Source of the DNA: a virus
Virus record (IMG/VR): IMGVR_UViG_3300019487_000022
Location: 89,241 to 123,806 of that record
DNA: 34,566 nucleotides
Reading direction: 5' to 3' (one strand)
Shown: positions 1 to 34,566 of the stretch, one piece after another
Layout: each line of letters starts with the position of its first letter
Numbering within the stretch: the first letter of the stretch is position 1
The notes under the pieces: generated by a model
What the model saw: the letters and a program-made list of their open reading frames with translations, nothing else
Told to the model about the DNA's origin: nothing
Database searches by the model: none
Position numbers and translations under genes: made by a program

Positions 1-1737
1 TTTGGTAATGTTTATTTAGAAGAAAATATTTACGATAGAATTGGCGGAAATAAAAATATCCCTCATCCAAATAAAGATGGTCGGCGAAGAAGATATAATG
101 CAGCTTATATTTACAATAAAAAAGGAGAACCCGCAACAAGGGCAATTAATACTCTCAATTTGTTGCCTAAAGGCATACAAATTAAATCAAATCTTCCTAA
201 CTATAGATTCTTTGATGATGTAAGATATTTCTTTTCAATGCAAGATCATATTAAAGAATTTGGTATTTCAAATATCGGTGCTTATAGCCCATTTGACATT
301 GATGGTATTAACATTGGATTCGCATTGTGTGAAGATTTATGGTGCGAAGATTACAGAGAAGGCGAAGAATCAATCAATCCAACTAAATACTTGGCAGAAA
401 ATGGTGCAGAGGTTATAGTTAATCTTTCTGCTAGTCCCTGGACTTACGGTAAAAAAGATGCAAGACATAAAAGAGTAAAAAAAGTTCTAAGCGATTACAG
501 ACCTATTAATAAAGCAAGAATGCCCGTCTCTATGTTCTATGTCAATTGTTGCGGTGTGCAGAACAATGGCAAAAACATCATAACATTTGATGGCGGTTCT
601 ACAATTTACGATGGAGCAGGGAATCCTGTTGTTGTTTCAAACGAAATGTTTAAGATGGATCTTCTTATAGCCTCTGTATCTTCAAACTTGCAGATAGAAA
701 ATTCTAATATAAATTCAGATTTATCGTCTCCAAATGTTTTAGTAAAACGTGATAAAATTGAAGAAAAGTATTTAGCTATTAAAACGGCTATTCAACATTT
801 TGTTAAATGCAATGCTGTAATTGGTGTAAGTGGAGGCATTGACTCCGCAGTAGATGCGGCTCTATTTGCTGACGCTATTGGTCCAGAGAATGTTATCGGT
901 ATCAATATGCCTACCAGGTATAACAGCGAAACTACTAAGAATGCGGCTAAAGAATTATGCGATAATCTTAAAATCCCATATTATGTAATCCCTATCGAAG
1001 ATATGGTGGAAGCAAATAGAAAGGCATTAGACAAATATAGCAAGCTTAAAAAGCAAGATACATTCCTACAGTCTCTTGTTGAAGAGAATATTCAAGCTAA
1101 AATCCGTGGCGCAAGTGTTTTATCCAATATTGCGCAGATGGAGAATGGGATTTTTGTAAATAATGGAAATAAAATTGAGGTTGCTATTGGATATGCTACT
1201 CTTTACGGAGATTGGGGCGGTGCTATTGCTCCTTTAGGAGATTTAACAAAAACAGAAGTATATGAATTAGGAAAATACCTTAATCAGCATGTCTTTAAGA
1301 AAGAGGTTATTCCTGCCGCATCTTTTAATGTTGCTCCAAGTGCTGAATTAAAAGAAAATCAAAAAGATCCCATTATTGTAGAATACCATTCTGCAATGAT
1401 CGATAAAATGACAAACTATATGATTGCCTCTGCAACTGATTTTATGGAATGGTGGCTAGAGGGTAAGTTAGAAGAAAAATTAGGTATTTCTAATGATGTT
1501 CTGCAAAAATACAATCTTACAAATGCTGAAGTATTTTTGAAAGATTTGAAGTTTATATTATCTCGGGAAAGAAATCAGGTTTTCAAACGAGTACAAAGTG
1601 TTCCTATTGTTGTTACTTCCAAGACAGCTTACGGATACGATAGAAGAGAAAGTATAATGCCTTCTTATACTTGGACTAAAAAAGCTGAAGAATTAGAAAA
1701 GCGTATTAGAGAACGCGGTAGTTATACCTTTTCATAA
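1..1737 (+). CDS. nadE: glutamine-dependent NAD+ synthetase (nitrilase/CN-hydrolase domain + synthetase domain), 5'-partial
   Basis: Frame is open from base 1. Motifs: KxxLPNYRFFDD, CEDLW (catalytic Cys), NLSASP, FDGGS, SGGIDS (PP-loop), GYATLYGD, PSAEL. Confidence 0.95.
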   Translation, partial: FGNVYLEENIYDRIGGNKNIPHPNKDGRRRRYNAAYIYNKKGEPATRAINTLNLLPKGIQIKSNLPNYRFFDDVRYFFSMQDHIKEFGISNIGAYSPFDIDGINIGFALCEDLWCEDYREGEESINPTKYLAENGAEVIVNLSASPWTYGKKDARHKRVKKVLSDYRPINKARMPVSMFYVNCCGVQNNGKNIITFDGGSTIYDGAGNPVVVSNEMFKMDLLIASVSSNLQIENSNINSDLSSPNVLVKRDKIEEKYLAIKTAIQHFVKCNAVIGVSGGIDSAVDAALFADAIGPENVIGINMPTRYNSETTKNAAKELCDNLKIPYYVIPIEDMVEANRKALDKYSKLKKQDTFLQSLVEENIQAKIRGASVLSNIAQMENGIFVNNGNKIEVAIGYATLYGDWGGAIAPLGDLTKTEVYELGKYLNQHVFKKEVIPAASFNVAPSAELKENQKDPIIVEYHSAMIDKMTNYMIASATDFMEWWLEGKLEEKLGISNDVLQKYNLTNAEVFLKDLKFILSRERNQVFKRVQSVPIVVTSKTAYGYDRRESIMPSYTWTKKAEELEKRIRERGSYTFS

Positions 1738-2690
1738 AGACCATGCGGATCTTCAATCTCATCTTCCATATTATCTGCGGCGTCTCCGCTGAATGTAGGT
1801 TCGATTAAATCCTTTAGTTTCTCTCGTACTCGCTTAACCTCATTTTCTGTTGTGGTACTTTGAATATTATAAGCGATACCTGGTTCTGCTTTGTGTCCAA
1901 AGATTTTACGTTTTGCTTCTTCCGGCAAATAATCTTTAGTAATTTCTTCTAAATGAACAACTTGTTCTAATGCTTTCTTCTTAATAAAGATTTGCCATAC
2001 AAGAAGACCAATACATGCCACTAATAGTACAAGACCACCTAGTGCTATTTGTTCTAAATATTTGCTTACAACAATAGAAACTACTAATGTTGATCCAGCT
2101 GCTCCAAGAAGAATAGTTCCAGTTTTTAGACCCCCGTGGAACATTAATGCAATACCACCACCAGCCACAATAACACATATTACAATAACCCAACGCAATA
2201 GTTTTTGTGTAGCACTGTTCTTTTCAGCAATAGCGTTATCTCTTTCTTTAATCGCACTATCTCGTTCTGAAACAGCCTTATCTATATTTGCTTCGAGTTG
2301 AGTTACTTTTTGACCTATCAATCCTATTGTCACCTTAGCATCATTAAGTAGAGCAGTAAGACGACGAATTTCCGCCGTTTCTTTATTTATATTTGTTGAT
2401 GATGTCCTTACATCCTCAATGTTAGGTTTAATTTGATTTTCCACTTCGTCTGGTACGGATTGCTCTATATTAGTGATAGCAGTTCGTATAGCTTCTGTAT
2501 ATGTATCTATCTTTTCAGAAGATGCATTTATCCCATCATGAGCTATTGCTACATTCTTTTCTGCACTCTTTACATCTTGTAAAGTTTTTAAATCTGGAAA
2601 AGGAGTTGAAGATGTTTTGGGGCGACAAGAGGCAAAAGTTATCGCCAACAATAAAGTAAGACTATAAAGTAATGTTCTAGTAAATTTCAA
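1722..2690 (-). CDS. lipoprotein with coiled coil and three C-terminal TM helices (spanin-like candidate)
   Basis: Signal peptide ending in lipobox FAS-C, long heptad-rich middle region, three hydrophobic segments near the C-terminus; lies near the lysozyme gene. Confidence 0.6.
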   Translation of the reverse strand: MKFTRTLLYSLTLLLAITFASCRPKTSSTPFPDLKTLQDVKSAEKNVAIAHDGINASSEKIDTYTEAIRTAITNIEQSVPDEVENQIKPNIEDVRTSSTNINKETAEIRRLTALLNDAKVTIGLIGQKVTQLEANIDKAVSERDSAIKERDNAIAEKNSATQKLLRWVIVICVIVAGGGIALMFHGGLKTGTILLGAAGSTLVVSIVVSKYLEQIALGGLVLLVACIGLLVWQIFIKKKALEQVVHLEEITKDYLPEEAKRKIFGHKAEPGIAYNIQSTTTENEVKRVREKLKDLIEPTFSGDAADNMEDEIEDPHGLYEKV

Positions 2691-2737
2691 AGGATTCTCC
2701 AGGTAACTATATATCCTGGTTATTCCTTTTAATTAAT

Positions 2738-3091
2738 TTACATTCCTTGTTCATCCGTTCCATCAGATTTTTGAATCGGTTTTATATCATCCAATGATCC
2801 AAATAACTCATATATTATCCATGTAATAAATATTGAGCCAAAACCTGATAAAGGCCATAGAATAAAATCTGATTTAGTAGATAATAAGATTATCAAATCC
2901 GCTAATAACGTAGTCCAAAAACTTAAGCAGACCGTGCAATCCAGTACGGGCTCTGCTGGCGGATACCAATATCTTAAAAAACGACGTAAAGGTGAAGCAA
3001 TTATATGAACGGGCCATCTATCCCCTTTTTCAACAATAGCAACTGCCATTCCACAACCAGCTATGATAGATATAATAAACCAAGTCAACAT
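2738..3091 (-). CDS. small membrane protein, DUF1360-like (possible holin)
   Basis: Three hydrophobic segments with a CTVCLSFW (CxxCxSxW) motif. Confidence 0.55.
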   Translation of the reverse strand: MLTWFIISIIAGCGMAVAIVEKGDRWPVHIIASPLRRFLRYWYPPAEPVLDCTVCLSFWTTLLADLIILLSTKSDFILWPLSGFGSIFITWIIYELFGSLDDIKPIQKSDGTDEQGM

Positions 3092-3375
3092 TATTTTTTA
3101 GCCTTTCTTCCTGTAACCATTTCCCATGCAGAAGGCTTAGGTTTTGGAGGATGATCTTTTGCCCATTTAAGTTTTCCATATTTTCTTATTGCTAAATGTT
3201 TTATAGTTATTTCTTCAGAAGGATTAAGATTAAACCATTCCCATTCAGTCAATTCTCTATATAAATCTAAATCTGCGTTTTCCAGTGGTTGACCAGGATT
3301 TTCAACAGCAATTTTAAATTTAGTATATACTTCTGTAGCCCATTTAATCGCTTGATCTTGAAGTTCTTTATCCAT
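3091..3375 (-). CDS. hypothetical protein
   Basis: ORF track; start moved to MDKELQ (GGAG upstream) to avoid overlap with the lysozyme gene. Confidence 0.6.
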   Translation of the reverse strand: MDKELQDQAIKWATEVYTKFKIAVENPGQPLENADLDLYRELTEWEWFNLNPSEEITIKHLAIRKYGKLKWAKDHPPKPKPSAWEMVTGRKAKK

Positions 3376-3430
3376 TTTAGTCGTTTCTCCAGAAGGTTTA
3401 ACCACTAAATATATCGGAATAATAATCACT

Positions 3431-4276
3431 ATGAACTGGTTTAGAAGGTCATTTAGCACATCCTATAATCCGAAATTAGCTGCTAATTGGAAGGATTATA
3501 GAAAAGGATTTTACGGTCCTGCTTTTTTAGGACTGTTAAATGTCTTTTTAAATATGGGGTATAGCCCAGCTGAAGCTCAGCAACTCGCAGAAAAACAATA
3601 TACAGCACAAAATAGTTCAAATGTTACAACACAACCTTCAATAGCTCAACCGACTTCACAACCCATTATTAGTCCTATTGTAACAGAATATTCAACTACT
3701 CAGCCAACTACACAACCTGTAAATCCTACAACTCAGCAAAGTCAAGGATTTAACTACGATGATTTTTACGATCATTTATCTCAAGATAATATCGAAGGTT
3801 ATAGGACAAAGGTTTACGATGATGGAGTTGGAGTAAAAACTATTGGCGTAGGTCATGCAATGGGGAAAAATCCCAATGATAATTGGGCTACAAGAAGTCG
3901 TGAAGTATTTAAAAAGTTATTTCCTGAAGATCCTGATTTATGGGAAAAAGTTTGGAATGGACAAGAATTAACCCCAGAACAAATTGGAAAGCTTACTTTT
4001 GAAGATATTGAACAGCATCTTACTACTGCAAAACGAGTAATGCCAAATTTTGATACTTACCCTTATTATCTACAAAAGGCTCTCCTTGATGGAATTTATC
4101 GTGGAGATATAGGTCCAAAAACCAAAAATCTAATTAACCAAGGTAAATGGCAAGAAGCCGCTGACGAATATATTAACCGTGAAGATTATCGTAATGCAGA
4201 GGAAAATAATATGAGAGGCATAAAAACTCGAATGAATAGTAACAGAGATGCTATGCTTCAATATTATAAAAACTAA
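3431..4276 (+). CDS. GH24 (T4-type) lysozyme with N-terminal hydrophobic segment and Thr/Gln/Pro linker
   Basis: E-x8-D-x5-T catalytic triad in EGYRTKVYDDGVGVKTIGVGH; C-terminal W-x-x-AA-x-E motif; TTQP repeats. Confidence 0.88.
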   Translation: MNWFRRSFSTSYNPKLAANWKDYRKGFYGPAFLGLLNVFLNMGYSPAEAQQLAEKQYTAQNSSNVTTQPSIAQPTSQPIISPIVTEYSTTQPTTQPVNPTTQQSQGFNYDDFYDHLSQDNIEGYRTKVYDDGVGVKTIGVGHAMGKNPNDNWATRSREVFKKLFPEDPDLWEKVWNGQELTPEQIGKLTFEDIEQHLTTAKRVMPNFDTYPYYLQKALLDGIYRGDIGPKTKNLINQGKWQEAADEYINREDYRNAEENNMRGIKTRMNSNRDAMLQYYKN

Positions 4277-4278
4277 AA

Positions 4279-4557
4279 ATGAGCTGTAATTGCGCAAAAG
4301 GTAATAAACGAATACAAGAAGAGCAAAGACATAAGGATTTAATTAATGGTACTATTCAATCTGTGTCATTAGAAGTCTTGCAACAACGACGTGAAGCATG
4401 TAGAACCTGTCCGTTAGCCACTAAGAACCCAAACCCAAAATACGCCAAATTTGGCGGTTTAACGAATTTAAGTAAATGTAAGCGAACGGACAGGTTATTA
4501 CTTTCCGCATTAAAAGATCCCGAATATAAATGCCCAGAAAAACTATTTAAGCAATAG
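4279..4557 (+). CDS. Cys-rich hypothetical protein
   Basis: ORF starts 2 nt after the lysozyme stop; CxC, CxxCP and CP motifs. Confidence 0.7.
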   Translation: MSCNCAKGNKRIQEEQRHKDLINGTIQSVSLEVLQQRREACRTCPLATKNPNPKYAKFGGLTNLSKCKRTDRLLLSALKDPEYKCPEKLFKQ

Positions 4558-4684
4558 TTTTAGGCTTACGTTTACGGCTAGCTCTTGCGGCTTCTATTGA
4601 AGCACGAAGTTCTTTACGTAATTCTCTTTTTCTTTCATCTCTGCGTTTTCTGATTCTACGTAATTTTTTAGCTATTTTATGCAT
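4547..4684 (-). CDS. 45-aa highly basic small protein (not in ORF track)
   Basis: Hand translation MHKIAKKLRRIRKRRDERKRELRKELRASIEAARASRKRKPKTIA; starts 1 nt after the upstream stop. Confidence 0.55.
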   Translation of the reverse strand: MHKIAKKLRRIRKRRDERKRELRKELRASIEAARASRKRKPKTIA

Positions 4685-4685
4685 G

Positions 4686-5090
4686 TTATTCATCCTCATC
4701 TGAATATCTGGATATAGGTTGATTAGCGTCTAGATATCTTCCAACTTTGTCTATAACAACTTCACTAACACCCACATCTCTTAATGTCTTTTCCCAATTA
4801 TCATCTCTAATATCTCCACATCCAAACTCAAATCGATTTCCTATTATCAACTGACAAGGATTGGTGAATAATTTTATCCCATCAATATTGGTATAAGGAG
4901 AAGCATATAAGACAGAATCGCTACAACAACCACAACTATGATAAATATCAACGTCTGTTGTTATAGATGCTATTTCTTTAGACACTAATCTTACTTTTCC
5001 CCATCTATCTTTTCTTTCTTCAATATCTGGAAATTTTTCTAAAAGTTTACTTACTTTTTCTTCATTTAATTTTTGAGCTAATGCTGTCAT
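4686..5090 (-). CDS. hypothetical protein (HSCGCC motif)
   Basis: Start moved to MTALAQ, immediately after the Pth2-like stop. Confidence 0.7.
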   Translation of the reverse strand: MTALAQKLNEEKVSKLLEKFPDIEERKDRWGKVRLVSKEIASITTDVDIYHSCGCCSDSVLYASPYTNIDGIKLFTNPCQLIIGNRFEFGCGDIRDDNWEKTLRDVGVSEVVIDKVGRYLDANQPISRYSDEDE

Positions 5091-5091
5091 T

Positions 5092-5430
5092 TTATTTCTC
5101 CTTAATTTTGAATAATTGAAAACTTTTAAGCGCAATACGAGCATCACCCTGCAACGGCGCAGTAGCAATAGCTGTAATTTCATTGTTTCGATCTGGCTCT
5201 CGCCAAATCTTAAAGGGTATATCGGCAGCTTTAAGTTTATTTATTGCCGTTTCGAGTTGAGATAGGCTATCAACGGAGCATAAACAGAGATGAGGATGCT
5301 CTTGATAATTGTGATATTCTAATGTTGATTCTATTGCCGCATGACAGGCTTGCACGGCAATCTGAGGAATGGATAGATCGTTGCGTGTGATAATATAAAC
5401 ATACTGATTTTGATTGTTAACTCACTTCAT
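5092..5430 (-). CDS. Pth2-like peptidyl-tRNA hydrolase with in-frame TGA at codon 3
   Basis: AAGGAG RBS, then ATG AAG TGA GTT..., in frame with YVYIITRNDL-x3-QIAVQACHA and EPD-x3-EITAIA motifs of the PTH2 fold. Confidence 0.8.
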
Positions 5431-5485
5431 TTTAATCTCCTTGTAGTATAAGTTAGTTACTTCTAAAATTTTAATCGACCTTTTG

Positions 5486-5677
5486 TCATCTTACAATATG
5501 ATATCCAGCTATTCCCAGGGGCCAAAAAATTACTTCTAAGATAACACATACCCAAAATAAATACATTATTTTAAGTATTTTAAAATCTGTATAAAACAAA
5601 CGACTGATTTTATTTGCCCACCATATACCTATTCCGAGGTATAATAAAGAAGCAAAAATAATTAACATTGTTAGCAT
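5486..5677 (-). CDS. small two-TM membrane protein
   Basis: Two hydrophobic segments; starts 3 nt after the tRNA 3' end. Confidence 0.6.
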   Translation of the reverse strand: MLTMLIIFASLLYLGIGIWWANKISRLFYTDFKILKIMYLFWVCVILEVIFWPLGIAGYHIVR

Positions 5678-5680
5678 AAA

Positions 5681-5754
5681 TGCGTCACGGTGGGACTTGA
5701 ACCCACAACCTGAAGATTTGAAATCCTCCGCTCTGCCAATTGAGCTACGTGAGC
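5681..5754 (-). tRNA. tRNA with UCA anticodon (opal suppressor-type), acceptor stem with one bulged C
   Basis: GCTCACG/CGTGA(C)GC-A; D-arm GCTC/GAGC; anticodon arm GAGGA-TTTCAAA-TCTTC; 5-nt variable loop (not a tRNA-Sec body); T-arm GTGGG-TTCAAGT-CCCAC. Confidence 0.88.
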
Positions 5755-5799
5755 ATATATGTATGCTACTTTAAATTAAAGCACCATACATATTTAAAT

Positions 5800-6558
5800 T
5801 TATGTATTATCTTTAATGTCTGTATCTTCTTTAGGATTTTCTGCAAAGAAATCCTGAGTTGTTAAAGACATTAACTCATCTGCTGCTTCTTTATTATCTG
5901 TGGAACGAGCTCTAACAGCGGATTTAACTTTACTGACATATGATATACGAGAAGTTCGTAATGTGTCAAATGCATTTTTTGTTCCTTTTTCAGATGGAAC
6001 ATAATTTAATGTGTTATTTACACTAAATCCTAGTTCTTTAGCAGTTTTAAGGGTATTCTCATCGCACCCTATAAATGTGAATGTCCATGCACGACTTGAA
6101 CGAAATTCTTCCAATATTGTTTTAAGTTTACCGAAGTCTCGCCATTCTTGCGATGAAGAATTTTCGCCTCCATCAGTAAAAATAGTGACTACAACATTGA
6201 CACTTTGAGAAGTCAATTGATCCCTAATCTCTTCAGAAAGACGTTGTACTGTTTTTCCAATTGCCTCATATAGTGCAGTACTTCCTGATGGACTATATGT
6301 ATTAGTGGTCAAGTCTTTGATTTGATTAACAGGCTTATCCCATATATCACAAGAAACTGAATCATTAAAAGTAACAAAATATAATTTTTGTTCTATTTCT
6401 GAATCGTTTTCTTGTTCTTTACGAAGTGCGATCAGGTTTTCGTTAAACCCGTCGATAGTTGACTGACGAACCGATGTCATAGAACCGCTTTTATCCAAAA
6501 TCAGTACATGACATATTGTGTGTTTACCTAACACACTCTGAGCTGCATTTGTAGACAT
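5800..6558 (-). CDS. von Willebrand factor A (vWA) domain protein
   Basis: MIDAS LDKSGSM, TALYEAI, FTDGGEN. Confidence 0.9.
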   Translation of the reverse strand: MSTNAAQSVLGKHTICHVLILDKSGSMTSVRQSTIDGFNENLIALRKEQENDSEIEQKLYFVTFNDSVSCDIWDKPVNQIKDLTTNTYSPSGSTALYEAIGKTVQRLSEEIRDQLTSQSVNVVVTIFTDGGENSSSQEWRDFGKLKTILEEFRSSRAWTFTFIGCDENTLKTAKELGFSVNNTLNYVPSEKGTKNAFDTLRTSRISYVSKVKSAVRARSTDNKEAADELMSLTTQDFFAENPKEDTDIKDNT

Positions 6559-6638
6559 AAAGTCTCCTCTCTACTCTATTTATAAGCGGAATTGCCTATA
6601 AAACTCTCTCAAAAGCAAAATCTTTAATGGTTACAACA

Positions 6639-7640
6639 TTAAAGGATTTTATTGCTTACTCTCTCTAAGTATTCATTCGTCTTTTCAATATCTTTTACTT
6701 TAAAAACCAATATAACTTTATTCCAAAGTACATCTTGTTCTTTCACAAAAACAGAATTGGTAATGTACCTTTTTATTTCTTTTCGATTTAATTCTTTCAT
6801 GCTTTTACAATAAATGCCTTTTCTTCCATAGTACTCGCTATTTTCTGCCTTACCTTTTAAGAAAACATCGTAAAGATCAGGAAATACCCAACGTCCGCAT
6901 TGGTCACGATTAAACATTCTTAATTCGTGAGTCAACCATCCATGAGTAGCTTTGGTTGCCTCTAATTCCTTTTGTAAACGATCTCTGTGTTCTGCTCTCC
7001 AAGGTATATAAACAGGCTCAGGGATTTCAGCAAATGTTAATAAATGCCATTTTCCTTTGTAAGAGTGGCATTGATGCCATTTATCCACTTCTATACGATA
7101 ATATGGTGTTTTATCAACACGATATCGATCATTTTTAGGAACTAATTCTAATAATCCAGTTCCTGGATGAACATATACTATGGCATAAGACTCGGAGATT
7201 GGAAGATAAGGAATGCCTTTAGCAATATCTCCACGTATAGAAAAACGATAGATATAATCCGAAGCAAAATATACTTCGCCTTCTTCGTTTAAGAAGGTTT
7301 TTTCTTCCACATAATCTTTTGCATGTTGCCAAATGTGATATTGTACAGCAGAGCTGGGATTTATGTATTCACACATTTCAGAGAATACTTGGTCCCAAGA
7401 TCTTCCAACTTGGCTACGAAGGTAACGCATTAAGGGATTGAGATTTTCATTCAATTCCTTGCATTCCCAGCTTTTTGTCCAATTACGGATACCTTCACGA
7501 TCTGTCAAAAGATCGTAATTGTCGTTATGAATACAACGGTTTAACTCGTGTTTTAATTCATTGCGACGTTCACGGTATTTAGTTGCGTGTCCTTTGTATC
7601 GTGGACGTTCCACGATAACCTTTGCCATATCTGATCTCAT
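6639..7640 (-). CDS. conserved hypothetical protein (MRSDMAKVIVERPR...NENLNPL.RYL family)
   Basis: Long ORF with an AAAGGA RBS; the N-terminus resembles a widespread uncharacterised family. Confidence 0.75.
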   Translation of the reverse strand: MRSDMAKVIVERPRYKGHATKYRERRNELKHELNRCIHNDNYDLLTDREGIRNWTKSWECKELNENLNPLMRYLRSQVGRSWDQVFSEMCEYINPSSAVQYHIWQHAKDYVEEKTFLNEEGEVYFASDYIYRFSIRGDIAKGIPYLPISESYAIVYVHPGTGLLELVPKNDRYRVDKTPYYRIEVDKWHQCHSYKGKWHLLTFAEIPEPVYIPWRAEHRDRLQKELEATKATHGWLTHELRMFNRDQCGRWVFPDLYDVFLKGKAENSEYYGRKGIYCKSMKELNRKEIKRYITNSVFVKEQDVLWNKVILVFKVKDIEKTNEYLERVSNKIL

Positions 7641-7749
7641 GTAAGTTCCTTTCGTGTCTACACCTACACATGTGCGTTGTAGACCATAGCTTACTAGTTG
7701 CAGCTATGCCGCCATTCGCGGACGAAAAAGAATATGAAAAACCAGTCAT
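7579..7749 (-). promoter_or_regulatory. putative leader ORF (MTGFSYSFSSA...) with structured 5' region overlapping the start of the 6639-7640 gene
   Basis: AGGAG RBS; TCA/TCT/TCG/TCC Ser cluster; hairpins CATAGCT/AGCTATG and GTCTACA/TGTAGAC; TTTTTCGT complementary to ACGAAAGG over the downstream RBS. Confidence 0.5.
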
Positions 7750-7827
7750 AACAAAATCTCCTAAACAAATACCGAATAACCAACTTCCGTAATTAATATC
7801 GAGTTATTTTTCTCTGGAGAAACAACT

Positions 7828-8400
7828 TTATTTTGCCTCTCTTTGAGACAAATATAAATCTAGTATGCTATATTTCTTTGGTAAGTTCAGCTTTGACGGA
7901 GCTTTACCACTCAATATTGTTTTTTGTGCTTCTAAAAATGCCTCATCACATGAGGTACATCCTCCACCATTACAGGATGTGTTTTGACATTTTGGACATT
8001 GAATCGCAGGAGTTTCGCATACATCGCACCAAAACCAAAAATATTCAGAATCCATGAAAGTATCCTTATGTTTTAGAATTGTAGGGAACATATTACTAAA
8101 GAATTTTTGTTCTTTAGGTTTGTTGCACTCTATCAATATATTATCTGGTCCCGTCAATTCCTTTTTGATCCATTCATTATAATCAGAACGTCTTAATTTG
8201 GCAGGTAAAGCCATTTCTTGTAAAACTCTTTTTTGAGCAAGAGTTAATTTTTTAGGGCGTGAAAATACTATCGTGGATGTTAACGGACGTTCGATTTTCT
8301 CCCCAATATTTAGATCAACTGAATAACAAATTGCATTATCATTTGTTCTAATAGGGATAGTTAACAATAATATTAAAGCAAGATATATATTATACCACAT
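7828..8400 (-). CDS. hypothetical protein with N-terminal hydrophobic segment and C-terminal Cys cluster
   Basis: CxxC...CPKC...CNGGGCxxC. Confidence 0.65.
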   Translation of the reverse strand: MWYNIYLALILLLTIPIRTNDNAICYSVDLNIGEKIERPLTSTIVFSRPKKLTLAQKRVLQEMALPAKLRRSDYNEWIKKELTGPDNILIECNKPKEQKFFSNMFPTILKHKDTFMDSEYFWFWCDVCETPAIQCPKCQNTSCNGGGCTSCDEAFLEAQKTILSGKAPSKLNLPKKYSILDLYLSQREAK

Positions 8401-8413
8401 ACACCATATAAAA

Positions 8414-8869
8414 CTATATTAAAACTTCTTTTATAAGATCTGATAATGATAAGCAAGCATTTCTTTTAGTTTCTAGATTATAAAGCCAATCTAAATAGTT
8501 AGTGTGACATGCGCCGTCAGGTCGTCCATAATAGAGCCTGCCACTTGTTACATATCTACCAAATTCTACATTAGTAGTAAGTGCTGGCATATTTGTCATA
8601 TTACGTGGAACCCAACAGACGATCTTTTTGCAATTTTCTAGCCAGAAACGTTCCCAATTAACTTGATCTAGAAAATCTATTCTGGATTGAAAACTTTTAA
8701 ATTCAGGAATTAATATTACACCGTCAAAGTTCTGAATGATTAATTCTTGAATTGCTTCTGGACGCCAAGATTTTACATCTGGATTTCTGGGTGTAGGTCC
8801 AGCTAAGAAAATAGTGTCAAATCTTAATAATTCTGAATCAATAGGATCGTCAGAATAAACTATTTTCAT
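8414..8869 (-). CDS. nucleoside 2-deoxyribosyltransferase-like protein
   Basis: IFLAGPTPR, SWR, Q-x-x-WE and P-x-x-TTNVEFG motifs. Confidence 0.8.
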   Translation of the reverse strand: MKIVYSDDPIDSELLRFDTIFLAGPTPRNPDVKSWRPEAIQELIIQNFDGVILIPEFKSFQSRIDFLDQVNWERFWLENCKKIVCWVPRNMTNMPALTTNVEFGRYVTSGRLYYGRPDGACHTNYLDWLYNLETKRNACLSLSDLIKEVLI

Positions 8870-8876
8870 ATTTATC

Positions 8877-9236
8877 TCACACTATATCTATTGATAAAAA
8901 TTTTATACCACATGAATTTACCAGTTTTGGTTCATCTTTATTTACTTTTTCAGGAGATGATACATATCCAACAAATGAATTTTTATTACATGTAGTAAAA
9001 GTAAATCTATTATTGTTATCTATATACACGGGACCATCAGGAGAACCGGAACCTATTGAGACTCTATTATTAGAAGCATCAACGAAAAAAAGTGAACCTT
9101 CTTGTGTTTCTATAATAGGAAAATTTCCAGATGATTTGTCTTCTATCTTCCCTGAGCCATTGCATTTCGTACATTTTTTCTTACTGACAAGTAAAGGAAT
9201 GTACCCGTCGCCCTTACATTCATCGCATTTCTTCAT
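8877..9236 (-). CDS. hypothetical protein with DnaJ-type CxxCxGxG zinc finger
   Basis: CDECKGDG and CTKCNGSG. Confidence 0.65.
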   Translation of the reverse strand: MKKCDECKGDGYIPLLVSKKKCTKCNGSGKIEDKSSGNFPIIETQEGSLFFVDASNNRVSIGSGSPDGPVYIDNNNRFTFTTCNKNSFVGYVSSPEKVNKDEPKLVNSCGIKFLSIDIV

Positions 9237-9263
9237 AAGAGTATTTTATCCTTACTATTATCA

Positions 9264-10958
9264 CTATTTCATTTTAAATGTATAAAGACTGTTATTTTTT
9301 GTTATAACAGCCTCATCTCCATATCTGTGAATTTTCATCTTCCCATTAACAGCATTGTCACTCACAACTGTTAATCGTGTATCATCTTTTGTGTTTTTGA
9401 ACACATTTACATCGTCTTTTTCATCAATATGAATGCATATTCCATTTTTAAGCACTGTAAAATTCAATCCAGAATATACAATATCCTCATCGATACGCAT
9501 ATCATATGTATCATGAGACGAATTAAATCTTAATACAAAACGATCATATCTACCCTGTTTAGTTACTCCTATCATCATTAAAACAGAACTTTCATATTTT
9601 GCGTCAATTATCTTATGTTTTGCAATTTCAGGTATAGTTATGCGTTTATGCATTCGCTCGGATGGAAATACAGAAACAAACTTCATATCAATCAAGTTCT
9701 GTATTGCTATTCCGTCAAAAAGTGTAGTTGCTTTTTCAGAAACGTTAGCAATTGGCTGATTGATAATTTTTATCGTATTAGGTAGTTCTATGTAACGTAT
9801 TTCATTAATCCAAGTTCCATTTTTAATGTATACCCTTCCTTGACAAACCATCATATCTGAAGCAGATACCGAACCTATTTCTTTATTGGCAATAAAATCT
9901 GTGAATTTTGCTAATCCATTTTCTAAATATGCAACAATAGGTTTATTTAATTGAGGCGTAAATATAACTTCAGAATTAGATGATATAGCAACTGGAGAGT
10001 TGTTATTGAATTTGCCGGACTTTTTATCTGTGACGAATCTATGTCCAAAACTGAAAATGATATTTGTAAGTTCTCCCATTCCAGAAAATTCTTCAATTTT
10101 CTTGACAATAAATTTATTACTACCAATGAATTGATTAACTCTAGGTACATAAATAACAGTATCTATTTTGTTACTTTGTGGAGGAAGCAATCTTTTTCCC
10201 TCTTCAAAAATTGCAAAATACCATTTACGATATTCATCCGGTATCACATCTACGGGATCACATGCTGCTGGTACTAAAACATCTTTGTTAAATACCGATA
10301 TATTATGAGCCATTCGCTCTTCAAATCCTTTATACTTATCATGTCTCCCCTTAAATGGATGAATACCTGTAAAAAGTTGAAATGTAATTATTCCCCAAGA
10401 ATACCAATCAGAAAGAACTGTAAACTTGTTATCTTTTATCAAAGGATCTTTTATATTTGGCATAATAGCCGTAGCAGGATGTTTTTTGGTTTGATAAGTA
10501 TTTGTATCTATAAAATAAACCTCTTTTAAATCTTTTCTAACGAGAAAGTTCAACTCATTACAATCAACAACCAATATCTCTTTTTTATGAAGATGTTCTA
10601 TCCCCTCTTGCAATCTCTTTACAAGGAAAAGAATCTGATCTTGATTGACATTGTTTTTATTTTTAAATGCACGAGTAAATAACTGACATAAAACGTATGT
10701 ATTAGTTACATACTTCATACTATAGCCAATGGGACGGTTTTTCTTATCTAAAATAATATCTTCTGGTTTAATTATATTAGGAAGAGTAATAGCAGATAAT
10801 TCTTGTATTTTCTCATATGGTATCATCTTTGACGGATCTGAATAAATCTTAAAAACAGTATCTCCGTGAGCAAATATTTTCCCTTCTCCACCTTCAGCTA
10901 GAAAATCTGAAGGATCAAGCTTTAGTTTCCCTTTGCCTTGTATTGTGAAGTCAAGCAT
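9264..10958 (-). CDS. Ser/Thr protein kinase (YegI/TerY-P-triad-like) with C-terminal beta-rich domain
   Basis: Gly-rich loop LAEGGEGKIF, catalytic D-x4-N (VVDCNELN), IDTN, SDWYSWGII, GIHPF. Confidence 0.85.
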   Translation of the reverse strand: MLDFTIQGKGKLKLDPSDFLAEGGEGKIFAHGDTVFKIYSDPSKMIPYEKIQELSAITLPNIIKPEDIILDKKNRPIGYSMKYVTNTYVLCQLFTRAFKNKNNVNQDQILFLVKRLQEGIEHLHKKEILVVDCNELNFLVRKDLKEVYFIDTNTYQTKKHPATAIMPNIKDPLIKDNKFTVLSDWYSWGIITFQLFTGIHPFKGRHDKYKGFEERMAHNISVFNKDVLVPAACDPVDVIPDEYRKWYFAIFEEGKRLLPPQSNKIDTVIYVPRVNQFIGSNKFIVKKIEEFSGMGELTNIIFSFGHRFVTDKKSGKFNNNSPVAISSNSEVIFTPQLNKPIVAYLENGLAKFTDFIANKEIGSVSASDMMVCQGRVYIKNGTWINEIRYIELPNTIKIINQPIANVSEKATTLFDGIAIQNLIDMKFVSVFPSERMHKRITIPEIAKHKIIDAKYESSVLMMIGVTKQGRYDRFVLRFNSSHDTYDMRIDEDIVYSGLNFTVLKNGICIHIDEKDDVNVFKNTKDDTRLTVVSDNAVNGKMKIHRYGDEAVITKNNSLYTFKMK

Positions 10959-10959
10959 T

Positions 10960-11844
10960 TTAACTCACGTTTAAGACAGCAACTGAAACATCATCAAAAT
11001 TTTGCCAATCTAATTTTACTATTTCTTTTTGAAACCAATTAACTTGTCGTTGTACAAAAGATCCGTTTGTATTACGAAAATCCAGAAGAACTTTTAATAC
11101 TTCTTCTAACGGAATAGAGTCAGGGTTTTCACCCTTTCTGGTAAATGAATTTACACCATCGGATAAAAGCGCTACCCACTCAACATCCTCTTCTACAGCA
11201 AAACAATAACACCCATGTTCTGTATGAAAACCTCTAAATGTTGGCTTTGTCCAATTCTTCATATTGACTCTTTGATATTCTTTCCATTCAGAATCATAAC
11301 TAATTTCGGTTTGAATAATGCTTTCTTCTGGACCTCCTGCGGCATTTAATATACTTTTCCATTGTTCCATTCTTTCTGCATCATGTAAATAATTGAGATA
11401 TGCCGGATAGCCAGATATATACTCCATAGTATAAACTAAATATGTTTTATTCTTCAATTTGAAAACAATTATTCCATCTCCAAATAAAGAAGCATAAATC
11501 ATATCTAAAGGGGCTATTTCTTGACCGAATAATGATGTTTCAGCAAACATTTTACCGGCATACCCCAATGTCGCATCCAAACATGAATAATCTAAATTCA
11601 AAGATTTACAGATATTTCTTGCTTCCGATATAGCCAACCTATCTATCTTTTGAAGATCAATATCTGGATAATAATTGACCATTTTATTTGCTGATAAAGA
11701 TAGAATTCTTGCACCAACATCTGTCATTGGAGATCCTGAACAGCCATCTGAAATGATAATCCGGTTATAAGCTTTATTTACAAATGCAAAATCTTGACAC
11801 ACATGGTGTCCTTTACCTTGAAAAAAAGAACAATCCACGTTCAT
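10960..11844 (-). CDS. PP2C-like protein phosphatase (YegK-like)
   Basis: H-x-x-CQD, SDGCSG, ATL, GDG, SDG and terminal DD motifs; start moved to MNVDCS (GGAG RBS). Confidence 0.85.
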   Translation of the reverse strand: MNVDCSFFQGKGHHVCQDFAFVNKAYNRIIISDGCSGSPMTDVGARILSLSANKMVNYYPDIDLQKIDRLAISEARNICKSLNLDYSCLDATLGYAGKMFAETSLFGQEIAPLDMIYASLFGDGIIVFKLKNKTYLVYTMEYISGYPAYLNYLHDAERMEQWKSILNAAGGPEESIIQTEISYDSEWKEYQRVNMKNWTKPTFRGFHTEHGCYCFAVEEDVEWVALLSDGVNSFTRKGENPDSIPLEEVLKVLLDFRNTNGSFVQRQVNWFQKEIVKLDWQNFDDVSVAVLNVS

Positions 11845-11863
11845 AATATCTCCAAATAAAAAT

Positions 11864-11906
11864 ACCTGGTAATCTGAAGGCACAAATATATTCCAGATTA
11901 CCAGGT
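11864..11906 (-). terminator. intergenic 13-bp hairpin followed by an A/U tract
   Basis: ACCTGGTAATCTG/CAGATTACCAGGT, then ATTTTTATTT on the minus strand. Confidence 0.55.
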
Positions 11907-11934
11907 TCAAGATGTCTTAAACTATAGCGTAGAA

Positions 11935-12690
11935 TCAGAACTTCAATGGTACAGATGCAGAACCTGTACCGAGAGCCTGGCTTTGTGCAGAAATACTCTT
12001 AGAAACAAAGTTGGCTAGCTTCTTTAAAGTATTTGTATCTGCGTTTTTCTGTTCTACGTACTGTGTAAGCCCACCTTCTTTATAAAAATCAGCAAGCCTT
12101 TGTGATGTATTCTGATCTTCAATACCAACGCCAATTAAAATTGAAATAATTGACTCTAAAGATTCATCTTTGATAGTTTGCGCCAATACGGCTTTAACAT
12201 CTGATGCATTGCAAGATGAGACATTATCACAACCGTCTGTAATAACAACAACAATTCCATTTACCTGAAACCTTTGATTAGCTAATTTTGTAGCATAATC
12301 ATGTGTTGCCATAATTGCGTTCTTTGTAGCATCAAATAAAGCAGTTGAACCACCCACCTGAAGACAATCATTATAATCGTCAACTTTGCAATTATCCAAA
12401 GGTTTAAAACCATGTGTTTGAGAAACAGAACTTGAAAATTGGAGGAAACGAAATAGTAGATTGTCTTTTCTGGGACTAAATTGACAGGCTTCAACTATCT
12501 TTTGAATCGTTTCTTCCATTTGAACTTTATATGGTTGCACAGAGCTTGAAACATCGTTTACCAATGTAACAAGTGTAAATTCTGTTGCAATTTCATCCAA
12601 ATCAGCAACCTTTGCAGCAGAATACGTAAAATTCGCTTTAACAATCTTATGATCTTCAAGCGAATTACTGATAGTAGCGGATTTAGACAT
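11935..12690 (-). CDS. vWA domain protein (TerY-like)
   Basis: DVSSSV (DxSxS), TALFDA, ITDGCDN; start moved to MSKSAT (AGAGG RBS). Confidence 0.85.
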   Translation of the reverse strand: MSKSATISNSLEDHKIVKANFTYSAAKVADLDEIATEFTLVTLVNDVSSSVQPYKVQMEETIQKIVEACQFSPRKDNLLFRFLQFSSSVSQTHGFKPLDNCKVDDYNDCLQVGGSTALFDATKNAIMATHDYATKLANQRFQVNGIVVVITDGCDNVSSCNASDVKAVLAQTIKDESLESIISILIGVGIEDQNTSQRLADFYKEGGLTQYVEQKNADTNTLKKLANFVSKSISAQSQALGTGSASVPLKF

Positions 12691-12868
12691 CTGATTTCCT
12701 CTTTCTGTTCTTGGATTCAGTATATTGTTCCTGGCACAATTCACAGAACCAAATACTGTTTTTCTTTTTAATCTTGCCTAAACAAACGCGAAAATTATGT
12801 CCCGTCGATATCATTTCTCGACAAATTTTATCTAAAGGCAGATTTTTTAATTTTAATCTTTTTTGCTA

Positions 12869-13678
12869 TTAAAGCATGTAATCTGTTGTAGTAGTGATTC
12901 TCATTCCTCTTGCACTCAAATCTTTGACAAATTTTTCACCCAAAGATTCAAAACCACCTACATTGCTAGATGCATCTTTAAGCAAGATAAGATTCTTTAC
13001 AAGCTCATCATTTTTAAATTCATCCGCAACATCTCGAAAAGTGTTAGCAACACAGTGGCTTAAAGCTTCACCTGAAATAAGAATTTCATCTGCTTTGATT
13101 AAACTTTCAATGAATTCTCCGTCCAATTGAGTATAAGGATCATTTGGATCCTCAACTTCTGCTTTAATAGCACTATAATGTTCGCAATAGGGATTACTTC
13201 CTTTTGTCTTTGTCTGAATGACCTGGAAGTTATCTCTTGCCCATGCTCTTAATTCCTCATGCAATGGAGGATAAATCGCTTGCCCAGCACTTCCAATAAT
13301 GCAATGTGGAGGCCAGATACATAAAGCATATTTGCCTTTTGCCGCTAAATCACGAACATAATTTAATGCAATATTGCAAATGCTTTTTGAAGGCATTGCA
13401 GGCGTCCATTTGCCTTTTTCTACATCTTCTGGATTAATGATTGTAAATGGAGGTGGGTTTTTGCCGTTAGCATCAACCCAAAAACAAGGATGAGCAATAT
13501 GTAGATCGTGGTGACTATCGAGAGTAACGCGAATATTTTGTAATTTACGACCAAATTTCTTAACGAACTTAGCTAAACGATTCATATCTTCGTTTGCCCC
13601 TGCAACATATAGACTCCCTTTTGGATCGCAAAAGTCTATTTGAGGGTCAATAATGCACAGTTCGATACGTTTGGGCAT
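12869..13678 (-). CDS. nicotinamidase/isochorismatase-family cysteine hydrolase
   Basis: IDPQIDF, DSH, WPPHC, KG-x-N, GEALSHCV (catalytic Cys); start moved to MPKRIE (AAAGGA RBS). Confidence 0.85.
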   Translation of the reverse strand: MPKRIELCIIDPQIDFCDPKGSLYVAGANEDMNRLAKFVKKFGRKLQNIRVTLDSHHDLHIAHPCFWVDANGKNPPPFTIINPEDVEKGKWTPAMPSKSICNIALNYVRDLAAKGKYALCIWPPHCIIGSAGQAIYPPLHEELRAWARDNFQVIQTKTKGSNPYCEHYSAIKAEVEDPNDPYTQLDGEFIESLIKADEILISGEALSHCVANTFRDVADEFKNDELVKNLILLKDASSNVGGFESLGEKFVKDLSARGMRITTTTDYML

Positions 13679-13767
13679 TGGATAATCCTTTCTATACGTG
13701 TAATACGATGGGGTTTGACACAACCGGAGATAATTACAAAATACTTTAAAAGGTTAAAAAATTAAGA

Positions 13768-14124
13768 TTATACGCTTTCTGGAATGAAATAACCGTTCTC
13801 TTCTCCCCATTTTAGCCAAATTTTGCGTAATTCTCTTATATTGCCGTGTATTTCAGGTATAGATATGTTTGCAGCAGTAATCCATTCTAATGCTGTGAAC
13901 CAATGCCCACTTTCTCGTTTCACTTCTCTTAACAGCAAAGGTACAGCATCCCATCCCATTGCTACGATTTGACCATATGCATCATTTACAAGAATTCCAG
14001 AATTGGAATTCCGTATCTTTTTCCACTCTACCACAAGAGTGTAAAATTTTGATTCCATATCCTTAAAGGTTACTCGTTTTCCTTGGATAATTGCCGCTTG
14101 TGTCTGCTTTAAAGACGTATTCAT
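13768..14124 (-). CDS. conserved hypothetical protein (AY-x-QI-x-x-MG...HWF-x-AL...W-x-x-WG)
   Basis: ORF track; Trp-rich conserved-looking motifs. Confidence 0.7.
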   Translation of the reverse strand: MNTSLKQTQAAIIQGKRVTFKDMESKFYTLVVEWKKIRNSNSGILVNDAYGQIVAMGWDAVPLLLREVKRESGHWFTALEWITAANISIPEIHGNIRELRKIWLKWGEENGYFIPESV

Positions 14125-14161
14125 ATCTAGTATCCTTCATTGTCTATACTAGATATGAATA
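14118..14161 (-). promoter_or_regulatory. 16-bp perfect hairpin covering the start codon of 13768-14124
   Basis: TATTCATATCTAGTAT/ATACTAGATATGAATA with GAAGG in the 12-nt loop. Confidence 0.55.
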
Positions 14162-14173
14162 TTTACCTGGAGA

Positions 14174-14545
14174 TTATCTTGTAGACAATAAAATTAATAA
14201 ATTGACAATATCTGTTTCCAGCTGACTCCATTTAGCTGCGTAATTTTCTCGTGTCACAAGGAAATCCATAATTTTAACATCTACACAGTCCAAATTATCA
14301 GTACTCAATAATTTAATTTTATTGCTGAGATGCAAAAGTATTTTCATATCCCGATCCATCTCTTCGATACGGCTAATACAATTGCAGATTGTTTGAGACA
14401 TACTAATAGATAATTTTACATCGTTTTTGATATCTTCAAATTCTTGTAAGATTTTTTCATGATGTTTAAATGATTCTTGAAAATTCTTACGCCAGCTATC
14501 TATAAGATAAAATGCATGTTCTCTATCTGTCTTTGAAAGGGACAT
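14174..14545 (-). CDS. hypothetical protein
   Basis: ORF track, operon spacing. Confidence 0.65.
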   Translation of the reverse strand: MSLSKTDREHAFYLIDSWRKNFQESFKHHEKILQEFEDIKNDVKLSISMSQTICNCISRIEEMDRDMKILLHLSNKIKLLSTDNLDCVDVKIMDFLVTRENYAAKWSQLETDIVNLLILLSTR

Positions 14546-14548
14546 ATA

Positions 14549-14911
14549 TTATTCCTTTACTAAAAACTTTTCACAAGCCTTTGCTATATTATCCACCCAT
14601 TTATCTTGAAATTTGCTCTGTGCTATTGGCAAATGGGTTTTAACTAATTTCCTACCTGTTTCAGATGTCCAAAAATGTATTATATTTTGCAGATCCTCTT
14701 CTGAAAATACATCATTATACACTTGTTTAACTTGGTTTAAATATGTTTGTCCACCATATTCTTTATAAACCTCATACAGTTGTTCAGATGTTAATTCCGG
14801 GTACTTACGTCGTAAAAATGTAAAACTTAGTTGGATCCACTTACCAAAGTCTTCCTCTAAGTTTCCAACTTTAAACAACTGATCTATCAACTGTGATTTT
14901 TTGTTATTCAT
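14549..14911 (-). CDS. DUF2059-like protein
   Basis: Y-x3-FSEEDL-x2-I-x2-F-x2-S-x2-GRK motif. Confidence 0.7.
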   Translation of the reverse strand: MNNKKSQLIDQLFKVGNLEEDFGKWIQLSFTFLRRKYPELTSEQLYEVYKEYGGQTYLNQVKQVYNDVFSEEDLQNIIHFWTSETGRKLVKTHLPIAQSKFQDKWVDNIAKACEKFLVKE

Positions 14912-15366
14912 GGCAACAGTATTCCACCATCAGACTTCTTTCCTAATTTGTTTTTCATTTCTGCTGCTTTATCAAGTCTTTGCAATGTATCACCAGAAGC
15001 AATCGCTAATGCATTTTTACGTTTATTTTGTTCTTCTTGTAGATTTTCTACCTCCGCTTTTAAGAAAATATCAAAGTTCTTAAAAGCTTCTGCGTAGGAT
15101 GTAATTGATTCGTCAAATCTGAACTCGATAGGTTGAGGAAACACGCCTTCTCTAGTTTGAATATATACTTGACCTATTCCAATACAAACTACAGGAGGCA
15201 TATTTGAAAGATCAAATATCTCTTCTCCTAAATCAGATATCGCCTTATCAGAAACATCCTCTTCGTAATGCCCCACAAGTGTTAATACTTTCACTTGTTT
15301 TGAAGCAATTGGATTTGCAGATTCATAAGAATCTGTTTTGTAGATAGGAATCTTTTTTAGCATCAA
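14908..15366 (-). CDS. hypothetical protein
   Basis: ORF with AAGGAG RBS; ATGA overlap with the next gene. Confidence 0.7.
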   Translation of the reverse strand: MMLKKIPIYKTDSYESANPIASKQVKVLTLVGHYEEDVSDKAISDLGEEIFDLSNMPPVVCIGIGQVYIQTREGVFPQPIEFRFDESITSYAEAFKNFDIFLKAEVENLQEEQNKRKNALAIASGDTLQRLDKAAEMKNKLGKKSDGGILLP

Positions 15367-15440
15367 TTCTCCTTAATAATGCGCTCTATTGTAGGAGAAT
15401 CGCTTACCACTTTCTGAAAGAAAATGGTCATTTTTATCAC

Positions 15441-15767
15441 TTATATAACGGTATTTAGCGGGGTAACAGCTTCGTGATTTTCATCAGATGTGATTTGTAT
15501 TTCTGGAGTACCCTGTAATTTGAGTTTGACGTATTGCTGATGTGAAACAGGGGTTAAATCAGAATATTTAAATCCAATTGTTTCTTCTTGTGGATACACG
15601 ATGATACGTAATTCTTTTTGACAGCTAGGACATTTTCCTATTGCATCTGAGTGTTCGCCCTGTTTTTCCCACCAAAAATCCAATAAAACAGATTCTGTAC
15701 AATTAGGACAAACATTATATCCATAAGGATATGCTATTTTTCTTAAATTACGTGCAAACCAGTTCAT
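15441..15767 (-). CDS. zinc-ribbon protein with MNWF N-terminus
   Basis: CPNC...CPSC. Confidence 0.65.
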   Translation of the reverse strand: MNWFARNLRKIAYPYGYNVCPNCTESVLLDFWWEKQGEHSDAIGKCPSCQKELRIIVYPQEETIGFKYSDLTPVSHQQYVKLKLQGTPEIQITSDENHEAVTPLNTVI

Positions 15768-15784
15768 ATAAATATTTTAACTGG

Positions 15785-16093
15785 TTATGTAGGGTTTTCC
15801 TTTTCTATTTTACAATCTTTATAGGATTTGAGCAGTTGAACATTTTCTTCTGCATATTTTGGAGATCCTACTATAGCACTATTAAAATACTCAATAACTT
15901 CGTCTATTGTATTTTTAGCAAAAAAATCGAATTCTGCCCCTTTTGCTTCTGCTTTCTGAATGTCTTGTTTTAATAGCCTGAGTTGAAAGATGATATAACC
16001 AGCATTGTCTCCCCGTATAAATATACCGGGCCAATCATTTTCAAATTGCATAGGTCCAGATTCAGGACGAATAAAATCTTTTATTGTTTCCAT
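15785..16093 (-). CDS. hypothetical phage protein (DWPGIFIRGDNA motif)
   Basis: ORF track. Confidence 0.7.
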   Translation of the reverse strand: METIKDFIRPESGPMQFENDWPGIFIRGDNAGYIIFQLRLLKQDIQKAEAKGAEFDFFAKNTIDEVIEYFNSAIVGSPKYAEENVQLLKSYKDCKIEKENPT

Positions 16094-16164
16094 AATAAAT
16101 CATCTTATAACACATTTTTAGCACAATTTCAAGCTTTTTAATATTTTAAGACGAAATATTAAAT

Positions 16165-16734
16165 ATGAGAATAATAGGATTTCTGTATCTTCTATTGTTG
16201 TTAATTGTAGGCTGTACTGATAATAAACATATCAACTATAATTGTAATTATAGTAACGCAAAAGCTGCATTAAATCCAAAAGAAAAATCATTAGCTCTTG
16301 GTACTTTATCATCTTCTACTACAAAACCGTCTTCTTCTGACAAATACATCATATGTTTAAATAAAAATCTAGAATTTGCTAAAGAAATGGCATGGAGAGA
16401 TGCTAAAACGCGATTTACTAATCCAGTTGTAGTTTTAGCTCATGGGCGGGAATATCTAGGCAGTTGGTTTATTTTTCCAGATAAGGGAGATCCTTTTAGA
16501 GTAGATAGCTATGCTTGGATATTAAACGAAACATATATAGATTGTGATATTGTTTTATTTGTGTGCAATCCATCTGGATTAACGATATATGTACCACGAG
16601 TATGGTATTATAGAGGAAACGTTTGGGTAGTACCGGATACAGAACCTCCTGCAAAATATCGAGAGATGAAAAGAAATTTTATGGGTAATGGCTCTATTTG
16701 GGAAGCTATTACACAAAATACATGGGCTGAATAA
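16165..16734 (+). CDS. lipoprotein, possible His-Cys dyad peptidase fold
   Basis: Lipobox IVG-C; VVVLAHG and IVLFVCNP strands. Confidence 0.55.
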   Translation: MRIIGFLYLLLLLIVGCTDNKHINYNCNYSNAKAALNPKEKSLALGTLSSSTTKPSSSDKYIICLNKNLEFAKEMAWRDAKTRFTNPVVVLAHGREYLGSWFIFPDKGDPFRVDSYAWILNETYIDCDIVLFVCNPSGLTIYVPRVWYYRGNVWVVPDTEPPAKYREMKRNFMGNGSIWEAITQNTWAE

Positions 16735-16823
16735 GGAAGATAGTGGAGTCGAACCACAGGCACTAATCAGTGACACCATCCCGCTTCGAACGGGCGACCA
16801 TTACCACAATGGCTATATCTTCC
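16734..16823 (-). tRNA. tRNA-Ser(CGA), non-canonical 8/4 fold
   Basis: 8-bp acceptor GGAAGATA/TATCTTCC, 6-bp D-stem, loop TTCGAAG, long variable arm, 4-bp T-stem GTGG/CCAC, U discriminator. Confidence 0.8.
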
Positions 16824-17016
16824 GCTGAGAAAATTCTTCGTAATATCCAGCTAGCTCATCTTCAACAATTACTTTCATTTTGTGAAAACGATAACCATAT
16901 TGTTTTTGTTCTTTACAAACAGCTTTTACCTCCGATCTATTCTCTTTGCAAACTGGTTTTCCATCACATCCACAAATAAAGCGTTTTGCAGTTAAATCTA
17001 CTACATAATATTTCAT
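16813..17016 (-). CDS. hypothetical protein
   Basis: ORF track; its 3' end overlaps the tRNA 5' end by 11 nt. Confidence 0.55.
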   Translation of the reverse strand: MKYYVVDLTAKRFICGCDGKPVCKENRSEVKAVCKEQKQYGYRFHKMKVIVEDELAGYYEEFSQRKI

Positions 17017-17018
17017 TG

Positions 17019-17897
17019 CTAATCTTCTTCTTCATCTGTGATTCTAGGAAGTTCCCCTAATGAAAATTCTCTAATAAGATGTTCAAACGGTTCTTCTCCC
17101 TCTACATTCCACATTTTAATTAAAAAGTTATGTTCAGCAACTGTGAGAATCATGGCGGGATCTATTACACTATTAGGAATAGATATTTTTCTTGAATAAA
17201 TGGTTTTCGTTTGAGGTATCCACATTACCCTAATTCTGCCATCTTCTTCATTTTGCCATGTATCGTTGGCTTCCAATGAAAAGATATCTGCTAGTTTGGG
17301 TATCTTGTAACATTCTGACATAACTTCAAAATATCGCTGTTTTGCTAAAGCAAAACCTTTTAACAAATCGTCTGTTAATGTTCCAGGCATATCCGCATAA
17401 AAATAAATACATTCCCTGTAGCCATAAGGAATTCTTCCTAATTCAGCGCTAAATGCAGTATTTGAGAAATCAATGTTTGCAACTGCAAAAAGGTTACTAT
17501 CTAAATATCTAATTTTTCTATTGTTTTCTTTGATTATCTTTTTGGTAAATGGATATCTTTGATCAGAAATAATTTCAGTTTCTACATCATGTCTCCTTGT
17601 CCATTGATTTGCATTTATTGCAATTTTAAAATAGCGAGGGAAATCAAATAATTTGTTATCAAGTATTGGAAAATACCTGCTTAATTTTGCAGCTACGTAT
17701 TTTTTCCCAAGTGCTAACAAAACCTTTGATTTGCGTTGCCGTAAAATCTCATATCGTCTCCCTGCCCTATCGTATTTAATATTTTCTGCTCTTTCTATTG
17801 CCTCAAACAAACTATCTTCATTTTTTAATTTAGAAGTATGCTTGTAAATAATCTGAGGAAATTTTTCAATTGATTCATCAATAGTCATTACAGACAT
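17019..17897 (-). CDS. hypothetical protein
   Basis: 292-aa ORF with AAGGAG RBS. Confidence 0.75.
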   Translation of the reverse strand: MSVMTIDESIEKFPQIIYKHTSKLKNEDSLFEAIERAENIKYDRAGRRYEILRQRKSKVLLALGKKYVAAKLSRYFPILDNKLFDFPRYFKIAINANQWTRRHDVETEIISDQRYPFTKKIIKENNRKIRYLDSNLFAVANIDFSNTAFSAELGRIPYGYRECIYFYADMPGTLTDDLLKGFALAKQRYFEVMSECYKIPKLADIFSLEANDTWQNEEDGRIRVMWIPQTKTIYSRKISIPNSVIDPAMILTVAEHNFLIKMWNVEGEEPFEHLIREFSLGELPRITDEEED

Positions 17898-17935
17898 GAT
17901 TGCGTCTCCTTTATTTTGAATTTTGTCAAAATAAG

Positions 17936-18169
17936 TTAATCGTCATAAGGTTCCAGTTGAATATCCGCAGTATCTTCCTCTAATTGTTTTTGAAAATTAT
18001 CATATTGTTCTTGTGATGGTGGTTTACATGGAGGATTACATTGACAAGGAAAAACTGTATAATGACCACAGCGTTTATTTAAACGCATAGCTTTTAATAC
18101 AGCATTATACATGTCTTTATCGCCTTCTGCTGCTTTATACATAGCACAAGCTAATATTGGAAAACTCAT
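17936..18169 (-). CDS. hypothetical protein (Cys-rich)
   Basis: ORF track, overlapping stop/start. Confidence 0.6.
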   Translation of the reverse strand: MSFPILACAMYKAAEGDKDMYNAVLKAMRLNKRCGHYTVFPCQCNPPCKPPSQEQYDNFQKQLEEDTADIQLEPYDD

Positions 18170-18561
18170 TCTTGATTCTCTTTCTCTTCCCTTTTCTTTT
18201 GAAGTTTCATTTTTTGTTCAAATGTTAGTTGTTCTTCTGCTTCAGGACTAGGCTCAAAACCATTAGCAATAAATAAATCTTCTATTGTGTCTGCATCTTC
18301 ATAATCTTCATCGGTTATAACCATCCACTCGCTGCCGCAACTAGTGTCAAAAACATCCTCTATGATTTGTTTTTCTACTACATTACCCAGATTATCGTGA
18401 ATATGCACATAACCCATAGTTATATCATTAGCACATACTTGGCAAATAAAGCCAGTAATGTAGTGTATTGCTTCTTTTCTGGATTCAAAACCACTGTGAT
18501 TATGATTCCCATTTACAAGATGAACAGCAGTAAATCCCATTGTATTTTTCCTATGTATCAT
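18166..18561 (-). CDS. hypothetical protein
   Basis: ORF track, operon overlap. Confidence 0.65.
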   Translation of the reverse strand: MIHRKNTMGFTAVHLVNGNHNHSGFESRKEAIHYITGFICQVCANDITMGYVHIHDNLGNVVEKQIIEDVFDTSCGSEWMVITDEDYEDADTIEDLFIANGFEPSPEAEEQLTFEQKMKLQKKREEKENQE

Positions 18562-18790
18562 TGAGATTTGATTCCCAACGATTTAATTCTGATTGCTCAT
18601 AACAGAAAAAACCATGATTCAAACTATAAATAATTACCCAACCATCTTTTTCTTCTATAAAAGCATTACTTATGAAAAAGAAGGTTTTATCTTTATGACT
18701 AATGACAGCATAATTTTTAAATCTATCATCTGTTGACTTTAGCGTTTCAGCAATAGTATCTGCATACTGCTCTATTTCGTCCAGATTCAT
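18551..18790 (-). CDS. hypothetical protein
   Basis: ORF track. Confidence 0.6.
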   Translation of the reverse strand: MNLDEIEQYADTIAETLKSTDDRFKNYAVISHKDKTFFFISNAFIEEKDGWVIIYSLNHGFFCYEQSELNRWESNLNDT

Positions 18791-18792
18791 AT

Positions 18793-19065
18793 CTATTCCA
18801 TTTTATTCTTTTCATCCAAAACATCTTGTTTAAGCTGTTTTATTTTAGCACAGATATTTGCCATTGTTTCGCTTTTTTCTTCGTGAGATAAATTTTTTCT
18901 ATTTGAAAATACTATTTTATCTCTGTTTATTTCGTCTATTCGTGTTTGGTATTTTTTGAAAATGATTGTGTGACGTTTAAGATTTTCGCAATATGCGTTC
19001 CATTCTTCGTGCATATTGTTATATTCGACTACATATCTTCTGATACCTCCATCTCTATTCTCCAT
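18793..19065 (-). CDS. hypothetical protein
   Basis: Start moved to MENRDG, 3 nt after tRNA-Leu. Confidence 0.55.
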   Translation of the reverse strand: MENRDGGIRRYVVEYNNMHEEWNAYCENLKRHTIIFKKYQTRIDEINRDKIVFSNRKNLSHEEKSETMANICAKIKQLKQDVLDEKNKME

Positions 19066-19068
19066 TAA

Positions 19069-19149
19069 TGCGGGCGACAGGAATCGAACCTGCACACCTT
19101 ATGGTACTGGCTTCTAAGACCAGCGCGGCTGCCGTTACGCCACGCCCGC
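19069..19149 (-). tRNA. tRNA-Leu(TAG), long variable arm
   Basis: GCGGGCG/CGCCCGC-A; CTGGT-CTTAGAA-GCCAG; T-loop TTCGATT. Confidence 0.93.
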
Positions 19150-19163
19150 AAATATCTTTAAAG

Positions 19164-19293
19164 TGGGACAGGCGGGATTCGAACCCTAACAGTATTGCTA
19201 CTGTAGCTGACAGTTCATGTGTTCGCGACGGGACATGCTGTCAACGCATCTGTCGATTAGAGGTCTCTATCGGCTTACTTAGCCCACTGTCCC
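19164..19293 (-). ncRNA. 130-nt tRNA-like RNA with a 59-nt structured insertion in the T-stem
   Basis: Acceptor GGGACAG/CTGTCCC-A; D-like GGCT/AGCC; GCG-[insert]-GG-TTCGAAT-CC-CGC; no canonical anticodon arm. Confidence 0.75.
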
Positions 19294-19295
19294 AA

Positions 19296-19370
19296 TACGC
19301 CCGAGGGGATTTGAACCCCTAAGCATCTCCTTCTAAGGGAGATAGGTTTGCCAATTTCCGTCACAGGCGT
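19296..19370 (-). tRNA. tRNA with TAG anticodon (Leu), short variable loop
   Basis: ACGCCTG/CGGGCGT-A; TCTCC-CTTAGAA-GGAGA; 5-nt variable region; AGGGG-TTCAAAT-CCCCT. Confidence 0.88.
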
Positions 19371-19422
19371 GTAAAAAATATGGCTATTTTCGATAATAAA
19401 GAGAATTTAACTTCTGGAGATA

Positions 19423-19626
19423 TTACTTACCCCTGGAGATTTCCAGGGAAACATTTGAACCATCTTCAATAGAAATAATTGTTTGATTACCCTGTCTACT
19501 AACTATAACCCCCTGAGTTTCATATATCTTTTGAGGTTTATTTGCTTCAATTTTTAATTTAGATCCGATAGCAAAACCAAAAAATAGTGCTAATACTAAC
19601 AGAATCAGGTATATGATCTTAAACAT
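19423..19626 (-). CDS. small protein with N-terminal TM helix
   Basis: ORF track. Confidence 0.6.
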   Translation of the reverse strand: MFKIIYLILLVLALFFGFAIGSKLKIEANKPQKIYETQGVIVSRQGNQTIISIEDGSNVSLEISRGK

Positions 19627-19634
19627 ATAATAGT

Positions 19635-19910
19635 TTATTCATCAAAAGAAACATCATGACTGTCATCCTTCCAATGAACTGTATTATATTTGGCCCCACA
19701 ATTTCTGCAGGTAACATCCTCTGGTATTGTCATCCATTCTCCTGATTTAACATCTTGTGGATCTACACCAAATTGTTCTGCATAATCCATCTTCTCTTCA
19801 GGAGACATTTCAACAATAATGCCTTGTTCAAAATTATCCGTATAACATTTATCACAAGTCCAAATATGTGCCGGTCTTAATTCTATATAAGGTAATTTAT
19901 CGTTATCCAT
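19635..19910 (-). CDS. zinc-ribbon hypothetical protein
   Basis: WTCDKC...TCRNCG. Confidence 0.65.
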   Translation of the reverse strand: MDNDKLPYIELRPAHIWTCDKCYTDNFEQGIIVEMSPEEKMDYAEQFGVDPQDVKSGEWMTIPEDVTCRNCGAKYNTVHWKDDSHDVSFDE

Positions 19911-19911
19911 A

Positions 19912-20142
19912 TTATTTAATATACTGTTTATATGCTTTAATTGCCTCTACGGTTAACAATTTTCTTATTTCTTCCTCTTCTCTTATATCTATATACTTCC
20001 CTAAAGGATATAATGCAGAATCTACAGAACAATCAATTGCAGTCTTTTCACTAGCATTGGAATAATATTTTATTGTTGTTTCAACTGCTTCATGTACATG
20101 TAAAATAGCAACATCTAACAATGCTTTATCGATCTTAATCAT
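19912..20142 (-). CDS. hypothetical protein
   Basis: ORF track, tight operon spacing. Confidence 0.6.
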   Translation of the reverse strand: MIKIDKALLDVAILHVHEAVETTIKYYSNASEKTAIDCSVDSALYPLGKYIDIREEEEIRKLLTVEAIKAYKQYIK

Positions 20143-20143
20143 A

Positions 20144-20425
20144 TTACTTAGGGTTTCTTATTTTTAATTTCTTCCAAATAAAATCAGGTACTATACAACG
20201 CACTTTTTCATCATTATCAATATCCGTTAATGCTTTGCATTGACAACATTTAAAACTTACATAAGTTATGGTAGACCCATCCATGAGACATCTGGTAGTC
20301 TTAAAAAGATCTTTCTCATCAACTAAGAGAATTGCGCCACAGCCTTTTCTGTTATTACCAAACCCAGTACATTTAAACTTCTTCGACCAAATTTGTGTGG
20401 GTTCTCCCTTTTTAATAACTTTCAT
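20144..20425 (-). CDS. zinc-ribbon hypothetical phage protein (MKVIKKG...C...GCGA...CxxC)
   Basis: ORF track. Confidence 0.65.
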   Translation of the reverse strand: MKVIKKGEPTQIWSKKFKCTGFGNNRKGCGAILLVDEKDLFKTTRCLMDGSTITYVSFKCCQCKALTDIDNDEKVRCIVPDFIWKKLKIRNPK

Positions 20426-20997
20426 TTTATAGCCTTATAGTTAGCTAAACTACATACTGCTTCATTCCCTCTTCCCGATCCAATATCGGTTATTATCATT
20501 AAATTTCCATTTGGTAATTTAACTGTTACTTGCCCTTCATCTTGAACCGCAGTTAATTTCAAACCTCTCCATCTGACATGCCCTATAGTTTGTTTATTTT
20601 CTTCAACTGCTGTAAATGTTAATCCGCCATCTGGTTCCACAGCCGCTAAATAGTTCTCTCCAGTTTTTACTTTTGATAAATTTAGAGCAAGATCAAACAA
20701 CCCATCTTTAGTAATTGCGGTAAGTCTTCTGGTAGGGTCTACATTGTTCGTGAGCCACTTGAGGGATTTAACTGTTCCAATTTTACAAGTAGGAATTTGA
20801 CAGCCCTTTTTTATAAATGATTGTAACCATCTAGATTTCGAGATAAAAGCAGCTTCGTCAAAGCACATTTTATCTCTCAACTCTTGATAACCTTGAGATA
20901 TCAATAGTATGTTTTCTTGTATATCTTCATCTGCTAAATAAGAATAGGTGTTAAAAGTTAATACTCTACTTGCATAAATGGCTTGTTCGTCTGTCAT
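20422..20997 (-). CDS. hypothetical protein
   Basis: ORF with AAGGA RBS. Confidence 0.7.
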   Translation of the reverse strand: MTDEQAIYASRVLTFNTYSYLADEDIQENILLISQGYQELRDKMCFDEAAFISKSRWLQSFIKKGCQIPTCKIGTVKSLKWLTNNVDPTRRLTAITKDGLFDLALNLSKVKTGENYLAAVEPDGGLTFTAVEENKQTIGHVRWRGLKLTAVQDEGQVTVKLPNGNLMIITDIGSGRGNEAVCSLANYKAIK

Positions 20998-21009
20998 TAG
21001 TTAATCCTT

Positions 21010-21279
21010 TTAAGCTTCACCGACTACTTCTTTATCATCTGGAGGAATATAATTCGTTACCCACCATACCGGCTCATAAATTTCGATTGCCTGATCGCCA
21101 GCTATTCCTAATGTCTTACTTACTTTCTTTGCTATTCCTAATCCAGGTTGACCAGCTATGTCAATTCTAAACCATGCTCCAATAGGTAAATCACTCATAT
21201 GTTTAAGCACTAGGTTTTCTGCTAAGGGATACACTGAATCACCTCTTTTTATTAAATTAAGCAATGTAAGCCATATCAT
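21010..21279 (-). CDS. hypothetical protein
   Basis: ORF track. Confidence 0.55.
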   Translation of the reverse strand: MIWLTLLNLIKRGDSVYPLAENLVLKHMSDLPIGAWFRIDIAGQPGLGIAKKVSKTLGIAGDQAIEIYEPVWWVTNYIPPDDKEVVGEA

Positions 21280-21496
21280 TTTTAATCTTTATATCATTAG
21301 CATACCCTTCAATTACCGCTCTTGGTTGTCTCTTTTTCGATTTACTACAACCATTTAATTTATGAAAAACAATGTGCTTAACAAAATGACATTTTCCTTT
21401 AAAATGCACTGACCAAATTACCTCTCCCAATTGCAATGTTTTTGGTTTATTAAAGTGAAAGAAAAACTTAAATTTGCCAGGTGTTTTAAGAGGCAT
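21257..21496 (-). CDS. hypothetical phage protein (FFFHFNKP...QPR motif)
   Basis: ORF track. Confidence 0.65.
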   Translation of the reverse strand: MPLKTPGKFKFFFHFNKPKTLQLGEVIWSVHFKGKCHFVKHIVFHKLNGCSKSKKRQPRAVIEGYANDIKIKNDMAYIA

Positions 21497-21499
21497 ATC

Positions 21500-21829
21500 T
21501 TAGTCCATCCAATCGGGATTCTCTTCTTCCCACTTCTTTTCTTCTAATAAGACACGATGTTCATCTGGAGTTAATGTTTTAATAAATGAAATGTTAGTAT
21601 ATGCCTTTTCACCAATCTCTTCTTTTAATGCTGTCCAAATAATATCCTGTCGATTTGAAATAGGAATACCATTGAAACCTTTCCATATCACAATACCATT
21701 AATTCTAGGTAGACATTGCAACTCCACAGAAGCTTCTGGAAAAGTTTCTTTTATTATTCTTAAAGTAACTTCAAATAATTGATTACGTTCGATGATTTCT
21801 TTATCTCGCGGCATTAATCCACAACCCAA
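21500..21829 (-). CDS. hypothetical protein
   Basis: ORF track. Confidence 0.6.
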   Translation of the reverse strand: MGCGLMPRDKEIIERNQLFEVTLRIIKETFPEASVELQCLPRINGIVIWKGFNGIPISNRQDIIWTALKEEIGEKAYTNISFIKTLTPDEHRVLLEEKKWEEENPDWMD

Positions 21830-22179
21830 TCTAACGAAGCTAAAGCAAGCATTTCAGTTTTTGTCATTTTTCTATAAATACGACTATTTAATCTAAAATT
21901 TTGATTATCACTTAAAATAGCTAATCTTGGAATATCAGTTTCTAAATCTAACCTATCCTTATCATCTAATTCAACATATGCACATTTATTCTTGTTTAAT
22001 CTAATAATTTTATCAAATGCTGGAAACTCTGGAGTGCTTGGGAATCGTATCACTAAGTAAGAAAAACTATTACCCACATATCCTTCTAAAACAAACACCT
22101 CTACAGATGGAGAAAAGAACGGATTATGAGAGTATAAAAGCTTTAATTTTATTGAAGAAGTAGGTAATATACACAACAT
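21814..22179 (-). CDS. hypothetical protein
   Basis: ORF track. Confidence 0.55.
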   Translation of the reverse strand: MLCILPTSSIKLKLLYSHNPFFSPSVEVFVLEGYVGNSFSYLVIRFPSTPEFPAFDKIIRLNKNKCAYVELDDKDRLDLETDIPRLAILSDNQNFRLNSRIYRKMTKTEMLALASLDWVVD

Positions 22180-22208
22180 CTATCTTATAATCGACAGGCA
22201 TTGTTAAT

Positions 22209-22409
22209 TTATATTCTCACCCATTTTGCAGGTTTTCTAGACGATTCTCTACGTCGATTTATATCTTTTAGTTTAGGGCATATGTTATATATAATCTCGC
22301 CCAATATAGATATATCTAACATTTGTCCTTTACTTTCTTTAAAAGCTTTATCTATCGCTGCATCAAAACGTTGTGAAAATTTCTTTCTTTTTATATTATT
22401 CTTTGCCAT
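22209..22409 (-). CDS. small basic hypothetical protein
   Basis: ORF follows the RNA ligase by 9 nt. Confidence 0.55.
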   Translation of the reverse strand: MAKNNIKRKKFSQRFDAAIDKAFKESKGQMLDISILGEIIYNICPKLKDINRRRESSRKPAKWVRI

Positions 22410-22418
22410 AATAGTTTA

Positions 22419-23441
22419 TCAACTAAAATCATTATCATCTGGCGCATGTTTCGGATTAATTAACTTAAGAGCCAAACGAAACTTTGTTGTTGAATAACGA
22501 GGAATTAGTGGAGTTACAACAACACCTTCTTTTATATGTAACGAATTGCCACTGATATTTTCTTTTCCTTCTCTTAAAGGACGAATTTTATTGATATCAA
22601 ATGGACCTTCATATAAAACAGGCACCCAAAGCTTCCGTAAATCTTCAGGAATTTCTGAAAATGGTAAAGTCCTACCTTCAACATCAATCCTGAAAATAAA
22701 TATAGTTTTCTTTTTTAAACCGTAGTTGTATCCTTTATGAAAAGGAACGACCTCACCAAATGCTTGAGTATTTACACTAGGAAAATGTTTTTCCAAAAGA
22801 TCAAAGAGTCCAGAATCATTAGCTACAATACGATACGCAACATCTGCTTCATCAGCAAAAAATTGATCGTTATCAAGTAATCCTTTTGATGTAACTAACC
22901 TTTTACCATCTGCTAGTTTGACATACACACCTTGAGTACCATGAATTTTCTCTGTAACTTGTACATGTTCACCCTCTACAAATTCATTAGGATAAATATT
23001 GTAAGTTTCAACTTCGTGCTTATGAATATCTGTACCAATTGTTTCAAGAGAAAATACCTCTCCAACCAATTCATCTGGAATTGGAGCTATATATCGCGTT
23101 ATCCCTAACCTAGCAGAAATATCTTCACCTAATGGAACATCCACTAATGCAGGAATATCATCAAGAATAATTCCCTGAGTCAGCTCTTTTTGCATAACCA
23201 GGGCTTTAACACGATTCTTTTCAGGACCAACTAAGTATTTACGGCGATCCCCTTCATCAGCAATTGCATCTGGTAAAACGGATTTTTCAGGAACAAAAAT
23301 TACAATGCTCTCGTTCTTGAAAATTCCTTTACCAACGACCACCTGATATTGCCCCACTTTACCTAGTTCCAATCTCAAAACCTCTGGATTAGGGTGAGGA
23401 AATAACTGTATCTTTTCTCTTGTAACTTTCCACTGTGCCAT
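22419..23441 (-). CDS. ATP-dependent RNA ligase, DRB0094/Rnl2-like
   Basis: N-terminal tRNA-binding-type domain (HPN...LEL...YQVVV.KG); motif I TEKIHGT, FGEV, EGVVV, KLIN. Confidence 0.9.
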   Translation of the reverse strand: MAQWKVTREKIQLFPHPNPEVLRLELGKVGQYQVVVGKGIFKNESIVIFVPEKSVLPDAIADEGDRRKYLVGPEKNRVKALVMQKELTQGIILDDIPALVDVPLGEDISARLGITRYIAPIPDELVGEVFSLETIGTDIHKHEVETYNIYPNEFVEGEHVQVTEKIHGTQGVYVKLADGKRLVTSKGLLDNDQFFADEADVAYRIVANDSGLFDLLEKHFPSVNTQAFGEVVPFHKGYNYGLKKKTIFIFRIDVEGRTLPFSEIPEDLRKLWVPVLYEGPFDINKIRPLREGKENISGNSLHIKEGVVVTPLIPRYSTTKFRLALKLINPKHAPDDNDFS

Positions 23442-23468
23442 AAATACTCCAAAATATCGTCTTTGCTT

Positions 23469-23981
23469 CTATTTTAACATTGTTTGCATTACAGGATTGC
23501 AATACGCACGTCTCCAAAAATCTAATGTTTCTTCTCCAACCTGAGAGACATTCGCTCTTGCAACTATTTCAGCTTCGCTATAAAAAACAAAAGATTCTTT
23601 TCTCAATCCAAATAATCTTAAACTTCTAATGATTCGCGTAATACGTAATAAATTATGATTGCGAAAAGCACACCAAGATTGTTTATCTACATTCCAATGA
23701 TTACCTATTCCATAAAATAAACGAAATCTCTCAAGACAACTTAAAATATTAGTTGTGGCTTTATCTGAACTTTGAAGAATTTTTATATCTTCTTCTGTTA
23801 AAACAGGCCCATTAAAATTATGCCGTGAAGTCTCATGCAAAGGGAATAGCCATTGAATCCAAGTATGACTTTTTTCAAGATCCCAATCAGAACTGTTAAT
23901 CATCTGTTTTAAAGTTATGCCTTCATCATTTGGTAAATCATTAATATAGAAGTCTAAAATTTTTGATGTATATTTAGTCAT
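23469..23981 (-). CDS. opioid growth factor receptor (OGFr)-like domain protein
   Basis: LE-x-x-H-x-WIQWLFPL and NHNLLRITRIIRSL motifs. Confidence 0.85.
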   Translation of the reverse strand: MTKYTSKILDFYINDLPNDEGITLKQMINSSDWDLEKSHTWIQWLFPLHETSRHNFNGPVLTEEDIKILQSSDKATTNILSCLERFRLFYGIGNHWNVDKQSWCAFRNHNLLRITRIIRSLRLFGLRKESFVFYSEAEIVARANVSQVGEETLDFWRRAYCNPVMQTMLK

Positions 23982-24322
23982 ACAATACCTGCCATTTTCT
24001 TGCGATGTCTTTTACACCATGATGAATTTAAAACCATGTTTGATGCATCTCTAGCACAAGAAGGTTGTTCAAAAGCGACTTTAAAACTAGTTAAAAATAA
24101 CCTATGGCGTTCTTGTTCATCTTCCCATGACTTTTTATGTTCTGGACAAAGAGCTAAAGAACCCCAACCCGGTCTTGCATTTGCAATCCATTCTGCACCA
24201 AAAATACCACAAACATTGCAACAGAGATTCCAGCCGTTTAATTCCTTTTCTGCTGCTTCTGCCATTTGTAAAGCAATTTTATGGGCTTCTGGATTTATTT
24301 CTTCTGGTTTCTTAAAAGGCAT
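23978..24322 (-). CDS. hypothetical zinc-binding protein
   Basis: CNVCG...LCPEH. Confidence 0.65.
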   Translation of the reverse strand: MPFKKPEEINPEAHKIALQMAEAAEKELNGWNLCCNVCGIFGAEWIANARPGWGSLALCPEHKKSWEDEQERHRLFLTSFKVAFEQPSCARDASNMVLNSSWCKRHRKKMAGIV

Positions 24323-24393
24323 TTTTCACTTTCTTAAACGTAAATAAGCCTTAATGAGATATGAAAGGGGAATTTTCTTCAGGAGATGAGAAG

Positions 24394-24478
24394 TGTCGTT
24401 GAGAGGATTCGAACCTCCAAGGTCACAATGACCACATGGGTCTGAACCATGCGCTTTTACCAATTTAGCCACAACGAC
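24394..24478 (-). tRNA. tRNA-Leu(CAG)
   Basis: GTCGTTG/CAACGAC-A; CATGG-TTCAGAC-CCATG; long variable arm. Confidence 0.93.
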
Positions 24479-24481
24479 ATT

Positions 24482-24652
24482 TTATATTTTTCCACACAAG
24501 TGATAAATTAATGTTGTAAATGACATGCCTATTACAAATAAATATATGCAAAGAAGAATCAAAAATGCTTGCCTTTGTTTCCAACGAACTTTTGCAATAG
24601 CATAATCCGTTGTTTCTTTCCAATATTTTTTCTGCCAATCATCTGTATTCAT
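24482..24652 (-). CDS. 56-aa single-TM protein (not in ORF track)
   Basis: MNTDDWQKKYW...FLILLCIYLFVIGMSF...; TAATG overlap with the upstream gene. Confidence 0.55.
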   Translation of the reverse strand: MNTDDWQKKYWKETTDYAIAKVRWKQRQAFLILLCIYLFVIGMSFTTLIYHLCGKI

Positions 24653-24912
24653 TATTTTTTCTTTCTTTTCTTTTTTAAATCTTCTTCTCTTTTCTTCATT
24701 GCTGCTATCTTTATTTTAGCTATATAATGTCCGTTCCCAGCCAGATCTTTTGCTTCTTTTGTCATTGCTGCTACATAATGTTCATGAGCAGTTTTTAATG
24801 CTAATTGACCTTCTGGTGTTTCAAACATTCTACGAGATATTTCTATTCTTTCTTGTATGTCTTTTTCTAGTTCTTCCTTAGTCATCTCTTTATATTTAGG
24901 TTTCTTTTTCAT
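24652..24912 (-). CDS. basic hypothetical protein
   Basis: Start moved to MKKKPK, after tRNA-Leu(CAA). Confidence 0.6.
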   Translation of the reverse strand: MKKKPKYKEMTKEELEKDIQERIEISRRMFETPEGQLALKTAHEHYVAAMTKEAKDLAGNGHYIAKIKIAAMKKREEDLKKKRKKK

Positions 24913-24915
24913 AAG

Positions 24916-24997
24916 TGTCGATGACAGGAGTCGAACCTGCACGATGTTACTCAACAGTTTTTGAAACTGCCGCGGCTGCCAATTCCGCCACATCGAC
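24916..24997 (-). tRNA. tRNA-Leu(CAA)
   Basis: GTCGATG/CATCGAC-A; GCAGT-TTCAAAA-ACTGT. Confidence 0.93.
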
Positions 24998-25005
24998 ATG
25001 TATTA

Positions 25006-25227
25006 CTACCAATCATTTATCAAATGTTCATTGATAAATGATATCAGCCATTTTCTACCACGTTCTTCCGCACCTACAGAAATTCTTAAAACTTTATGAC
25101 CTACATATCCAGCAATTCCTGTTAGCTCAAATTCTTTTTGAGTAGTTTCATCATAGTAACGTTTACCCATTTTATTTAAAATTTGAAAATCATTTGGATG
25201 AATATATTCTACATCTTCTATAGCCAT
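25006..25227 (-). CDS. hypothetical protein
   Basis: Start moved to MAIEDV, after tRNA-Leu(TAA). Confidence 0.6.
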   Translation of the reverse strand: MAIEDVEYIHPNDFQILNKMGKRYYDETTQKEFELTGIAGYVGHKVLRISVGAEERGRKWLISFINEHLINDW

Positions 25228-25252
25228 AAATATCTTTCTTTTTAAATTACAA

Positions 25253-25343
25253 TGCGGAAGGTGGGATTCGAACCCACAACCGTTCAAGGACGGATTCCCA
25301 ATATTTTAAGTATTGGAGGTAAGCCAGTTCCCGTCACTCCCGC
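25253..25343 (-). tRNA. tRNA-Leu(TAA)
   Basis: GCGGGAG/CTTCCGC-A; CAATA-CTTAAAA-TATTG; long variable arm. Confidence 0.92.
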
Positions 25344-25426
25344 GATATGAAGTGAAGATCATTAGACCCAACCCAGAGCAGCGTCATAGGCGTCATTCTA
25401 ACATAAATTCACTTCAATAATATAAT

Positions 25427-25693
25427 TTAACTTTGCATATCATCAAACATTTGACATTCAGATACATGACATAAATTGTATCGAATTCCATTTATTTCTT
25501 TTGTCTCAACGTTAGGCCATTCTCTGCAATCAGGATCTCCACAATCTAGCATGCACCATTCAGGACCATCTCTGCCCTTATTAGGTCCAATGATTTGTAC
25601 TATATGTTTATTTGAATTTTCTATAAAACCACTGGCTCTTGAGAGCCAAACCCAATCTCCACTTTTACGTCTTTTGCTCATCTTTAGCTCCAA
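25427..25693 (-). CDS. hypothetical protein (C-x3-CGDPDCREW...HVSEC motif)
   Basis: ORF track. Confidence 0.65.
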   Translation of the reverse strand: MELKMSKRRKSGDWVWLSRASGFIENSNKHIVQIIGPNKGRDGPEWCMLDCGDPDCREWPNVETKEINGIRYNLCHVSECQMFDDMQS

Positions 25694-25698
25694 ATAAA

Positions 25699-25779
25699 TG
25701 CGGTTGAGAGGATTCGAACCTCCACGGTGTTACCCGCTACCACCTCAAGGTAGTGCGTCTGCCTTTTCGCCACAACCGC
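25699..25779 (-). tRNA. tRNA-Leu(GAG)
   Basis: GCGGTTG/CAACCGC-A; CTACC-TTGAGGT-GGTAG. Confidence 0.94.
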
Positions 25780-25794
25780 GATTCTTCTTACAAG

Positions 25795-25883
25795 CGGAAG
25801 GTGTCAGAGTTGAACTGACAATACGTCTTTCAACGTATAATTGTTTTCAAGACAATCGGACTTGCCAATGTACCAAACCTTCC
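25795..25883 (-). tRNA. tRNA-Ser(TGA)
   Basis: GGAAGGT/ACCTTCC-G; ATTGT-CTTGAAA-ACAAT; long variable arm. Confidence 0.9.
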
Positions 25884-25893
25884 ATATAAACAG

Positions 25894-25983
25894 CGGTGGG
25901 AGTCAGAGTCGAACTGACACACCATCTTTTCGACGATGAACACCTTTCCAAGATGTTTGACTTACCAATGTGCAAATCCCACC
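25894..25983 (-). tRNA. tRNA-Ser(GGA)
   Basis: GGTGGGA/TCCCACC-G; ACATC-TTGGAAA-GGTGT; long variable arm. Confidence 0.9.
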
Positions 25984-26020
25984 ATATAAATAATATATCG
26001 ACAACTTCATTCAGGAGACA

Positions 26021-26106
26021 TGGATGATGGAGGAGTTGAACCACTTGCCTGTCCGCCCGATTTAATTAGGCAACCGGGTTACAGCCGGTCATCGGGAACA
26101 TCATCC
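26021..26106 (-). ncRNA. D-armless tRNA-like RNA with GTA anticodon and a 9-nt T-stem insertion
   Basis: GGATGAT/ATCATCC-A; ACCGG-CTGTAAC-CCGGT; CCCGAT/ATCGGG helix replaces the D-arm; GGA-[CAGGCAAGT]-GG-TTCAACT-CC-TCC. Confidence 0.75.
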
Positions 26107-26109
26107 GTA

Positions 26110-26183
26110 AGGCTATGTAGGGAGTCGAACCCTAAATGTCGCGAGATTTGCAGTCAAGCCGCTTGCCACTTGCATACATAACC
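26110..26183 (-). tRNA. tRNA-Cys(GCA), two mismatches in the anticodon stem
   Basis: GGTTATG/CATAGCC-U73; loop CTGCAAA; TAGGG-TTCGACT-CCCTA. Confidence 0.82.
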
Positions 26184-26218
26184 ATAGGCATCTATTCAGT
26201 TTTCAAAGAACTCACAAG

Positions 26219-26301
26219 AGACTGGGGTGAGATTCGAACTCACGTTGTCTTTCGACAGTCGCTTTGCAGGCGACCCCATTTGTCCACTCTGGCACCCAGT
26301 C
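26219..26301 (-). tRNA. tRNA-Cys(GCA) with long variable arm
   Basis: GACTGGG/CCCAGTC-U73; GTCGC-CTGCAAA-GCGAC; variable hairpin TGTC-GAAA-GACA. Confidence 0.9.
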
Positions 26302-26310
26302 AACTATTAA

Positions 26311-26327
26311 CGGAGAGGTAATGGAAT
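26311..26327. repeat. duplicate of the tRNA-Ser 3' end (16/17 match to 26975-26991)
   Basis: cggagaggtaatggaat vs cggagaggtaatagaat, flanking the endonuclease gene. Confidence 0.8.
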
Positions 26328-26373
26328 AGCTCTTGTTTTAAAGAAAACCTTTCCGTTTATTCGAATATCTATT

Positions 26374-26985
26374 ATGAAAACATCGTGTTCAGACTGCAAT
26401 AATACCTTTGATAAAAAATCTTATGAAATTAAACGCACTAAATATCATTTTTGTTCTCTTAAATGTTGGTCAAATTTTCAAAATAAGAAAAAACCAACTA
26501 AAATTAAAGTAACATGTGCAACTTGTGGTTTTAACTTTTTTAAAATTCCAGCAGAGATCTCTAAAACTGGTAATTCTTTTTGTAACCGTTCTTGCGCTGT
26601 TGTGTTTAATAACCGTAAAAAACGTAAAAGCAGACGTTCTAAAGCAGAAAAAATGCTTTTTGATTTATTAAATAAATCTTTTCCTAACCTTCCTATTCTT
26701 GCAAACGACAAATCATTATTAGATGGTTTAGAAATTGACATAGCTTTTCCTAGTCTTAAACTTGGCATAGAATGGAATGGTATAGTCCATTTTAAACCAA
26801 TTTTTGGTACACAAAAATTTCTAAAAATTCAACACAACGATATCAGAAAACAAAAAATAGCGTTTGAAAAAGGCATTCACTTAATTGTTGTGCCAGATCT
26901 TGTTTCTACTAAATCCTATGTTGAGGACGCTGCAATGAGCATCAAACAGATCATAACATCTCTGCTTGATAAACCGGAGAGGTAA
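26374..26985 (+). CDS. free-standing endonuclease: Cys-rich zinc-binding repeats + DUF559/Vsr-like PD-(D/E)xK domain
   Basis: CxxC...FCSxxC repeated twice; S-x-x-E, LEIDIAFP-x3-LGIEWNG-x-x-H; antisense to the tRNA array. Confidence 0.8.
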   Translation: MKTSCSDCNNTFDKKSYEIKRTKYHFCSLKCWSNFQNKKKPTKIKVTCATCGFNFFKIPAEISKTGNSFCNRSCAVVFNNRKKRKSRRSKAEKMLFDLLNKSFPNLPILANDKSLLDGLEIDIAFPSLKLGIEWNGIVHFKPIFGTQKFLKIQHNDIRKQKIAFEKGIHLIVVPDLVSTKSYVEDAAMSIKQIITSLLDKPER

Positions 26986-27060
26986 TAGAATCGAACTATC
27001 AACGTTTTACCGTCAGCCGAGTGTTCAAAACTCGTTGGGAACCGTTTCCCGCTACCCTCC
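26975..27060 (-). tRNA. tRNA-Ser(TGA), non-canonical (tRNA-Sec-like D-arm, bulged acceptor)
   Basis: GGAG-GGT(A)/(T)ACC-T-CTCC-G; D-arm GGGAA-ACGG-TTCCC; CGAGT-TTTGAAC-ACTCG; long variable arm. Confidence 0.8.
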
Positions 27061-27091
27061 AAAATATTAACTTTTTACAACTAACTTCAAG

Positions 27092-27179
27092 CGGAGAGCG
27101 AGAGAATCGAACTCTCACCGGGGTTAACCGGACCAATTTAGCAAACTGGCGAGGCGAAGCCAATATCCAACTGCTCTCC
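27092..27179 (-). tRNA. tRNA-Ser(GCT)
   Basis: GGAGAGC/GCTCTCC-G; CCAGT-TTGCTAA-ATTGG; long variable arm. Confidence 0.9.
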
Positions 27180-27183
27180 GTTT

Positions 27184-27453
27184 TTAAATATCAGTACGCA
27201 ACTTCATCTTATCATAATCATGAGACATTCTGATAATCAATGATTCTCGCAAAGCAGGTAAAGTTGCATTTACAACCTTCCAACCTGTTTCTATTCTTCC
27301 TGTTTCAGGATCCTCTAATTTATCCAATATGGCACCTGGAATAGCAATCGATTGACGTATCCAAGACACCATTCTAGCTATACCATTGTCCATAGGTTTT
27401 TCTAATTCGCATTGAACATACATTGTTTCGTTATGTTTATTATGCTTTGCCAT
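27184..27453 (-). CDS. hypothetical protein
   Basis: ORF track. Confidence 0.65.
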   Translation of the reverse strand: MAKHNKHNETMYVQCELEKPMDNGIARMVSWIRQSIAIPGAILDKLEDPETGRIETGWKVVNATLPALRESLIIRMSHDYDKMKLRTDI

Positions 27454-27709
27454 ATAATTCTTTCTGTTCAGCTACTTGCCAAGTTACTTTTGTTTCGCTG
27501 CCTTTCTTATATGTATCCCAATCAATCTTGCCGGTTGCGATGATTACTCCATCAACAATCTTTACGATTCTCCATTCAAAACCAGGTTCAATCCAATTTA
27601 GTTGTACAAGACCTTTTGTTTGTTCTACTTCTGATTCTAACGCTTTCCCTTCATTCTTAAACTCTTCGCCACTATGGTTTCGTACCTGAATCTGAAATAA
27701 ATTACTCAT
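27440..27709 (-). CDS. hypothetical protein
   Basis: Start moved to MSNLFQ, after tRNA-Tyr. Confidence 0.6.
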   Translation of the reverse strand: MSNLFQIQVRNHSGEEFKNEGKALESEVEQTKGLVQLNWIEPGFEWRIVKIVDGVIIATGKIDWDTYKKGSETKVTWQVAEQKELYGKA

Positions 27710-27712
27710 AAG

Positions 27713-27796
27713 TGCGCCGGACAGGATTCGAACCTGTGAACCCATTAGGGATCTGTTTTACAGACAGACTGCTTTAAGCCACTTGCATACCGACGC
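27713..27796 (-). tRNA. tRNA-Tyr(GTA)
   Basis: GCGTCGG/CCGGCGC-A; TCTGT-CTGTAAA-ACAGA; long variable arm. Confidence 0.93.
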
Positions 27797-27800
27797 AAAT

Positions 27801-28001
27801 TTAAACAATTGTCGTTTTTCTCTTTTCTGATTTTGGAAAAAATATTAATTCAAATATATTTATTTCCATTACATCATCTGGTCCAGGTCTTTTACCGTTC
27901 AGTAGTATTGATTTTTGTTCAAGCCACCGTCTCTTTTCAGAATTAGATGCCTTTTCACAAGGTTTTTCAATTGACATAGGACAAAAATGAAAATTGAGCA
28001 A
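27801..28001 (-). CDS. small hypothetical protein, possibly S4-like RNA-binding (start uncertain)
   Basis: SNSEKRRWLEQKSILLNG...LIFFPK resembles an S4-type motif; the frame stays open upstream to 28040. Confidence 0.6.
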   Translation of the reverse strand: MLNFHFCPMSIEKPCEKASNSEKRRWLEQKSILLNGKRPGPDDVMEINIFELIFFPKSEKRKTTIV

Positions 28002-28064
28002 CCATTCTAAAACCGAACCTTTGATAAACCATCCTCCGTTTCATCATTTCTCCATATAAAATAA

Positions 28065-28094
28065 AAAAGCCCAGTTTTTTAGGACTGGGCTTTT
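28065..28094 (-). terminator. intrinsic terminator of the attenuator (3:4 hairpin)
   Basis: AAAAGCCCAGT-8nt-ACTGGGCTTTT followed by TTATTTT. Confidence 0.9.
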
Positions 28095-28122
28095 CAGGAA
28101 ACTGTTATTGTTCGTTTTACCG

Positions 28123-28209
28123 TTACATAACAGAACCAGCCCAGCTATTGCTATACGAAAGCAATAGACTATAATAACATGAGCTGGATAATGATAAGTT
28201 ACGGTTCAT
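28123..28209 (-). CDS. attenuator leader peptide MNRNLSLSSSCYYSLLLSYSNSWAGSVM (not in ORF track)
   Basis: 28 codons; codons 5-20 are all Ser/Leu/Tyr/Cys; overlaps the anti-antiterminator and antiterminator segments. Confidence 0.8.
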   Translation of the reverse strand: MNRNLSLSSSCYYSLLLSYSNSWAGSVM

Positions 28210-28223
28210 TTTAAATCTCTACC

Positions 28224-28457
28224 TTACATATTTTCTAATGGAGTACATCTACCCTCTTTGTACGCCTCAACTATTGCCATCATTTCAGAACAAAACTTGT
28301 CTGCAAATGATGAATCATGTTGTATTTTAGACCAAAATTCTTCTCGTGATTCATCCAAAAAATTGCTTGTTGTGAAATTTATTGCAACAAGACCTTGTTT
28401 TCGTTCTTCTTTTAACCAATCACAAAATTTCTGCTGAATCTCGGTCATTGCATCCAT
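28224..28457 (-). CDS. hypothetical protein
   Basis: ORF track. Confidence 0.6.
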   Translation of the reverse strand: MDAMTEIQQKFCDWLKEERKQGLVAINFTTSNFLDESREEFWSKIQHDSSFADKFCSEMMAIVEAYKEGRCTPLENM

Positions 28458-28558
28458 TATTCTTATGTCATCAGTTCTCTGGAGATTCCTTCAACAAATT
28501 CACAAAATTTATTGAAAATAAAGTTTAAACCTTATTTTATCACATAAAACCGATAAAA

Positions 28559-29539
28559 TCAAGCAACAGCAATAAATTTAGACAAATTTATAATTTCACA
28601 TCTATAAGGGCTACCAGATGCTGCCATTACAGCGTTTATTTCATCCACATGTAAATGAACAGCTAATCCTTTGCCTGGACCCCCGTTTGCAGACCTTAAT
28701 AACGTGACAACAACAGGATCATAATCTATATAAGATAGAACTGGATTGCCTGAATCAAGGTTTACAACGTCTTCATAAAATGGCATTCTTGGACCAAAAG
28801 GTTGAATCATTGTTGTACTTTTATCATAAGGTCCACGTAAAGCTCTAATATTAGATATCAGAGCTTTTTCTTCTTGATCTGTAACTAGAACAGGAAAACC
28901 AGATGCTAGTTTATCAATATATTTTTCGCAATCAGCAGGAAGAATTTTCGCATGTTTAATGGATGTTGGAACATCATTAGCAAAATATCCTATTCTAAAA
29001 TCTGAAAAGCCAACTCGCCAACTGTTAATTTGAGTAGCGTCAATAACTTCGTCATTTTCAGTAATAAATCTAATATCGCATGGAGGCCAGATGGCATAAT
29101 GTTCTGTGTATAATATATGCCTTGGAGAAATTAATACGCCTCCACCGCCAAATCCATATTTGGAGTTATAAGGACTAATACAAGTTTTATTCAACGAAGC
29201 TGCCCAACAGGATTTATTTCTTTTATATATCTTCTTAGCATGATCCTGAACTTCATATATTAATTTATGAGAAGCATTTTTACCGACGATAAGTTTATCA
29301 ATGATATTCGTTGTATTCTGACGTACCGTTTCTTTAGGTATATTTGGCTGGGGTTTGTTATAGTTGCTAGCTAATATGCTTAAGTCTGCAAGATCTACAT
29401 CTCCGTCACCATCAAAATCTCCTTGTTCCCAAGAAGCCCCTGTTTTTTTTCCGTAATTGGAAGAAAGTTTACCTAAATCAGTGAGATCTACGTCTCCATC
29501 ACGATCAGCGTCACCTGGTACTGGTTTATCTTCGGGCAT
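28559..29539 (-). CDS. dockerin-like (EF-hand repeat) domain fused to a trypsin-like serine protease domain
   Basis: GDADRDGDVDLTDL...W-x-x-GDFDGDGDVDLADL; GVLISPRHILYTEH, D, LDSGNP (GDSG variant). Confidence 0.8.
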   Translation of the reverse strand: MPEDKPVPGDADRDGDVDLTDLGKLSSNYGKKTGASWEQGDFDGDGDVDLADLSILASNYNKPQPNIPKETVRQNTTNIIDKLIVGKNASHKLIYEVQDHAKKIYKRNKSCWAASLNKTCISPYNSKYGFGGGGVLISPRHILYTEHYAIWPPCDIRFITENDEVIDATQINSWRVGFSDFRIGYFANDVPTSIKHAKILPADCEKYIDKLASGFPVLVTDQEEKALISNIRALRGPYDKSTTMIQPFGPRMPFYEDVVNLDSGNPVLSYIDYDPVVVTLLRSANGGPGKGLAVHLHVDEINAVMAASGSPYRCEIINLSKFIAVA

Positions 29540-29543
29540 AAAA

Positions 29544-29575
29544 ACACCTCATAGTATTTGCTTACTATGAGGTGT
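29544..29575 (-). terminator. 13-bp hairpin with U-run whose 3' arm contains the RBS of the protease gene
   Basis: ACACCTCATAGTA/TACTATGAGGTGT followed by TTTTATG. Confidence 0.65.
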
Positions 29576-29594
29576 GGTTTAAATCCTTTTATAT

Positions 29595-29790
29595 AATGTT
29601 AGGGCTAAGACTATCCTTAATATAAATCCATTTCTGAATGTATATTAAAGAAAAAGAGTAAAAGATTGTGTCTTACGGATTGCATTTTGCACCTTGTAGA
29701 ACGATGTATCATGTATCTTGAGGCGCAATCGATTTCCGTATAAAACGATTTGTTTTATTTACACCTTCTTGTCATCTTCGCCCTAACATT
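29595..29790 (-). ncRNA. putative ~196-nt structured RNA with internal 7-nt periodic repeats
   Basis: 11-bp terminal stem AATGTTAGGGC/GCCCTAACATT (+4 bp); long GAAA-capped hairpin with G-U pairs; eight imperfect heptamers at 29666-29724. Confidence 0.65.
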
Positions 29791-29796
29791 TGTTCC

Positions 29797-30030
29797 TTAG
29801 AGAAATTTCTTTTTCTTTTTAGGCTTTTTAAGAATAGCCCAACGGCATTCTATTTTTTGACAGACAGGACATGGCTTATATCTTTTTCTGTCTGTTTCTT
29901 GCATTGAAAGGATTTCTTTTATATCTAACTTAAATGACCAATGAAAATAATCACGTTGATGATCTGGTTTACAACGATTATTCCATTCCCAATAACGGTT
30001 CTTTATCTTACGAACTAAATTATTAAACAT
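29797..30030 (-). CDS. basic hypothetical protein
   Basis: ORF track; CPVC. Confidence 0.5.
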   Translation of the reverse strand: MFNNLVRKIKNRYWEWNNRCKPDHQRDYFHWSFKLDIKEILSMQETDRKRYKPCPVCQKIECRWAILKKPKKKKKFL

Positions 30031-30037
30031 TTATTTA

Positions 30038-30520
30038 TTATCCTGCAATCATATCTATAGTAATATCTTTGGTGTAGTTAAACTTATCAATTTGATTTTG
30101 TATCCTATCAATTTCTCGCTGTATATCTAATTTTGTTTGTTCTACTTCTTGTTTTTTAATACAAGCATCAAAGTTACTAGGTTCCGATTCGTATTTATCT
30201 TTTACTTTTCCGTGCTTTGTATCTACAGTACCCCAAAACATCATATCATCTTTTAATTCTGCTAGCTTAAGTATATCTGGACGGATACTTTGGCTTTCGT
30301 CCCACAATACGAGTTTCAATTGGATTAGATGAGTTTTTAATTCTTCTCTACGTTGAACAAGTGTATTTATGTCTACCCCGTCTCTATTGGCAAATGCTTC
30401 ATTCTCGAAAATTTCTACAGAGTTATATTTCGCAATCTCTGAAGAAACTTTTGTTAGTTCCTGTATAACACGTTTTTTGTAGACCAACGCTTGAGCAATC
30501 GAGAGAGTGGTAACAGCCAT
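30038..30520 (-). CDS. coiled-coil protein resembling the DIP1984 family
   Basis: N-terminal SIAQAL-x-x-K-x-R, helical body, C-terminal IQ-x-x-ID-x-FN; AAAGGA RBS. Confidence 0.6.
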   Translation of the reverse strand: MAVTTLSIAQALVYKKRVIQELTKVSSEIAKYNSVEIFENEAFANRDGVDINTLVQRREELKTHLIQLKLVLWDESQSIRPDILKLAELKDDMMFWGTVDTKHGKVKDKYESEPSNFDACIKKQEVEQTKLDIQREIDRIQNQIDKFNYTKDITIDMIAG

Positions 30521-30607
30521 GTTTAAAATCCTTTTGTTGTTCTTAAAATATAAATTTGAAAGTAGCCGCTGGAGATTCTAATATGTATATTTTCACTTTA
30601 AATAAGA

Positions 30608-30638
30608 AAGACTGCCAACAATTATTGTTGGCAGTCTT
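30608..30638 (-). terminator. 14-bp hairpin terminator after the beta-barrel gene
   Basis: AAGACTGCCAACAA/TTGTTGGCAGTCTT, then TCTTATTT. Confidence 0.8.
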
Positions 30639-30667
30639 GGTATCCTAAACTATCTTCTATATCCAAA

Positions 30668-31171
30668 TTAGAAGCGGAAACCTACGCCCAATCCGTACAC
30701 AAATGCCCCATCATCGAAGCCGTCTTCAAGAGGTACTTCATATTGAACAATACCGTAAATATATGTGGTATCGTTAACGAAATACTTAACGCCTGCTTCA
30801 GGTCCACCGATCCATTCATCCTGTACGCAGTCACCATATTGATAACCAACGCTTACACCAACAAATGGTTGCCAACGTTGTAAATCAAAATGATACTGAG
30901 CAAAACCGACAGTAGCACCATTTACTACTGAATCGCTTCCCTCACTATCAGACCAATTTACAGTCTGACGAAGACCGAATTCCACTTCTTTCGTAGTGAA
31001 ATAGCCAATACCAACAGTAGCGCCAAGCGAATTGCTATCAAAATCGTTATCGCTTGCACCGCTACCATTGAGAGTCAAATCCCAGTTACCCTTTTCTGCC
31101 GCTTGCCCGAAAGCAAAAGACGACATCAAGGCGAGACTCAAAACAATAACAGATACGAACTTACGCAACAT
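30668..31171 (-). CDS. small outer-membrane beta-barrel protein
   Basis: Sec signal peptide, alternating amphipathic strands, C-terminal YGLGVGFRF (BAM signal Phe); AAGGAG RBS. Confidence 0.85.
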   Translation of the reverse strand: MLRKFVSVIVLSLALMSSFAFGQAAEKGNWDLTLNGSGASDNDFDSNSLGATVGIGYFTTKEVEFGLRQTVNWSDSEGSDSVVNGATVGFAQYHFDLQRWQPFVGVSVGYQYGDCVQDEWIGGPEAGVKYFVNDTTYIYGIVQYEVPLEDGFDDGAFVYGLGVGFRF

Positions 31172-31319
31172 ATCGTAACTCCTTATAAAGATTTTTCTGT
31201 TCCACCATAGAACAGTTTGGGCAACATGCCCTTTATTACGAACTATGCATCATAACAGATGCTTCTACCACTTTATAGGACTAAAACCTTTTCAGCGGGA
31301 GAGATCGTTTATACGAATT

Positions 31320-32315
31320 TCATTTTACATTGTTACCCACATTTTTGTTTACAGCCTTTGTGAAAAACGAATTATTACTATTTTCCACATAAAATTTTCT
31401 TACAGGAAAAGCATCTTCATCTTTGTGATTTTTGAGCAACGTATTGTATTTTTTGATTAAACCTGGACTTGCTTTTTTGTCTTTTTTGTCTTTTTTATCT
31501 TTTATTTTTCTCATTTTAGCAAAACTTTTTTCTATTTGTGAAAATGAGTATGTTTTTTCTTTCCCCGATTTAATATCTTGAGAAATTTTTGTTATTCTTT
31601 CTGCTTCTTGATTTCTTTTTGCAGGAGACCCATAAAATGTCATTTCAAAAAATATCGCATATAAAATTTCCCACAGTATTAATCCATGTCCATCAAGATT
31701 TTTATGTACAATAAATGGTGGTTTTGCATTCTTTTTAATATCTTTCCACTCTGTAAAAAGAACAGTATCTTTAATACGTAGTGGAAGATCTGCTATGGTG
31801 TTTAACGGAGAAAATCCAATAGAAAAGGTTTCTGTTTGAATTTTTTTAGTCTTTTCGCTGTCGAATGGTTTTCTCCAACCGTACCCACCAAAATCAGTGT
31901 AAACCGAAAATGATTGTTCATCAGAATAATTATGCAACTCAGCTACTTTATAAAATTCCAGACCCACCATTACATTATCTTCTGTGTTGGAAGAAGATAA
32001 TAGTTGTTCTGGTTTTAAGGTGTGTAAAGATGATGTTTTTTCAATTTCTAACGATCCAATCTCTTTGAAGAAATCACCTAGTGGGAAAGAACCCAATGGA
32101 CCAGAAAACAGACATTGTAATAAAAATTTGGTTTTATTAATATATCTAAATAAATCTCGTAGGGTAAAGTCTTTTCCTATTTTAATAGTAAAACCTAAAT
32201 AAGATAATAATGAAGGGATAGTATATTCAGTGTAAATATTCTTCTCTTTATTATCTTTATCGCTTTTAATTTCAACCAAAACGATTTCGTGATTACGACA
32301 ATATAAGTACTTCAT
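31320..32315 (-). CDS. hypothetical phage protein
   Basis: 331-aa ORF with a Lys-rich tail. Confidence 0.75.
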   Translation of the reverse strand: MKYLYCRNHEIVLVEIKSDKDNKEKNIYTEYTIPSLLSYLGFTIKIGKDFTLRDLFRYINKTKFLLQCLFSGPLGSFPLGDFFKEIGSLEIEKTSSLHTLKPEQLLSSSNTEDNVMVGLEFYKVAELHNYSDEQSFSVYTDFGGYGWRKPFDSEKTKKIQTETFSIGFSPLNTIADLPLRIKDTVLFTEWKDIKKNAKPPFIVHKNLDGHGLILWEILYAIFFEMTFYGSPAKRNQEAERITKISQDIKSGKEKTYSFSQIEKSFAKMRKIKDKKDKKDKKASPGLIKKYNTLLKNHKDEDAFPVRKFYVENSNNSFFTKAVNKNVGNNVK

Positions 32316-32341
32316 GGTTTAGTTCTAAAATTAAATTAAGA

Positions 32342-32494
32342 TTACGTAGAATGGGAACGTTTAAACATTCCTTTAGATTTGTCTGAGGTTTTAGAAGACG
32401 GTTTATCACCAGTCTTACTAAGGCTTTTTCCAGATGGTTTAAATATCTTTCCGGTTTTCTTATCAGTTGGATTATATCCGTCTTTTTTTAACAT
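32342..32494 (-). CDS. 50-aa Lys/Ser-rich small protein (not in ORF track)
   Basis: MLKKDGYNPTDKKTGK... with AGGA RBS, just after tRNA-Thr. Confidence 0.45.
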   Translation of the reverse strand: MLKKDGYNPTDKKTGKIFKPSGKSLSKTGDKPSSKTSDKSKGMFKRSHST

Positions 32495-32516
32495 TTTATT
32501 TTCCTATAAATTATCA

Positions 32517-32589
32517 AGCCTACGGTGGGAATTGAACCCACGATCTCCATATTACGAGTATGGCGCTTTGCCAGCTAAGCTACGAAGGC
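32517..32589 (-). tRNA. tRNA-Thr(CGT)
   Basis: GCCTTCG/CGTAGGC-T; CCATA-CTCGTAA-TATGG. Confidence 0.93.
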
Positions 32590-32593
32590 GAAT

Positions 32594-32890
32594 TTAATAA
32601 TGAACGCCTAATGGTCTTTTAGTATTCGTCTCACTAGCCACAATTAAAAACCATGACTGTCTGAATTTACTCCATCTCACCATCCGCCAGCCATTAGTAT
32701 AAGAGCCAACAGTAATATCGAGCCAGGGAATCTGCAAAAACGATAAATAACGATCTACCCAATTTTGCATCTTCCTCATTTGTGCTTCAAATGCTTCTTT
32801 TATCAAAGGAGTAAAAGAAGCAAGAATTAAAGCATCGTTTAATTCATCCACTGTTTTATCGACCCTATTAAGAAGATAATCGTTATTCAT
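32594..32890 (-). CDS. hypothetical protein
   Basis: ORF track. Confidence 0.55.
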   Translation of the reverse strand: MNNDYLLNRVDKTVDELNDALILASFTPLIKEAFEAQMRKMQNWVDRYLSFLQIPWLDITVGSYTNGWRMVRWSKFRQSWFLIVASETNTKRPLGVHY

Positions 32891-33101
32891 AACATTTTAT
32901 ACCAGATAATATAATACGCAATCTTTTATGCCATTTATAAATTAAACCTCTATAATTAACACTTTGTGCTAATTCAAGTCTATCGCAGATTGTTTGTTTG
33001 GTTTTTTCTAATCTTCGTATCTCTTCTAAATTGCGCTTTCTTACTATTGGTCTTGCACCCCATAATCCAGGACGTATGAGGATCCATTTATAACGACGCA
33101 T
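32883..33101 (-). CDS. basic hypothetical protein
   Basis: ORF track; starts immediately after tRNA-Thr(GGT). Confidence 0.5.
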   Translation of the reverse strand: MRRYKWILIRPGLWGARPIVRKRNLEEIRRLEKTKQTICDRLELAQSVNYRGLIYKWHKRLRIILSGIKCYE

Positions 33102-33102
33102 A

Positions 33103-33176
33103 AGCTAGTGGCGAGAATCGAACTCGCGACCTCTTCCGTACCAAGGAAGCGTTCTACCAGACTGAACTACACCAGC
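33103..33176 (-). tRNA. tRNA-Thr(GGT)
   Basis: GCTGGTG/CACTAGC-T; CTTCC-TTGGTAC-GGAAG. Confidence 0.94.
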
Positions 33177-33185
33177 ATAATTAAT

Positions 33186-33302
33186 AGAAGAAGGAATTTC
33201 ACCCTCGACAATTAAGATACCTTAGAATTTCCTAATTGCTGGCGGCTACATCCTCTAAGGTTAGTCTCGCCGCCCTCTTAAGCCAGAACTACTCCACTTC
33301 TT
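33186..33302 (-). ncRNA. putative structured RNA with two kissing hairpins and a T-loop-like arm
   Basis: GGCGGC/GCCGCC and GCAATTAGGA/TCTTAATTGT hairpins whose loops ACCTTAGA/TCTAAGGT are complementary; AGGG-TGAAATT-CCTT; AGAAG/CTTCT closing stem. Confidence 0.6.
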
Positions 33303-33418
33303 ATTATTTCTGGAGAAACCTTCTTTTTGCACTTATATTAGCCGATTAAACAAAAGGAATACCTATTAAATAATCACAATTAAATTATAAGAAAATATTT
33401 CACACTCAATAAACTTTT

Positions 33419-34279
33419 ATGGCTAGTTTTATTACCTACAAAAATGTTCAGATATTAGCACAAACCCCAAAAGGTAGTGCGGGACAGATTCTTAACAATA
33501 ATTTTAAGAATATCGCAGATGTTTTAGAACAATTAACTGTAGATGTAGAGGGTGCAAGCGGTTTTTCGGGGTATTCTGGTTCTGGTTATTCTGGATACAG
33601 CGGTTTAGGATTATCGGGATACTCTGGTTATTCTAGTACATCAGGATATTCTGGACCATCAGGTTATTCGGGTTACTCAAGTACATCAGGTTATAGTGGT
33701 TACAGCGGAAGATCAGGTTATTCAGGATACAGCGCTTATTCTGGATATTCTGGAAGATCAGGTTATTCAGGTTATAGTGCTTATAGTGGTTATAGTGGGA
33801 TATCCGGTTATTCTGGCTATTCAGGAAGATCAGGTTATTCTGGCTATAGTGGCTATTCTAGTTTGTCCGGCTATTCAGGATACAGTGCCTCATCAGGATA
33901 TTCGGGATATTCAGGCACAGTAGATGGTTCGGTAGAATCAATAGTATTTGGTATAGATGGTGGTGGAGGTCCAATTACAACTGGTAGCAAATTGTATCGC
34001 ATAATAGATTTCTCTGGCACGATAACAGGATGGACTATAGTTTCAGATCAAACTGGAAGTATTGTTTTAGACATAAAAAGAGCTACTTATTCTGATTTTC
34101 CAACCACTACATCAATTGCAGGATCCGAAAAACCTACACTATCTTCTGCTAGAAAAAATCAAGATAATTCCCTTTCAACATGGACAACTTCTCTTTCAGC
34201 GGGAGATATATTAGAATTCGTTGTAGATTCAGTTTCTGCGGTTGAAAAAGTTGTTGTTAGTATAAAAACTACAAGATAA
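33419..34279 (+). CDS. SGY-repeat (Gly every third residue, collagen-like) putative virion fibre protein
   Basis: About 120-aa SGYSGY tract; C-terminal beta domain IDGGG...ITTG...TITGWTI. Confidence 0.8.
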   Translation: MASFITYKNVQILAQTPKGSAGQILNNNFKNIADVLEQLTVDVEGASGFSGYSGSGYSGYSGLGLSGYSGYSSTSGYSGPSGYSGYSSTSGYSGYSGRSGYSGYSAYSGYSGRSGYSGYSAYSGYSGISGYSGYSGRSGYSGYSGYSSLSGYSGYSASSGYSGYSGTVDGSVESIVFGIDGGGGPITTGSKLYRIIDFSGTITGWTIVSDQTGSIVLDIKRATYSDFPTTTSIAGSEKPTLSSARKNQDNSLSTWTTSLSAGDILEFVVDSVSAVEKVVVSIKTTR

Positions 34280-34297
34280 TAATCAAGGATAGTATTA

Positions 34298-34566
34298 ATG
34301 GCATTTACAGAATTCTATTGTCAATCTGGCGGAAGTAATTTAAATTCAGGAAGTACAACAAACAATACTGCTACGTTTACTTACGCATCGGGTAGTTGGG
34401 TTTCTACTACAAGAGTATTTACAGTAGCATCAGGCAACCCATCAACGGATGGTGTCGCCGTAGGAGACTTCGCAAGCGTATACGCTGATGGTTCTACTGC
34501 TACAGGTTTCGTAGCAAGAGTAACAGCAAGGGACGCTACAACAATTACATTGTCAACTACGGTAGA
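34298..34566 (+). CDS. putative tail/virion protein, 3'-partial
   Basis: MAFTEFYCQSGGSNLNSGSTT...; Thr/Ser/Gly-rich and open to the window end. Confidence 0.65.
   Translation, partial: MAFTEFYCQSGGSNLNSGSTTNNTATFTYASGSWVSTTRVFTVASGNPSTDGVAVGDFASVYADGSTATGFVARVTARDATTITLSTTV

What the first reader, a model, noticed from the sequence alone, without database searches (positions are those of the whole stretch)
5092..5754. Pth2-like gene gated by an in-frame UGA at codon 3, next to an opal-suppressor tRNA
Seen: a strong RBS (AAGGAG, 6 nt before ATG) precedes ATG AAG TGA, and the frame continues into the conserved first strand of a PTH2-fold protein (YVYIITRNDL...QACHA). There is no ATG/GTG/TTG between the TGA and that motif, and the GTG at 5355 would delete it. 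A tRNA with a UCA anticodon and a short variable loop lies 250 bp upstream on the same strand. TGA still works as a normal stop elsewhere in the window (5486, 8877, 11935, 14908), so this is not genome-wide recoding. Inference: the hydrolase is made only when UGA is read through, via the suppressor tRNA and/or low RF2 activity. That would give a termination-stress sensor that supplies a peptidyl-tRNA rescue enzyme, loosely analogous to prfB autoregulation.
Basis: partly seen in the sequence, partly recalled or inferred. Interest (0 to 1): 0.9.

Follow-up and report, generated by a model that had tools for sequence, protein, structure and literature searches.

The report
Suppressor-tRNA-gated phage Pth2-like gene
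A large phage that otherwise uses UGA as a normal stop carries a UGA-reading tRNA next to a tRNA-hydrolase-like gene whose third codon is UGA; over a hundred distant relatives keep this pairing with stop codon and anticodon always matched, so the protein is very probably made only when that tRNA overrides the stop.

Summary
Observation confirmed. On the minus strand AAGGAG precedes ATG-AAG-TGA, then a 109-codon Pth2-fold frame (PF01981; Z 14.4 to archaeal Pth2); a tRNA(UCA) lies 251 nt upstream. It is the only such site in the 123.8-kb contig, where TGA ends about 20 ordinary genes.

It is not a pseudogene. Of 149 distinct relatives, 124 carry a stop at codon 2-13 (120 TAG, 4 TGA). Where a suppressor tRNA was called, it always matches (72 TAG/CUA, 3 TGA/UCA). 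Another internal TAG occurs in 25, the frame is under purifying selection, and a purine follows the stop in 94%. The window's tRNA is closest to amber suppressors of this system, so codon and anticodon switched together. Six cultured phages have the amber form.

The read-through gate is about 90% likely. Its purpose is inferred: most likely feedback between suppressor activity and a tRNA-deacylating protein. Hydrolase activity is unproven (conserved Lys is Gln here), the RF2-stress reading is untested, and raw reads were not obtainable.

No published description was found. This scan has noted the system before on other DNA (69 notes; 5 on opal forms).

The parts
5092..5430 (-). Pth2-like gene, 112 codons, with in-frame TGA at codon 3
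5422..5424 (-). gate codon TGA, followed by GTT (purine at +4, as in 116 of 124 relatives)
5437..5442 (-). Shine-Dalgarno AAGGAG, 6 nt before the ATG, in unstructured RNA
5682..5754 (-). opal-suppressor tRNA (anticodon UCA at 5721-5719), short variable loop, bulged acceptor stem, closest to amber suppressors of related loci
5757..5793 (-). strong hairpin abutting the 5' end of the tRNA (z -5.6); role unknown (processing, terminator or operator)
5486..5677 (-). 63-aa hydrophobic ORF between tRNA and gene; ends in TGA with only a 4-codon extension; no family hit; probably a passenger
4686..5090 (-). 134-aa gene starting one base after the Pth2-like stop; may be translationally coupled and so indirectly gated; no family hit

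Best explanation
A phage-encoded translational gate. Ribosomes start at the strong RBS and meet UGA at codon 3. RF2 normally ends translation there. When the phage's own tRNA(UCA) is charged and wins the competition, the Pth2-fold protein is made, so its level reports suppressor activity (gate: about 0.9, shown by comparative evidence, not by experiment). The inserted residue probably does not matter. The protein most likely acts on acylated tRNA 3' ends, namely the suppressor itself or the peptidyl-tRNAs that read-through generates. That closes a feedback loop that limits or cleans up read-through in a phage that still needs UGA as a stop (purpose: inferred, about 0.5-0.6).
For: Gate: 124 of 149 distinct relatives have a start then a stop at codon 2-13. 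Codon and anticodon match in 72 TAG/CUA and 3 TGA/UCA loci, with no mismatch. TGA rows (window, L018, L096, L110) lie in separate parts of a quick tree among TAG rows, and the window tRNA is closest to CUA suppressors. 25 rows have an internal TAG between conserved motifs and none has an internal TAA or TGA. Purine at +4 in 116/124 versus 120/236 natural TAG stops; Thr precedes the stop in 42/124 versus 10/236. ATG, GTG and TTG never follow the stop although 49 Val codons do. Synonymous changes equal or exceed non-synonymous ones in 11 of 12 close pairs. Neighbours use TAG and TGA as normal stops. Five complete genomes with no nearby call all hold a CUA tRNA or a degenerate one. Feedback: 21 of 25 copies without the N-terminal stop still lie near a suppressor tRNA, often directly upstream of it, and several have a TAG..PP leader or an internal TAG. 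The gate also sits on the partner HD-domain and 'RWGF' genes. Acceptor stems and N73 of the tRNAs vary widely.
Against: No expression, proteomic or read data. Enzyme activity is unproven: NCBIfam Pth2 scores are 20 versus a cut-off of 126, and the conserved Lys of Pth2 aligns to Gln and the Asp to Glu. The bulged acceptor stem may make the window's tRNA weak or inactive. Linkage does not give the sign of the feedback. Counts are not phylogenetically independent, and the 110-column quick tree is poorly resolved.
Confidence: 0.6

Rival explanations
1. Same gate, but it is a stress sensor for counter-defence. Read-through rises when release factor is short, or when host tRNAs are cut or sequestered so that a synthetase starts charging the poor-substrate suppressor. 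The output is a general tRNA recycling and repair module.
For: Gated partner is an HD-domain protein, fused to the Pth2-like domain in several phages. RtcB and a tRNA nucleotidyltransferase are neighbours in some loci. Iyer et al. (PMC7824862) read jumbo-phage PTH2 as ribosome rescue after tRNA cleavage. Degenerate or bulged suppressor tRNAs fit a conditional substrate.
Against: No direct link to RF level was found. Copies without the stop stay tied to the suppressor tRNA, which suggests the protein's job concerns that tRNA. Synthetase competition is my inference from general knowledge.
Confidence: 0.25
2. A dose or timing device. The stop simply keeps a potentially harmful deacylase low, or delays it until the phage tRNA has accumulated, with no feedback.
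For: Strong RBS plus one or two stops gives low, tunable output. Borges et al. (10.1101/2021.08.26.457843) propose stop-codon timing of late genes.
Against: A weak RBS would lower the dose more cheaply. Keeping a suppressor tRNA for one client gene is costly. Does not explain linkage of stop-free copies.
Confidence: 0.08
3. Early or relict stage of genome-wide stop-codon recoding; the stop is a tolerated neutral change near a suppressor tRNA.
For: Standard-code relatives of recoded phages can hold suppressor tRNAs.
Against: Stops concentrate in this gene and its partners at a fixed place with a biased context across very distant phages. No other TGA client was found in 123.8 kb.
Confidence: 0.03
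4. Re-initiation at a non-canonical codon after a two-codon minigene; the tRNA is incidental.
For: ATT follows the stop in 17 of 124 rows, and 40 of 117 non-fusion rows have some canonical start codon before or in strand 1.
Against: Internal second TAGs in 25 rows, codon/anticodon matching, and absence of ATG/GTG/TTG directly after the stop.
Confidence: 0.03
5. Pseudogene or sequencing error.
For: Raw reads not seen.
Against: Same TGA in a second record; family-wide conservation and purifying selection.
Confidence: 0.01

Closest known systems
Stop-codon-recoded phages with suppressor tRNAs (Borges et al., 10.1101/2021.08.26.457843)
   Same: A phage suppressor tRNA lets genes with in-frame stops be translated; proposed as regulation.
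   Different: There, many late and lysis genes are recoded (TAG=Gln, TGA=Trp). Here the genome is standard code, one to three genes are gated at a fixed N-terminal position, and the client acts on tRNA rather than lysis.
prfB (RF2) autoregulation (own knowledge)
   Same: An early in-frame stop makes synthesis depend on competition with termination.
   Different: prfB uses a +1 frameshift and encodes the factor that reads the stop. Here the frame is unchanged, a dedicated tRNA is the competitor, and the product is a Pth2-fold protein.
Archaeal/eukaryotic Pth2 and jumbo-phage PTH2 (PF01981; PDB 1wn2; Iyer et al., PMC7824862)
   Same: Same fold (Z 14.4, rmsd 1.8 over 102 residues) and the R-x-D-L / Q-x-x-H-A motifs; PTH2 already noted in jumbo phages.
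   Different: Divergent, mostly viral branch with Gln for the conserved Lys and an E-P-D motif. Iyer et al. mention neither suppressor nor stop codon. By recollection the motifs resemble human PTRHD1; not tested.
Streptomyces bldA / TTA codon gating (own knowledge)
   Same: One tRNA gates genes through one special codon.
   Different: bldA reads a rare sense codon in a cellular regulon; here a stop codon competes with a release factor.
arfA regulation by trans-translation (PMC8012679)
   Same: A rescue factor made only when a translation process fails.
   Different: Controlled through non-stop mRNA and tmRNA tagging, not stop-codon suppression.

Membership tests
Pth2 (PF01981) | Pth2 alpha/beta fold | tested here: met
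   AF2 pLDDT 90; 1wn2 Z 14.4, rmsd 1.8, 102 aligned
Pth2 (PF01981) | Pfam score above gathering cut-off | tested here: met
   32.2 versus 23 bits
Pth2 equivalog (PRK04322, TIGR00283) | NCBIfam cut-off | tested here: not met
   20.1 versus 126; 18.2 versus 82
Pth2 equivalog (PRK04322, TIGR00283) | Lys/Asp/Thr catalytic residues (their identity is from memory; source papers not held) | tested here: inconclusive
   By HMM alignment Lys aligns to Gln and Asp to Glu; a nearly invariant Asp77, Thr83 and invariant His27 are present
Pth2 (PF01981) | Hydrolyses peptidyl- or N-acyl-aminoacyl-tRNA | not testable with these tools
   needs an enzyme assay
tRNA-Sec / selenoprotein | Long variable arm and extended acceptor stem; RF01852 match | tested here: not met
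   73 nt, 5-nt variable loop, matches only RF00005
tRNA-Sec / selenoprotein | SECIS hairpin after UGA, UGA at a Cys-equivalent site | tested here: not met
   Region unstructured over the 42 nt folded; relatives have TAG, not Cys, at that place
Recoded phage (code 4/25) | In-frame TGA in many genes | tested here: not met
   Long genes read under code 11; about 20 true TGA stops; one client found
Recoded phage (code 4/25) | Phage-encoded suppressor tRNA | tested here: met
Recoded phage (code 4/25) | Code-change module (RF1, TrpRS) | not tested
   The contig is partial (123.8 of at least 184.8 kb)
prfB-type autoregulation | Programmed +1 frameshift at the stop; product is the release factor | tested here: not met
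   Same frame continues; product has the Pth2 fold
Leader-peptide (stop..PP) variant of this system | Short leader with the suppressible stop followed by Pro-Pro | tested here: not met
   No TGA..PP leader in the 123.8-kb contig; present in L018 and in several stop-free loci

The most novel reading that the evidence does not exclude
The 'orphan' suppressor tRNAs of standard-code phages are dedicated sentinel RNAs, not code-change tools. Each is a deliberately poor synthetase substrate that becomes charged only under a defined stress, and the Pth2-like protein it unlocks is its own deacylase or recycler. That would be a portable two-part RNA-protein feedback device that has moved between amber, ochre and opal codons.
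Probability: 0.3. Interest if true: 0.92.

Novelty: new variant of a known kind. Interest (0 to 1): 0.8.

Why it matters
Suppressor tRNAs in standard-code phages are reported without a known target (e.g. PMC8386662). This gives them a conserved client gene and a testable circuit, present in cultured phages (GAP32, fHe-Yen9-04, ME3, Arash, XacN1, Xoo-sp13). It is a natural case of stop-codon suppression used to regulate single genes, and a possible route by which suppressor tRNAs are kept before genome-wide recoding. The gene is truncated, missed or forced into code 15 by gene callers. This opal copy is a useful control, because it shows that codon and anticodon change together.

Tried and rejected

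Inserted residue from database homologues: rejected. The two 'Gln' proteins checked are code-15 gene calls over TAG.

tblastn screen for other in-frame stops among neighbours: dominated by antisense-ORF noise; only one HD-gene TAG at a conserved Trp (L118) was credible.

First read-through scan missed the positive control and was replaced.

Promoter scan: 11 sites versus 9.5 expected, uninformative.

'RWGF' partner protein: no Pfam family and best Z 4.9; not found in this contig.

Strict tRNA patterns missed real suppressors; corrected.

L032 was mislabelled TGA-gated (it has its own ATG) and was removed from the counts.

The careful tree did not finish; the quick tree was used and no formal clade test was run.

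Ten literature searches found no description of the pairing (among them); subscription papers are not covered. Papers on Pth2 catalytic residues and PTRHD1 activity were not held. No complex prediction was run.

Full report
Observation. On the minus strand AAGGAG (5442-5437) lies 6 nt before ATG (5430), followed by AAG and TGA (5424-5422), and the frame then stays open to TAA at 5092. The first canonical start after the TGA is GTG 5355, which removes strand 1 and the R-x-D-L motif; this 87-aa form is what databases hold. The post-stop frame matches PTH2. A 73-nt tRNA with anticodon UCA and a short variable loop lies at 5682-5754, 251 nt upstream; its acceptor stem has a bulged C. The source is a 123.8-kb virus record in code 11 with about 20 ordinary TGA stops. 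This gene is the only RBS-ATG-short-stop-long-frame site in it. A second assembly record has the same TGA. Raw reads were unavailable.

Relatives. Scans of viral, metagenome and genome contigs gave about 170 loci, or 149 distinct rows and 70 clusters at 60% identity. In 124 rows a start codon is followed by a stop at codon 2-13, most often 3 or 5: 120 TAG and 4 TGA. No TAA gate without its own downstream start was seen, although TAA is the commonest natural stop in these loci. Where ARAGORN called a suppressor tRNA in the locus it matched the gate in every case, 72 TAG/CUA and 3 TGA/UCA. Five complete genomes with no call nearby all hold a CUA tRNA elsewhere or a degenerate one close by: three by ARAGORN, two judged by eye. 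Neighbouring genes use TAG and TGA as normal stops. Cultured phages GAP32, fHe-Yen9-04, ME3, Arash, XacN1 and Xoo-sp13 have the amber gate and a CUA tRNA; RaK2 has its own ATG, and no CUA tRNA was found in it.

Codon and anticodon move together. The four TGA rows (window, L018, L096, L110) sit in separate places among TAG rows in a quick, poorly resolved tree. They share N-terminal motifs with TAG rows, for example M-E-H-stop in L096 versus L151 and L156. Among 495 tRNAs in the loci, the window's tRNA is closest to the CUA suppressor of L002, and CUA suppressors fill most of the top ranks, ahead of Trp and Arg tRNAs. It therefore looks like an amber suppressor of this system that changed anticodon. 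One locus has a UUA tRNA (L077), a possible intermediate.

Read-through, not decay or re-initiation. Synonymous differences equal or exceed non-synonymous ones in 11 of 12 close pairs; the exception is an indel-shifted pair (a crude codon count). Twenty-five rows have a TAG inside the domain, mostly in a variable loop between conserved motifs, and none has an internal TAA or TGA; re-initiation cannot bypass these. The base after the gate is a purine in 116/124 versus 120/236 natural TAG stops, and Thr precedes it in 42/124 versus 10/236 (rows are not independent). From my own knowledge, a 3' purine favours tRNA suppression in E. coli. ATG, GTG and TTG never directly follow the gate.

Wider module. 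The gate moves to the front of HD-domain/Pth2-like fusions, also sits on a free HD gene (L013; L118 has an internal TAG), and sits on a conserved downstream 'RWGF' gene in six loci. Of 25 copies without the N-terminal stop, 21 still have a suppressor tRNA nearby, often right behind the gene. Several have a short TAG..Pro-Pro leader upstream or an internal TAG, and L018 has the opal version of that leader. The leader idea came from earlier scan notes and was partly checked here. The window's contig has no HD partner, no RWGF partner and no such leader, so it shows the minimal form, tRNA plus gated gene, although the contig is incomplete.

Protein. The AF2 model (pLDDT 90) matches P. horikoshii Pth2 at Z 14.4. 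The family is large and mostly viral. It is not a canonical Pth2: it scores far below the NCBIfam cut-offs, and the conserved Lys and Asp align to Gln and Glu, with His27, Glu75, Asp77 and Thr83 conserved instead. Acyl-tRNA hydrolysis is likely from the fold but not shown.

Mechanism. Shown by sequence comparison: a conserved, selected stop matched to a phage tRNA. Inferred: RF2 and the charged tRNA compete at codon 3, so output tracks suppressor activity. The residue inserted is probably unimportant, since acceptor stems and N73 vary and the sites are in variable regions; database 'Gln' is a gene-caller artefact. Because the phage still needs TGA as a stop, and because even stop-free copies stay beside the tRNA, I favour feedback in which the protein deacylates or recycles the suppressor or its by-products (0.6 with the gate). 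A stress sensor feeding a tRNA repair module is the main rival (0.25) and is not exclusive of it. The sign of the loop is open.

Comparison and novelty. Recoded phages use suppressors on many late genes (10.1101/2021.08.26.457843). Jumbo-phage PTH2 has been noted without stops or suppressors (PMC7824862). Suppressor tRNAs of standard-code phages are reported as unexplained (PMC8386662), and PMC7162821 mentions neither suppressor nor peptidyl. No paper in the library describes the pairing. tRNA-gated expression and stop-gated autoregulation are known principles, so I class this as a new variant of a known kind. This scan has already noted the system on other DNA: 69 notes in at least 55 genomes, 5 on opal forms. 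Those notes are not independent evidence, and the counts above are my own.

Verdict. Real, conserved and testable in cultured phages. Interest 0.8.

Noticed in passing
window 16734-33176: Fifteen further tRNA calls, all Leu, Ser, Cys, Tyr or Thr; the contig ends inside the cluster.
   Followed up: no
window 5757-5793 (-): Strong AT-rich hairpin directly 5' of the suppressor tRNA (z -5.6).
   Followed up: partly
window 3431-4557 (+): Lysozyme/endolysin gene and a 92-aa follower, convergent with the Pth2-like operon; neither needs TGA read-through.
   Followed up: partly
window 1-1737, 5800-6558, 8414-8869, 9264-10958: NAD synthetase, VWA protein, nucleoside deoxyribosyltransferase-like protein and Ser/Thr kinase genes around the locus.
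   Followed up: no
window 23469-23471 (-): TAG-ended 170-aa ORF is in frame with the next 340-aa ORF; probably chance, as no CUA tRNA is in this contig.
   Followed up: no
L106, L115, L133, L150, L169, L170, about +350 to +400 from the Pth2-like gene: The uncharacterised basic 'RWGF' gene has its own M-L/T-TAG gate, with tRNA(CUA) just behind; no fold match.
   Followed up: partly
L118:3746: HD-domain gene with TAG where homologues have a conserved Trp, upstream of a stop-free Pth2-like gene; a possible handle on the inserted residue.
   Followed up: no
L214 about 2465-2490 (phage RaK2): His-TAG-Val-Asn-Asn in frame just upstream of the gene's own ATG looks like a relic gate in a phage where no CUA tRNA was found.
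   Followed up: no
L253:503-595 and L249:740-811 (572-kb genome of L026): A CUA tRNA with a long variable arm and a separate short UCA tRNA in one genome.
   Followed up: partly
L215:3804-3878 (phage Arash): tRNA annotated as Phe in the record is called CUA by ARAGORN.
   Followed up: partly
L168-L171, L174: The module lies on contigs of Planctomycetota genome bins, one of them 1.6 Mb; prophage or cellular status not examined.
   Followed up: no

Follow-up and report, generated by a model that had tools for sequence, protein, structure and literature searches.

A 130-nt anticodon-less tRNA-shaped RNA gene with a proposed T-stem insertion in the tRNA cluster of a huge phage

The element and its genomic setting

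The window, meaning the whole 34,566-nt stretch of DNA analyzed here, is the terminal part of a linear viral record of 123.8 kb (IMGVR_UViG_3300019487_000022) that originates from a cave metagenome and is rated 26% complete. The record contains terminase, portal, sigma factor and ribonucleotide reductase genes, and records of the same terminase clade reach sizes of up to 460-550 kb, so the phage can be regarded as a huge phage. Sixteen tRNAs were called in the window, all on the minus strand and mostly for Leu, Ser, Tyr and Cys. Within this cluster lies the gene for a 130-nt anticodon-less tRNA-shaped RNA (19293 to 19164, minus strand), referred to below as the element. The upstream tRNA-Leu(TAG) (19296-19370, minus), which has a short variable loop and no CCA, is separated from the element by 2 nt, and a downstream class II tRNA-Leu(TAG) (19069-19149, minus) starts 14 nt past it. 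The first-pass annotation had placed the element between two tRNA-Leu genes without giving a strand; that placement is correct, and both neighbors are Leu(TAG) genes. The element has no encoded CCA, the next bases being CTTT, and no promoter or terminator signal above background was found near it. Its sequence is not an assembly artefact, since the identical sequence occurs in two further assemblies (L127 and L128, probably from the same sample) and contigs of a DNA sequencing run, probably that of the source sample, show the element without a variant or joint.

Several other genes in the window deserve mention. A 73-nt short-arm tRNA with a UCA anticodon (5682-5754, minus) is reported by ARAGORN as SeC but lacks Sec arms and is opal-suppressor-like; TGA still serves as the stop codon of 13 of the 78 long ORFs of the genome. 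A tRNA-Cys with a long variable arm is located at 26218-26301 (minus), and another gene resembling tRNA-Ser(TGA), which ARAGORN reports only when its threshold is lowered, at 26976-27060 (minus). Protein genes of note are found at 9264-12744 (minus), 160-1737 (plus), 12869-13723 (minus) and 30668-31171 (minus), and include a triad of vWA, PP2C phosphatase and protein kinase, an NAD synthase with an isochorismatase-family gene and a neighboring upstream gene, and an outer-membrane beta-barrel gene. An RNA ligase of the DRB0094/Rnl5 family (22419-23441, minus; TIGR02306, 242 bits versus a cut-off of 151) is of interest here only as context. The ligase is 63% identical to a protein from a Phycisphaerales MAG, and a phytase-domain protein (L131, 5792-9220, minus) has an N-terminal motif which we take to be like the planctomycete LE.R.L signal; each is a hint of the host only.

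Fold of the element and its T-stem

Read from its 5' end, the element begins with the 5' strand of the acceptor stem (19287-19293), which forms seven Watson-Crick pairs, among them G1-C72 and G3-C70, with pair probabilities of 0.73-1.0. A 2-nt linker leads to a D-arm-like hairpin (19272-19284) of 4 bp with the 5-nt loop AAGUA and without the G18G19 pair (p ~0.6, z -1.9). The hairpin at the anticodon position (19258-19269) has 4 bp and the 4-nt loop GACC, and there is no 7-nt anticodon loop. A hairpin can be drawn here, as the first-pass annotation did, but it is weak (z -0.36) and has two alternative drawings. The variable-arm position is taken by a hairpin of 3 bp and a tetraloop (19248-19257; p ~0.6) which equals the variable arm of the downstream tRNA-Leu in size and for which another fold is possible. 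The proposed outer half of the T-stem, G49 and C50 (19246-19247, with 19172-19173 as partner), is followed by a 59-nt insert (19187-19245) between T-stem positions 50 and 51. Hairpin 1 of the insert (19206-19245) consists of 8 bp, a 2-nt bulge and 5 bp, with one G-U pair and a 12-nt loop containing the palindrome UCGCGA, while hairpin 2 (19189-19204) has 6 bp and a GCAA (GNRA) tetraloop; a TA dinucleotide separates hairpin 2 from the inner T-arm. Both hairpins, with pair probabilities of 0.8-1.0, are as first described. The inner T-arm (19174-19186) has three G-C pairs (51-63, 52-62 and 53-61) and the canonical T-loop TTCGAAT, and is followed by G64, C65, the acceptor 3' strand and the discriminator A73 (19164-19173), with a canonical spacing of 12 nt from T-loop to discriminator. 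The perfect acceptor stem, A discriminator and TTCGAAT loop of the earlier description are likewise all present.

The fold of the element is well above chance. Of the 42 pairs in the model, 41 are Watson-Crick, one is G-U and none is a mismatch, and the fold scores a z of -3.17 against shuffled sequences, none of 200 shuffles being as good. The insert alone gives a z of -2.85 (p 0.01), and a 3-bp T-arm with a perfect acceptor stem is met once per 9.9 Mb of shuffled genome, or about 0.007 times per window. The GNRA loop and the G-U pair favor an RNA made from the minus strand. The insert loop could also form a 4-bp loop-loop contact with the variable-arm hairpin, for which the estimated chance expectation is about 1 in 4.

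The insert was originally assigned to 19186-19244. Its length of 59 nt and the restoration of the stem on its removal stand, and the two registers 19187-19245 and 19186-19244 yield an identical 71-nt product, but the folding energies are -42.9 and -37.3 kcal/mol, respectively, a difference of 5.6 kcal/mol to the disadvantage of the latter. In the folding model the insert is better placed at 19187-19245 (GC, insert, GGG), which corresponds to tRNA positions 50/51. The dinucleotide GC at 19246-19247 gives the best fold among all dinucleotides able to pair with positions 64-65, and analogous RNAs (see below) also point to it. In the 50/51 register the 3' strand is unbroken through 3+2+7 = 12 pairs, and a 12-pair acceptor branch is canonical tRNA geometry (PMC5389517). 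The minimum-energy fold from ViennaRNA (-44.7), computed with a model that has no coaxial stacking, lacks the two outer T-stem pairs, and adding them costs 1.8 kcal/mol; the split T-stem therefore rests on geometry and analogues and not on energy. In an alternative fold, positions 8-11 pair with the 3' strand of the T-stem (118-121) at p ~0.4-0.5.

Known RNA classes, relatives and opened T-stems

The element possesses the 7-bp acceptor stem, discriminator and T-loop consensus of canonical tRNA (RF00005). Where RF00005 has a 5-bp anticodon stem with a 7-nt loop and U33, however, the element has a 4-bp stem and 4-nt loop with or without the insert, and instead of G18G19 in the D-loop and a continuous T-stem it has the loop AAGUA and a split stem, with no match to the family at E up to 10. 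A search of Rfam at the gathering thresholds and at E up to 10, as the first-pass annotation had proposed, placed the element in no known family and gave only a 13-nt T-arm match. Among the classes considered and rejected, tmRNA (RF00023) would have G3-U70 where the element has G3-C70, matches the T-arm only (13 nt, 9.7 bits versus a cut-off of 47) and was not called by ARAGORN. Group I or II introns and known self-cleaving ribozymes do not fit an insert of 59 nt with no Rfam match at E up to 10. YrlA-type Y RNA was dismissed on the normal order of the arms, the free acceptor ends, the lack of an Rfam match and the lack of a TROVE gene in the partial record, and allo-tRNAs of the 8/4 or 9/3 type on the 7-bp acceptor stem and on position 8 (U), which faces C.

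The element is like RNA1 and RNA2 of phage T5 (misc_RNA rna1 and rna2; AY692264), which are tRNA-shaped, are ~125-135 nt long and lie in the phage tRNA cluster. All three have a 7-bp acceptor stem, a hairpin at the D position, a T-loop and, where a normal anticodon arm would be, a folded domain. The T5 RNAs have a continuous 5-bp T-stem, a D-loop with GG and their extra domain at the anticodon position, whereas the element carries its main cargo inside the T-stem and has a D-loop without GG, and no sequence likeness was found between them. The species 1 and 2 RNAs of T4 (rnaC and rnaD; NC_000866) are small stable RNAs of 119-139 nt that are co-transcribed with the tRNA cluster (PMC2330249). 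The T-arm at the end of T4 rnaC shares its T-loop with the element, but the 5-bp T-stem of rnaC is intact, its interior is unrelated and the similarity is not above background. The element thus works like T5 RNA1/RNA2 and the T4 species 1/2 RNAs without being a homologue, and differs from them by its split T-stem and reduced D-loop. The non-canonical tRNAs of Mukai et al. (2017) comprise allo-tRNAs 8/4 and 9/3, SelC* tRNA-Cys, 8/4 tRNA-Sec with a bulge 51a, and E-loop tRNA, and a one-base bulge inside the T-stem is thereby on record (PMC5389517, PMC7609411). Like the element, these tRNAs keep a 12-bp acceptor branch and have an altered T-stem, but they retain the anticodon arm and shift pairs between stems, whereas the element has a 7-bp acceptor stem, a 59-nt opening and no anticodon loop. 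Archaeal T-arm introns share with the element an insertion in the T-stem whose removal restores the stem; unlike them, the element has no bulge-helix-bulge (BHB) motif and no tRNA product, and it is found in a bacterial-type phage.

No homologue of the element was found by exact patterns in viral, metagenome or genome contigs, by BLAST in GenBank phages or in 27 related records of the terminase clade (where the pattern search was also blank), or by a single-sequence covariance model run on the compared loci and 49 records. The best other matches to that model, at ~20 bits, were tRNAs or shells that match by their ends. The first-pass annotation had named a lack of homologues and covariation as counting against its proposal; no search revealed a homologue, and there is consequently no covariation for the element RNA itself. 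Since the viral relatives that could be searched whole have terminase identities of at most 55% and are mostly fragments, closer ones existing at 57-63%, this absence is weak negative evidence. The neighboring proteins led to no syntenic locus: relatives of the RNA ligase lack such a tRNA block, the 292-aa neighbor protein has no homologue and the 191-aa neighbor has weak ones only. In the literature, in which subscription papers were thinly covered, we found no description of phage RNAs with large insertions in the T-stem. The element is a singleton, and as such a lead rather than a family.

Openings of the T-stem at 50/51 do occur in other phage RNAs, over a range of 1-54 nt. With a pattern that required nothing more than an A50/G64 clash, 26 distinct sequences with an acceptor stem were retrieved; 17 of these (~11 lineages) have an unrequested GC one base upstream, where ~1.6 would be expected, and two have it three bases upstream. 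Further pairs seen at 49-65/50-64 in unselected tRNAs are GG/CC and GA/TC. A 50/51 bulge is rare in unselected tRNAs (4 of 515), and its frequency does not clearly exceed that of bulges at neighboring steps, so the notion of a 50/51 'hot spot' is unsupported. Larger openings include a 33-nt hairpin insert in a full cloverleaf (L058, 9500-9604, minus; Rfam tRNA 39.8 bits), a 54-nt insert in a cloverleaf within a tRNA cluster (L273, 5571-5695, minus), and an insert of ~49 nt, with an ambiguous partner dinucleotide, in a reduced shell from a phage of the same terminase clade (L231, 5874-5983, minus). None of these three genes has relatives among the loci compared. A CATGT/ACATG stem common to the element and L273 is also seen in unrelated loci and was discarded as a chance likeness.

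A D-armless Tyr(GUA)-like RNA in the window itself (26023-26106, minus) also has its T-stem opened at the 50/51 step. It belongs to a family with members in three related phages (L227 ~9488-9572, L234 ~4519-4607 and L241 ~10836-10924, all plus) that has two covarying pseudoknots, the second strand being inserted in the T-stem at 50/51. The family was missed by Rfam and by ARAGORN at default settings, and no match was found among GenBank phages. Judged by this comparison of sequences, the opened T-stem is a real and selected layout in this phage group, because the pairing of the inserted strand with the bases that follow the anticodon arm is kept in four RNAs of differing sequence.

Other tRNA-like RNAs were recorded in these and other phages. 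A 1-3-nt bulge at T-stem 50/51 recurs in phage tRNA-Glu(UUC) (L034, L061, L062, L066, L075, L085, L098, L102 and L105). In the related huge phages there are ~15 further tRNA shells, 110-170 nt long, and almost all of them have an intact T-stem. A 159-nt tRNA shell without an Rfam match lies outside the window in the same genome (G000:C1 42148-42306, minus; L132 ~6148-6306) and apparently has a large D-loop insertion and a 6-nt loop at the anticodon position. A family of 123-141-nt shells in related huge phages (L222/L227, L226/L243/L244, L231, L232, L235 and L236) has a conserved domain (AAAC...TCGA...GGTTAAC) in place of the anticodon arm, presumably with a faint likeness to HDV-type ribozyme motifs. 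A conserved viral RNA of ~128 nt (L011, L016, L021, L044, L045, L093, L106 and L116) has a 10-bp terminal stem, three internal hairpins and a 3-bp T-arm but neither D nor anticodon arm, and the three members tested gave no Rfam match. A Leu-type shell of 157 nt (L003, 2054-2210, plus) has three internal hairpins and an intact T-stem; its acceptor and T-arm letters are the same as those of the element, but it was selected by those letters and is not independent evidence. The tRNA cluster of a related phage includes a GOLLD RNA (L241, 8780-9241, plus; 183.7 bits).

Explanations for the element and its putative role

It is conceivable, though very improbable, that the T-stem is not split at all and that the element is an ncRNA only loosely like a tRNA, in which a 3-bp T hairpin is free or positions 8-11 extend the acceptor helix of a many-way junction. 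The two outer pairs missing from the minimum-energy fold and the competing helix of positions 8-11 would agree with this, but exactly two bases separate the 3-bp T-arm from the acceptor strand, the unpaired dinucleotide at the foot of the insert is complementary to them, and analogous RNAs have the same split layout. Alternatively, the insert could be an unusual T-stem intron, cut out by an endonuclease, with the phage RNA ligase joining the remaining ends into a 71-nt RNA; the first-pass annotation had considered an intron whose removal leaves such an RNA. Archaeal introns occur in T-arms, removal here restores a perfect 5-bp T-stem, and the ligase gene is only 3 kb away. Nevertheless, splicing of this kind is highly unlikely. 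There is no bulge-helix-bulge in either register, the best central helix having three G-U pairs and neither flanking helix; 59 nt would not accommodate a group I or II intron; and the joined RNA, which has no 7-nt anticodon loop, no 5-bp anticodon stem and no D-loop GG, is recognized by ARAGORN only at a much lowered threshold. The 26%-complete record contains no splicing endonuclease, RtcB or Ro60/TROVE gene, which for the first two is a weak argument against splicing. The ligase that had been noticed is indeed encoded in the window. The model enzyme of TIGR02306 seals 3'-OH/5'-PO4 nicks in duplexes (PMC5397189), which points to repair; ends left by a splicing endonuclease would need healing before such a ligase could join them.

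A dead or neutral pseudo-tRNA, that is, a tRNA gene (possibly a copy of a neighbor) that a hairpin-forming DNA insertion has inactivated and that has since been drifting, would account for the lack of a homologue in any search, the adjoining Leu(TAG) genes, the non-canonical D and anticodon loops, and the 12-nt stretch identical to the upstream Leu(TAG) that is left by a 56-nt deletion. Yet none of the 42 pairs is mismatched, and the loops are gone while the stems are perfect, the opposite of what random decay would produce. No second copy of the insert exists in the 124-kb record, the internal repeats of the insert (including GACAG repeats and a second TGTCCC, both set aside) are at chance level (p 0.13-0.69), and neither a terminal repeat nor a target duplication is significant. 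The alignments single out no parent tRNA, other tRNAs of the window matching equally well, and the lack of homologues counts for little when the nearest searchable viral relatives have at most 55% terminase identity. Such a pseudogene is unlikely on balance but retains an appreciable probability because the element RNA is a singleton. Less probable still, and improbable by any reckoning, is that the element serves only as a processing signal, a mascRNA-like tRNA shape that directs an RNase P cut to free the 3' end of the upstream tRNA-Leu, its interior being incidental. The preserved parts of the element are those read by tRNA-processing enzymes, and the upstream tRNA, 2 nt away, has no encoded CCA; but the next real tRNA, 146 nt further on, would give a cut anyway, other tRNAs of the window have no such neighbor, and 59 nt of perfectly paired cargo would be left unexplained.

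We lean towards the view that the element is an unspliced, tRNA-processed, non-decoding RNA built on a tRNA chassis, which presents hairpins at the place of EF-Tu binding. The 12-bp acceptor/T helix (7+2+3), the T-loop and the discriminator are kept; the anticodon loop and the D-loop GG are absent, and the RNA is unable to read a codon. A set of 41 Watson-Crick pairs and one G-U pair without a mismatch, along with loss of both tRNA-defining loops, fits selection on structure and not decay. Loss of the D-loop GG counts against a processed chassis in that it weakens the elbow favored by processing enzymes. The tRNA mimic or domain-displaying scaffold suggested by the first-pass annotation fits the anatomy and the analogues, and that overall reading is supported in part. 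The element would be co-transcribed with the Leu tRNAs, as are the T4 species I/II RNAs with theirs (PMC2330249), and, by analogy with established tRNA biology, RNase P would cut at 19293 and 3' trimming would be followed by CCA addition. Three T-stem pairs set EF-Tu affinity (PMC3239215), and the insert branch lies among these pairs, which would keep the element off the ribosome and makes its exclusion from translation likely. Aminoacylation is doubtful, as A73 and a Leu-sized variable arm are present but the D-loop GG is not. The shell would give stability and the two hairpins would be the working cargo shown to a protein or RNA partner, and the most plausible putative role is to act during infection as a decoy or scaffold for a factor that binds tRNA. 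A more tentative proposal, possible though somewhat doubtful, is that T-stem 50/51 is the plug-in site of an undescribed phage design that keeps the 12-bp helix for RNase P and the CCA enzyme, locks out EF-Tu and displays a folded domain. That domain would here be the two hairpins, and the self-complementary UCGCGA loop could allow dimerization.

The T-stem is normally the most invariant tRNA helix and the handle for EF-Tu. The T4 species 1/2 RNAs and T5 RNA1/2 have been known for decades, and to our knowledge their function is still unexplained; RNAs of the type of the element are missed by tRNA finders. If the fold holds, a T-stem can bear a large branch with the processing geometry intact, and the element would offer a direct test of maturation in an RNA that is excluded from translation, as well as a natural second insertion site for tRNA-scaffold design.

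Follow-up and report, generated by a model that had tools for sequence, protein, structure and literature searches.

Textbooks present bacterial tRNAs without exception as cloverleaves, as does a 2024 paper for all those known (PMC11551756), and neither phages nor pseudoknots appear in a 2020 review of non-canonical tRNAs. Some departures from the standard shape are known to be functional: EF-Tu and ribosomes of E. coli can use tRNAs that lack the D arm (PMC11551756), and tRNAs with an 8/4 division between acceptor and T stems work in bacteria and phages (PMC5389517). For tyrosine, the bacterial identity determinants are G1-C72, A73, the anticodon and the long arm (PMC9976931).

The tyrosine tRNA is also a point of conflict between phages and their hosts. 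Septu and the PtuAB of retron-Eco7 cut tRNA-Tyr in the variable arm, and tRNA-Tyr genes carried by phages counter Septu and retron-Eco7, that of phage T5 through its distinctive variable loop (PMC13096335, PMC11555353). In tRNA-Tyr, the variable arm is both the nuclease cut site and the part to which the resistance of the T5 tRNA-Tyr is attributed (PMC11555353, PMC13096335).

Results

A gene missed by tRNA finders in a phage tRNA array

The stretch of DNA analysed here (34,566 nucleotides, hereafter the window) forms the final 34.6 kb of an IMG/VR virus record of 123.8 kb whose completeness is estimated at 26%, so that its source is a very large phage (a giant cave phage). Within a tRNA array of this phage, an 86-nt gene occupies positions 26021-26106 on the minus strand, flanked by tRNA-Cys (26110-26183), from which it is separated by a gap of 3 nt, and by tRNA-Ser (25893-25983). 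It shares its strand with 14 other tRNA genes found by ARAGORN in the window, it is not overlapped by any open reading frame of at least 80 aa, and an RNA ligase gene adjoins the array.

The same array carries a canonical cloverleaf tRNA-Tyr(GUA) at 27712-27796 on the minus strand, 1.6 kb upstream, which is recognized by ARAGORN and scores 53.7 bits on the Rfam tRNA model. No TyrRS gene was found on the 123.8-kb record, which represents only about 26% of the phage genome. Also in the window are a tRNA-Cys whose variable arm is long and a tRNA-Leu(UAG) that lacks such an arm.

The gene at 26021-26106 was missed by ARAGORN in the standard, intron and mitochondrial modes; the mitochondrial mode (-mt) returned 44 candidates across the record, none of them at this position. 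Similarly, Rfam gives no match here even at E up to 10, RF00005 (gathering threshold 29 bits) included. A mitochondrial-type D-armless tRNA was considered and rejected, as the 86-nt length and the long variable arm do not fit such a molecule and the -mt search did not detect one.

A crossed fold without a D hairpin

The gene runs from its first acceptor base at 26106 to the discriminator A73 at 26021, with no encoded CCA. The 5' strand of the acceptor stem (8 nt, 26099-26106) forms Watson-Crick pairs at eight of eight positions with the 3' strand at 26022-26029, which together with the discriminator A makes up the 3' end as read directly (26021-26029). A UU linker at 26097-26098 stands where a normal tRNA has nucleotides 8-9; in the family described below, T is found at its first position in 108 of 132 sequences and at its second in 117 of 132. 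Next comes CCCGAT (26091-26096), contiguous with the anticodon stem, whose six bases all form Watson-Crick pairs with AUCGGG at 26056-26061, within the variable loop. The two strands make what we call the D-like helix, which is among the top mutual-information pairs of the family. The anticodon arm (26072-26090) has a 6-bp stem with a closing G·U pair (26090/26072) and a 7-nt loop, CUGUAAC, with GUA at 26080-26082.

Downstream of the anticodon arm lie the 5' strand of the variable-arm stem, GCCU (26068-26071), and an A/U-rich linker in the variable loop (26062-26067), which in the family alignment is A/T-rich and about 6-16 nt long. The 3' strand of the D-like helix is followed directly by a conserved YGG motif (CGG here, 26053-26055), with its two G residues conserved in 127 and 131, respectively, of the 132 sequences, and then by the 3' strand of the variable-arm stem, AGGC (26047-26050), which pairs with GCCU. 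In the T arm (26030-26044), direct reading shows the loop UUCAACU on a stem of four positions, GUGG/CCUC, one of which is an internal U·U. The interval between acceptor and anticodon stems is only 9 nt and holds no local hairpin, so that a D hairpin is absent. Because the D-like helix crosses the variable stem, the fold is a pseudoknot. A variable stem that included the base 3' of the anticodon stem was also considered, and was rejected since this base covaries instead as part of the sixth anticodon-stem pair.

An earlier reading made from the letters of the DNA (the sequence-only reading) had anticipated much of this arrangement. The perfect acceptor stem that it described is confirmed by direct reading, but has 8 bp and not 7 (26099-26106/26022-26029); its perfect GTA anticodon arm is in place, with GTA at 26080-26082, and the D arm that it reported missing is indeed absent from 26021-26106. 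Its pairing of CCCGAT with ATCGGG is borne out, 26091-26096 being fully complementary to 26056-26061 and the helix covarying in relatives. The same is true of the second complementarity from which it derived a pseudoknot: GCCT (26068-26071) pairs with AGGC (26047-26050), crosses the first helix and covaries.

Nearest-neighbour folding of the single sequence gives a minimum-energy structure of -29.0 kcal/mol that is not tRNA-like and differs from the proposed fold, whose two nested halves reach -24.9 and -22.5 kcal/mol. The folding z-score of the candidate is a weak -1.9, and the energetics of the sequence taken singly neither favour the pseudoknot nor rule it out.

Relatives in viral and bacterial tRNA arrays

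Relatives were gathered with degenerate patterns on the anticodon loop and the T loop, followed by a script filter that required only an 8-bp acceptor stem. At least 75 distinct relatives were found in viral contigs and at least 44 in bacterial genome contigs, and the pooled set holds at least 131 distinct GUA sequences. The bacterial relatives sit in long tRNA arrays, and the bacteria that carry them are mostly Planctomycetota. Their identity to the candidate is about 49-74%, with base pairing kept. Among the matches listed, 17 other phage or metagenome contigs have the same T arm as the candidate.

Because most relatives were gathered with patterns that fix both the anticodon loop and the T loop, the conservation of these loops is partly built in. 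An anticodon-blind scan, in which only variable-loop and T-arm motifs were fixed, returned GUA in 52 of the 56 listed sequences of the same geometry, the other four having UCU. The anticodon loop lies exactly 22 nt from the 5' end in 88 of 108 listed pattern matches with an acceptor stem, an offset that leaves no room for a D arm.

Other searches returned no relatives. An exact 28-nt search of viral contigs gave no match, and a search by way of the neighbouring RNA ligase found none. When the candidate was compared by BLAST with 50,697 cultured-phage records, only chance-level matches to the T arm appeared (E 3), in Felix O1-like phages, and a typical family member used as query against cultured phages gave no match. 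On checking, the Felix O1-like element proved not to be a family member. We also rejected the possibility that these genes are the native housekeeping tRNA-Tyr of Planctomycetota, as the bacterial copies examined sit in long accessory arrays or beside other tRNA genes. One contig of a metagenome-assembled genome (L252) that carries the knotted gene also holds the usual Thr-Tyr-Gly-Thr cluster.

Covariation of the crossing helices

Relatives were selected without regard to whether the post-acceptor strand pairs with the variable loop. Helices were assessed in an alignment of 76 sequences, including 75 viral relatives, and mutual information in a sample of 132 sequences. In the 76-sequence alignment, the acceptor stem (8 bp) is paired in 99.8% of cells, with double changes at 8 of 8 pairs, and the anticodon stem (6 bp) in 98.9%, with double changes at 6 of 6. 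The D-like helix (6 bp) is paired in 97.1% of cells, with double changes at 5 of 6 pairs, and the three core pairs of the variable stem (GSC/GSC) in 100%, with double changes at 2 of 3. Pairing is 83.9% in the four-position T stem, where double changes occur at 2 of 4 positions, the inner two G-C pairs are invariant, and roughly half of the family has a mismatch at the outer pair.

The changes themselves are of the kind that preserves pairing. The variable stem shows swaps of C-G to G-C in 15 of the 76 sequences, and the D-like helix, CCCGAU/AUCGGG in the candidate, also occurs as CUCUAC/GUAGAG, CCACAC/GUGUGG and CCCUGC/GCAGGG. The observed pairing values were reached by none of 500 shuffles, and pairing falls to 38-56% when the partners are slid by 1-3 columns. 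A structure-blind mutual-information scan of the 132 sequences returned the same helices within its top 20 pairs. Covariation is also seen at pair 17-35 (numbered along the RNA), which occurs as G·U, U-A, A-U or C-G. In addition, the Y of the YGG motif matches T-loop nucleotide 59, with T/T in 88 and C/C in 31 of 132 sequences, and this match ranks 14th in the blind scan.

Pair 8-78, the eighth pair of the acceptor stem, shows 23 double changes and is unpaired in no sequence. Since the eighth acceptor base and its partner covary, the arrangement is an 8-bp acceptor stem with a 4-bp T stem. It is here that the sequence-only reading went astray, having placed a 9-nt insertion in the T stem beyond its third pair: the GGA/TCC helix that this demands reaches just 65% pairing and is incompatible with the eighth acceptor pair, which covaries, the supposedly inserted AGGC is the 3' strand of the variable stem, and GGA consists of the YGG motif and its spacer. 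There is thus no insertion point to be shared with the RNA at 19164 in the window, as that reading had claimed, the arrangement being an 8/4 division of acceptor and T stems. Nor is a kinship with that RNA (19164-19293) seen, where a covariance model of the family (R1, below) finds, with filters off, only a 13-nt T-loop fragment (19174-19186, 7.7 bits). Its idea of a family of remodelled tRNAs, on the other hand, is supported by at least 131 relatives with covarying novel helices. It had named homologues lacking compensatory changes as the sign of a decaying gene, and both novel helices do covary.

The candidate fits this family closely. On the leave-one-out covariance model R1, built from 75 relatives without the candidate, it scores 80.4 bits (E 8e-21) over its full length (1-86), while all other tRNAs of the window reach at most 21.9 bits and the canonical tRNAs tested at most 30 bits. 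The canonical tRNA-Tyr at 27712-27796 scores only 21.9 bits on the model of the knotted family, as against 96.8 bits for a bacterial member that was not among the training sequences. The candidate has the geometry of its relatives, with an 8-bp acceptor stem, exactly 2 linker bases and the anticodon loop 22 nt from the 5' end; CGG, the CUGUAAC loop (CUGUAAM in the family) and A73 are all present, and every invariant family position is kept. Compared with the nearest subclade, it shows a compensatory change from U-A to G-C in the D-like helix. As judged by comparative sequence analysis, 26021-26106 is an intact member of a large family of non-cloverleaf, pseudoknotted tRNA-Tyr genes.

The knotted gene takes the place of tyrosine in tRNA arrays

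We examined which tRNAs accompany the knotted gene. In the 58 listed arrays that have at least 10 amino-acid types beside a family member (39 viral and 19 bacterial), ARAGORN finds a canonical tRNA-Tyr in none; each of the other amino acids is represented in 37-95% of the same arrays, and several arrays of more than 30 genes have all amino acids except tyrosine. Standard tRNA finders miss the knotted gene, so that many phage and bacterial arrays would be wrongly scored as lacking tyrosine.

The tyrosine identity set is complete in the candidate, which has G1-C72, A73, G34-U35-A36 and a long variable arm. Among the relatives, all 131 listed have A73, and 74 of 76 have G1-C72. An encoded CCA occurs in 83 of 131 listed relatives (63%), compared with 1 in 64 by chance; neither the candidate nor the canonical tRNA-Tyr of the window, the only other gene checked, encodes it. 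On the strength of these sequence features, the knotted gene very probably works as a tRNA-Tyr. The present phage has a canonical tRNA-Tyr, so decoding by the knotted gene is not needed to complete the set here.

Canonical partners come and go

A canonical tRNA-Tyr beside the knotted gene is rare in our first sample, being found at 3 of 131 listed loci. Within the subclade of the candidate, marked by the GUGG/CCUC T arm, 15 distinct contigs cover the downstream flank; 7 have a canonical tyrosine gene within 10-250 nt and 8 have none. Two of its contigs (L441 and L442) carry nearly identical knotted genes, with the canonical gene present in one and absent in the other. In the subclade contigs examined, the knotted gene is thus the constant partner, whereas the canonical one comes and goes. 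The canonical partners in the subclade are only 61-73% identical to 27712-27796, so the pairing is not one inherited module, and inheritance of the knotted and canonical genes as a pair is rejected. Coexistence with a canonical tRNA-Tyr fits a nuclease-resistant backup, without being proof of it.

Discussion

Taken as a whole, the observations are probably best explained by an intact tyrosine tRNA gene that is not a cloverleaf. In such a molecule, the 8-bp acceptor stem stacked on the 4-position T stem would give 12 layers, as in normal tRNAs. The 5' strand of the D-like helix is contiguous with the anticodon stem, so that the two helices could stack as one 12-bp arm; this would resemble the stacked D and anticodon stems of a normal tRNA, with the connectivity of the strands reversed. 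The far end of the D-like helix would be flanked by the UU linker and the conserved YGG, which probably contacts the T loop as G18-G19 do in ordinary tRNAs. If YGG has taken over these elbow contacts, the near-invariant GG and the match between Y and nucleotide 59 are to be expected.

We propose that the RNA is probably cut from the array transcript by the usual tRNA-processing enzymes and receives its CCA, that it is probably charged by the host TyrRS by way of G1-C72, A73 and the anticodon, and that, once charged, it probably reads UAY codons. Where it accompanies a canonical tRNA-Tyr, as in this phage, the likeliest reason would be service as a structurally different backup, usable while a host defence nuclease targets or cuts the D or variable arm of ordinary tRNA-Tyr.

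This last step, in which the knotted tRNA-Tyr would survive a nuclease that hits the D or variable arm of an ordinary tRNA-Tyr, is argued by analogy and we put it forward tentatively. Given the literature on Septu and PtuAB and the RNA ligase gene adjoining the array, insurance of tyrosine by two shapes appears a reasonable reading by analogy. A broader form of the proposal, which we regard as somewhat doubtful, would be that a natural elongator with a pseudoknotted core is in routine use with TyrRS, EF-Tu and ribosomes of the bacterial type, and that phages, this one among them, keep it together with or instead of an ordinary tRNA-Tyr as it is invisible to, or cannot be cut by, defence nucleases of the Septu and retron PtuAB type that destroy tRNA-Tyr. 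The sequence-only reading had offered two functions for the RNA, a decoy for anticodon nucleases and a resistant substitute for tRNA-Tyr; the decoy appears the weaker of the two, as the gene takes the tyrosine position in arrays that are complete apart from it and keeps the bacterial identity set for tyrosine. The substitute is plausible, with indirect support from the cutting of tRNA-Tyr in the variable arm by the Septu and retron-Eco7 nucleases (PMC13096335, PMC11555353).

A decoy is nevertheless the alternative that survives best, and we consider it unlikely. The RNA would be a stable, non-decoding look-alike that titrates a defence nuclease directed against tRNA-Tyr, the sensor of that nuclease, or TyrRS, and so shields the real tRNA-Tyr. 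A canonical tRNA-Tyr does coexist with the knotted gene in the window and in 7 of the 15 subclade contigs, the T stem is weak, and overexpressed phage tRNA-Tyr is known to shield host tRNA-Tyr partly from Septu (PMC13096335). Conservation of the anticodon loop is also what a decoy for an anticodon- or variable-arm nuclease would show. However, the knotted gene is the only tyrosine-type gene in the 58 listed arrays, which is hard to explain for a pure decoy, and its family retains G1-C72 and A73, encodes CCA in 63% of its members and has the 12 acceptor/T layers that EF-Tu requires. Moreover, a decoy for a nuclease of the D or variable arm should keep those arms rather than rebuild them.

It is very improbable that the RNA is instead a GUA tRNA charged with another amino acid, for example with serine or leucine by way of its long variable arm, resulting in recoding of UAY. 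Such a role would find precedent in the 8/4 allo-tRNAs, which are serine acceptors (PMC5389517), and would accord with the drastic rebuilding of the variable arm, which helps class II synthetases to tell the tRNAs for Ser, Leu and Tyr apart (PMC9976931), as well as with the other tRNAs of the window whose identity is blurred (the long-armed tRNA-Cys and the tRNA-Leu(UAG) without a long arm). Yet the arrays that hold the knotted gene have full sets for Ser and Leu and no other tRNA for Tyr, and misreading all tyrosine codons would be highly deleterious. The combination of A73 with G1-C72 is that of tyrosine, whereas bacterial tRNA-Ser usually has G73.

We also give very little weight to a role, in cis or in trans, in regulating or processing the array transcript, for which the element would borrow no more than the ends of a tRNA, for example as an entry site for RNase P/Z. 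The tight embedding between tRNA genes, 3 nt after tRNA-Cys, would suit such an element, but the anticodon loop, the discriminator and, elsewhere in the family, CCA are conserved and none of them is needed for a processing signal; the gene also occurs at many different positions in unrelated arrays.

Finally, a decaying class II tRNA-Tyr pseudogene that lost its D arm and gained its extra helices by chance is hardly credible: standard tRNA finders and Rfam miss the gene, a 6-bp complement in 86 nt is not rare, the z-score is only -1.9 and an intact canonical copy lies 1.6 kb away, but there are at least 131 relatives of fixed geometry in which both helices covary, pairing is preserved at about 49-74% identity (a divergence that excludes recent copies of one sequence), and the candidate keeps all invariant positions and scores 80.4 bits on a model made without it, so that the covariation of both novel helices, together with the compensatory U-A to G-C change in the candidate, rules out decay.

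The intact tyrosine tRNA gene that we favour is apparently undescribed in the literature, as is its family; no published description of such a tRNA was found in a full-text literature search. Outside organelles, the cloverleaf would find its first natural exception in a widespread and conserved tRNA-Tyr whose core is a pseudoknot. Such a tRNA would offer a ready-made orthogonal scaffold for genetic-code engineering, and a phage that holds two tRNAs of different shape for the same amino acid could be insured against tRNA-cutting defences in the arms race with its host.

Among the closest described systems is the canonical class II tRNA-Tyr(GUA) (RF00005) of bacteria and phages, exemplified by the gene at 27712-27796. 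It and the knotted form both have U33 and A37 in a 7-nt GUA loop, the G1-C72 pair and discriminator A73. Both also have a long variable arm and a TTCRANY-type T loop, their acceptor/T arms have 12 layers, and both are set in tRNA arrays. They differ in that the knotted form has no D hairpin, its D-like helix being formed by the post-acceptor strand and a strand of the variable loop; its connectivity is reversed, its acceptor and T stems are divided 8/4 and not 7/5, and its anticodon stem has 6 bp.

The (8/4) tRNAs and allo-tRNAs (Mukai et al. 2017, PMC5389517) have the same 8/4 division, also occur in phage tRNA clusters and also have a long variable arm; a 6-bp D-type helix is shared as well, as found in relatives of tRNA-Sec (PMC5389517). 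Unlike the knotted form, they are cloverleaves with a normal D hairpin, they belong to Ser, His, Cys or Sec and not to Tyr, and a pseudoknot is not mentioned for them (PMC5389517). The metazoan mitochondrial tRNA-Ser(AGY), which lacks the D arm, and the engineered E. coli 'mini HisT' likewise have no D hairpin and are used or usable in translation (PMC4013460, PMC11551756). These molecules are shortened, have a simple loop in place of the D arm and lack a long variable arm, whereas the knotted form has class II length and a D helix rebuilt by the pseudoknot.

The tRNA-Tyr of phages T5 and T6 is likewise encoded by the phage in a tRNA-rich region (PMC11555353, PMC13096335). Both are cloverleaves, unlike the knotted form. 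The tyrosine tRNA-like structures (TLS-Tyr) of TYMV and BMV are likewise pseudoknotted RNAs, which present identity elements for tyrosine, valine or histidine to synthetases (PMC9976931). However, the structures of these plant viruses are 3' ends of genomes, place the pseudoknot in the acceptor arm and do not decode, whereas the knotted tRNA-Tyr is a free-standing gene of a tRNA array with an ordinary acceptor stem.

A possible tertiary contact and a putative arginine variant of the knotted design

In the alignment of the knotted tRNA-Tyr family (the candidate and 131 relatives), the pyrimidine that precedes the conserved GG of the YGG motif is the same base as T-loop nucleotide 59 in most members, with T/T in 88 of the 132 sequences and C/C in a further 31. 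In the candidate the two nucleotides are RNA position 52 (window 26055) and RNA position 72 (window 26035), and the pair ranked 14th in a blind mutual-information scan of the alignment. This match may reflect a tertiary contact or shared ancestry.

The exact geometry of the Tyr family was found with a UCU (Arg) anticodon in four more sequences. In the viral contigs L353, L386, L390, L400 and L402 there are also tRNA-like genes, 81-87 nt long, whose anticodon loop carries UCU; these lack the D hairpin, and the layout of their variable loop and YGG motif resembles that of the knotted Tyr family.

Unusual tRNAs in the window

Several other RNAs of the window, all on the minus strand, have unusual bodies. 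An 84-nt tRNA-Cys(GCA) called by ARAGORN (26218-26301) has a long variable arm and adjoins a normal tRNA-Cys of 74 nt, and the tRNA-Leu(UAG) at 19296-19370 measures just 75 nt and has no long variable arm; between these two genes, bodies of class I and class II seem to be swapped. An 85-nt tRNA-Ser(UGA)-like gene (26976-27060), with a T stem of 5 bp and an acceptor stem paired at 6 of 7 positions, was detected only by the mitochondrial mode of ARAGORN and our acceptor/T-arm script, and not by standard ARAGORN or Rfam. The 130-nt tRNA-like RNA at 19164-19293 has a T loop and an acceptor stem of 7 bp without mismatches; it was rejected as a knotted Tyr family member, model R1 (the covariance model built without the candidate) matching only a 13-nt T-loop fragment. 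Directly downstream of the tRNA block lie genes for an RNA ligase (22419-23441; PF09414, E 7e-14), which may function in tRNA repair, and an OGFr_N-like protein (23469-23981), both also on the minus strand.

Arrays of the relatives

A small Leu-Leu-Ser-Cys-Ser block led by a knotted Tyr gene, on a MAG contig from Planctomycetota (L252:68-706), recalls the Leu/Ser/Tyr/Cys-only block of the window; the same contig also holds the housekeeping Thr-Tyr-Gly-Thr cluster. Relatives' arrays (contigs L443, at 3310-3385, L450 and L453; L143, L439 and L293) include a tRNA whose anticodon was called as the four bases ctct and which may be of the frameshift type, and CUA (amber-reading) tRNAs, labelled Pyl by ARAGORN. 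The canonical tRNA-Tyr adjoining the knotted gene at L439:4407-4493 and L445:4733-4819 (coordinates in the orientation placing the knotted gene on the plus strand) is unusual in its T loop, which reads UGCGAGU or UGCAAGU as opposed to UUCRANY.

Among cultured phages, those of the Felix O1-like group have an unannotated tRNA-like stretch between their tRNA-Arg and tRNA-Leu genes (L002:1440-1527; Salmonella phage SP116, NC_027329.1, about 28543-28630). Model R1 did not match this stretch in SP116; its anticodon-type loop is apparently 9 nt long, and its T arm is identical to that of the candidate.

Follow-up and report, generated by a model that had tools for sequence, protein, structure and literature searches.

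In the pheST attenuator of E. coli, the pheM leader controls a synthetase, in response to a single amino acid and in a cellular genome. In the T-box riboswitches, uncharged tRNA is bound directly by the RNA without any need for translation, and such a device would switch off if the tRNA were destroyed. The described systems closest to the locus presented here are the multivalent attenuators of thr, ilvGMEDA and ilvBN, together with those of trp, his, leu and pheA (PMC1183508). In this study, we describe a phage locus that, judged from its sequence and from folding models, is very probably a ribosome-mediated transcription attenuator gating the phage's own Ser/Leu/Tyr/Cys (S/L/Y/C) tRNA genes in a feedback loop on tRNA supply. 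It has in common with the enterobacterial amino-acid attenuators a leader ORF with regulatory codons, mutually exclusive helices and an intrinsic terminator, and in both the leader stop codon lies about 30 nt before the terminator stem. Its predicted mode of working is that of the thr/ilv multivalent attenuators, and the leader codons, the terminator, the exclusive helices and, in our models, the placement of the regulatory codons all conform to it. In contrast to the enterobacterial systems, the predicted targets of the phage unit are not biosynthetic enzymes but tRNAs, the sensed molecules themselves; its leader would respond to four amino acids and 10 isoacceptor classes, sampling codons broadly instead of repeating one sensitive codon; and another ORF stands between this leader and the candidate promoter.

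The locus would share with pheST a feedback from the level of charged tRNA onto a component of the translation apparatus. Like the T-box riboswitches, it would let tRNA status decide between terminator and antiterminator; however, no Rfam T-box match (stem I specifier loop, T-box bulge) was found at the locus. No Rfam leader family matched at its gathering threshold, the Thr_leader model giving a sub-threshold hit at 28060-28174 (21.7 bits against a gathering value of 55, E = 3.6). Phage tRNAs, tRNA-Tyr among them, are also the subject of work on counter-defence, in which they make good the loss of host tRNAs and the expression level of a T5-like tRNA-Tyr decides rescue from the retron-Eco7 PtuAB system; the control described there is a strong promoter, and attenuation is not mentioned (PMC11555353). 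The original prediction knew of no described attenuator controlling a phage tRNA operon in this way, and no attenuator of tRNA genes was found in the literature searched, in which subscription journals were poorly covered. The mechanism itself is textbook knowledge for amino-acid genes; tRNA genes as its target are new as far as could be found.

The window, that is, the whole stretch of 34,566 nt analyzed here, lies at the end of a linear virus contig of 123.8 kb (IMGVR_UViG_3300019487_000022). The completeness of the contig is estimated at 26%, and therefore the whole phage would measure about 470 kb, which makes it a giant (jumbo) phage. The major capsid protein of the phage shares 53% identity with the counterpart in Bacillus phage G and 65-79% with the capsid proteins from 80 uncultured jumbo-phage contigs. 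The nearest named cellular homolog of its RNA ligase belongs to a Phycisphaerales bin (63%), a weak hint that the host might be a member of the Planctomycetota. An independent 184-kb assembly (ENA contig) is 100% identical over the locus and has the same end point, hence zero variants, so that a one-off assembly error is unlikely. Coordinates of the main features are given in Table 1.

Table 1. Position and description of the main features of the locus in window coordinates
Feature	Coordinates	Strand	Description
Candidate sigma70-like promoter, extended -10	28562-28534	minus	Consensus match only; such matches are no commoner than in shuffles
77-codon hypothetical ORF	28457-28224	minus	Between promoter candidate and leader; not mentioned in the original prediction
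Leader peptide ORF	28209-28123	minus	28 sense codons and TAA
Sensor run	28197-28150	minus	Leader codons 5-20; 16 consecutive Ser/Leu/Tyr/Cys codons
1:2 helix	28187-28180 with 28143-28136	minus	Encloses hairpin 28167-28160/28152-28145
2:3 antiterminator	28145-28138 with 28091-28084	minus	Encloses hairpin 28133-28127/28108-28102
3:4 intrinsic terminator with U tract	28095-28056	minus	28095-28084 with 28075-28064; 12-bp stem, 8-nt loop
S4-domain-like small protein	28037-27801	minus	First gene behind terminator; resembles TyrRS C-terminal domain; phrog_28515, E = 3e-9
tRNA block, probably gated	27796-16734	minus	Tyr(GTA), Ser(GCT, TGA x2, GGA, CGA), Cys(GCA x2), Leu(GAG, TAA, CAA, CAG, TAG x2)
RNA ligase, DRB0094 family	23441-22419	minus	TIGR02306, 242 bits, above cut-off; within block

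Leader peptide and predicted RNA switch

The uninterrupted run of 16 S/L/Y/C codons on which the original prediction was built is present in the leader ORF as described. It is the longest such run in the contig (123.8 kb, six frames), the runner-up having 12 codons and the longest run within long ORFs having 7, and it was not reached in 100,000 dinucleotide shuffles of the leader ORF. S/L/Y/C codons account for 18 of 27 leader codons as against 20% in the phage ORFs (binomial P = 2e-7). The amino-acid set used in these tests was fixed beforehand, since it is set by the downstream tRNAs. We also confirm that all six Ser codons and four Leu codons occur in the leader, and that Leu(CAG) is the sole anticodon class of the block for which the leader has no codon; the sensor run has codons for the other 10 of the 11 classes. 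The presence of the complete set of Ser codons departs only modestly from expectation (P = 0.06) and the coverage of isoacceptor classes has P = 0.04, so the synonymous spread is suggestive, not strong. The present leader samples eight of nine Ser/Leu classes, as do those of two relatives (P = 0.04, 0.06 and 0.14), and across the five leaders tested isoacceptor sampling is weakly significant.

The leader is present as a single copy in its own contig. One DNA-pattern search of metagenome contigs returned no close homolog, another gave 63 matches, none with a terminator or a tRNA behind it, and blastn of the locus against phages found tRNA fragments only. As these searches gave no close homolog, there is no fine covariation for the leader; the leaders of different phages are too divergent in a plain alignment for a covariation count.

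The leader region has a folding z-score of -5.2. Computation of alternative folds recovered all three of the predicted helices and an antitermination that depends on the ribosome footprint; formation of the antiterminator excludes both the terminator and the 1:2 helix. The register first proposed for the 1:2 helix (28188-28182/28146-28140) had to be corrected: the best register (Table 1) is better by about 3 kcal/mol and covers the antiterminator core more fully. In the model, the 1:2 element is a protector and a probable pause hairpin. Chance does not account for the antiterminator, whose pairing gain is -12.9 kcal/mol as against -3.9 kcal/mol with shuffled upstream sequence, with 1 of 500 shuffles equaling it.

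The ribosome was modeled as a footprint on the nascent RNA, and the probability of the antiterminator was calculated for each A-site codon. This probability exceeds 0.9 for codons up to and including 18, falls to 0.24 at codon 19 and is 0 from codon 20 onward. Since the 2:3 helix is lost at codons 18-20, the sensor run ends where the ribosome starts covering segment 2; in the footprint model, stalling on the regulatory codons leaves segment 2 free, whereas a ribosome that keeps moving covers it. The leader ORF, its codon match to the tRNAs, the set of mutually exclusive helices and the overlap between sensor run and antitermination window are all read from the sequence or computed from it.

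At equilibrium, the terminator is the preferred fold of the complete RNA whatever the state, and nascent RNA without a ribosome favors 2:3 over 1:2 (-34.1 vs. -30.5 kcal/mol). Because equilibrium favors otherwise, the switch would rest on estimated kinetics, in which 1:2 forms first and persists, and 2:3 persists against 3:4. The barriers are estimated at about 15.5 kcal/mol for the passage from 1:2 to 2:3 and 11.9 kcal/mol for the persistence of 2:3 against 3:4. The trp-type attenuators are known to behave likewise.

We propose that RNA polymerase would start upstream, probably near 28527, and that the leader would receive a ribosome, possibly one that re-initiates once it has translated the 77-codon ORF. 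With charged Ser, Leu, Tyr and Cys tRNAs in plentiful supply, the ribosome would pass codon 19-20 and cover segment 2, 3:4 would form, and transcription would stop at about 28060. Slow decoding of any S/L/Y/C codon would cause the ribosome to lag on codons 5-18, masking segment 1; 2:3 could then form before segment 4 is made, and the polymerase would read into the tRNA block. As the tRNAs of the block read the slow codons, the outcome would be a negative feedback on tRNA supply. When the leader is not translated, 1:2 would form first and become kinetically trapped, and the default state is thus probably off.

The transcript and the probably gated tRNA block

The best promoter candidate is located 325 nt upstream of the leader, with the 77-codon ORF between them, and would be the likely start of the leader-carrying transcript. 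There is no convincing promoter directly before the leader, and the leader has a weak SD. The stop codon of the 77-codon ORF overlaps this SD-like AAGG, and the two ORFs may therefore be translationally coupled. In three relatives a promoter-like site stands directly before the leader, 10-45 nt from its start, which suggests that the 77-codon ORF may have been inserted here and may supply the leader with ribosomes. A homolog search with this ORF returned only the ORF itself, and a separate comparison gave weak resemblances to hypothetical phage proteins (score 0.80).

From 34566 down to 15000, the minus strand has just two intrinsic terminators that were found, one at 29575 and the other at 28095. 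As no further terminator was found down to 15000, read-through could span the whole 11-kb block. Promoter-like sites occur inside the block (e.g., 24506-24479 and 25446-25417), and the distal genes may have further promoter inputs. Upstream of the locus, a non-coding stretch at 29544-29790 ends in a strong terminator-like hairpin (29575-29544) directly before a 326-aa ORF.

As the original prediction had it, every tRNA of the block on the leader strand is Tyr, Ser, Cys or Leu (13 ARAGORN calls), and we add a 14th, the Ser(TGA) at 27060-26976, which is missed at the ARAGORN default and seen at a lower threshold. Twelve of the 14 are longer than 80 nt, one Cys tRNA with a long arm among them. 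The tRNA-Cys at 26218-26301 has the long variable arm and the tRNA-Leu(TAG) at 19296-19370 is short, a combination found in the relatives G008 and G011 too. Two tRNA-like elements, at 26021-26106 and 19164-19293, are called by neither ARAGORN nor Rfam; the former carries an anticodon arm with GTA (Tyr). A 203-aa zinc-finger/endonuclease-like ORF (26374-26985, plus strand) is located between tRNA-Ser(TGA) and a copy of the tRNA's 3' end near 26322, and a relative of this ORF is present in the tRNA region of another phage (G007).

Elsewhere in the window, the pair of Thr tRNAs has neither leader nor terminator, and the RNA preceding it folds no better than shuffles (z = -1.0). The non-coding DNA upstream of tRNA-Thr(GGT), at 33177-33330, has two hairpins with complementary loops and gives no Rfam match. 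A 73-nt tRNA with a TCA anticodon and no long arm, at 5682-5754, is probably an opal suppressor or Trp-type tRNA and not a tRNA-Sec.

About 27 ORFs are interspersed among the tRNAs of the block, and the genes downstream of the switch are tRNAs and mostly hypothetical ORFs. Relatives in other tRNA regions were found for only 2 of the 27 ORFs tested, and the encoded proteins look like passengers. No enzyme that makes, imports or attaches the sensed amino acids was found among those of the block ORFs that were scanned. The suggestion that the switch may also control the RNA ligase found no support: no intrinsic terminator was found between the two, but the closest homologs of the ligase are not behind tRNA blocks and other S/L/Y/C units are without such a ligase. 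The ligase is adjoined by a protein with an OGFr_N domain (23469-23981), a relative of which occurs in a tRNA region of G008.

The first gene behind the terminator matches an S4/SYY_C-terminal cluster with a score of 0.90, which is to be read as a lead only. Its start is uncertain, since the ATG served by a strong SD at about 28053 is in a different frame; the 5' end of the gene may be frameshifted, as far as the sequence tells. Homologs of this gene stand in unrelated contexts. An RNA-binding protein in this position, together with a switch whose kinetics are estimated, could point to stalling by the nascent peptide, a small molecule or a protein (of the TnaC, ErmCL or whiB7-uORF type) or to a switch operated by an RNA-binding protein, the codon match being incidental. 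We consider this very improbable: what is conserved is the match to the local tRNA set and not the peptide sequence, and the S4-like gene is missing from the other units compared.

Matched leaders in other phages

A pattern built from the switch helices only, and blind to codons, was found at 43 viral loci, 3 of which have tRNAs right behind the terminator. In all 3, the leader matches its own, different set of tRNAs: Tyr/Phe/Leu/Trp/Cys (L014), Pro/Gln/Tyr/Thr/Gly/Lys (L030, in a phage with four such units) and Ala/Cys/Asp (L018). For 7 units taken together, the actual assignment of leaders to blocks is the best of 5040 permutations, and without this window it is the best of 720. Automatic leader calling on the tRNA regions of capsid-related jumbo phages covered 44 blocks, of which 24 have a called terminator and 20 are testable, this window and two near-duplicate pairs included. 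The match score of these 20 units (sum z 66, permutation maximum 37.5) was reached in 0 of 20,000 permutations.

The median antiterminator gain is -11.8 kcal/mol for terminators that head tRNA blocks (n = 29) and -3.9 kcal/mol for other terminators in the same DNA (n = 32; p = 2e-8). In 18 units, picked by eye, codons matching the block make up 185 of 281 (66%) inside the modeled antitermination window and 38 of 146 (26%) outside it (Fisher p = 3e-15).

The S/L/Y/C unit is also found in other phages. In G008, a leader with 13 S/L/Y/C codons in a row precedes 15 Cys/Tyr/Leu/Ser tRNAs (L152), and this unit has neither the CTG codon nor the CAG tRNA. In G020, an S/L/Y/C/G leader precedes a Tyr/Leu/Ser/Cys/Gly block, behind an atypical terminator. 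The cultured phage Tunturi_5 (PP885688.1) has 15 consecutive S/L/Y/C codons starting at 231156, a terminator and nine Leu/Cys/Tyr/Ser tRNAs; the footprint cut-off is the same, and the two other blocks of this phage are also leader-matched. Across the three units the helix sequences differ while pairing and architecture are kept. The Tunturi_5 leader is not annotated in the database record, and the genome paper makes no mention of attenuation (PMC11924767). A tRNA nucleotidyltransferase gene adjoins the Tunturi_5 S/L/Y/C block on the opposite strand (L244/L248, 233135-234583 of the same record).

Matching extends to other tRNA sets. In Bacillus phage G, gp86 (L246, NC_023719.1 58381-58515), annotated without function, has Cys/Asp/Phe/Tyr/Glu/Thr/Ser/Trp codons, which correspond exactly to the eight tRNAs behind it, though its modeled switch is less clean. 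Leader attenuation is considered rare in Firmicutes, and phage G is a Firmicute phage. In G001, the tRNAs of one block (L049; Tyr, Phe, Tyr, Leu(TAA), Trp, Cys) all read U-starting codons, being the MiaA-modified set, and its leader matches.

The leader-gated design is not universal. A called terminator is missing in 20 of the 44 tRNA blocks of capsid-related phages. In G011, which is among the closest relatives (78% capsid identity), the Cys/Leu and Ser blocks are without leader or terminator, and a promoter-like site stands directly before the first. No matched leader was found for the second block of phage G or, with the leader detector used here, in the XacN1 tRNA region. Ungated blocks of this kind and the promoter-like sites inside the block would suit a leader that is a chance short ORF before the ordinary terminator of an upstream gene, with the tRNAs transcribed from internal promoters. 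This explanation is most improbable, as the run statistics, the permutation tests and the antiterminator control put chance far out of reach, and a search of the non-coding DNA that separates the terminator from tRNA-Tyr found no promoter candidate. Support for the attenuator reading comes from the footprint model, the antiterminator control and the match of codons to tRNAs across unrelated units.

Possible triggers and biological significance

It seems that two triggers could account for such an attenuator, and the balance between them is near even. By one account, which we find tenable if somewhat short of an even chance, the switch would be a detector of a host defense that destroys tRNA, tuned to tRNAs with a long variable arm (class II) plus Cys, and replacements would be released upon removal of these tRNAs by a nuclease or toxin. 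The length of the block tRNAs is consistent with this, and the same grouping recurs in G008, G020, G011 and Tunturi_5. Moreover, the leader samples isoacceptors broadly, in contrast to the most starvation-sensitive codon favored in amino-acid attenuators (PMC1183508), and a strongly expressed phage tRNA-Tyr does rescue phage from retron-Eco7 PtuAB (PMC11555353). However, the relatives G008 and G002 gate nearly every block, for all amino acids, with matched leaders, and the groupings vary (Gln with Ser, Leu alone, Tyr/Phe/Leu/Trp/Cys), which indicates a general device and not one adjusted to a single nuclease. Nor do the bacterial Schlafens described to date show specificity for class II tRNAs (PMC13056530, PMC13462974).

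By the other account, to which we give very nearly an even chance, the switch would serve general supply and demand: it would answer to any slow decoding, be it from amino-acid limitation, decay of the tRNA pool or codon mismatch in the course of infection, and would save the cost of tRNAs that are not needed. A ribosome cannot distinguish an uncharged tRNA from an absent one, and partitions of the whole code into leader-gated blocks do exist. Against this, extra tRNA is no cure for amino-acid starvation and could dilute charging, and blocks that are gated separately are more readily explained by selective loss of tRNAs. A wider proposal, which we put forward as rather doubtful, is that jumbo phages across several host phyla carry a modular surveillance of tRNAs, with the tRNA genes sorted into blocks and every block headed by a leader sampling its isoacceptors, in which destruction of particular tRNAs by host immunity switches on the replacements. 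The S/L/Y/C unit would then be the long-variable-arm module and would point to an undescribed bacterial defense that targets class II tRNAs.

If the attenuator operates as proposed, it would be, as far as could be found, the first in which the sensed tRNA is itself the output, and the first case of phage tRNA genes placed under inducible control by the translation state of the host. The S/L/Y/C unit of Tunturi_5 and gp86 of phage G make the switch testable now in cultured phages, and leaders of this type could act as reporters for tRNA-cleaving defense systems. Codon compensation and counter-defense are the two main answers given to the long-standing question of why phages carry tRNAs. A switch by which each tRNA block depends on slow decoding of its own codons would give a direct test of them, for whatever induces it during infection is what the tRNAs are for.

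Follow-up and report, generated by a model that had tools for sequence, protein, structure and literature searches.

The window analysed here is a 34,566-nt stretch (positions 89,241 to 123,806) of the 124-kb record IMGVR_UViG_3300019487_000022, which derives from a giant uncultured phage and is only 26% complete by CheckV. Within it, on the minus strand, lies a short predicted operon. Its upstream border is marked by the intrinsic terminator of the preceding (OMP-like) gene at 30608-30638, a 14-bp stem followed by a T-rich tail, and two overlapping sigma-70-like promoter matches, each agreeing with the consensus at 9 of 12 positions and resting on the consensus alone, are found at 30575-30618. 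These precede a gene for a 160-aa protein (30038-30520), a 77-aa ORF (29797-30030) that starts 7 nt after the upstream stop, and a 196-nt closed RNA (29595-29790), so that only 29540-29796 is non-coding. The 77-aa ORF has four Cys, including a CPVC motif, and a Lys-rich C-terminus. We found no homologue other than itself among 5.8 billion proteins and no Pfam, PHROG or PADLOC hit, and its coding status is inferred from our estimate that an open frame of this length is unlikely by chance at 34% GC. The unit ends in an intrinsic terminator (29539-29575) with a 13-bp stem at 29575-29544, a 6-nt loop and U5. The 3' arm of this terminator holds the Shine-Dalgarno GAGGUG, and the U run abuts the ATG (29539) of the next gene, which encodes a 326-aa dockerin-like protein.

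To examine if the non-coding stretch folds as the first-pass annotation had described, we compared the predicted structures of both strands with those of shuffled sequences. The arms of the closing helix, 29775-29790 (5' strand) and 29595-29610 (3' strand), pair at 15 of 16 positions, as 11 bp, one mismatch and 4 bp, and the helix is present in both the MFE and the centroid structure. The 196 nt fold to -58.2 kcal/mol (z -7.5) on the minus strand, compared to -50.7 kcal/mol (z -4.5) on the plus strand, and the interior without the closing helix still gives z -4.6. Inside the helix the MFE structure predicts a small 7-bp hairpin in the 5' domain (29740-29758), followed by a tract of eight 7-nt units (29664-29724). 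Five of these, at 29696-29666, are in phase and begin with YAA (minus strand: CAAGGUG, CAAAAUG, CAAUCCG, UAAGACA, CAA), whereas three degenerate units (GCCUCAA, GAUACAU, GAUACAU) lie upstream of them, 3 nt out of phase. A run of five YAA at period 7 occurs once in the whole 124-kb record and is expected 0.15 times by chance. The last heptad is followed by a C/U-rich tail (29647-29665; UCUUUUACUCUUUUUCUUU), whose start is predicted to pair back to the purine-rich 5' strand at 29761-29770, and by a hairpin (29614-29651) with arms at 29614-29630 and 29635-29651 and a loop that reads GAAA on the minus strand. The observation made in the first-pass annotation is therefore confirmed, with the one correction that the RNA does not lie directly behind the 160-aa gene, as the 77-aa ORF separates them.

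The decisive evidence is comparative. The first-pass annotation had proposed that its reading would fail if homologous genes lacked such a downstream RNA, and we found the opposite: nearly every homologue of the 160-aa protein with enough downstream sequence carries a closed RNA with 7-nt periodicity on the strand of the gene. About 35 independent homologues, from huge phages (including LR756511.1 and LR756500.1), Gemmataceae, Armatimonadota and others, carry such an element, and the gene-plus-RNA pair recurs in several bacterial phyla as well as in huge phages. It is 170-240 nt long, usually starts 0-35 nt after the stop codon, and has 3-8 exposed YAA(R) heptads. An equivalent C/U-rich tail (CUCUUCC, CUUUUCCCC, CUCAUCAC and others) follows the last heptad in most of the elements listed. 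In 36 non-redundant homologous loci the 400 nt after the gene have a median heptad-chain score of 8, while the 99th percentile of 1150 control windows is 7 (Mann-Whitney P-value 8e-22). The median MFE z of 33 elements is -4.8, and their NAR triplets are more exposed than the rest of the RNA (unpaired probability 0.56 against 0.33; P-value 6e-7). The sense strand is the more stable one in 23 of 33 elements, although this asymmetry is modest (P-value 0.02). GNRA and UUCG loops lie on the sense strand. Compensatory changes occur in 13 of 24 pairs in one analysis and 13 of 32 pairs in another, but these concern relatives other than the closest ones of the window's protein (P0002 and P0003, 50-53% identical, and P0004), and the window's own structure has no direct covariation support. 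The closing helices of different groups share no sequence, yet they always enclose the tract.

We next tested if the element in the window belongs to this group. It meets the features by which we defined the group: it lies downstream of, and on the same strand as, a gene whose protein has the DIP1984 fold by prediction, its 196 nt are closed by a terminal helix of at least 9 bp, and it has three or more tandem Y-A-A(-R) heptads followed by a C/U-rich tail. Furthermore, a profile of the heptad-plus-tail core, built without the window, gave a single nhmmer hit in the 124-kb record, at 29695-29657 (E 0.02). In leave-one-group-out tests of this approach the top hit lay in the element in 13 of 18 cases, with no false top hit. 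A covariance model of the whole RNA, made from only 8 sequences of one subgroup, found other subgroups weakly and ranked the window's element 12th (4.5 bits, E 3), which does not amount to detection even with filters off. The window's copy is atypical: it lies 247 nt from the gene with an ORF in between, it has its own terminator and an extra GAAA hairpin at a place where most relatives have none (their GNRA- or UUCG-capped hairpins being mostly 5' of the heptads), and part of its heptad tract is paired in the MFE structure.

The element is in no RNA catalogue that we searched. At gathering thresholds, Rfam 15, including its Y RNA, skipping-rope, 6S and tRNA-like families, matched nothing but tRNAs in the window and in 35 related loci, and at E<=10 only chance-level hits were obtained in the region, the best in the element being to the trpB motif (E 0.14, 28.8 bits against a threshold of 59). 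A preprint consulted on the skipping-rope RNA does not treat this element. A DNA search of 50,697 phage records with the element returned nothing, as did searches of viral contigs with single proteins, and a second viral scan with a wider protein alignment returned the same five loci. In phage T5 (AY543070) a profile of the protein family found no DIP1984-like gene, and no heptad core lay in the 28-34 kb part of its tRNA region that was scanned.

The 160-aa protein is predicted to be a four-helix bundle with a small beta cap (AF2 pLDDT 94.4), and the only strong structural match is 3KDQ, the solved member of the DIP1984 family (NF038048; PF20935, DUF6847), which is often annotated as "septicolysin". 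Alignment with VIA-align gave Z 12.1 and rmsd 2.6 A over 141 of 152 residues, the next chain reaching Z 8.0, and Foldseek gave probability 1.00 and TM 0.67-0.70. The protein itself has no Pfam or NCBIfam hit, whereas its homologues give full-length hits to NF038048 at E 1e-6 to 4e-11 but at 19-43 bits, below the cutoff of 70. It is therefore a distant relative rather than a curated member of the family, with which it shares fold and length, and its N-terminal motif is LAKALKLKNR-like rather than LAEAL..R.D. The protein's family has 2023 cluster representatives at E<=1e-3, and its conserved polar residues are, in the numbering of the window's protein, K15, N33, K69, E88, K90, T101, Q141 and N148. 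The papers found on DIP1984, DUF6847, 3KDQ or septicolysin give the family no tested function and do not link it to an RNA. We found that canonical DIP1984 genes on Mycobacterium and Streptomyces plasmids are also followed by a conserved closed RNA, whose unpaired tract has YAC, not YAA, every 7 nt, so the triplet differs between the two protein subfamilies compared. These actinobacterial RNAs carry a T-arm-like hairpin, GGGGUUCGACUCCCC. Canonical loci of Acinetobacter, Picosynechococcus and Enterococcus show closed folds in 270-320-nt unannotated gaps, but without clear 7-nt periodicity.

To examine if other genes accompany the pair, we compared the neighbourhoods of the homologous loci (numbered L003 to L062 below). 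The RNA is the only conserved neighbour of the gene; the flanking genes encode SNF2 helicase, glycosyltransferases, MgtE, subtilase, a methyltransferase, a DHH protein and TnpB, and no PADLOC defence model gave a hit. Same-strand tRNA genes lie within a few kb in the window and in L003, L004, L005, L016, L017, L018, L025, L027, L049, L056 and L062, and the phage copies sit inside tRNA clusters, whereas the Gemmataceae and Armatimonadota loci have no tRNA or RtcB nearby. In L049 the order is gene, RNA, tRNA-Phe and then RtcB pieces. This is the only locus with RtcB adjacent, the gene being far away in the Gemmata and Fimbriimonadaceae genomes. L005 and L009 hold tRNA-like hairpins between the gene and the RNA.

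Taken together, these results indicate that the element is a real non-coding RNA of a conserved, uncatalogued class that is genetically tied to proteins of the DIP1984 fold. We hold this coupling of a conserved RNA to the gene with high confidence, and the explanation as a whole with moderate confidence. What the analysis demonstrates is the quality and strandedness of the computed fold, the recurrence of the periodic tract behind homologous genes, the membership of the window's element by sequence profile and the synteny of gene and RNA; all structures remain predictions, and transcription, processing and protein binding are inferred. In this view, the RNA would be transcribed as the 3' end of the operon, from a promoter near 30600 to the terminator at 29575-29544, and its long terminal helix would enclose one or more capped hairpins and the heptads, each showing an exposed Y-A-A(-R) triplet, with the C/U-rich strand pairing back towards the 5' end. 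Several copies of the protein would bind the tract, one per heptad, to give a ribonucleoprotein particle. Such binding, which the first-pass annotation had already proposed for an oligomer of the helical protein, appears somewhat more likely than not, but it rests on synteny, on the exposure of the triplets and on analogy with HutP and TRAP, and the variation from 3 to 8 heptads does not fit a closed ring of fixed size. The interpretation in that annotation is thus supported in part: the gene-RNA module is well supported and the DIP1984-like assignment holds, while binding of the repeats remains an inference. That the particle acts on tRNA or RNA-damage biology in phages, suggested by its position in tRNA gene clusters, is a weaker inference that we consider unlikely on present evidence.

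Two alternatives survive to a similar, low degree. First, the RNA may be a cis-acting 3'-UTR element that stabilizes or terminates the mRNA of the operon, or a site where the protein feeds back on its own message, with no free particle having a job of its own. The RNA always lies in the same predicted transcript, directly after the stop codon in most loci, and in A+T-rich relatives the closing helix plus a U run doubles as the terminator. However, a stabilizer or terminator does not need 200 nt, capped hairpins and a conserved periodic tract, and in the window a separate, stronger terminator follows the element and an ORF separates it from the gene; autoregulation would still require binding of the heptads, so that this reading overlaps with the main one. 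Second, the RNA may work with another partner, such as tRNA, the ribosome, an anticodon nuclease or a repair enzyme such as RtcB, the heptads (K-Y-A-A-R, 7 nt long like an anticodon loop, a resemblance that is only our reading) acting as decoys or docking sites and the protein being merely co-expressed or a chaperone. The tRNA clusters, the order in L049, the tRNA-like hairpins of L005 and L009 and the T-arm-like hairpin of the canonical actinobacterial RNAs would fit this, but the bacterial loci without tRNA neighbours do not, and the only invariant companion is the protein gene. A 5' leader or riboswitch of the 326-aa gene, with the terminator that hides the Shine-Dalgarno as its expression platform, is very unlikely: in relatives the downstream genes are unrelated or on the other strand while the upstream DIP1984-like gene is constant, no alternative pairing with the terminator beyond 6 nt was seen by eye, and no relatives of the 326-aa gene with the same leader but without a DIP1984-like gene were found. 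A DNA-level element (a miniature inverted-repeat transposon, iterons of a replication origin or protein-binding DNA repeats), suggested by the 16-bp terminal inverted repeats and short tandem repeats, is least likely, because the element is single-copy in the incomplete record, its terminal 9-mer is not enriched, no target-site duplication is visible, the GNRA and UUCG loops, the sense-strand terminator and the better sense-strand folding point to RNA, and its position is fixed relative to one gene in unrelated genomes.

A broader possibility, which the data do not rule out but which we regard as doubtful, is that the whole DIP1984 superfamily, with about 2000 sequence clusters in phages and bacteria, is one half of a widespread two-part ribonucleoprotein. 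Each subfamily would read its own triplet (YAA here, YAC in canonical actinobacterial members) every seven bases on a dedicated closed RNA, so that protein and RNA specificity co-evolve, and in phages the particle would be made together with the tRNAs and act on tRNA or RNA damage, for instance as a decoy for anticodon-directed nucleases or as a platform for repair. A conserved 200-nt RNA that always travels with one protein family of solved structure but unknown function would define a new bacterial and phage ribonucleoprotein and give a first functional handle on DIP1984/DUF6847 proteins, including the "septicolysin" genes found on 340 Acinetobacter plasmid records. It would also add a second natural example of triplet reading at 7-nt spacing, after HutP, and an unexplained component to the tRNA regions of huge phages. 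The idea is amenable to direct testing, as the protein is small, its fold prediction is confident and cultured carriers exist, such as the genera Gemmata and Fimbriimonas and the species Chthonomonas calidirosea for the YAA type, and, for the canonical type, Deinococcus radiodurans and the mycobacterial, Streptomyces and Acinetobacter plasmids, among them 8.7-kb plasmids of Acinetobacter baumannii.

Among described systems, HutP bound to the hut terminator RNA of Bacillus subtilis is the best model for how the heptads could be read: a three-base motif recurs with four spacer bases (UAGNNNNUAGNNNNUAG), giving a period of 7 nt, and is read on single-stranded RNA by an oligomeric protein (PMC2425495). 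HutP, however, is a ligand-activated hexameric antiterminator acting on a 5' leader with 3+3 repeats, whereas here the protein is an unrelated helical bundle without a HutP family hit, the triplet is YAA, and 3-8 repeats lie inside a closed RNA 3' of the gene; only the triplet spacing is shared. TRAP on the Bacillus trp leader likewise reads many regularly spaced (G/U)AG triplets on single-stranded RNA, but the spacing is 2-3 nt rather than 4, the ring is an 11-mer beta-sandwich, and its role is regulatory in a 5' leader with no dedicated RNA gene. In type III toxin-antitoxin pairs such as ToxIN a protein gene is tied to an adjacent repeat-containing RNA that binds the protein, but the ToxIN repeats are about 36 nt, lie upstream of the toxin gene and are cut by the toxin, an endoribonuclease, whereas the 7-nt units here lie downstream inside a closed fold and the protein has no nuclease fold. 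Ro60 (Rsr) is a large ring protein and Y RNAs have no heptad tract, nor did any Y RNA family of Rfam match. Nevertheless, Y RNAs are small non-coding RNAs encoded next to their protein partner in bacteria and phages, and at least one Y RNA per species has a tRNA-like domain (PMC4201824). The two ends of Y RNAs pair into a long stem, and the locus is linked to RtcB in some bacteria; here, T-arm-like hairpins occur in canonical DIP1984 RNAs, and one locus has RtcB next door.

The window is the last 34.6 kb of a 123.8-kb IMG/VR virus record that CheckV rates as 26% complete, so it is a fragment of a very large phage. All 16 tRNA genes of the record lie in this window on the minus strand, and the genes around the RNA element are on the minus strand as well. 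In order, these are an OMP-like gene (30668-31171, weak OprF/OMP_b-brl hits to outer-membrane beta-barrel proteins) ended by a strong terminator at 30638-30608, the 160-aa gene (30520-30038), a 77-aa ORF (30030-29797), a 257-nt non-coding stretch, and a 326-aa gene (29539-28559) with a dockerin-like calcium-binding N-terminus and an unknown C-terminal domain.

We first examined whether the closed RNA of about 196 nt with heptad periodicity, which the first-pass annotation had described downstream of a DIP1984-like gene, is present in the sequence, and found that everything described there is. The arms 29595-29610 and 29775-29790 form an 11-bp helix, one mismatch and 4 more pairs, and the enclosed 196 nt are predicted to fold to -58.2 kcal/mol on the minus strand (z -7.5) compared to -50.7 (z -4.5) on the plus strand; the interior alone still gives z -4.6. 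The hairpin 29651-29614 carries a GAAA loop on the minus strand. On the same strand the heptads read CAAGGUG CAAAAUG CAAUCCG UAAGACA CAA, with three looser units upstream, 3 nt out of phase, and are followed by the pyrimidine run UCUUUUACUCUUUUUCUUU. A run of five YAA at period 7 is unique in the 124-kb record and is expected 0.15 times by chance. A 13-bp terminator with U5 follows at 29575-29544. This terminator also hides the Shine-Dalgarno GAGGUG of the 326-aa dockerin-like gene in its 3' arm (29539-29575, minus strand), and the start codon follows the U5 run directly; translation of that gene would need the 13-bp hairpin to open. One correction is needed: the RNA is separated from the 160-aa gene by an open frame of 77 codons. 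This ORFan (29797-30030, minus strand) contains CPVC and a KKPKKKKK tail, and a basic small ORF also sits between gene and RNA in a second, unrelated phage, LR756511.1 (locus L062, 4478-4600), where it is a Lys-rich ORF of about 28 aa. The two may be coincidental or may be small RNA-binding partners.

To investigate the identity of the 160-aa protein, we searched it against Pfam, NCBIfam and PHROG and found no hit of its own. Its homologues, however, give full-length hits to NF038048 (DIP1984 family), at E 1e-6 to 4e-11 but below the cutoff, and to PF20935. An AlphaFold2 model built with a 21-sequence alignment (pLDDT 94) is a four-helix bundle capped by a small sheet, and its only strong structural match is 3KDQ, the unknown-function protein of Corynebacterium diphtheriae (Z 12.1, rmsd 2.6 A, 141 residues; the next chain is at Z 8.0). 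Foldseek gives this match a probability of 1.00. A profile search finds 2023 cluster representatives at E<=1e-3, and the ESM Atlas neighbours are mostly viral clusters, some of which carry DUF6847. The label "DIP1984-like" is therefore right as a statement about the predicted fold, but the protein is not a curated family member.

To test if homologous genes are followed by a similar RNA, whose absence had been named beforehand as the outcome that would count against the module, we collected relatives from three sources: JGI metagenomes and IMG/VR (loci L002-L031); GTDB genomes (loci L032-L049), namely Fimbriiglobus, Gemmata, Frigoriglobus and other Planctomycetota, Chthonomonas and Fimbriimonas, and MAGs labelled Flavobacteriales and Bifidobacterium; and the GenBank huge phages LR756511.1 (595 kb) and LR756500.1 (462 kb). 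The proteins are 25-35% identical to that of the window. In almost every locus with enough sequence, the stretch after the stop codon has no plausible ORF and is predicted to fold into an element of 170-240 nt closed by a long helix, which starts 0-35 nt after the stop in most loci and up to 182 nt after it in some. Inside lies a row of 3-8 heptads with the consensus Y-K-Y-A-A-R-M, followed by a C/U-rich tail such as CUUUUCCCCUCC, CUCUUCC or CUCAUCAC.

The heptad-chain score of the 400 nt after the gene has a median of 8 in 36 non-redundant loci, whereas the 99th percentile of 1150 control windows from the same loci is 7 (Mann-Whitney p 8e-22). Although the loci are related, so that this p-value overstates independence, the groups span GC 23-71% and share no closing-helix sequence. 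The median MFE z is -4.8, the triplets are more exposed than the rest of the RNA (0.56 against 0.33, p 6e-7), and the sense strand folds better in 23 of 33 elements (p 0.02). Furthermore, within two subgroups, 13 of 24 and 13 of 32 predicted pairs show compensatory changes; one example is a GNRA hairpin that reads CUGC-GAAA-GCAG, CUCC-GAAA-GGAG or CCC-GCAA-GGG. GNRA and UUCG loops, and U runs after the closing helix, lie on the gene's strand.

We next tested if the window's element belongs to this class. A sequence profile of the heptad-plus-tail core, built from the other loci only and searched against the whole 124-kb record on both strands, gives a single hit, at window 29695-29657 (E 0.02). 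When the same kind of profile was trained with each subgroup left out in turn, its top hit fell inside the left-out element in 13 of 18 tests, there was no hit in 5, and there was never a false top hit. The only secondary hit of the core profile was in L003, a 462-kb phage contig, where a perfect tandem array (CAACATT) x 7.4 at 5778-5829 lies about 160 nt upstream of the DIP1984-like gene; this is a second CAA-every-7-nt tract, on the same strand, in front of the gene. The covariance model of subgroup A does not reach the window. We therefore consider the element a divergent member: its closing helix, purine-rich 5' strand, heptads and tail match the class, while its GAAA hairpin between tail and closing helix, its separate terminator and the intervening ORF are its own.

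To examine what else travels with the element, we compared every ORF in the loci all against all, and found only the DIP1984-like gene itself as a conserved component. Pfam names for the flanking genes are unrelated to one another, and no PADLOC model matches. In one A+T-rich contig (L011, 777-1964) a TnpB (OrfB_IS605 / Cas12f-like) gene lies directly upstream of the DIP1984-like gene. Phage-type loci do share a context, namely same-strand tRNA genes within a few kb, as seen in the window and in L003, L004, L005, L016, L017, L018, L025, L027, L049, L056 and L062. In the window the module lies 2.0 and 2.2 kb from tRNA-Thr and tRNA-Tyr; about 22% of the record is within 3 kb of a tRNA. In L049 (1808-4035 of a 78-kb contig labelled as a Bifidobacterium MAG) the order is DIP1984-like gene, heptad RNA (2327-2541), tRNA-Phe (2546-2620) and then three pieces of an RtcB RNA ligase gene (2782-4035), with three more tRNAs upstream and a second RtcB 15 kb away. 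RtcB adjacency holds in this one locus only among those collected, and RtcB is far from the module in the Gemmata and Fimbriimonadaceae genomes. In addition, tRNA-like hairpins lie between the gene and the heptad RNA in L009 (610-725), which has an acceptor-like stem plus the T-arm GUAGGUUCGACUCCUAC, and in L005 (6490-6560), where the copy ends in CCACCA; ARAGORN does not call either as a tRNA.

To see if canonical DIP1984 genes show a similar arrangement, we examined members above the NCBIfam cutoff and found that they are followed by 260-440 nt without annotation. On plasmids of Mycobacterium branderi, Mycolicibacterium rufum, Streptomyces and Streptantibioticus (L070-L072 and L074 among the actinobacterial plasmid loci) this stretch is about 75% identical in its aligned columns and is predicted to fold into a conserved closed RNA of about 210 nt with 46 consensus pairs, 7 of them with compensatory changes. 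It has a T-arm-like hairpin (GGGGUUCGACUCCCC) and a largely unpaired tract in which (Y)AC recurs every 7 nt, and Rfam has no family for it. The gene-RNA partnership therefore appears to cover the wider superfamily, with a different triplet in a different protein subfamily. In the Acinetobacter, Picosynechococcus and Enterococcus copies we saw closed folds but no clear periodicity; the Acinetobacter copy (L064, A. baumannii pHKU3a 6656-6977) is predicted to fold into a closed structure of about 205 nt.

No paper found links DIP1984, DUF6847, septicolysin or 3KDQ to an RNA, and Rfam 15 has no matching family. A comparison with the skipping-rope family finds no support here, and phage T5 itself has no match to our protein profile.

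Taken together, these results show that a conserved, structured and strand-specific element, as judged from predicted structures, is fixed to one gene family and carries exposed periodic triplets. By contrast, transcription and binding are inferred: in this view, the RNA is made as the 3' end of the operon's transcript and protected by its closing helix, and several protomers of the protein bind the heptads, one per 7 nt. HutP reads UAG-N4 repeats in this way (PMC2425495). The variable heptad number (3-8) argues for side-by-side binding along the tract rather than a ring of fixed size. The first-pass interpretation of a protein-RNA module, in which an oligomer of the upstream helical protein binds the repeats, is thus only partly supported, since the coupling of gene and RNA rests on the comparison of loci whereas the binding is an inference. 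A role near tRNA or RNA repair is a weak inference from context. Among the alternatives, the element might be a purely cis-acting 3' UTR, or an RNA that serves another partner. A leader of the next gene is unlikely, since downstream genes differ among relatives, and a DNA-level element is unlikely, since the element is single-copy in the record and has strand-specific RNA features.

The 16 nt just before the terminator (29575-29590, minus strand AAAAGGAUUUAAACCA) nearly repeat the ribosome-binding region of the 160-aa gene (30520-30535, AAAAGGAUUUUAAACA-UG). No start codon follows the first copy, which may be a relic of a gene start.
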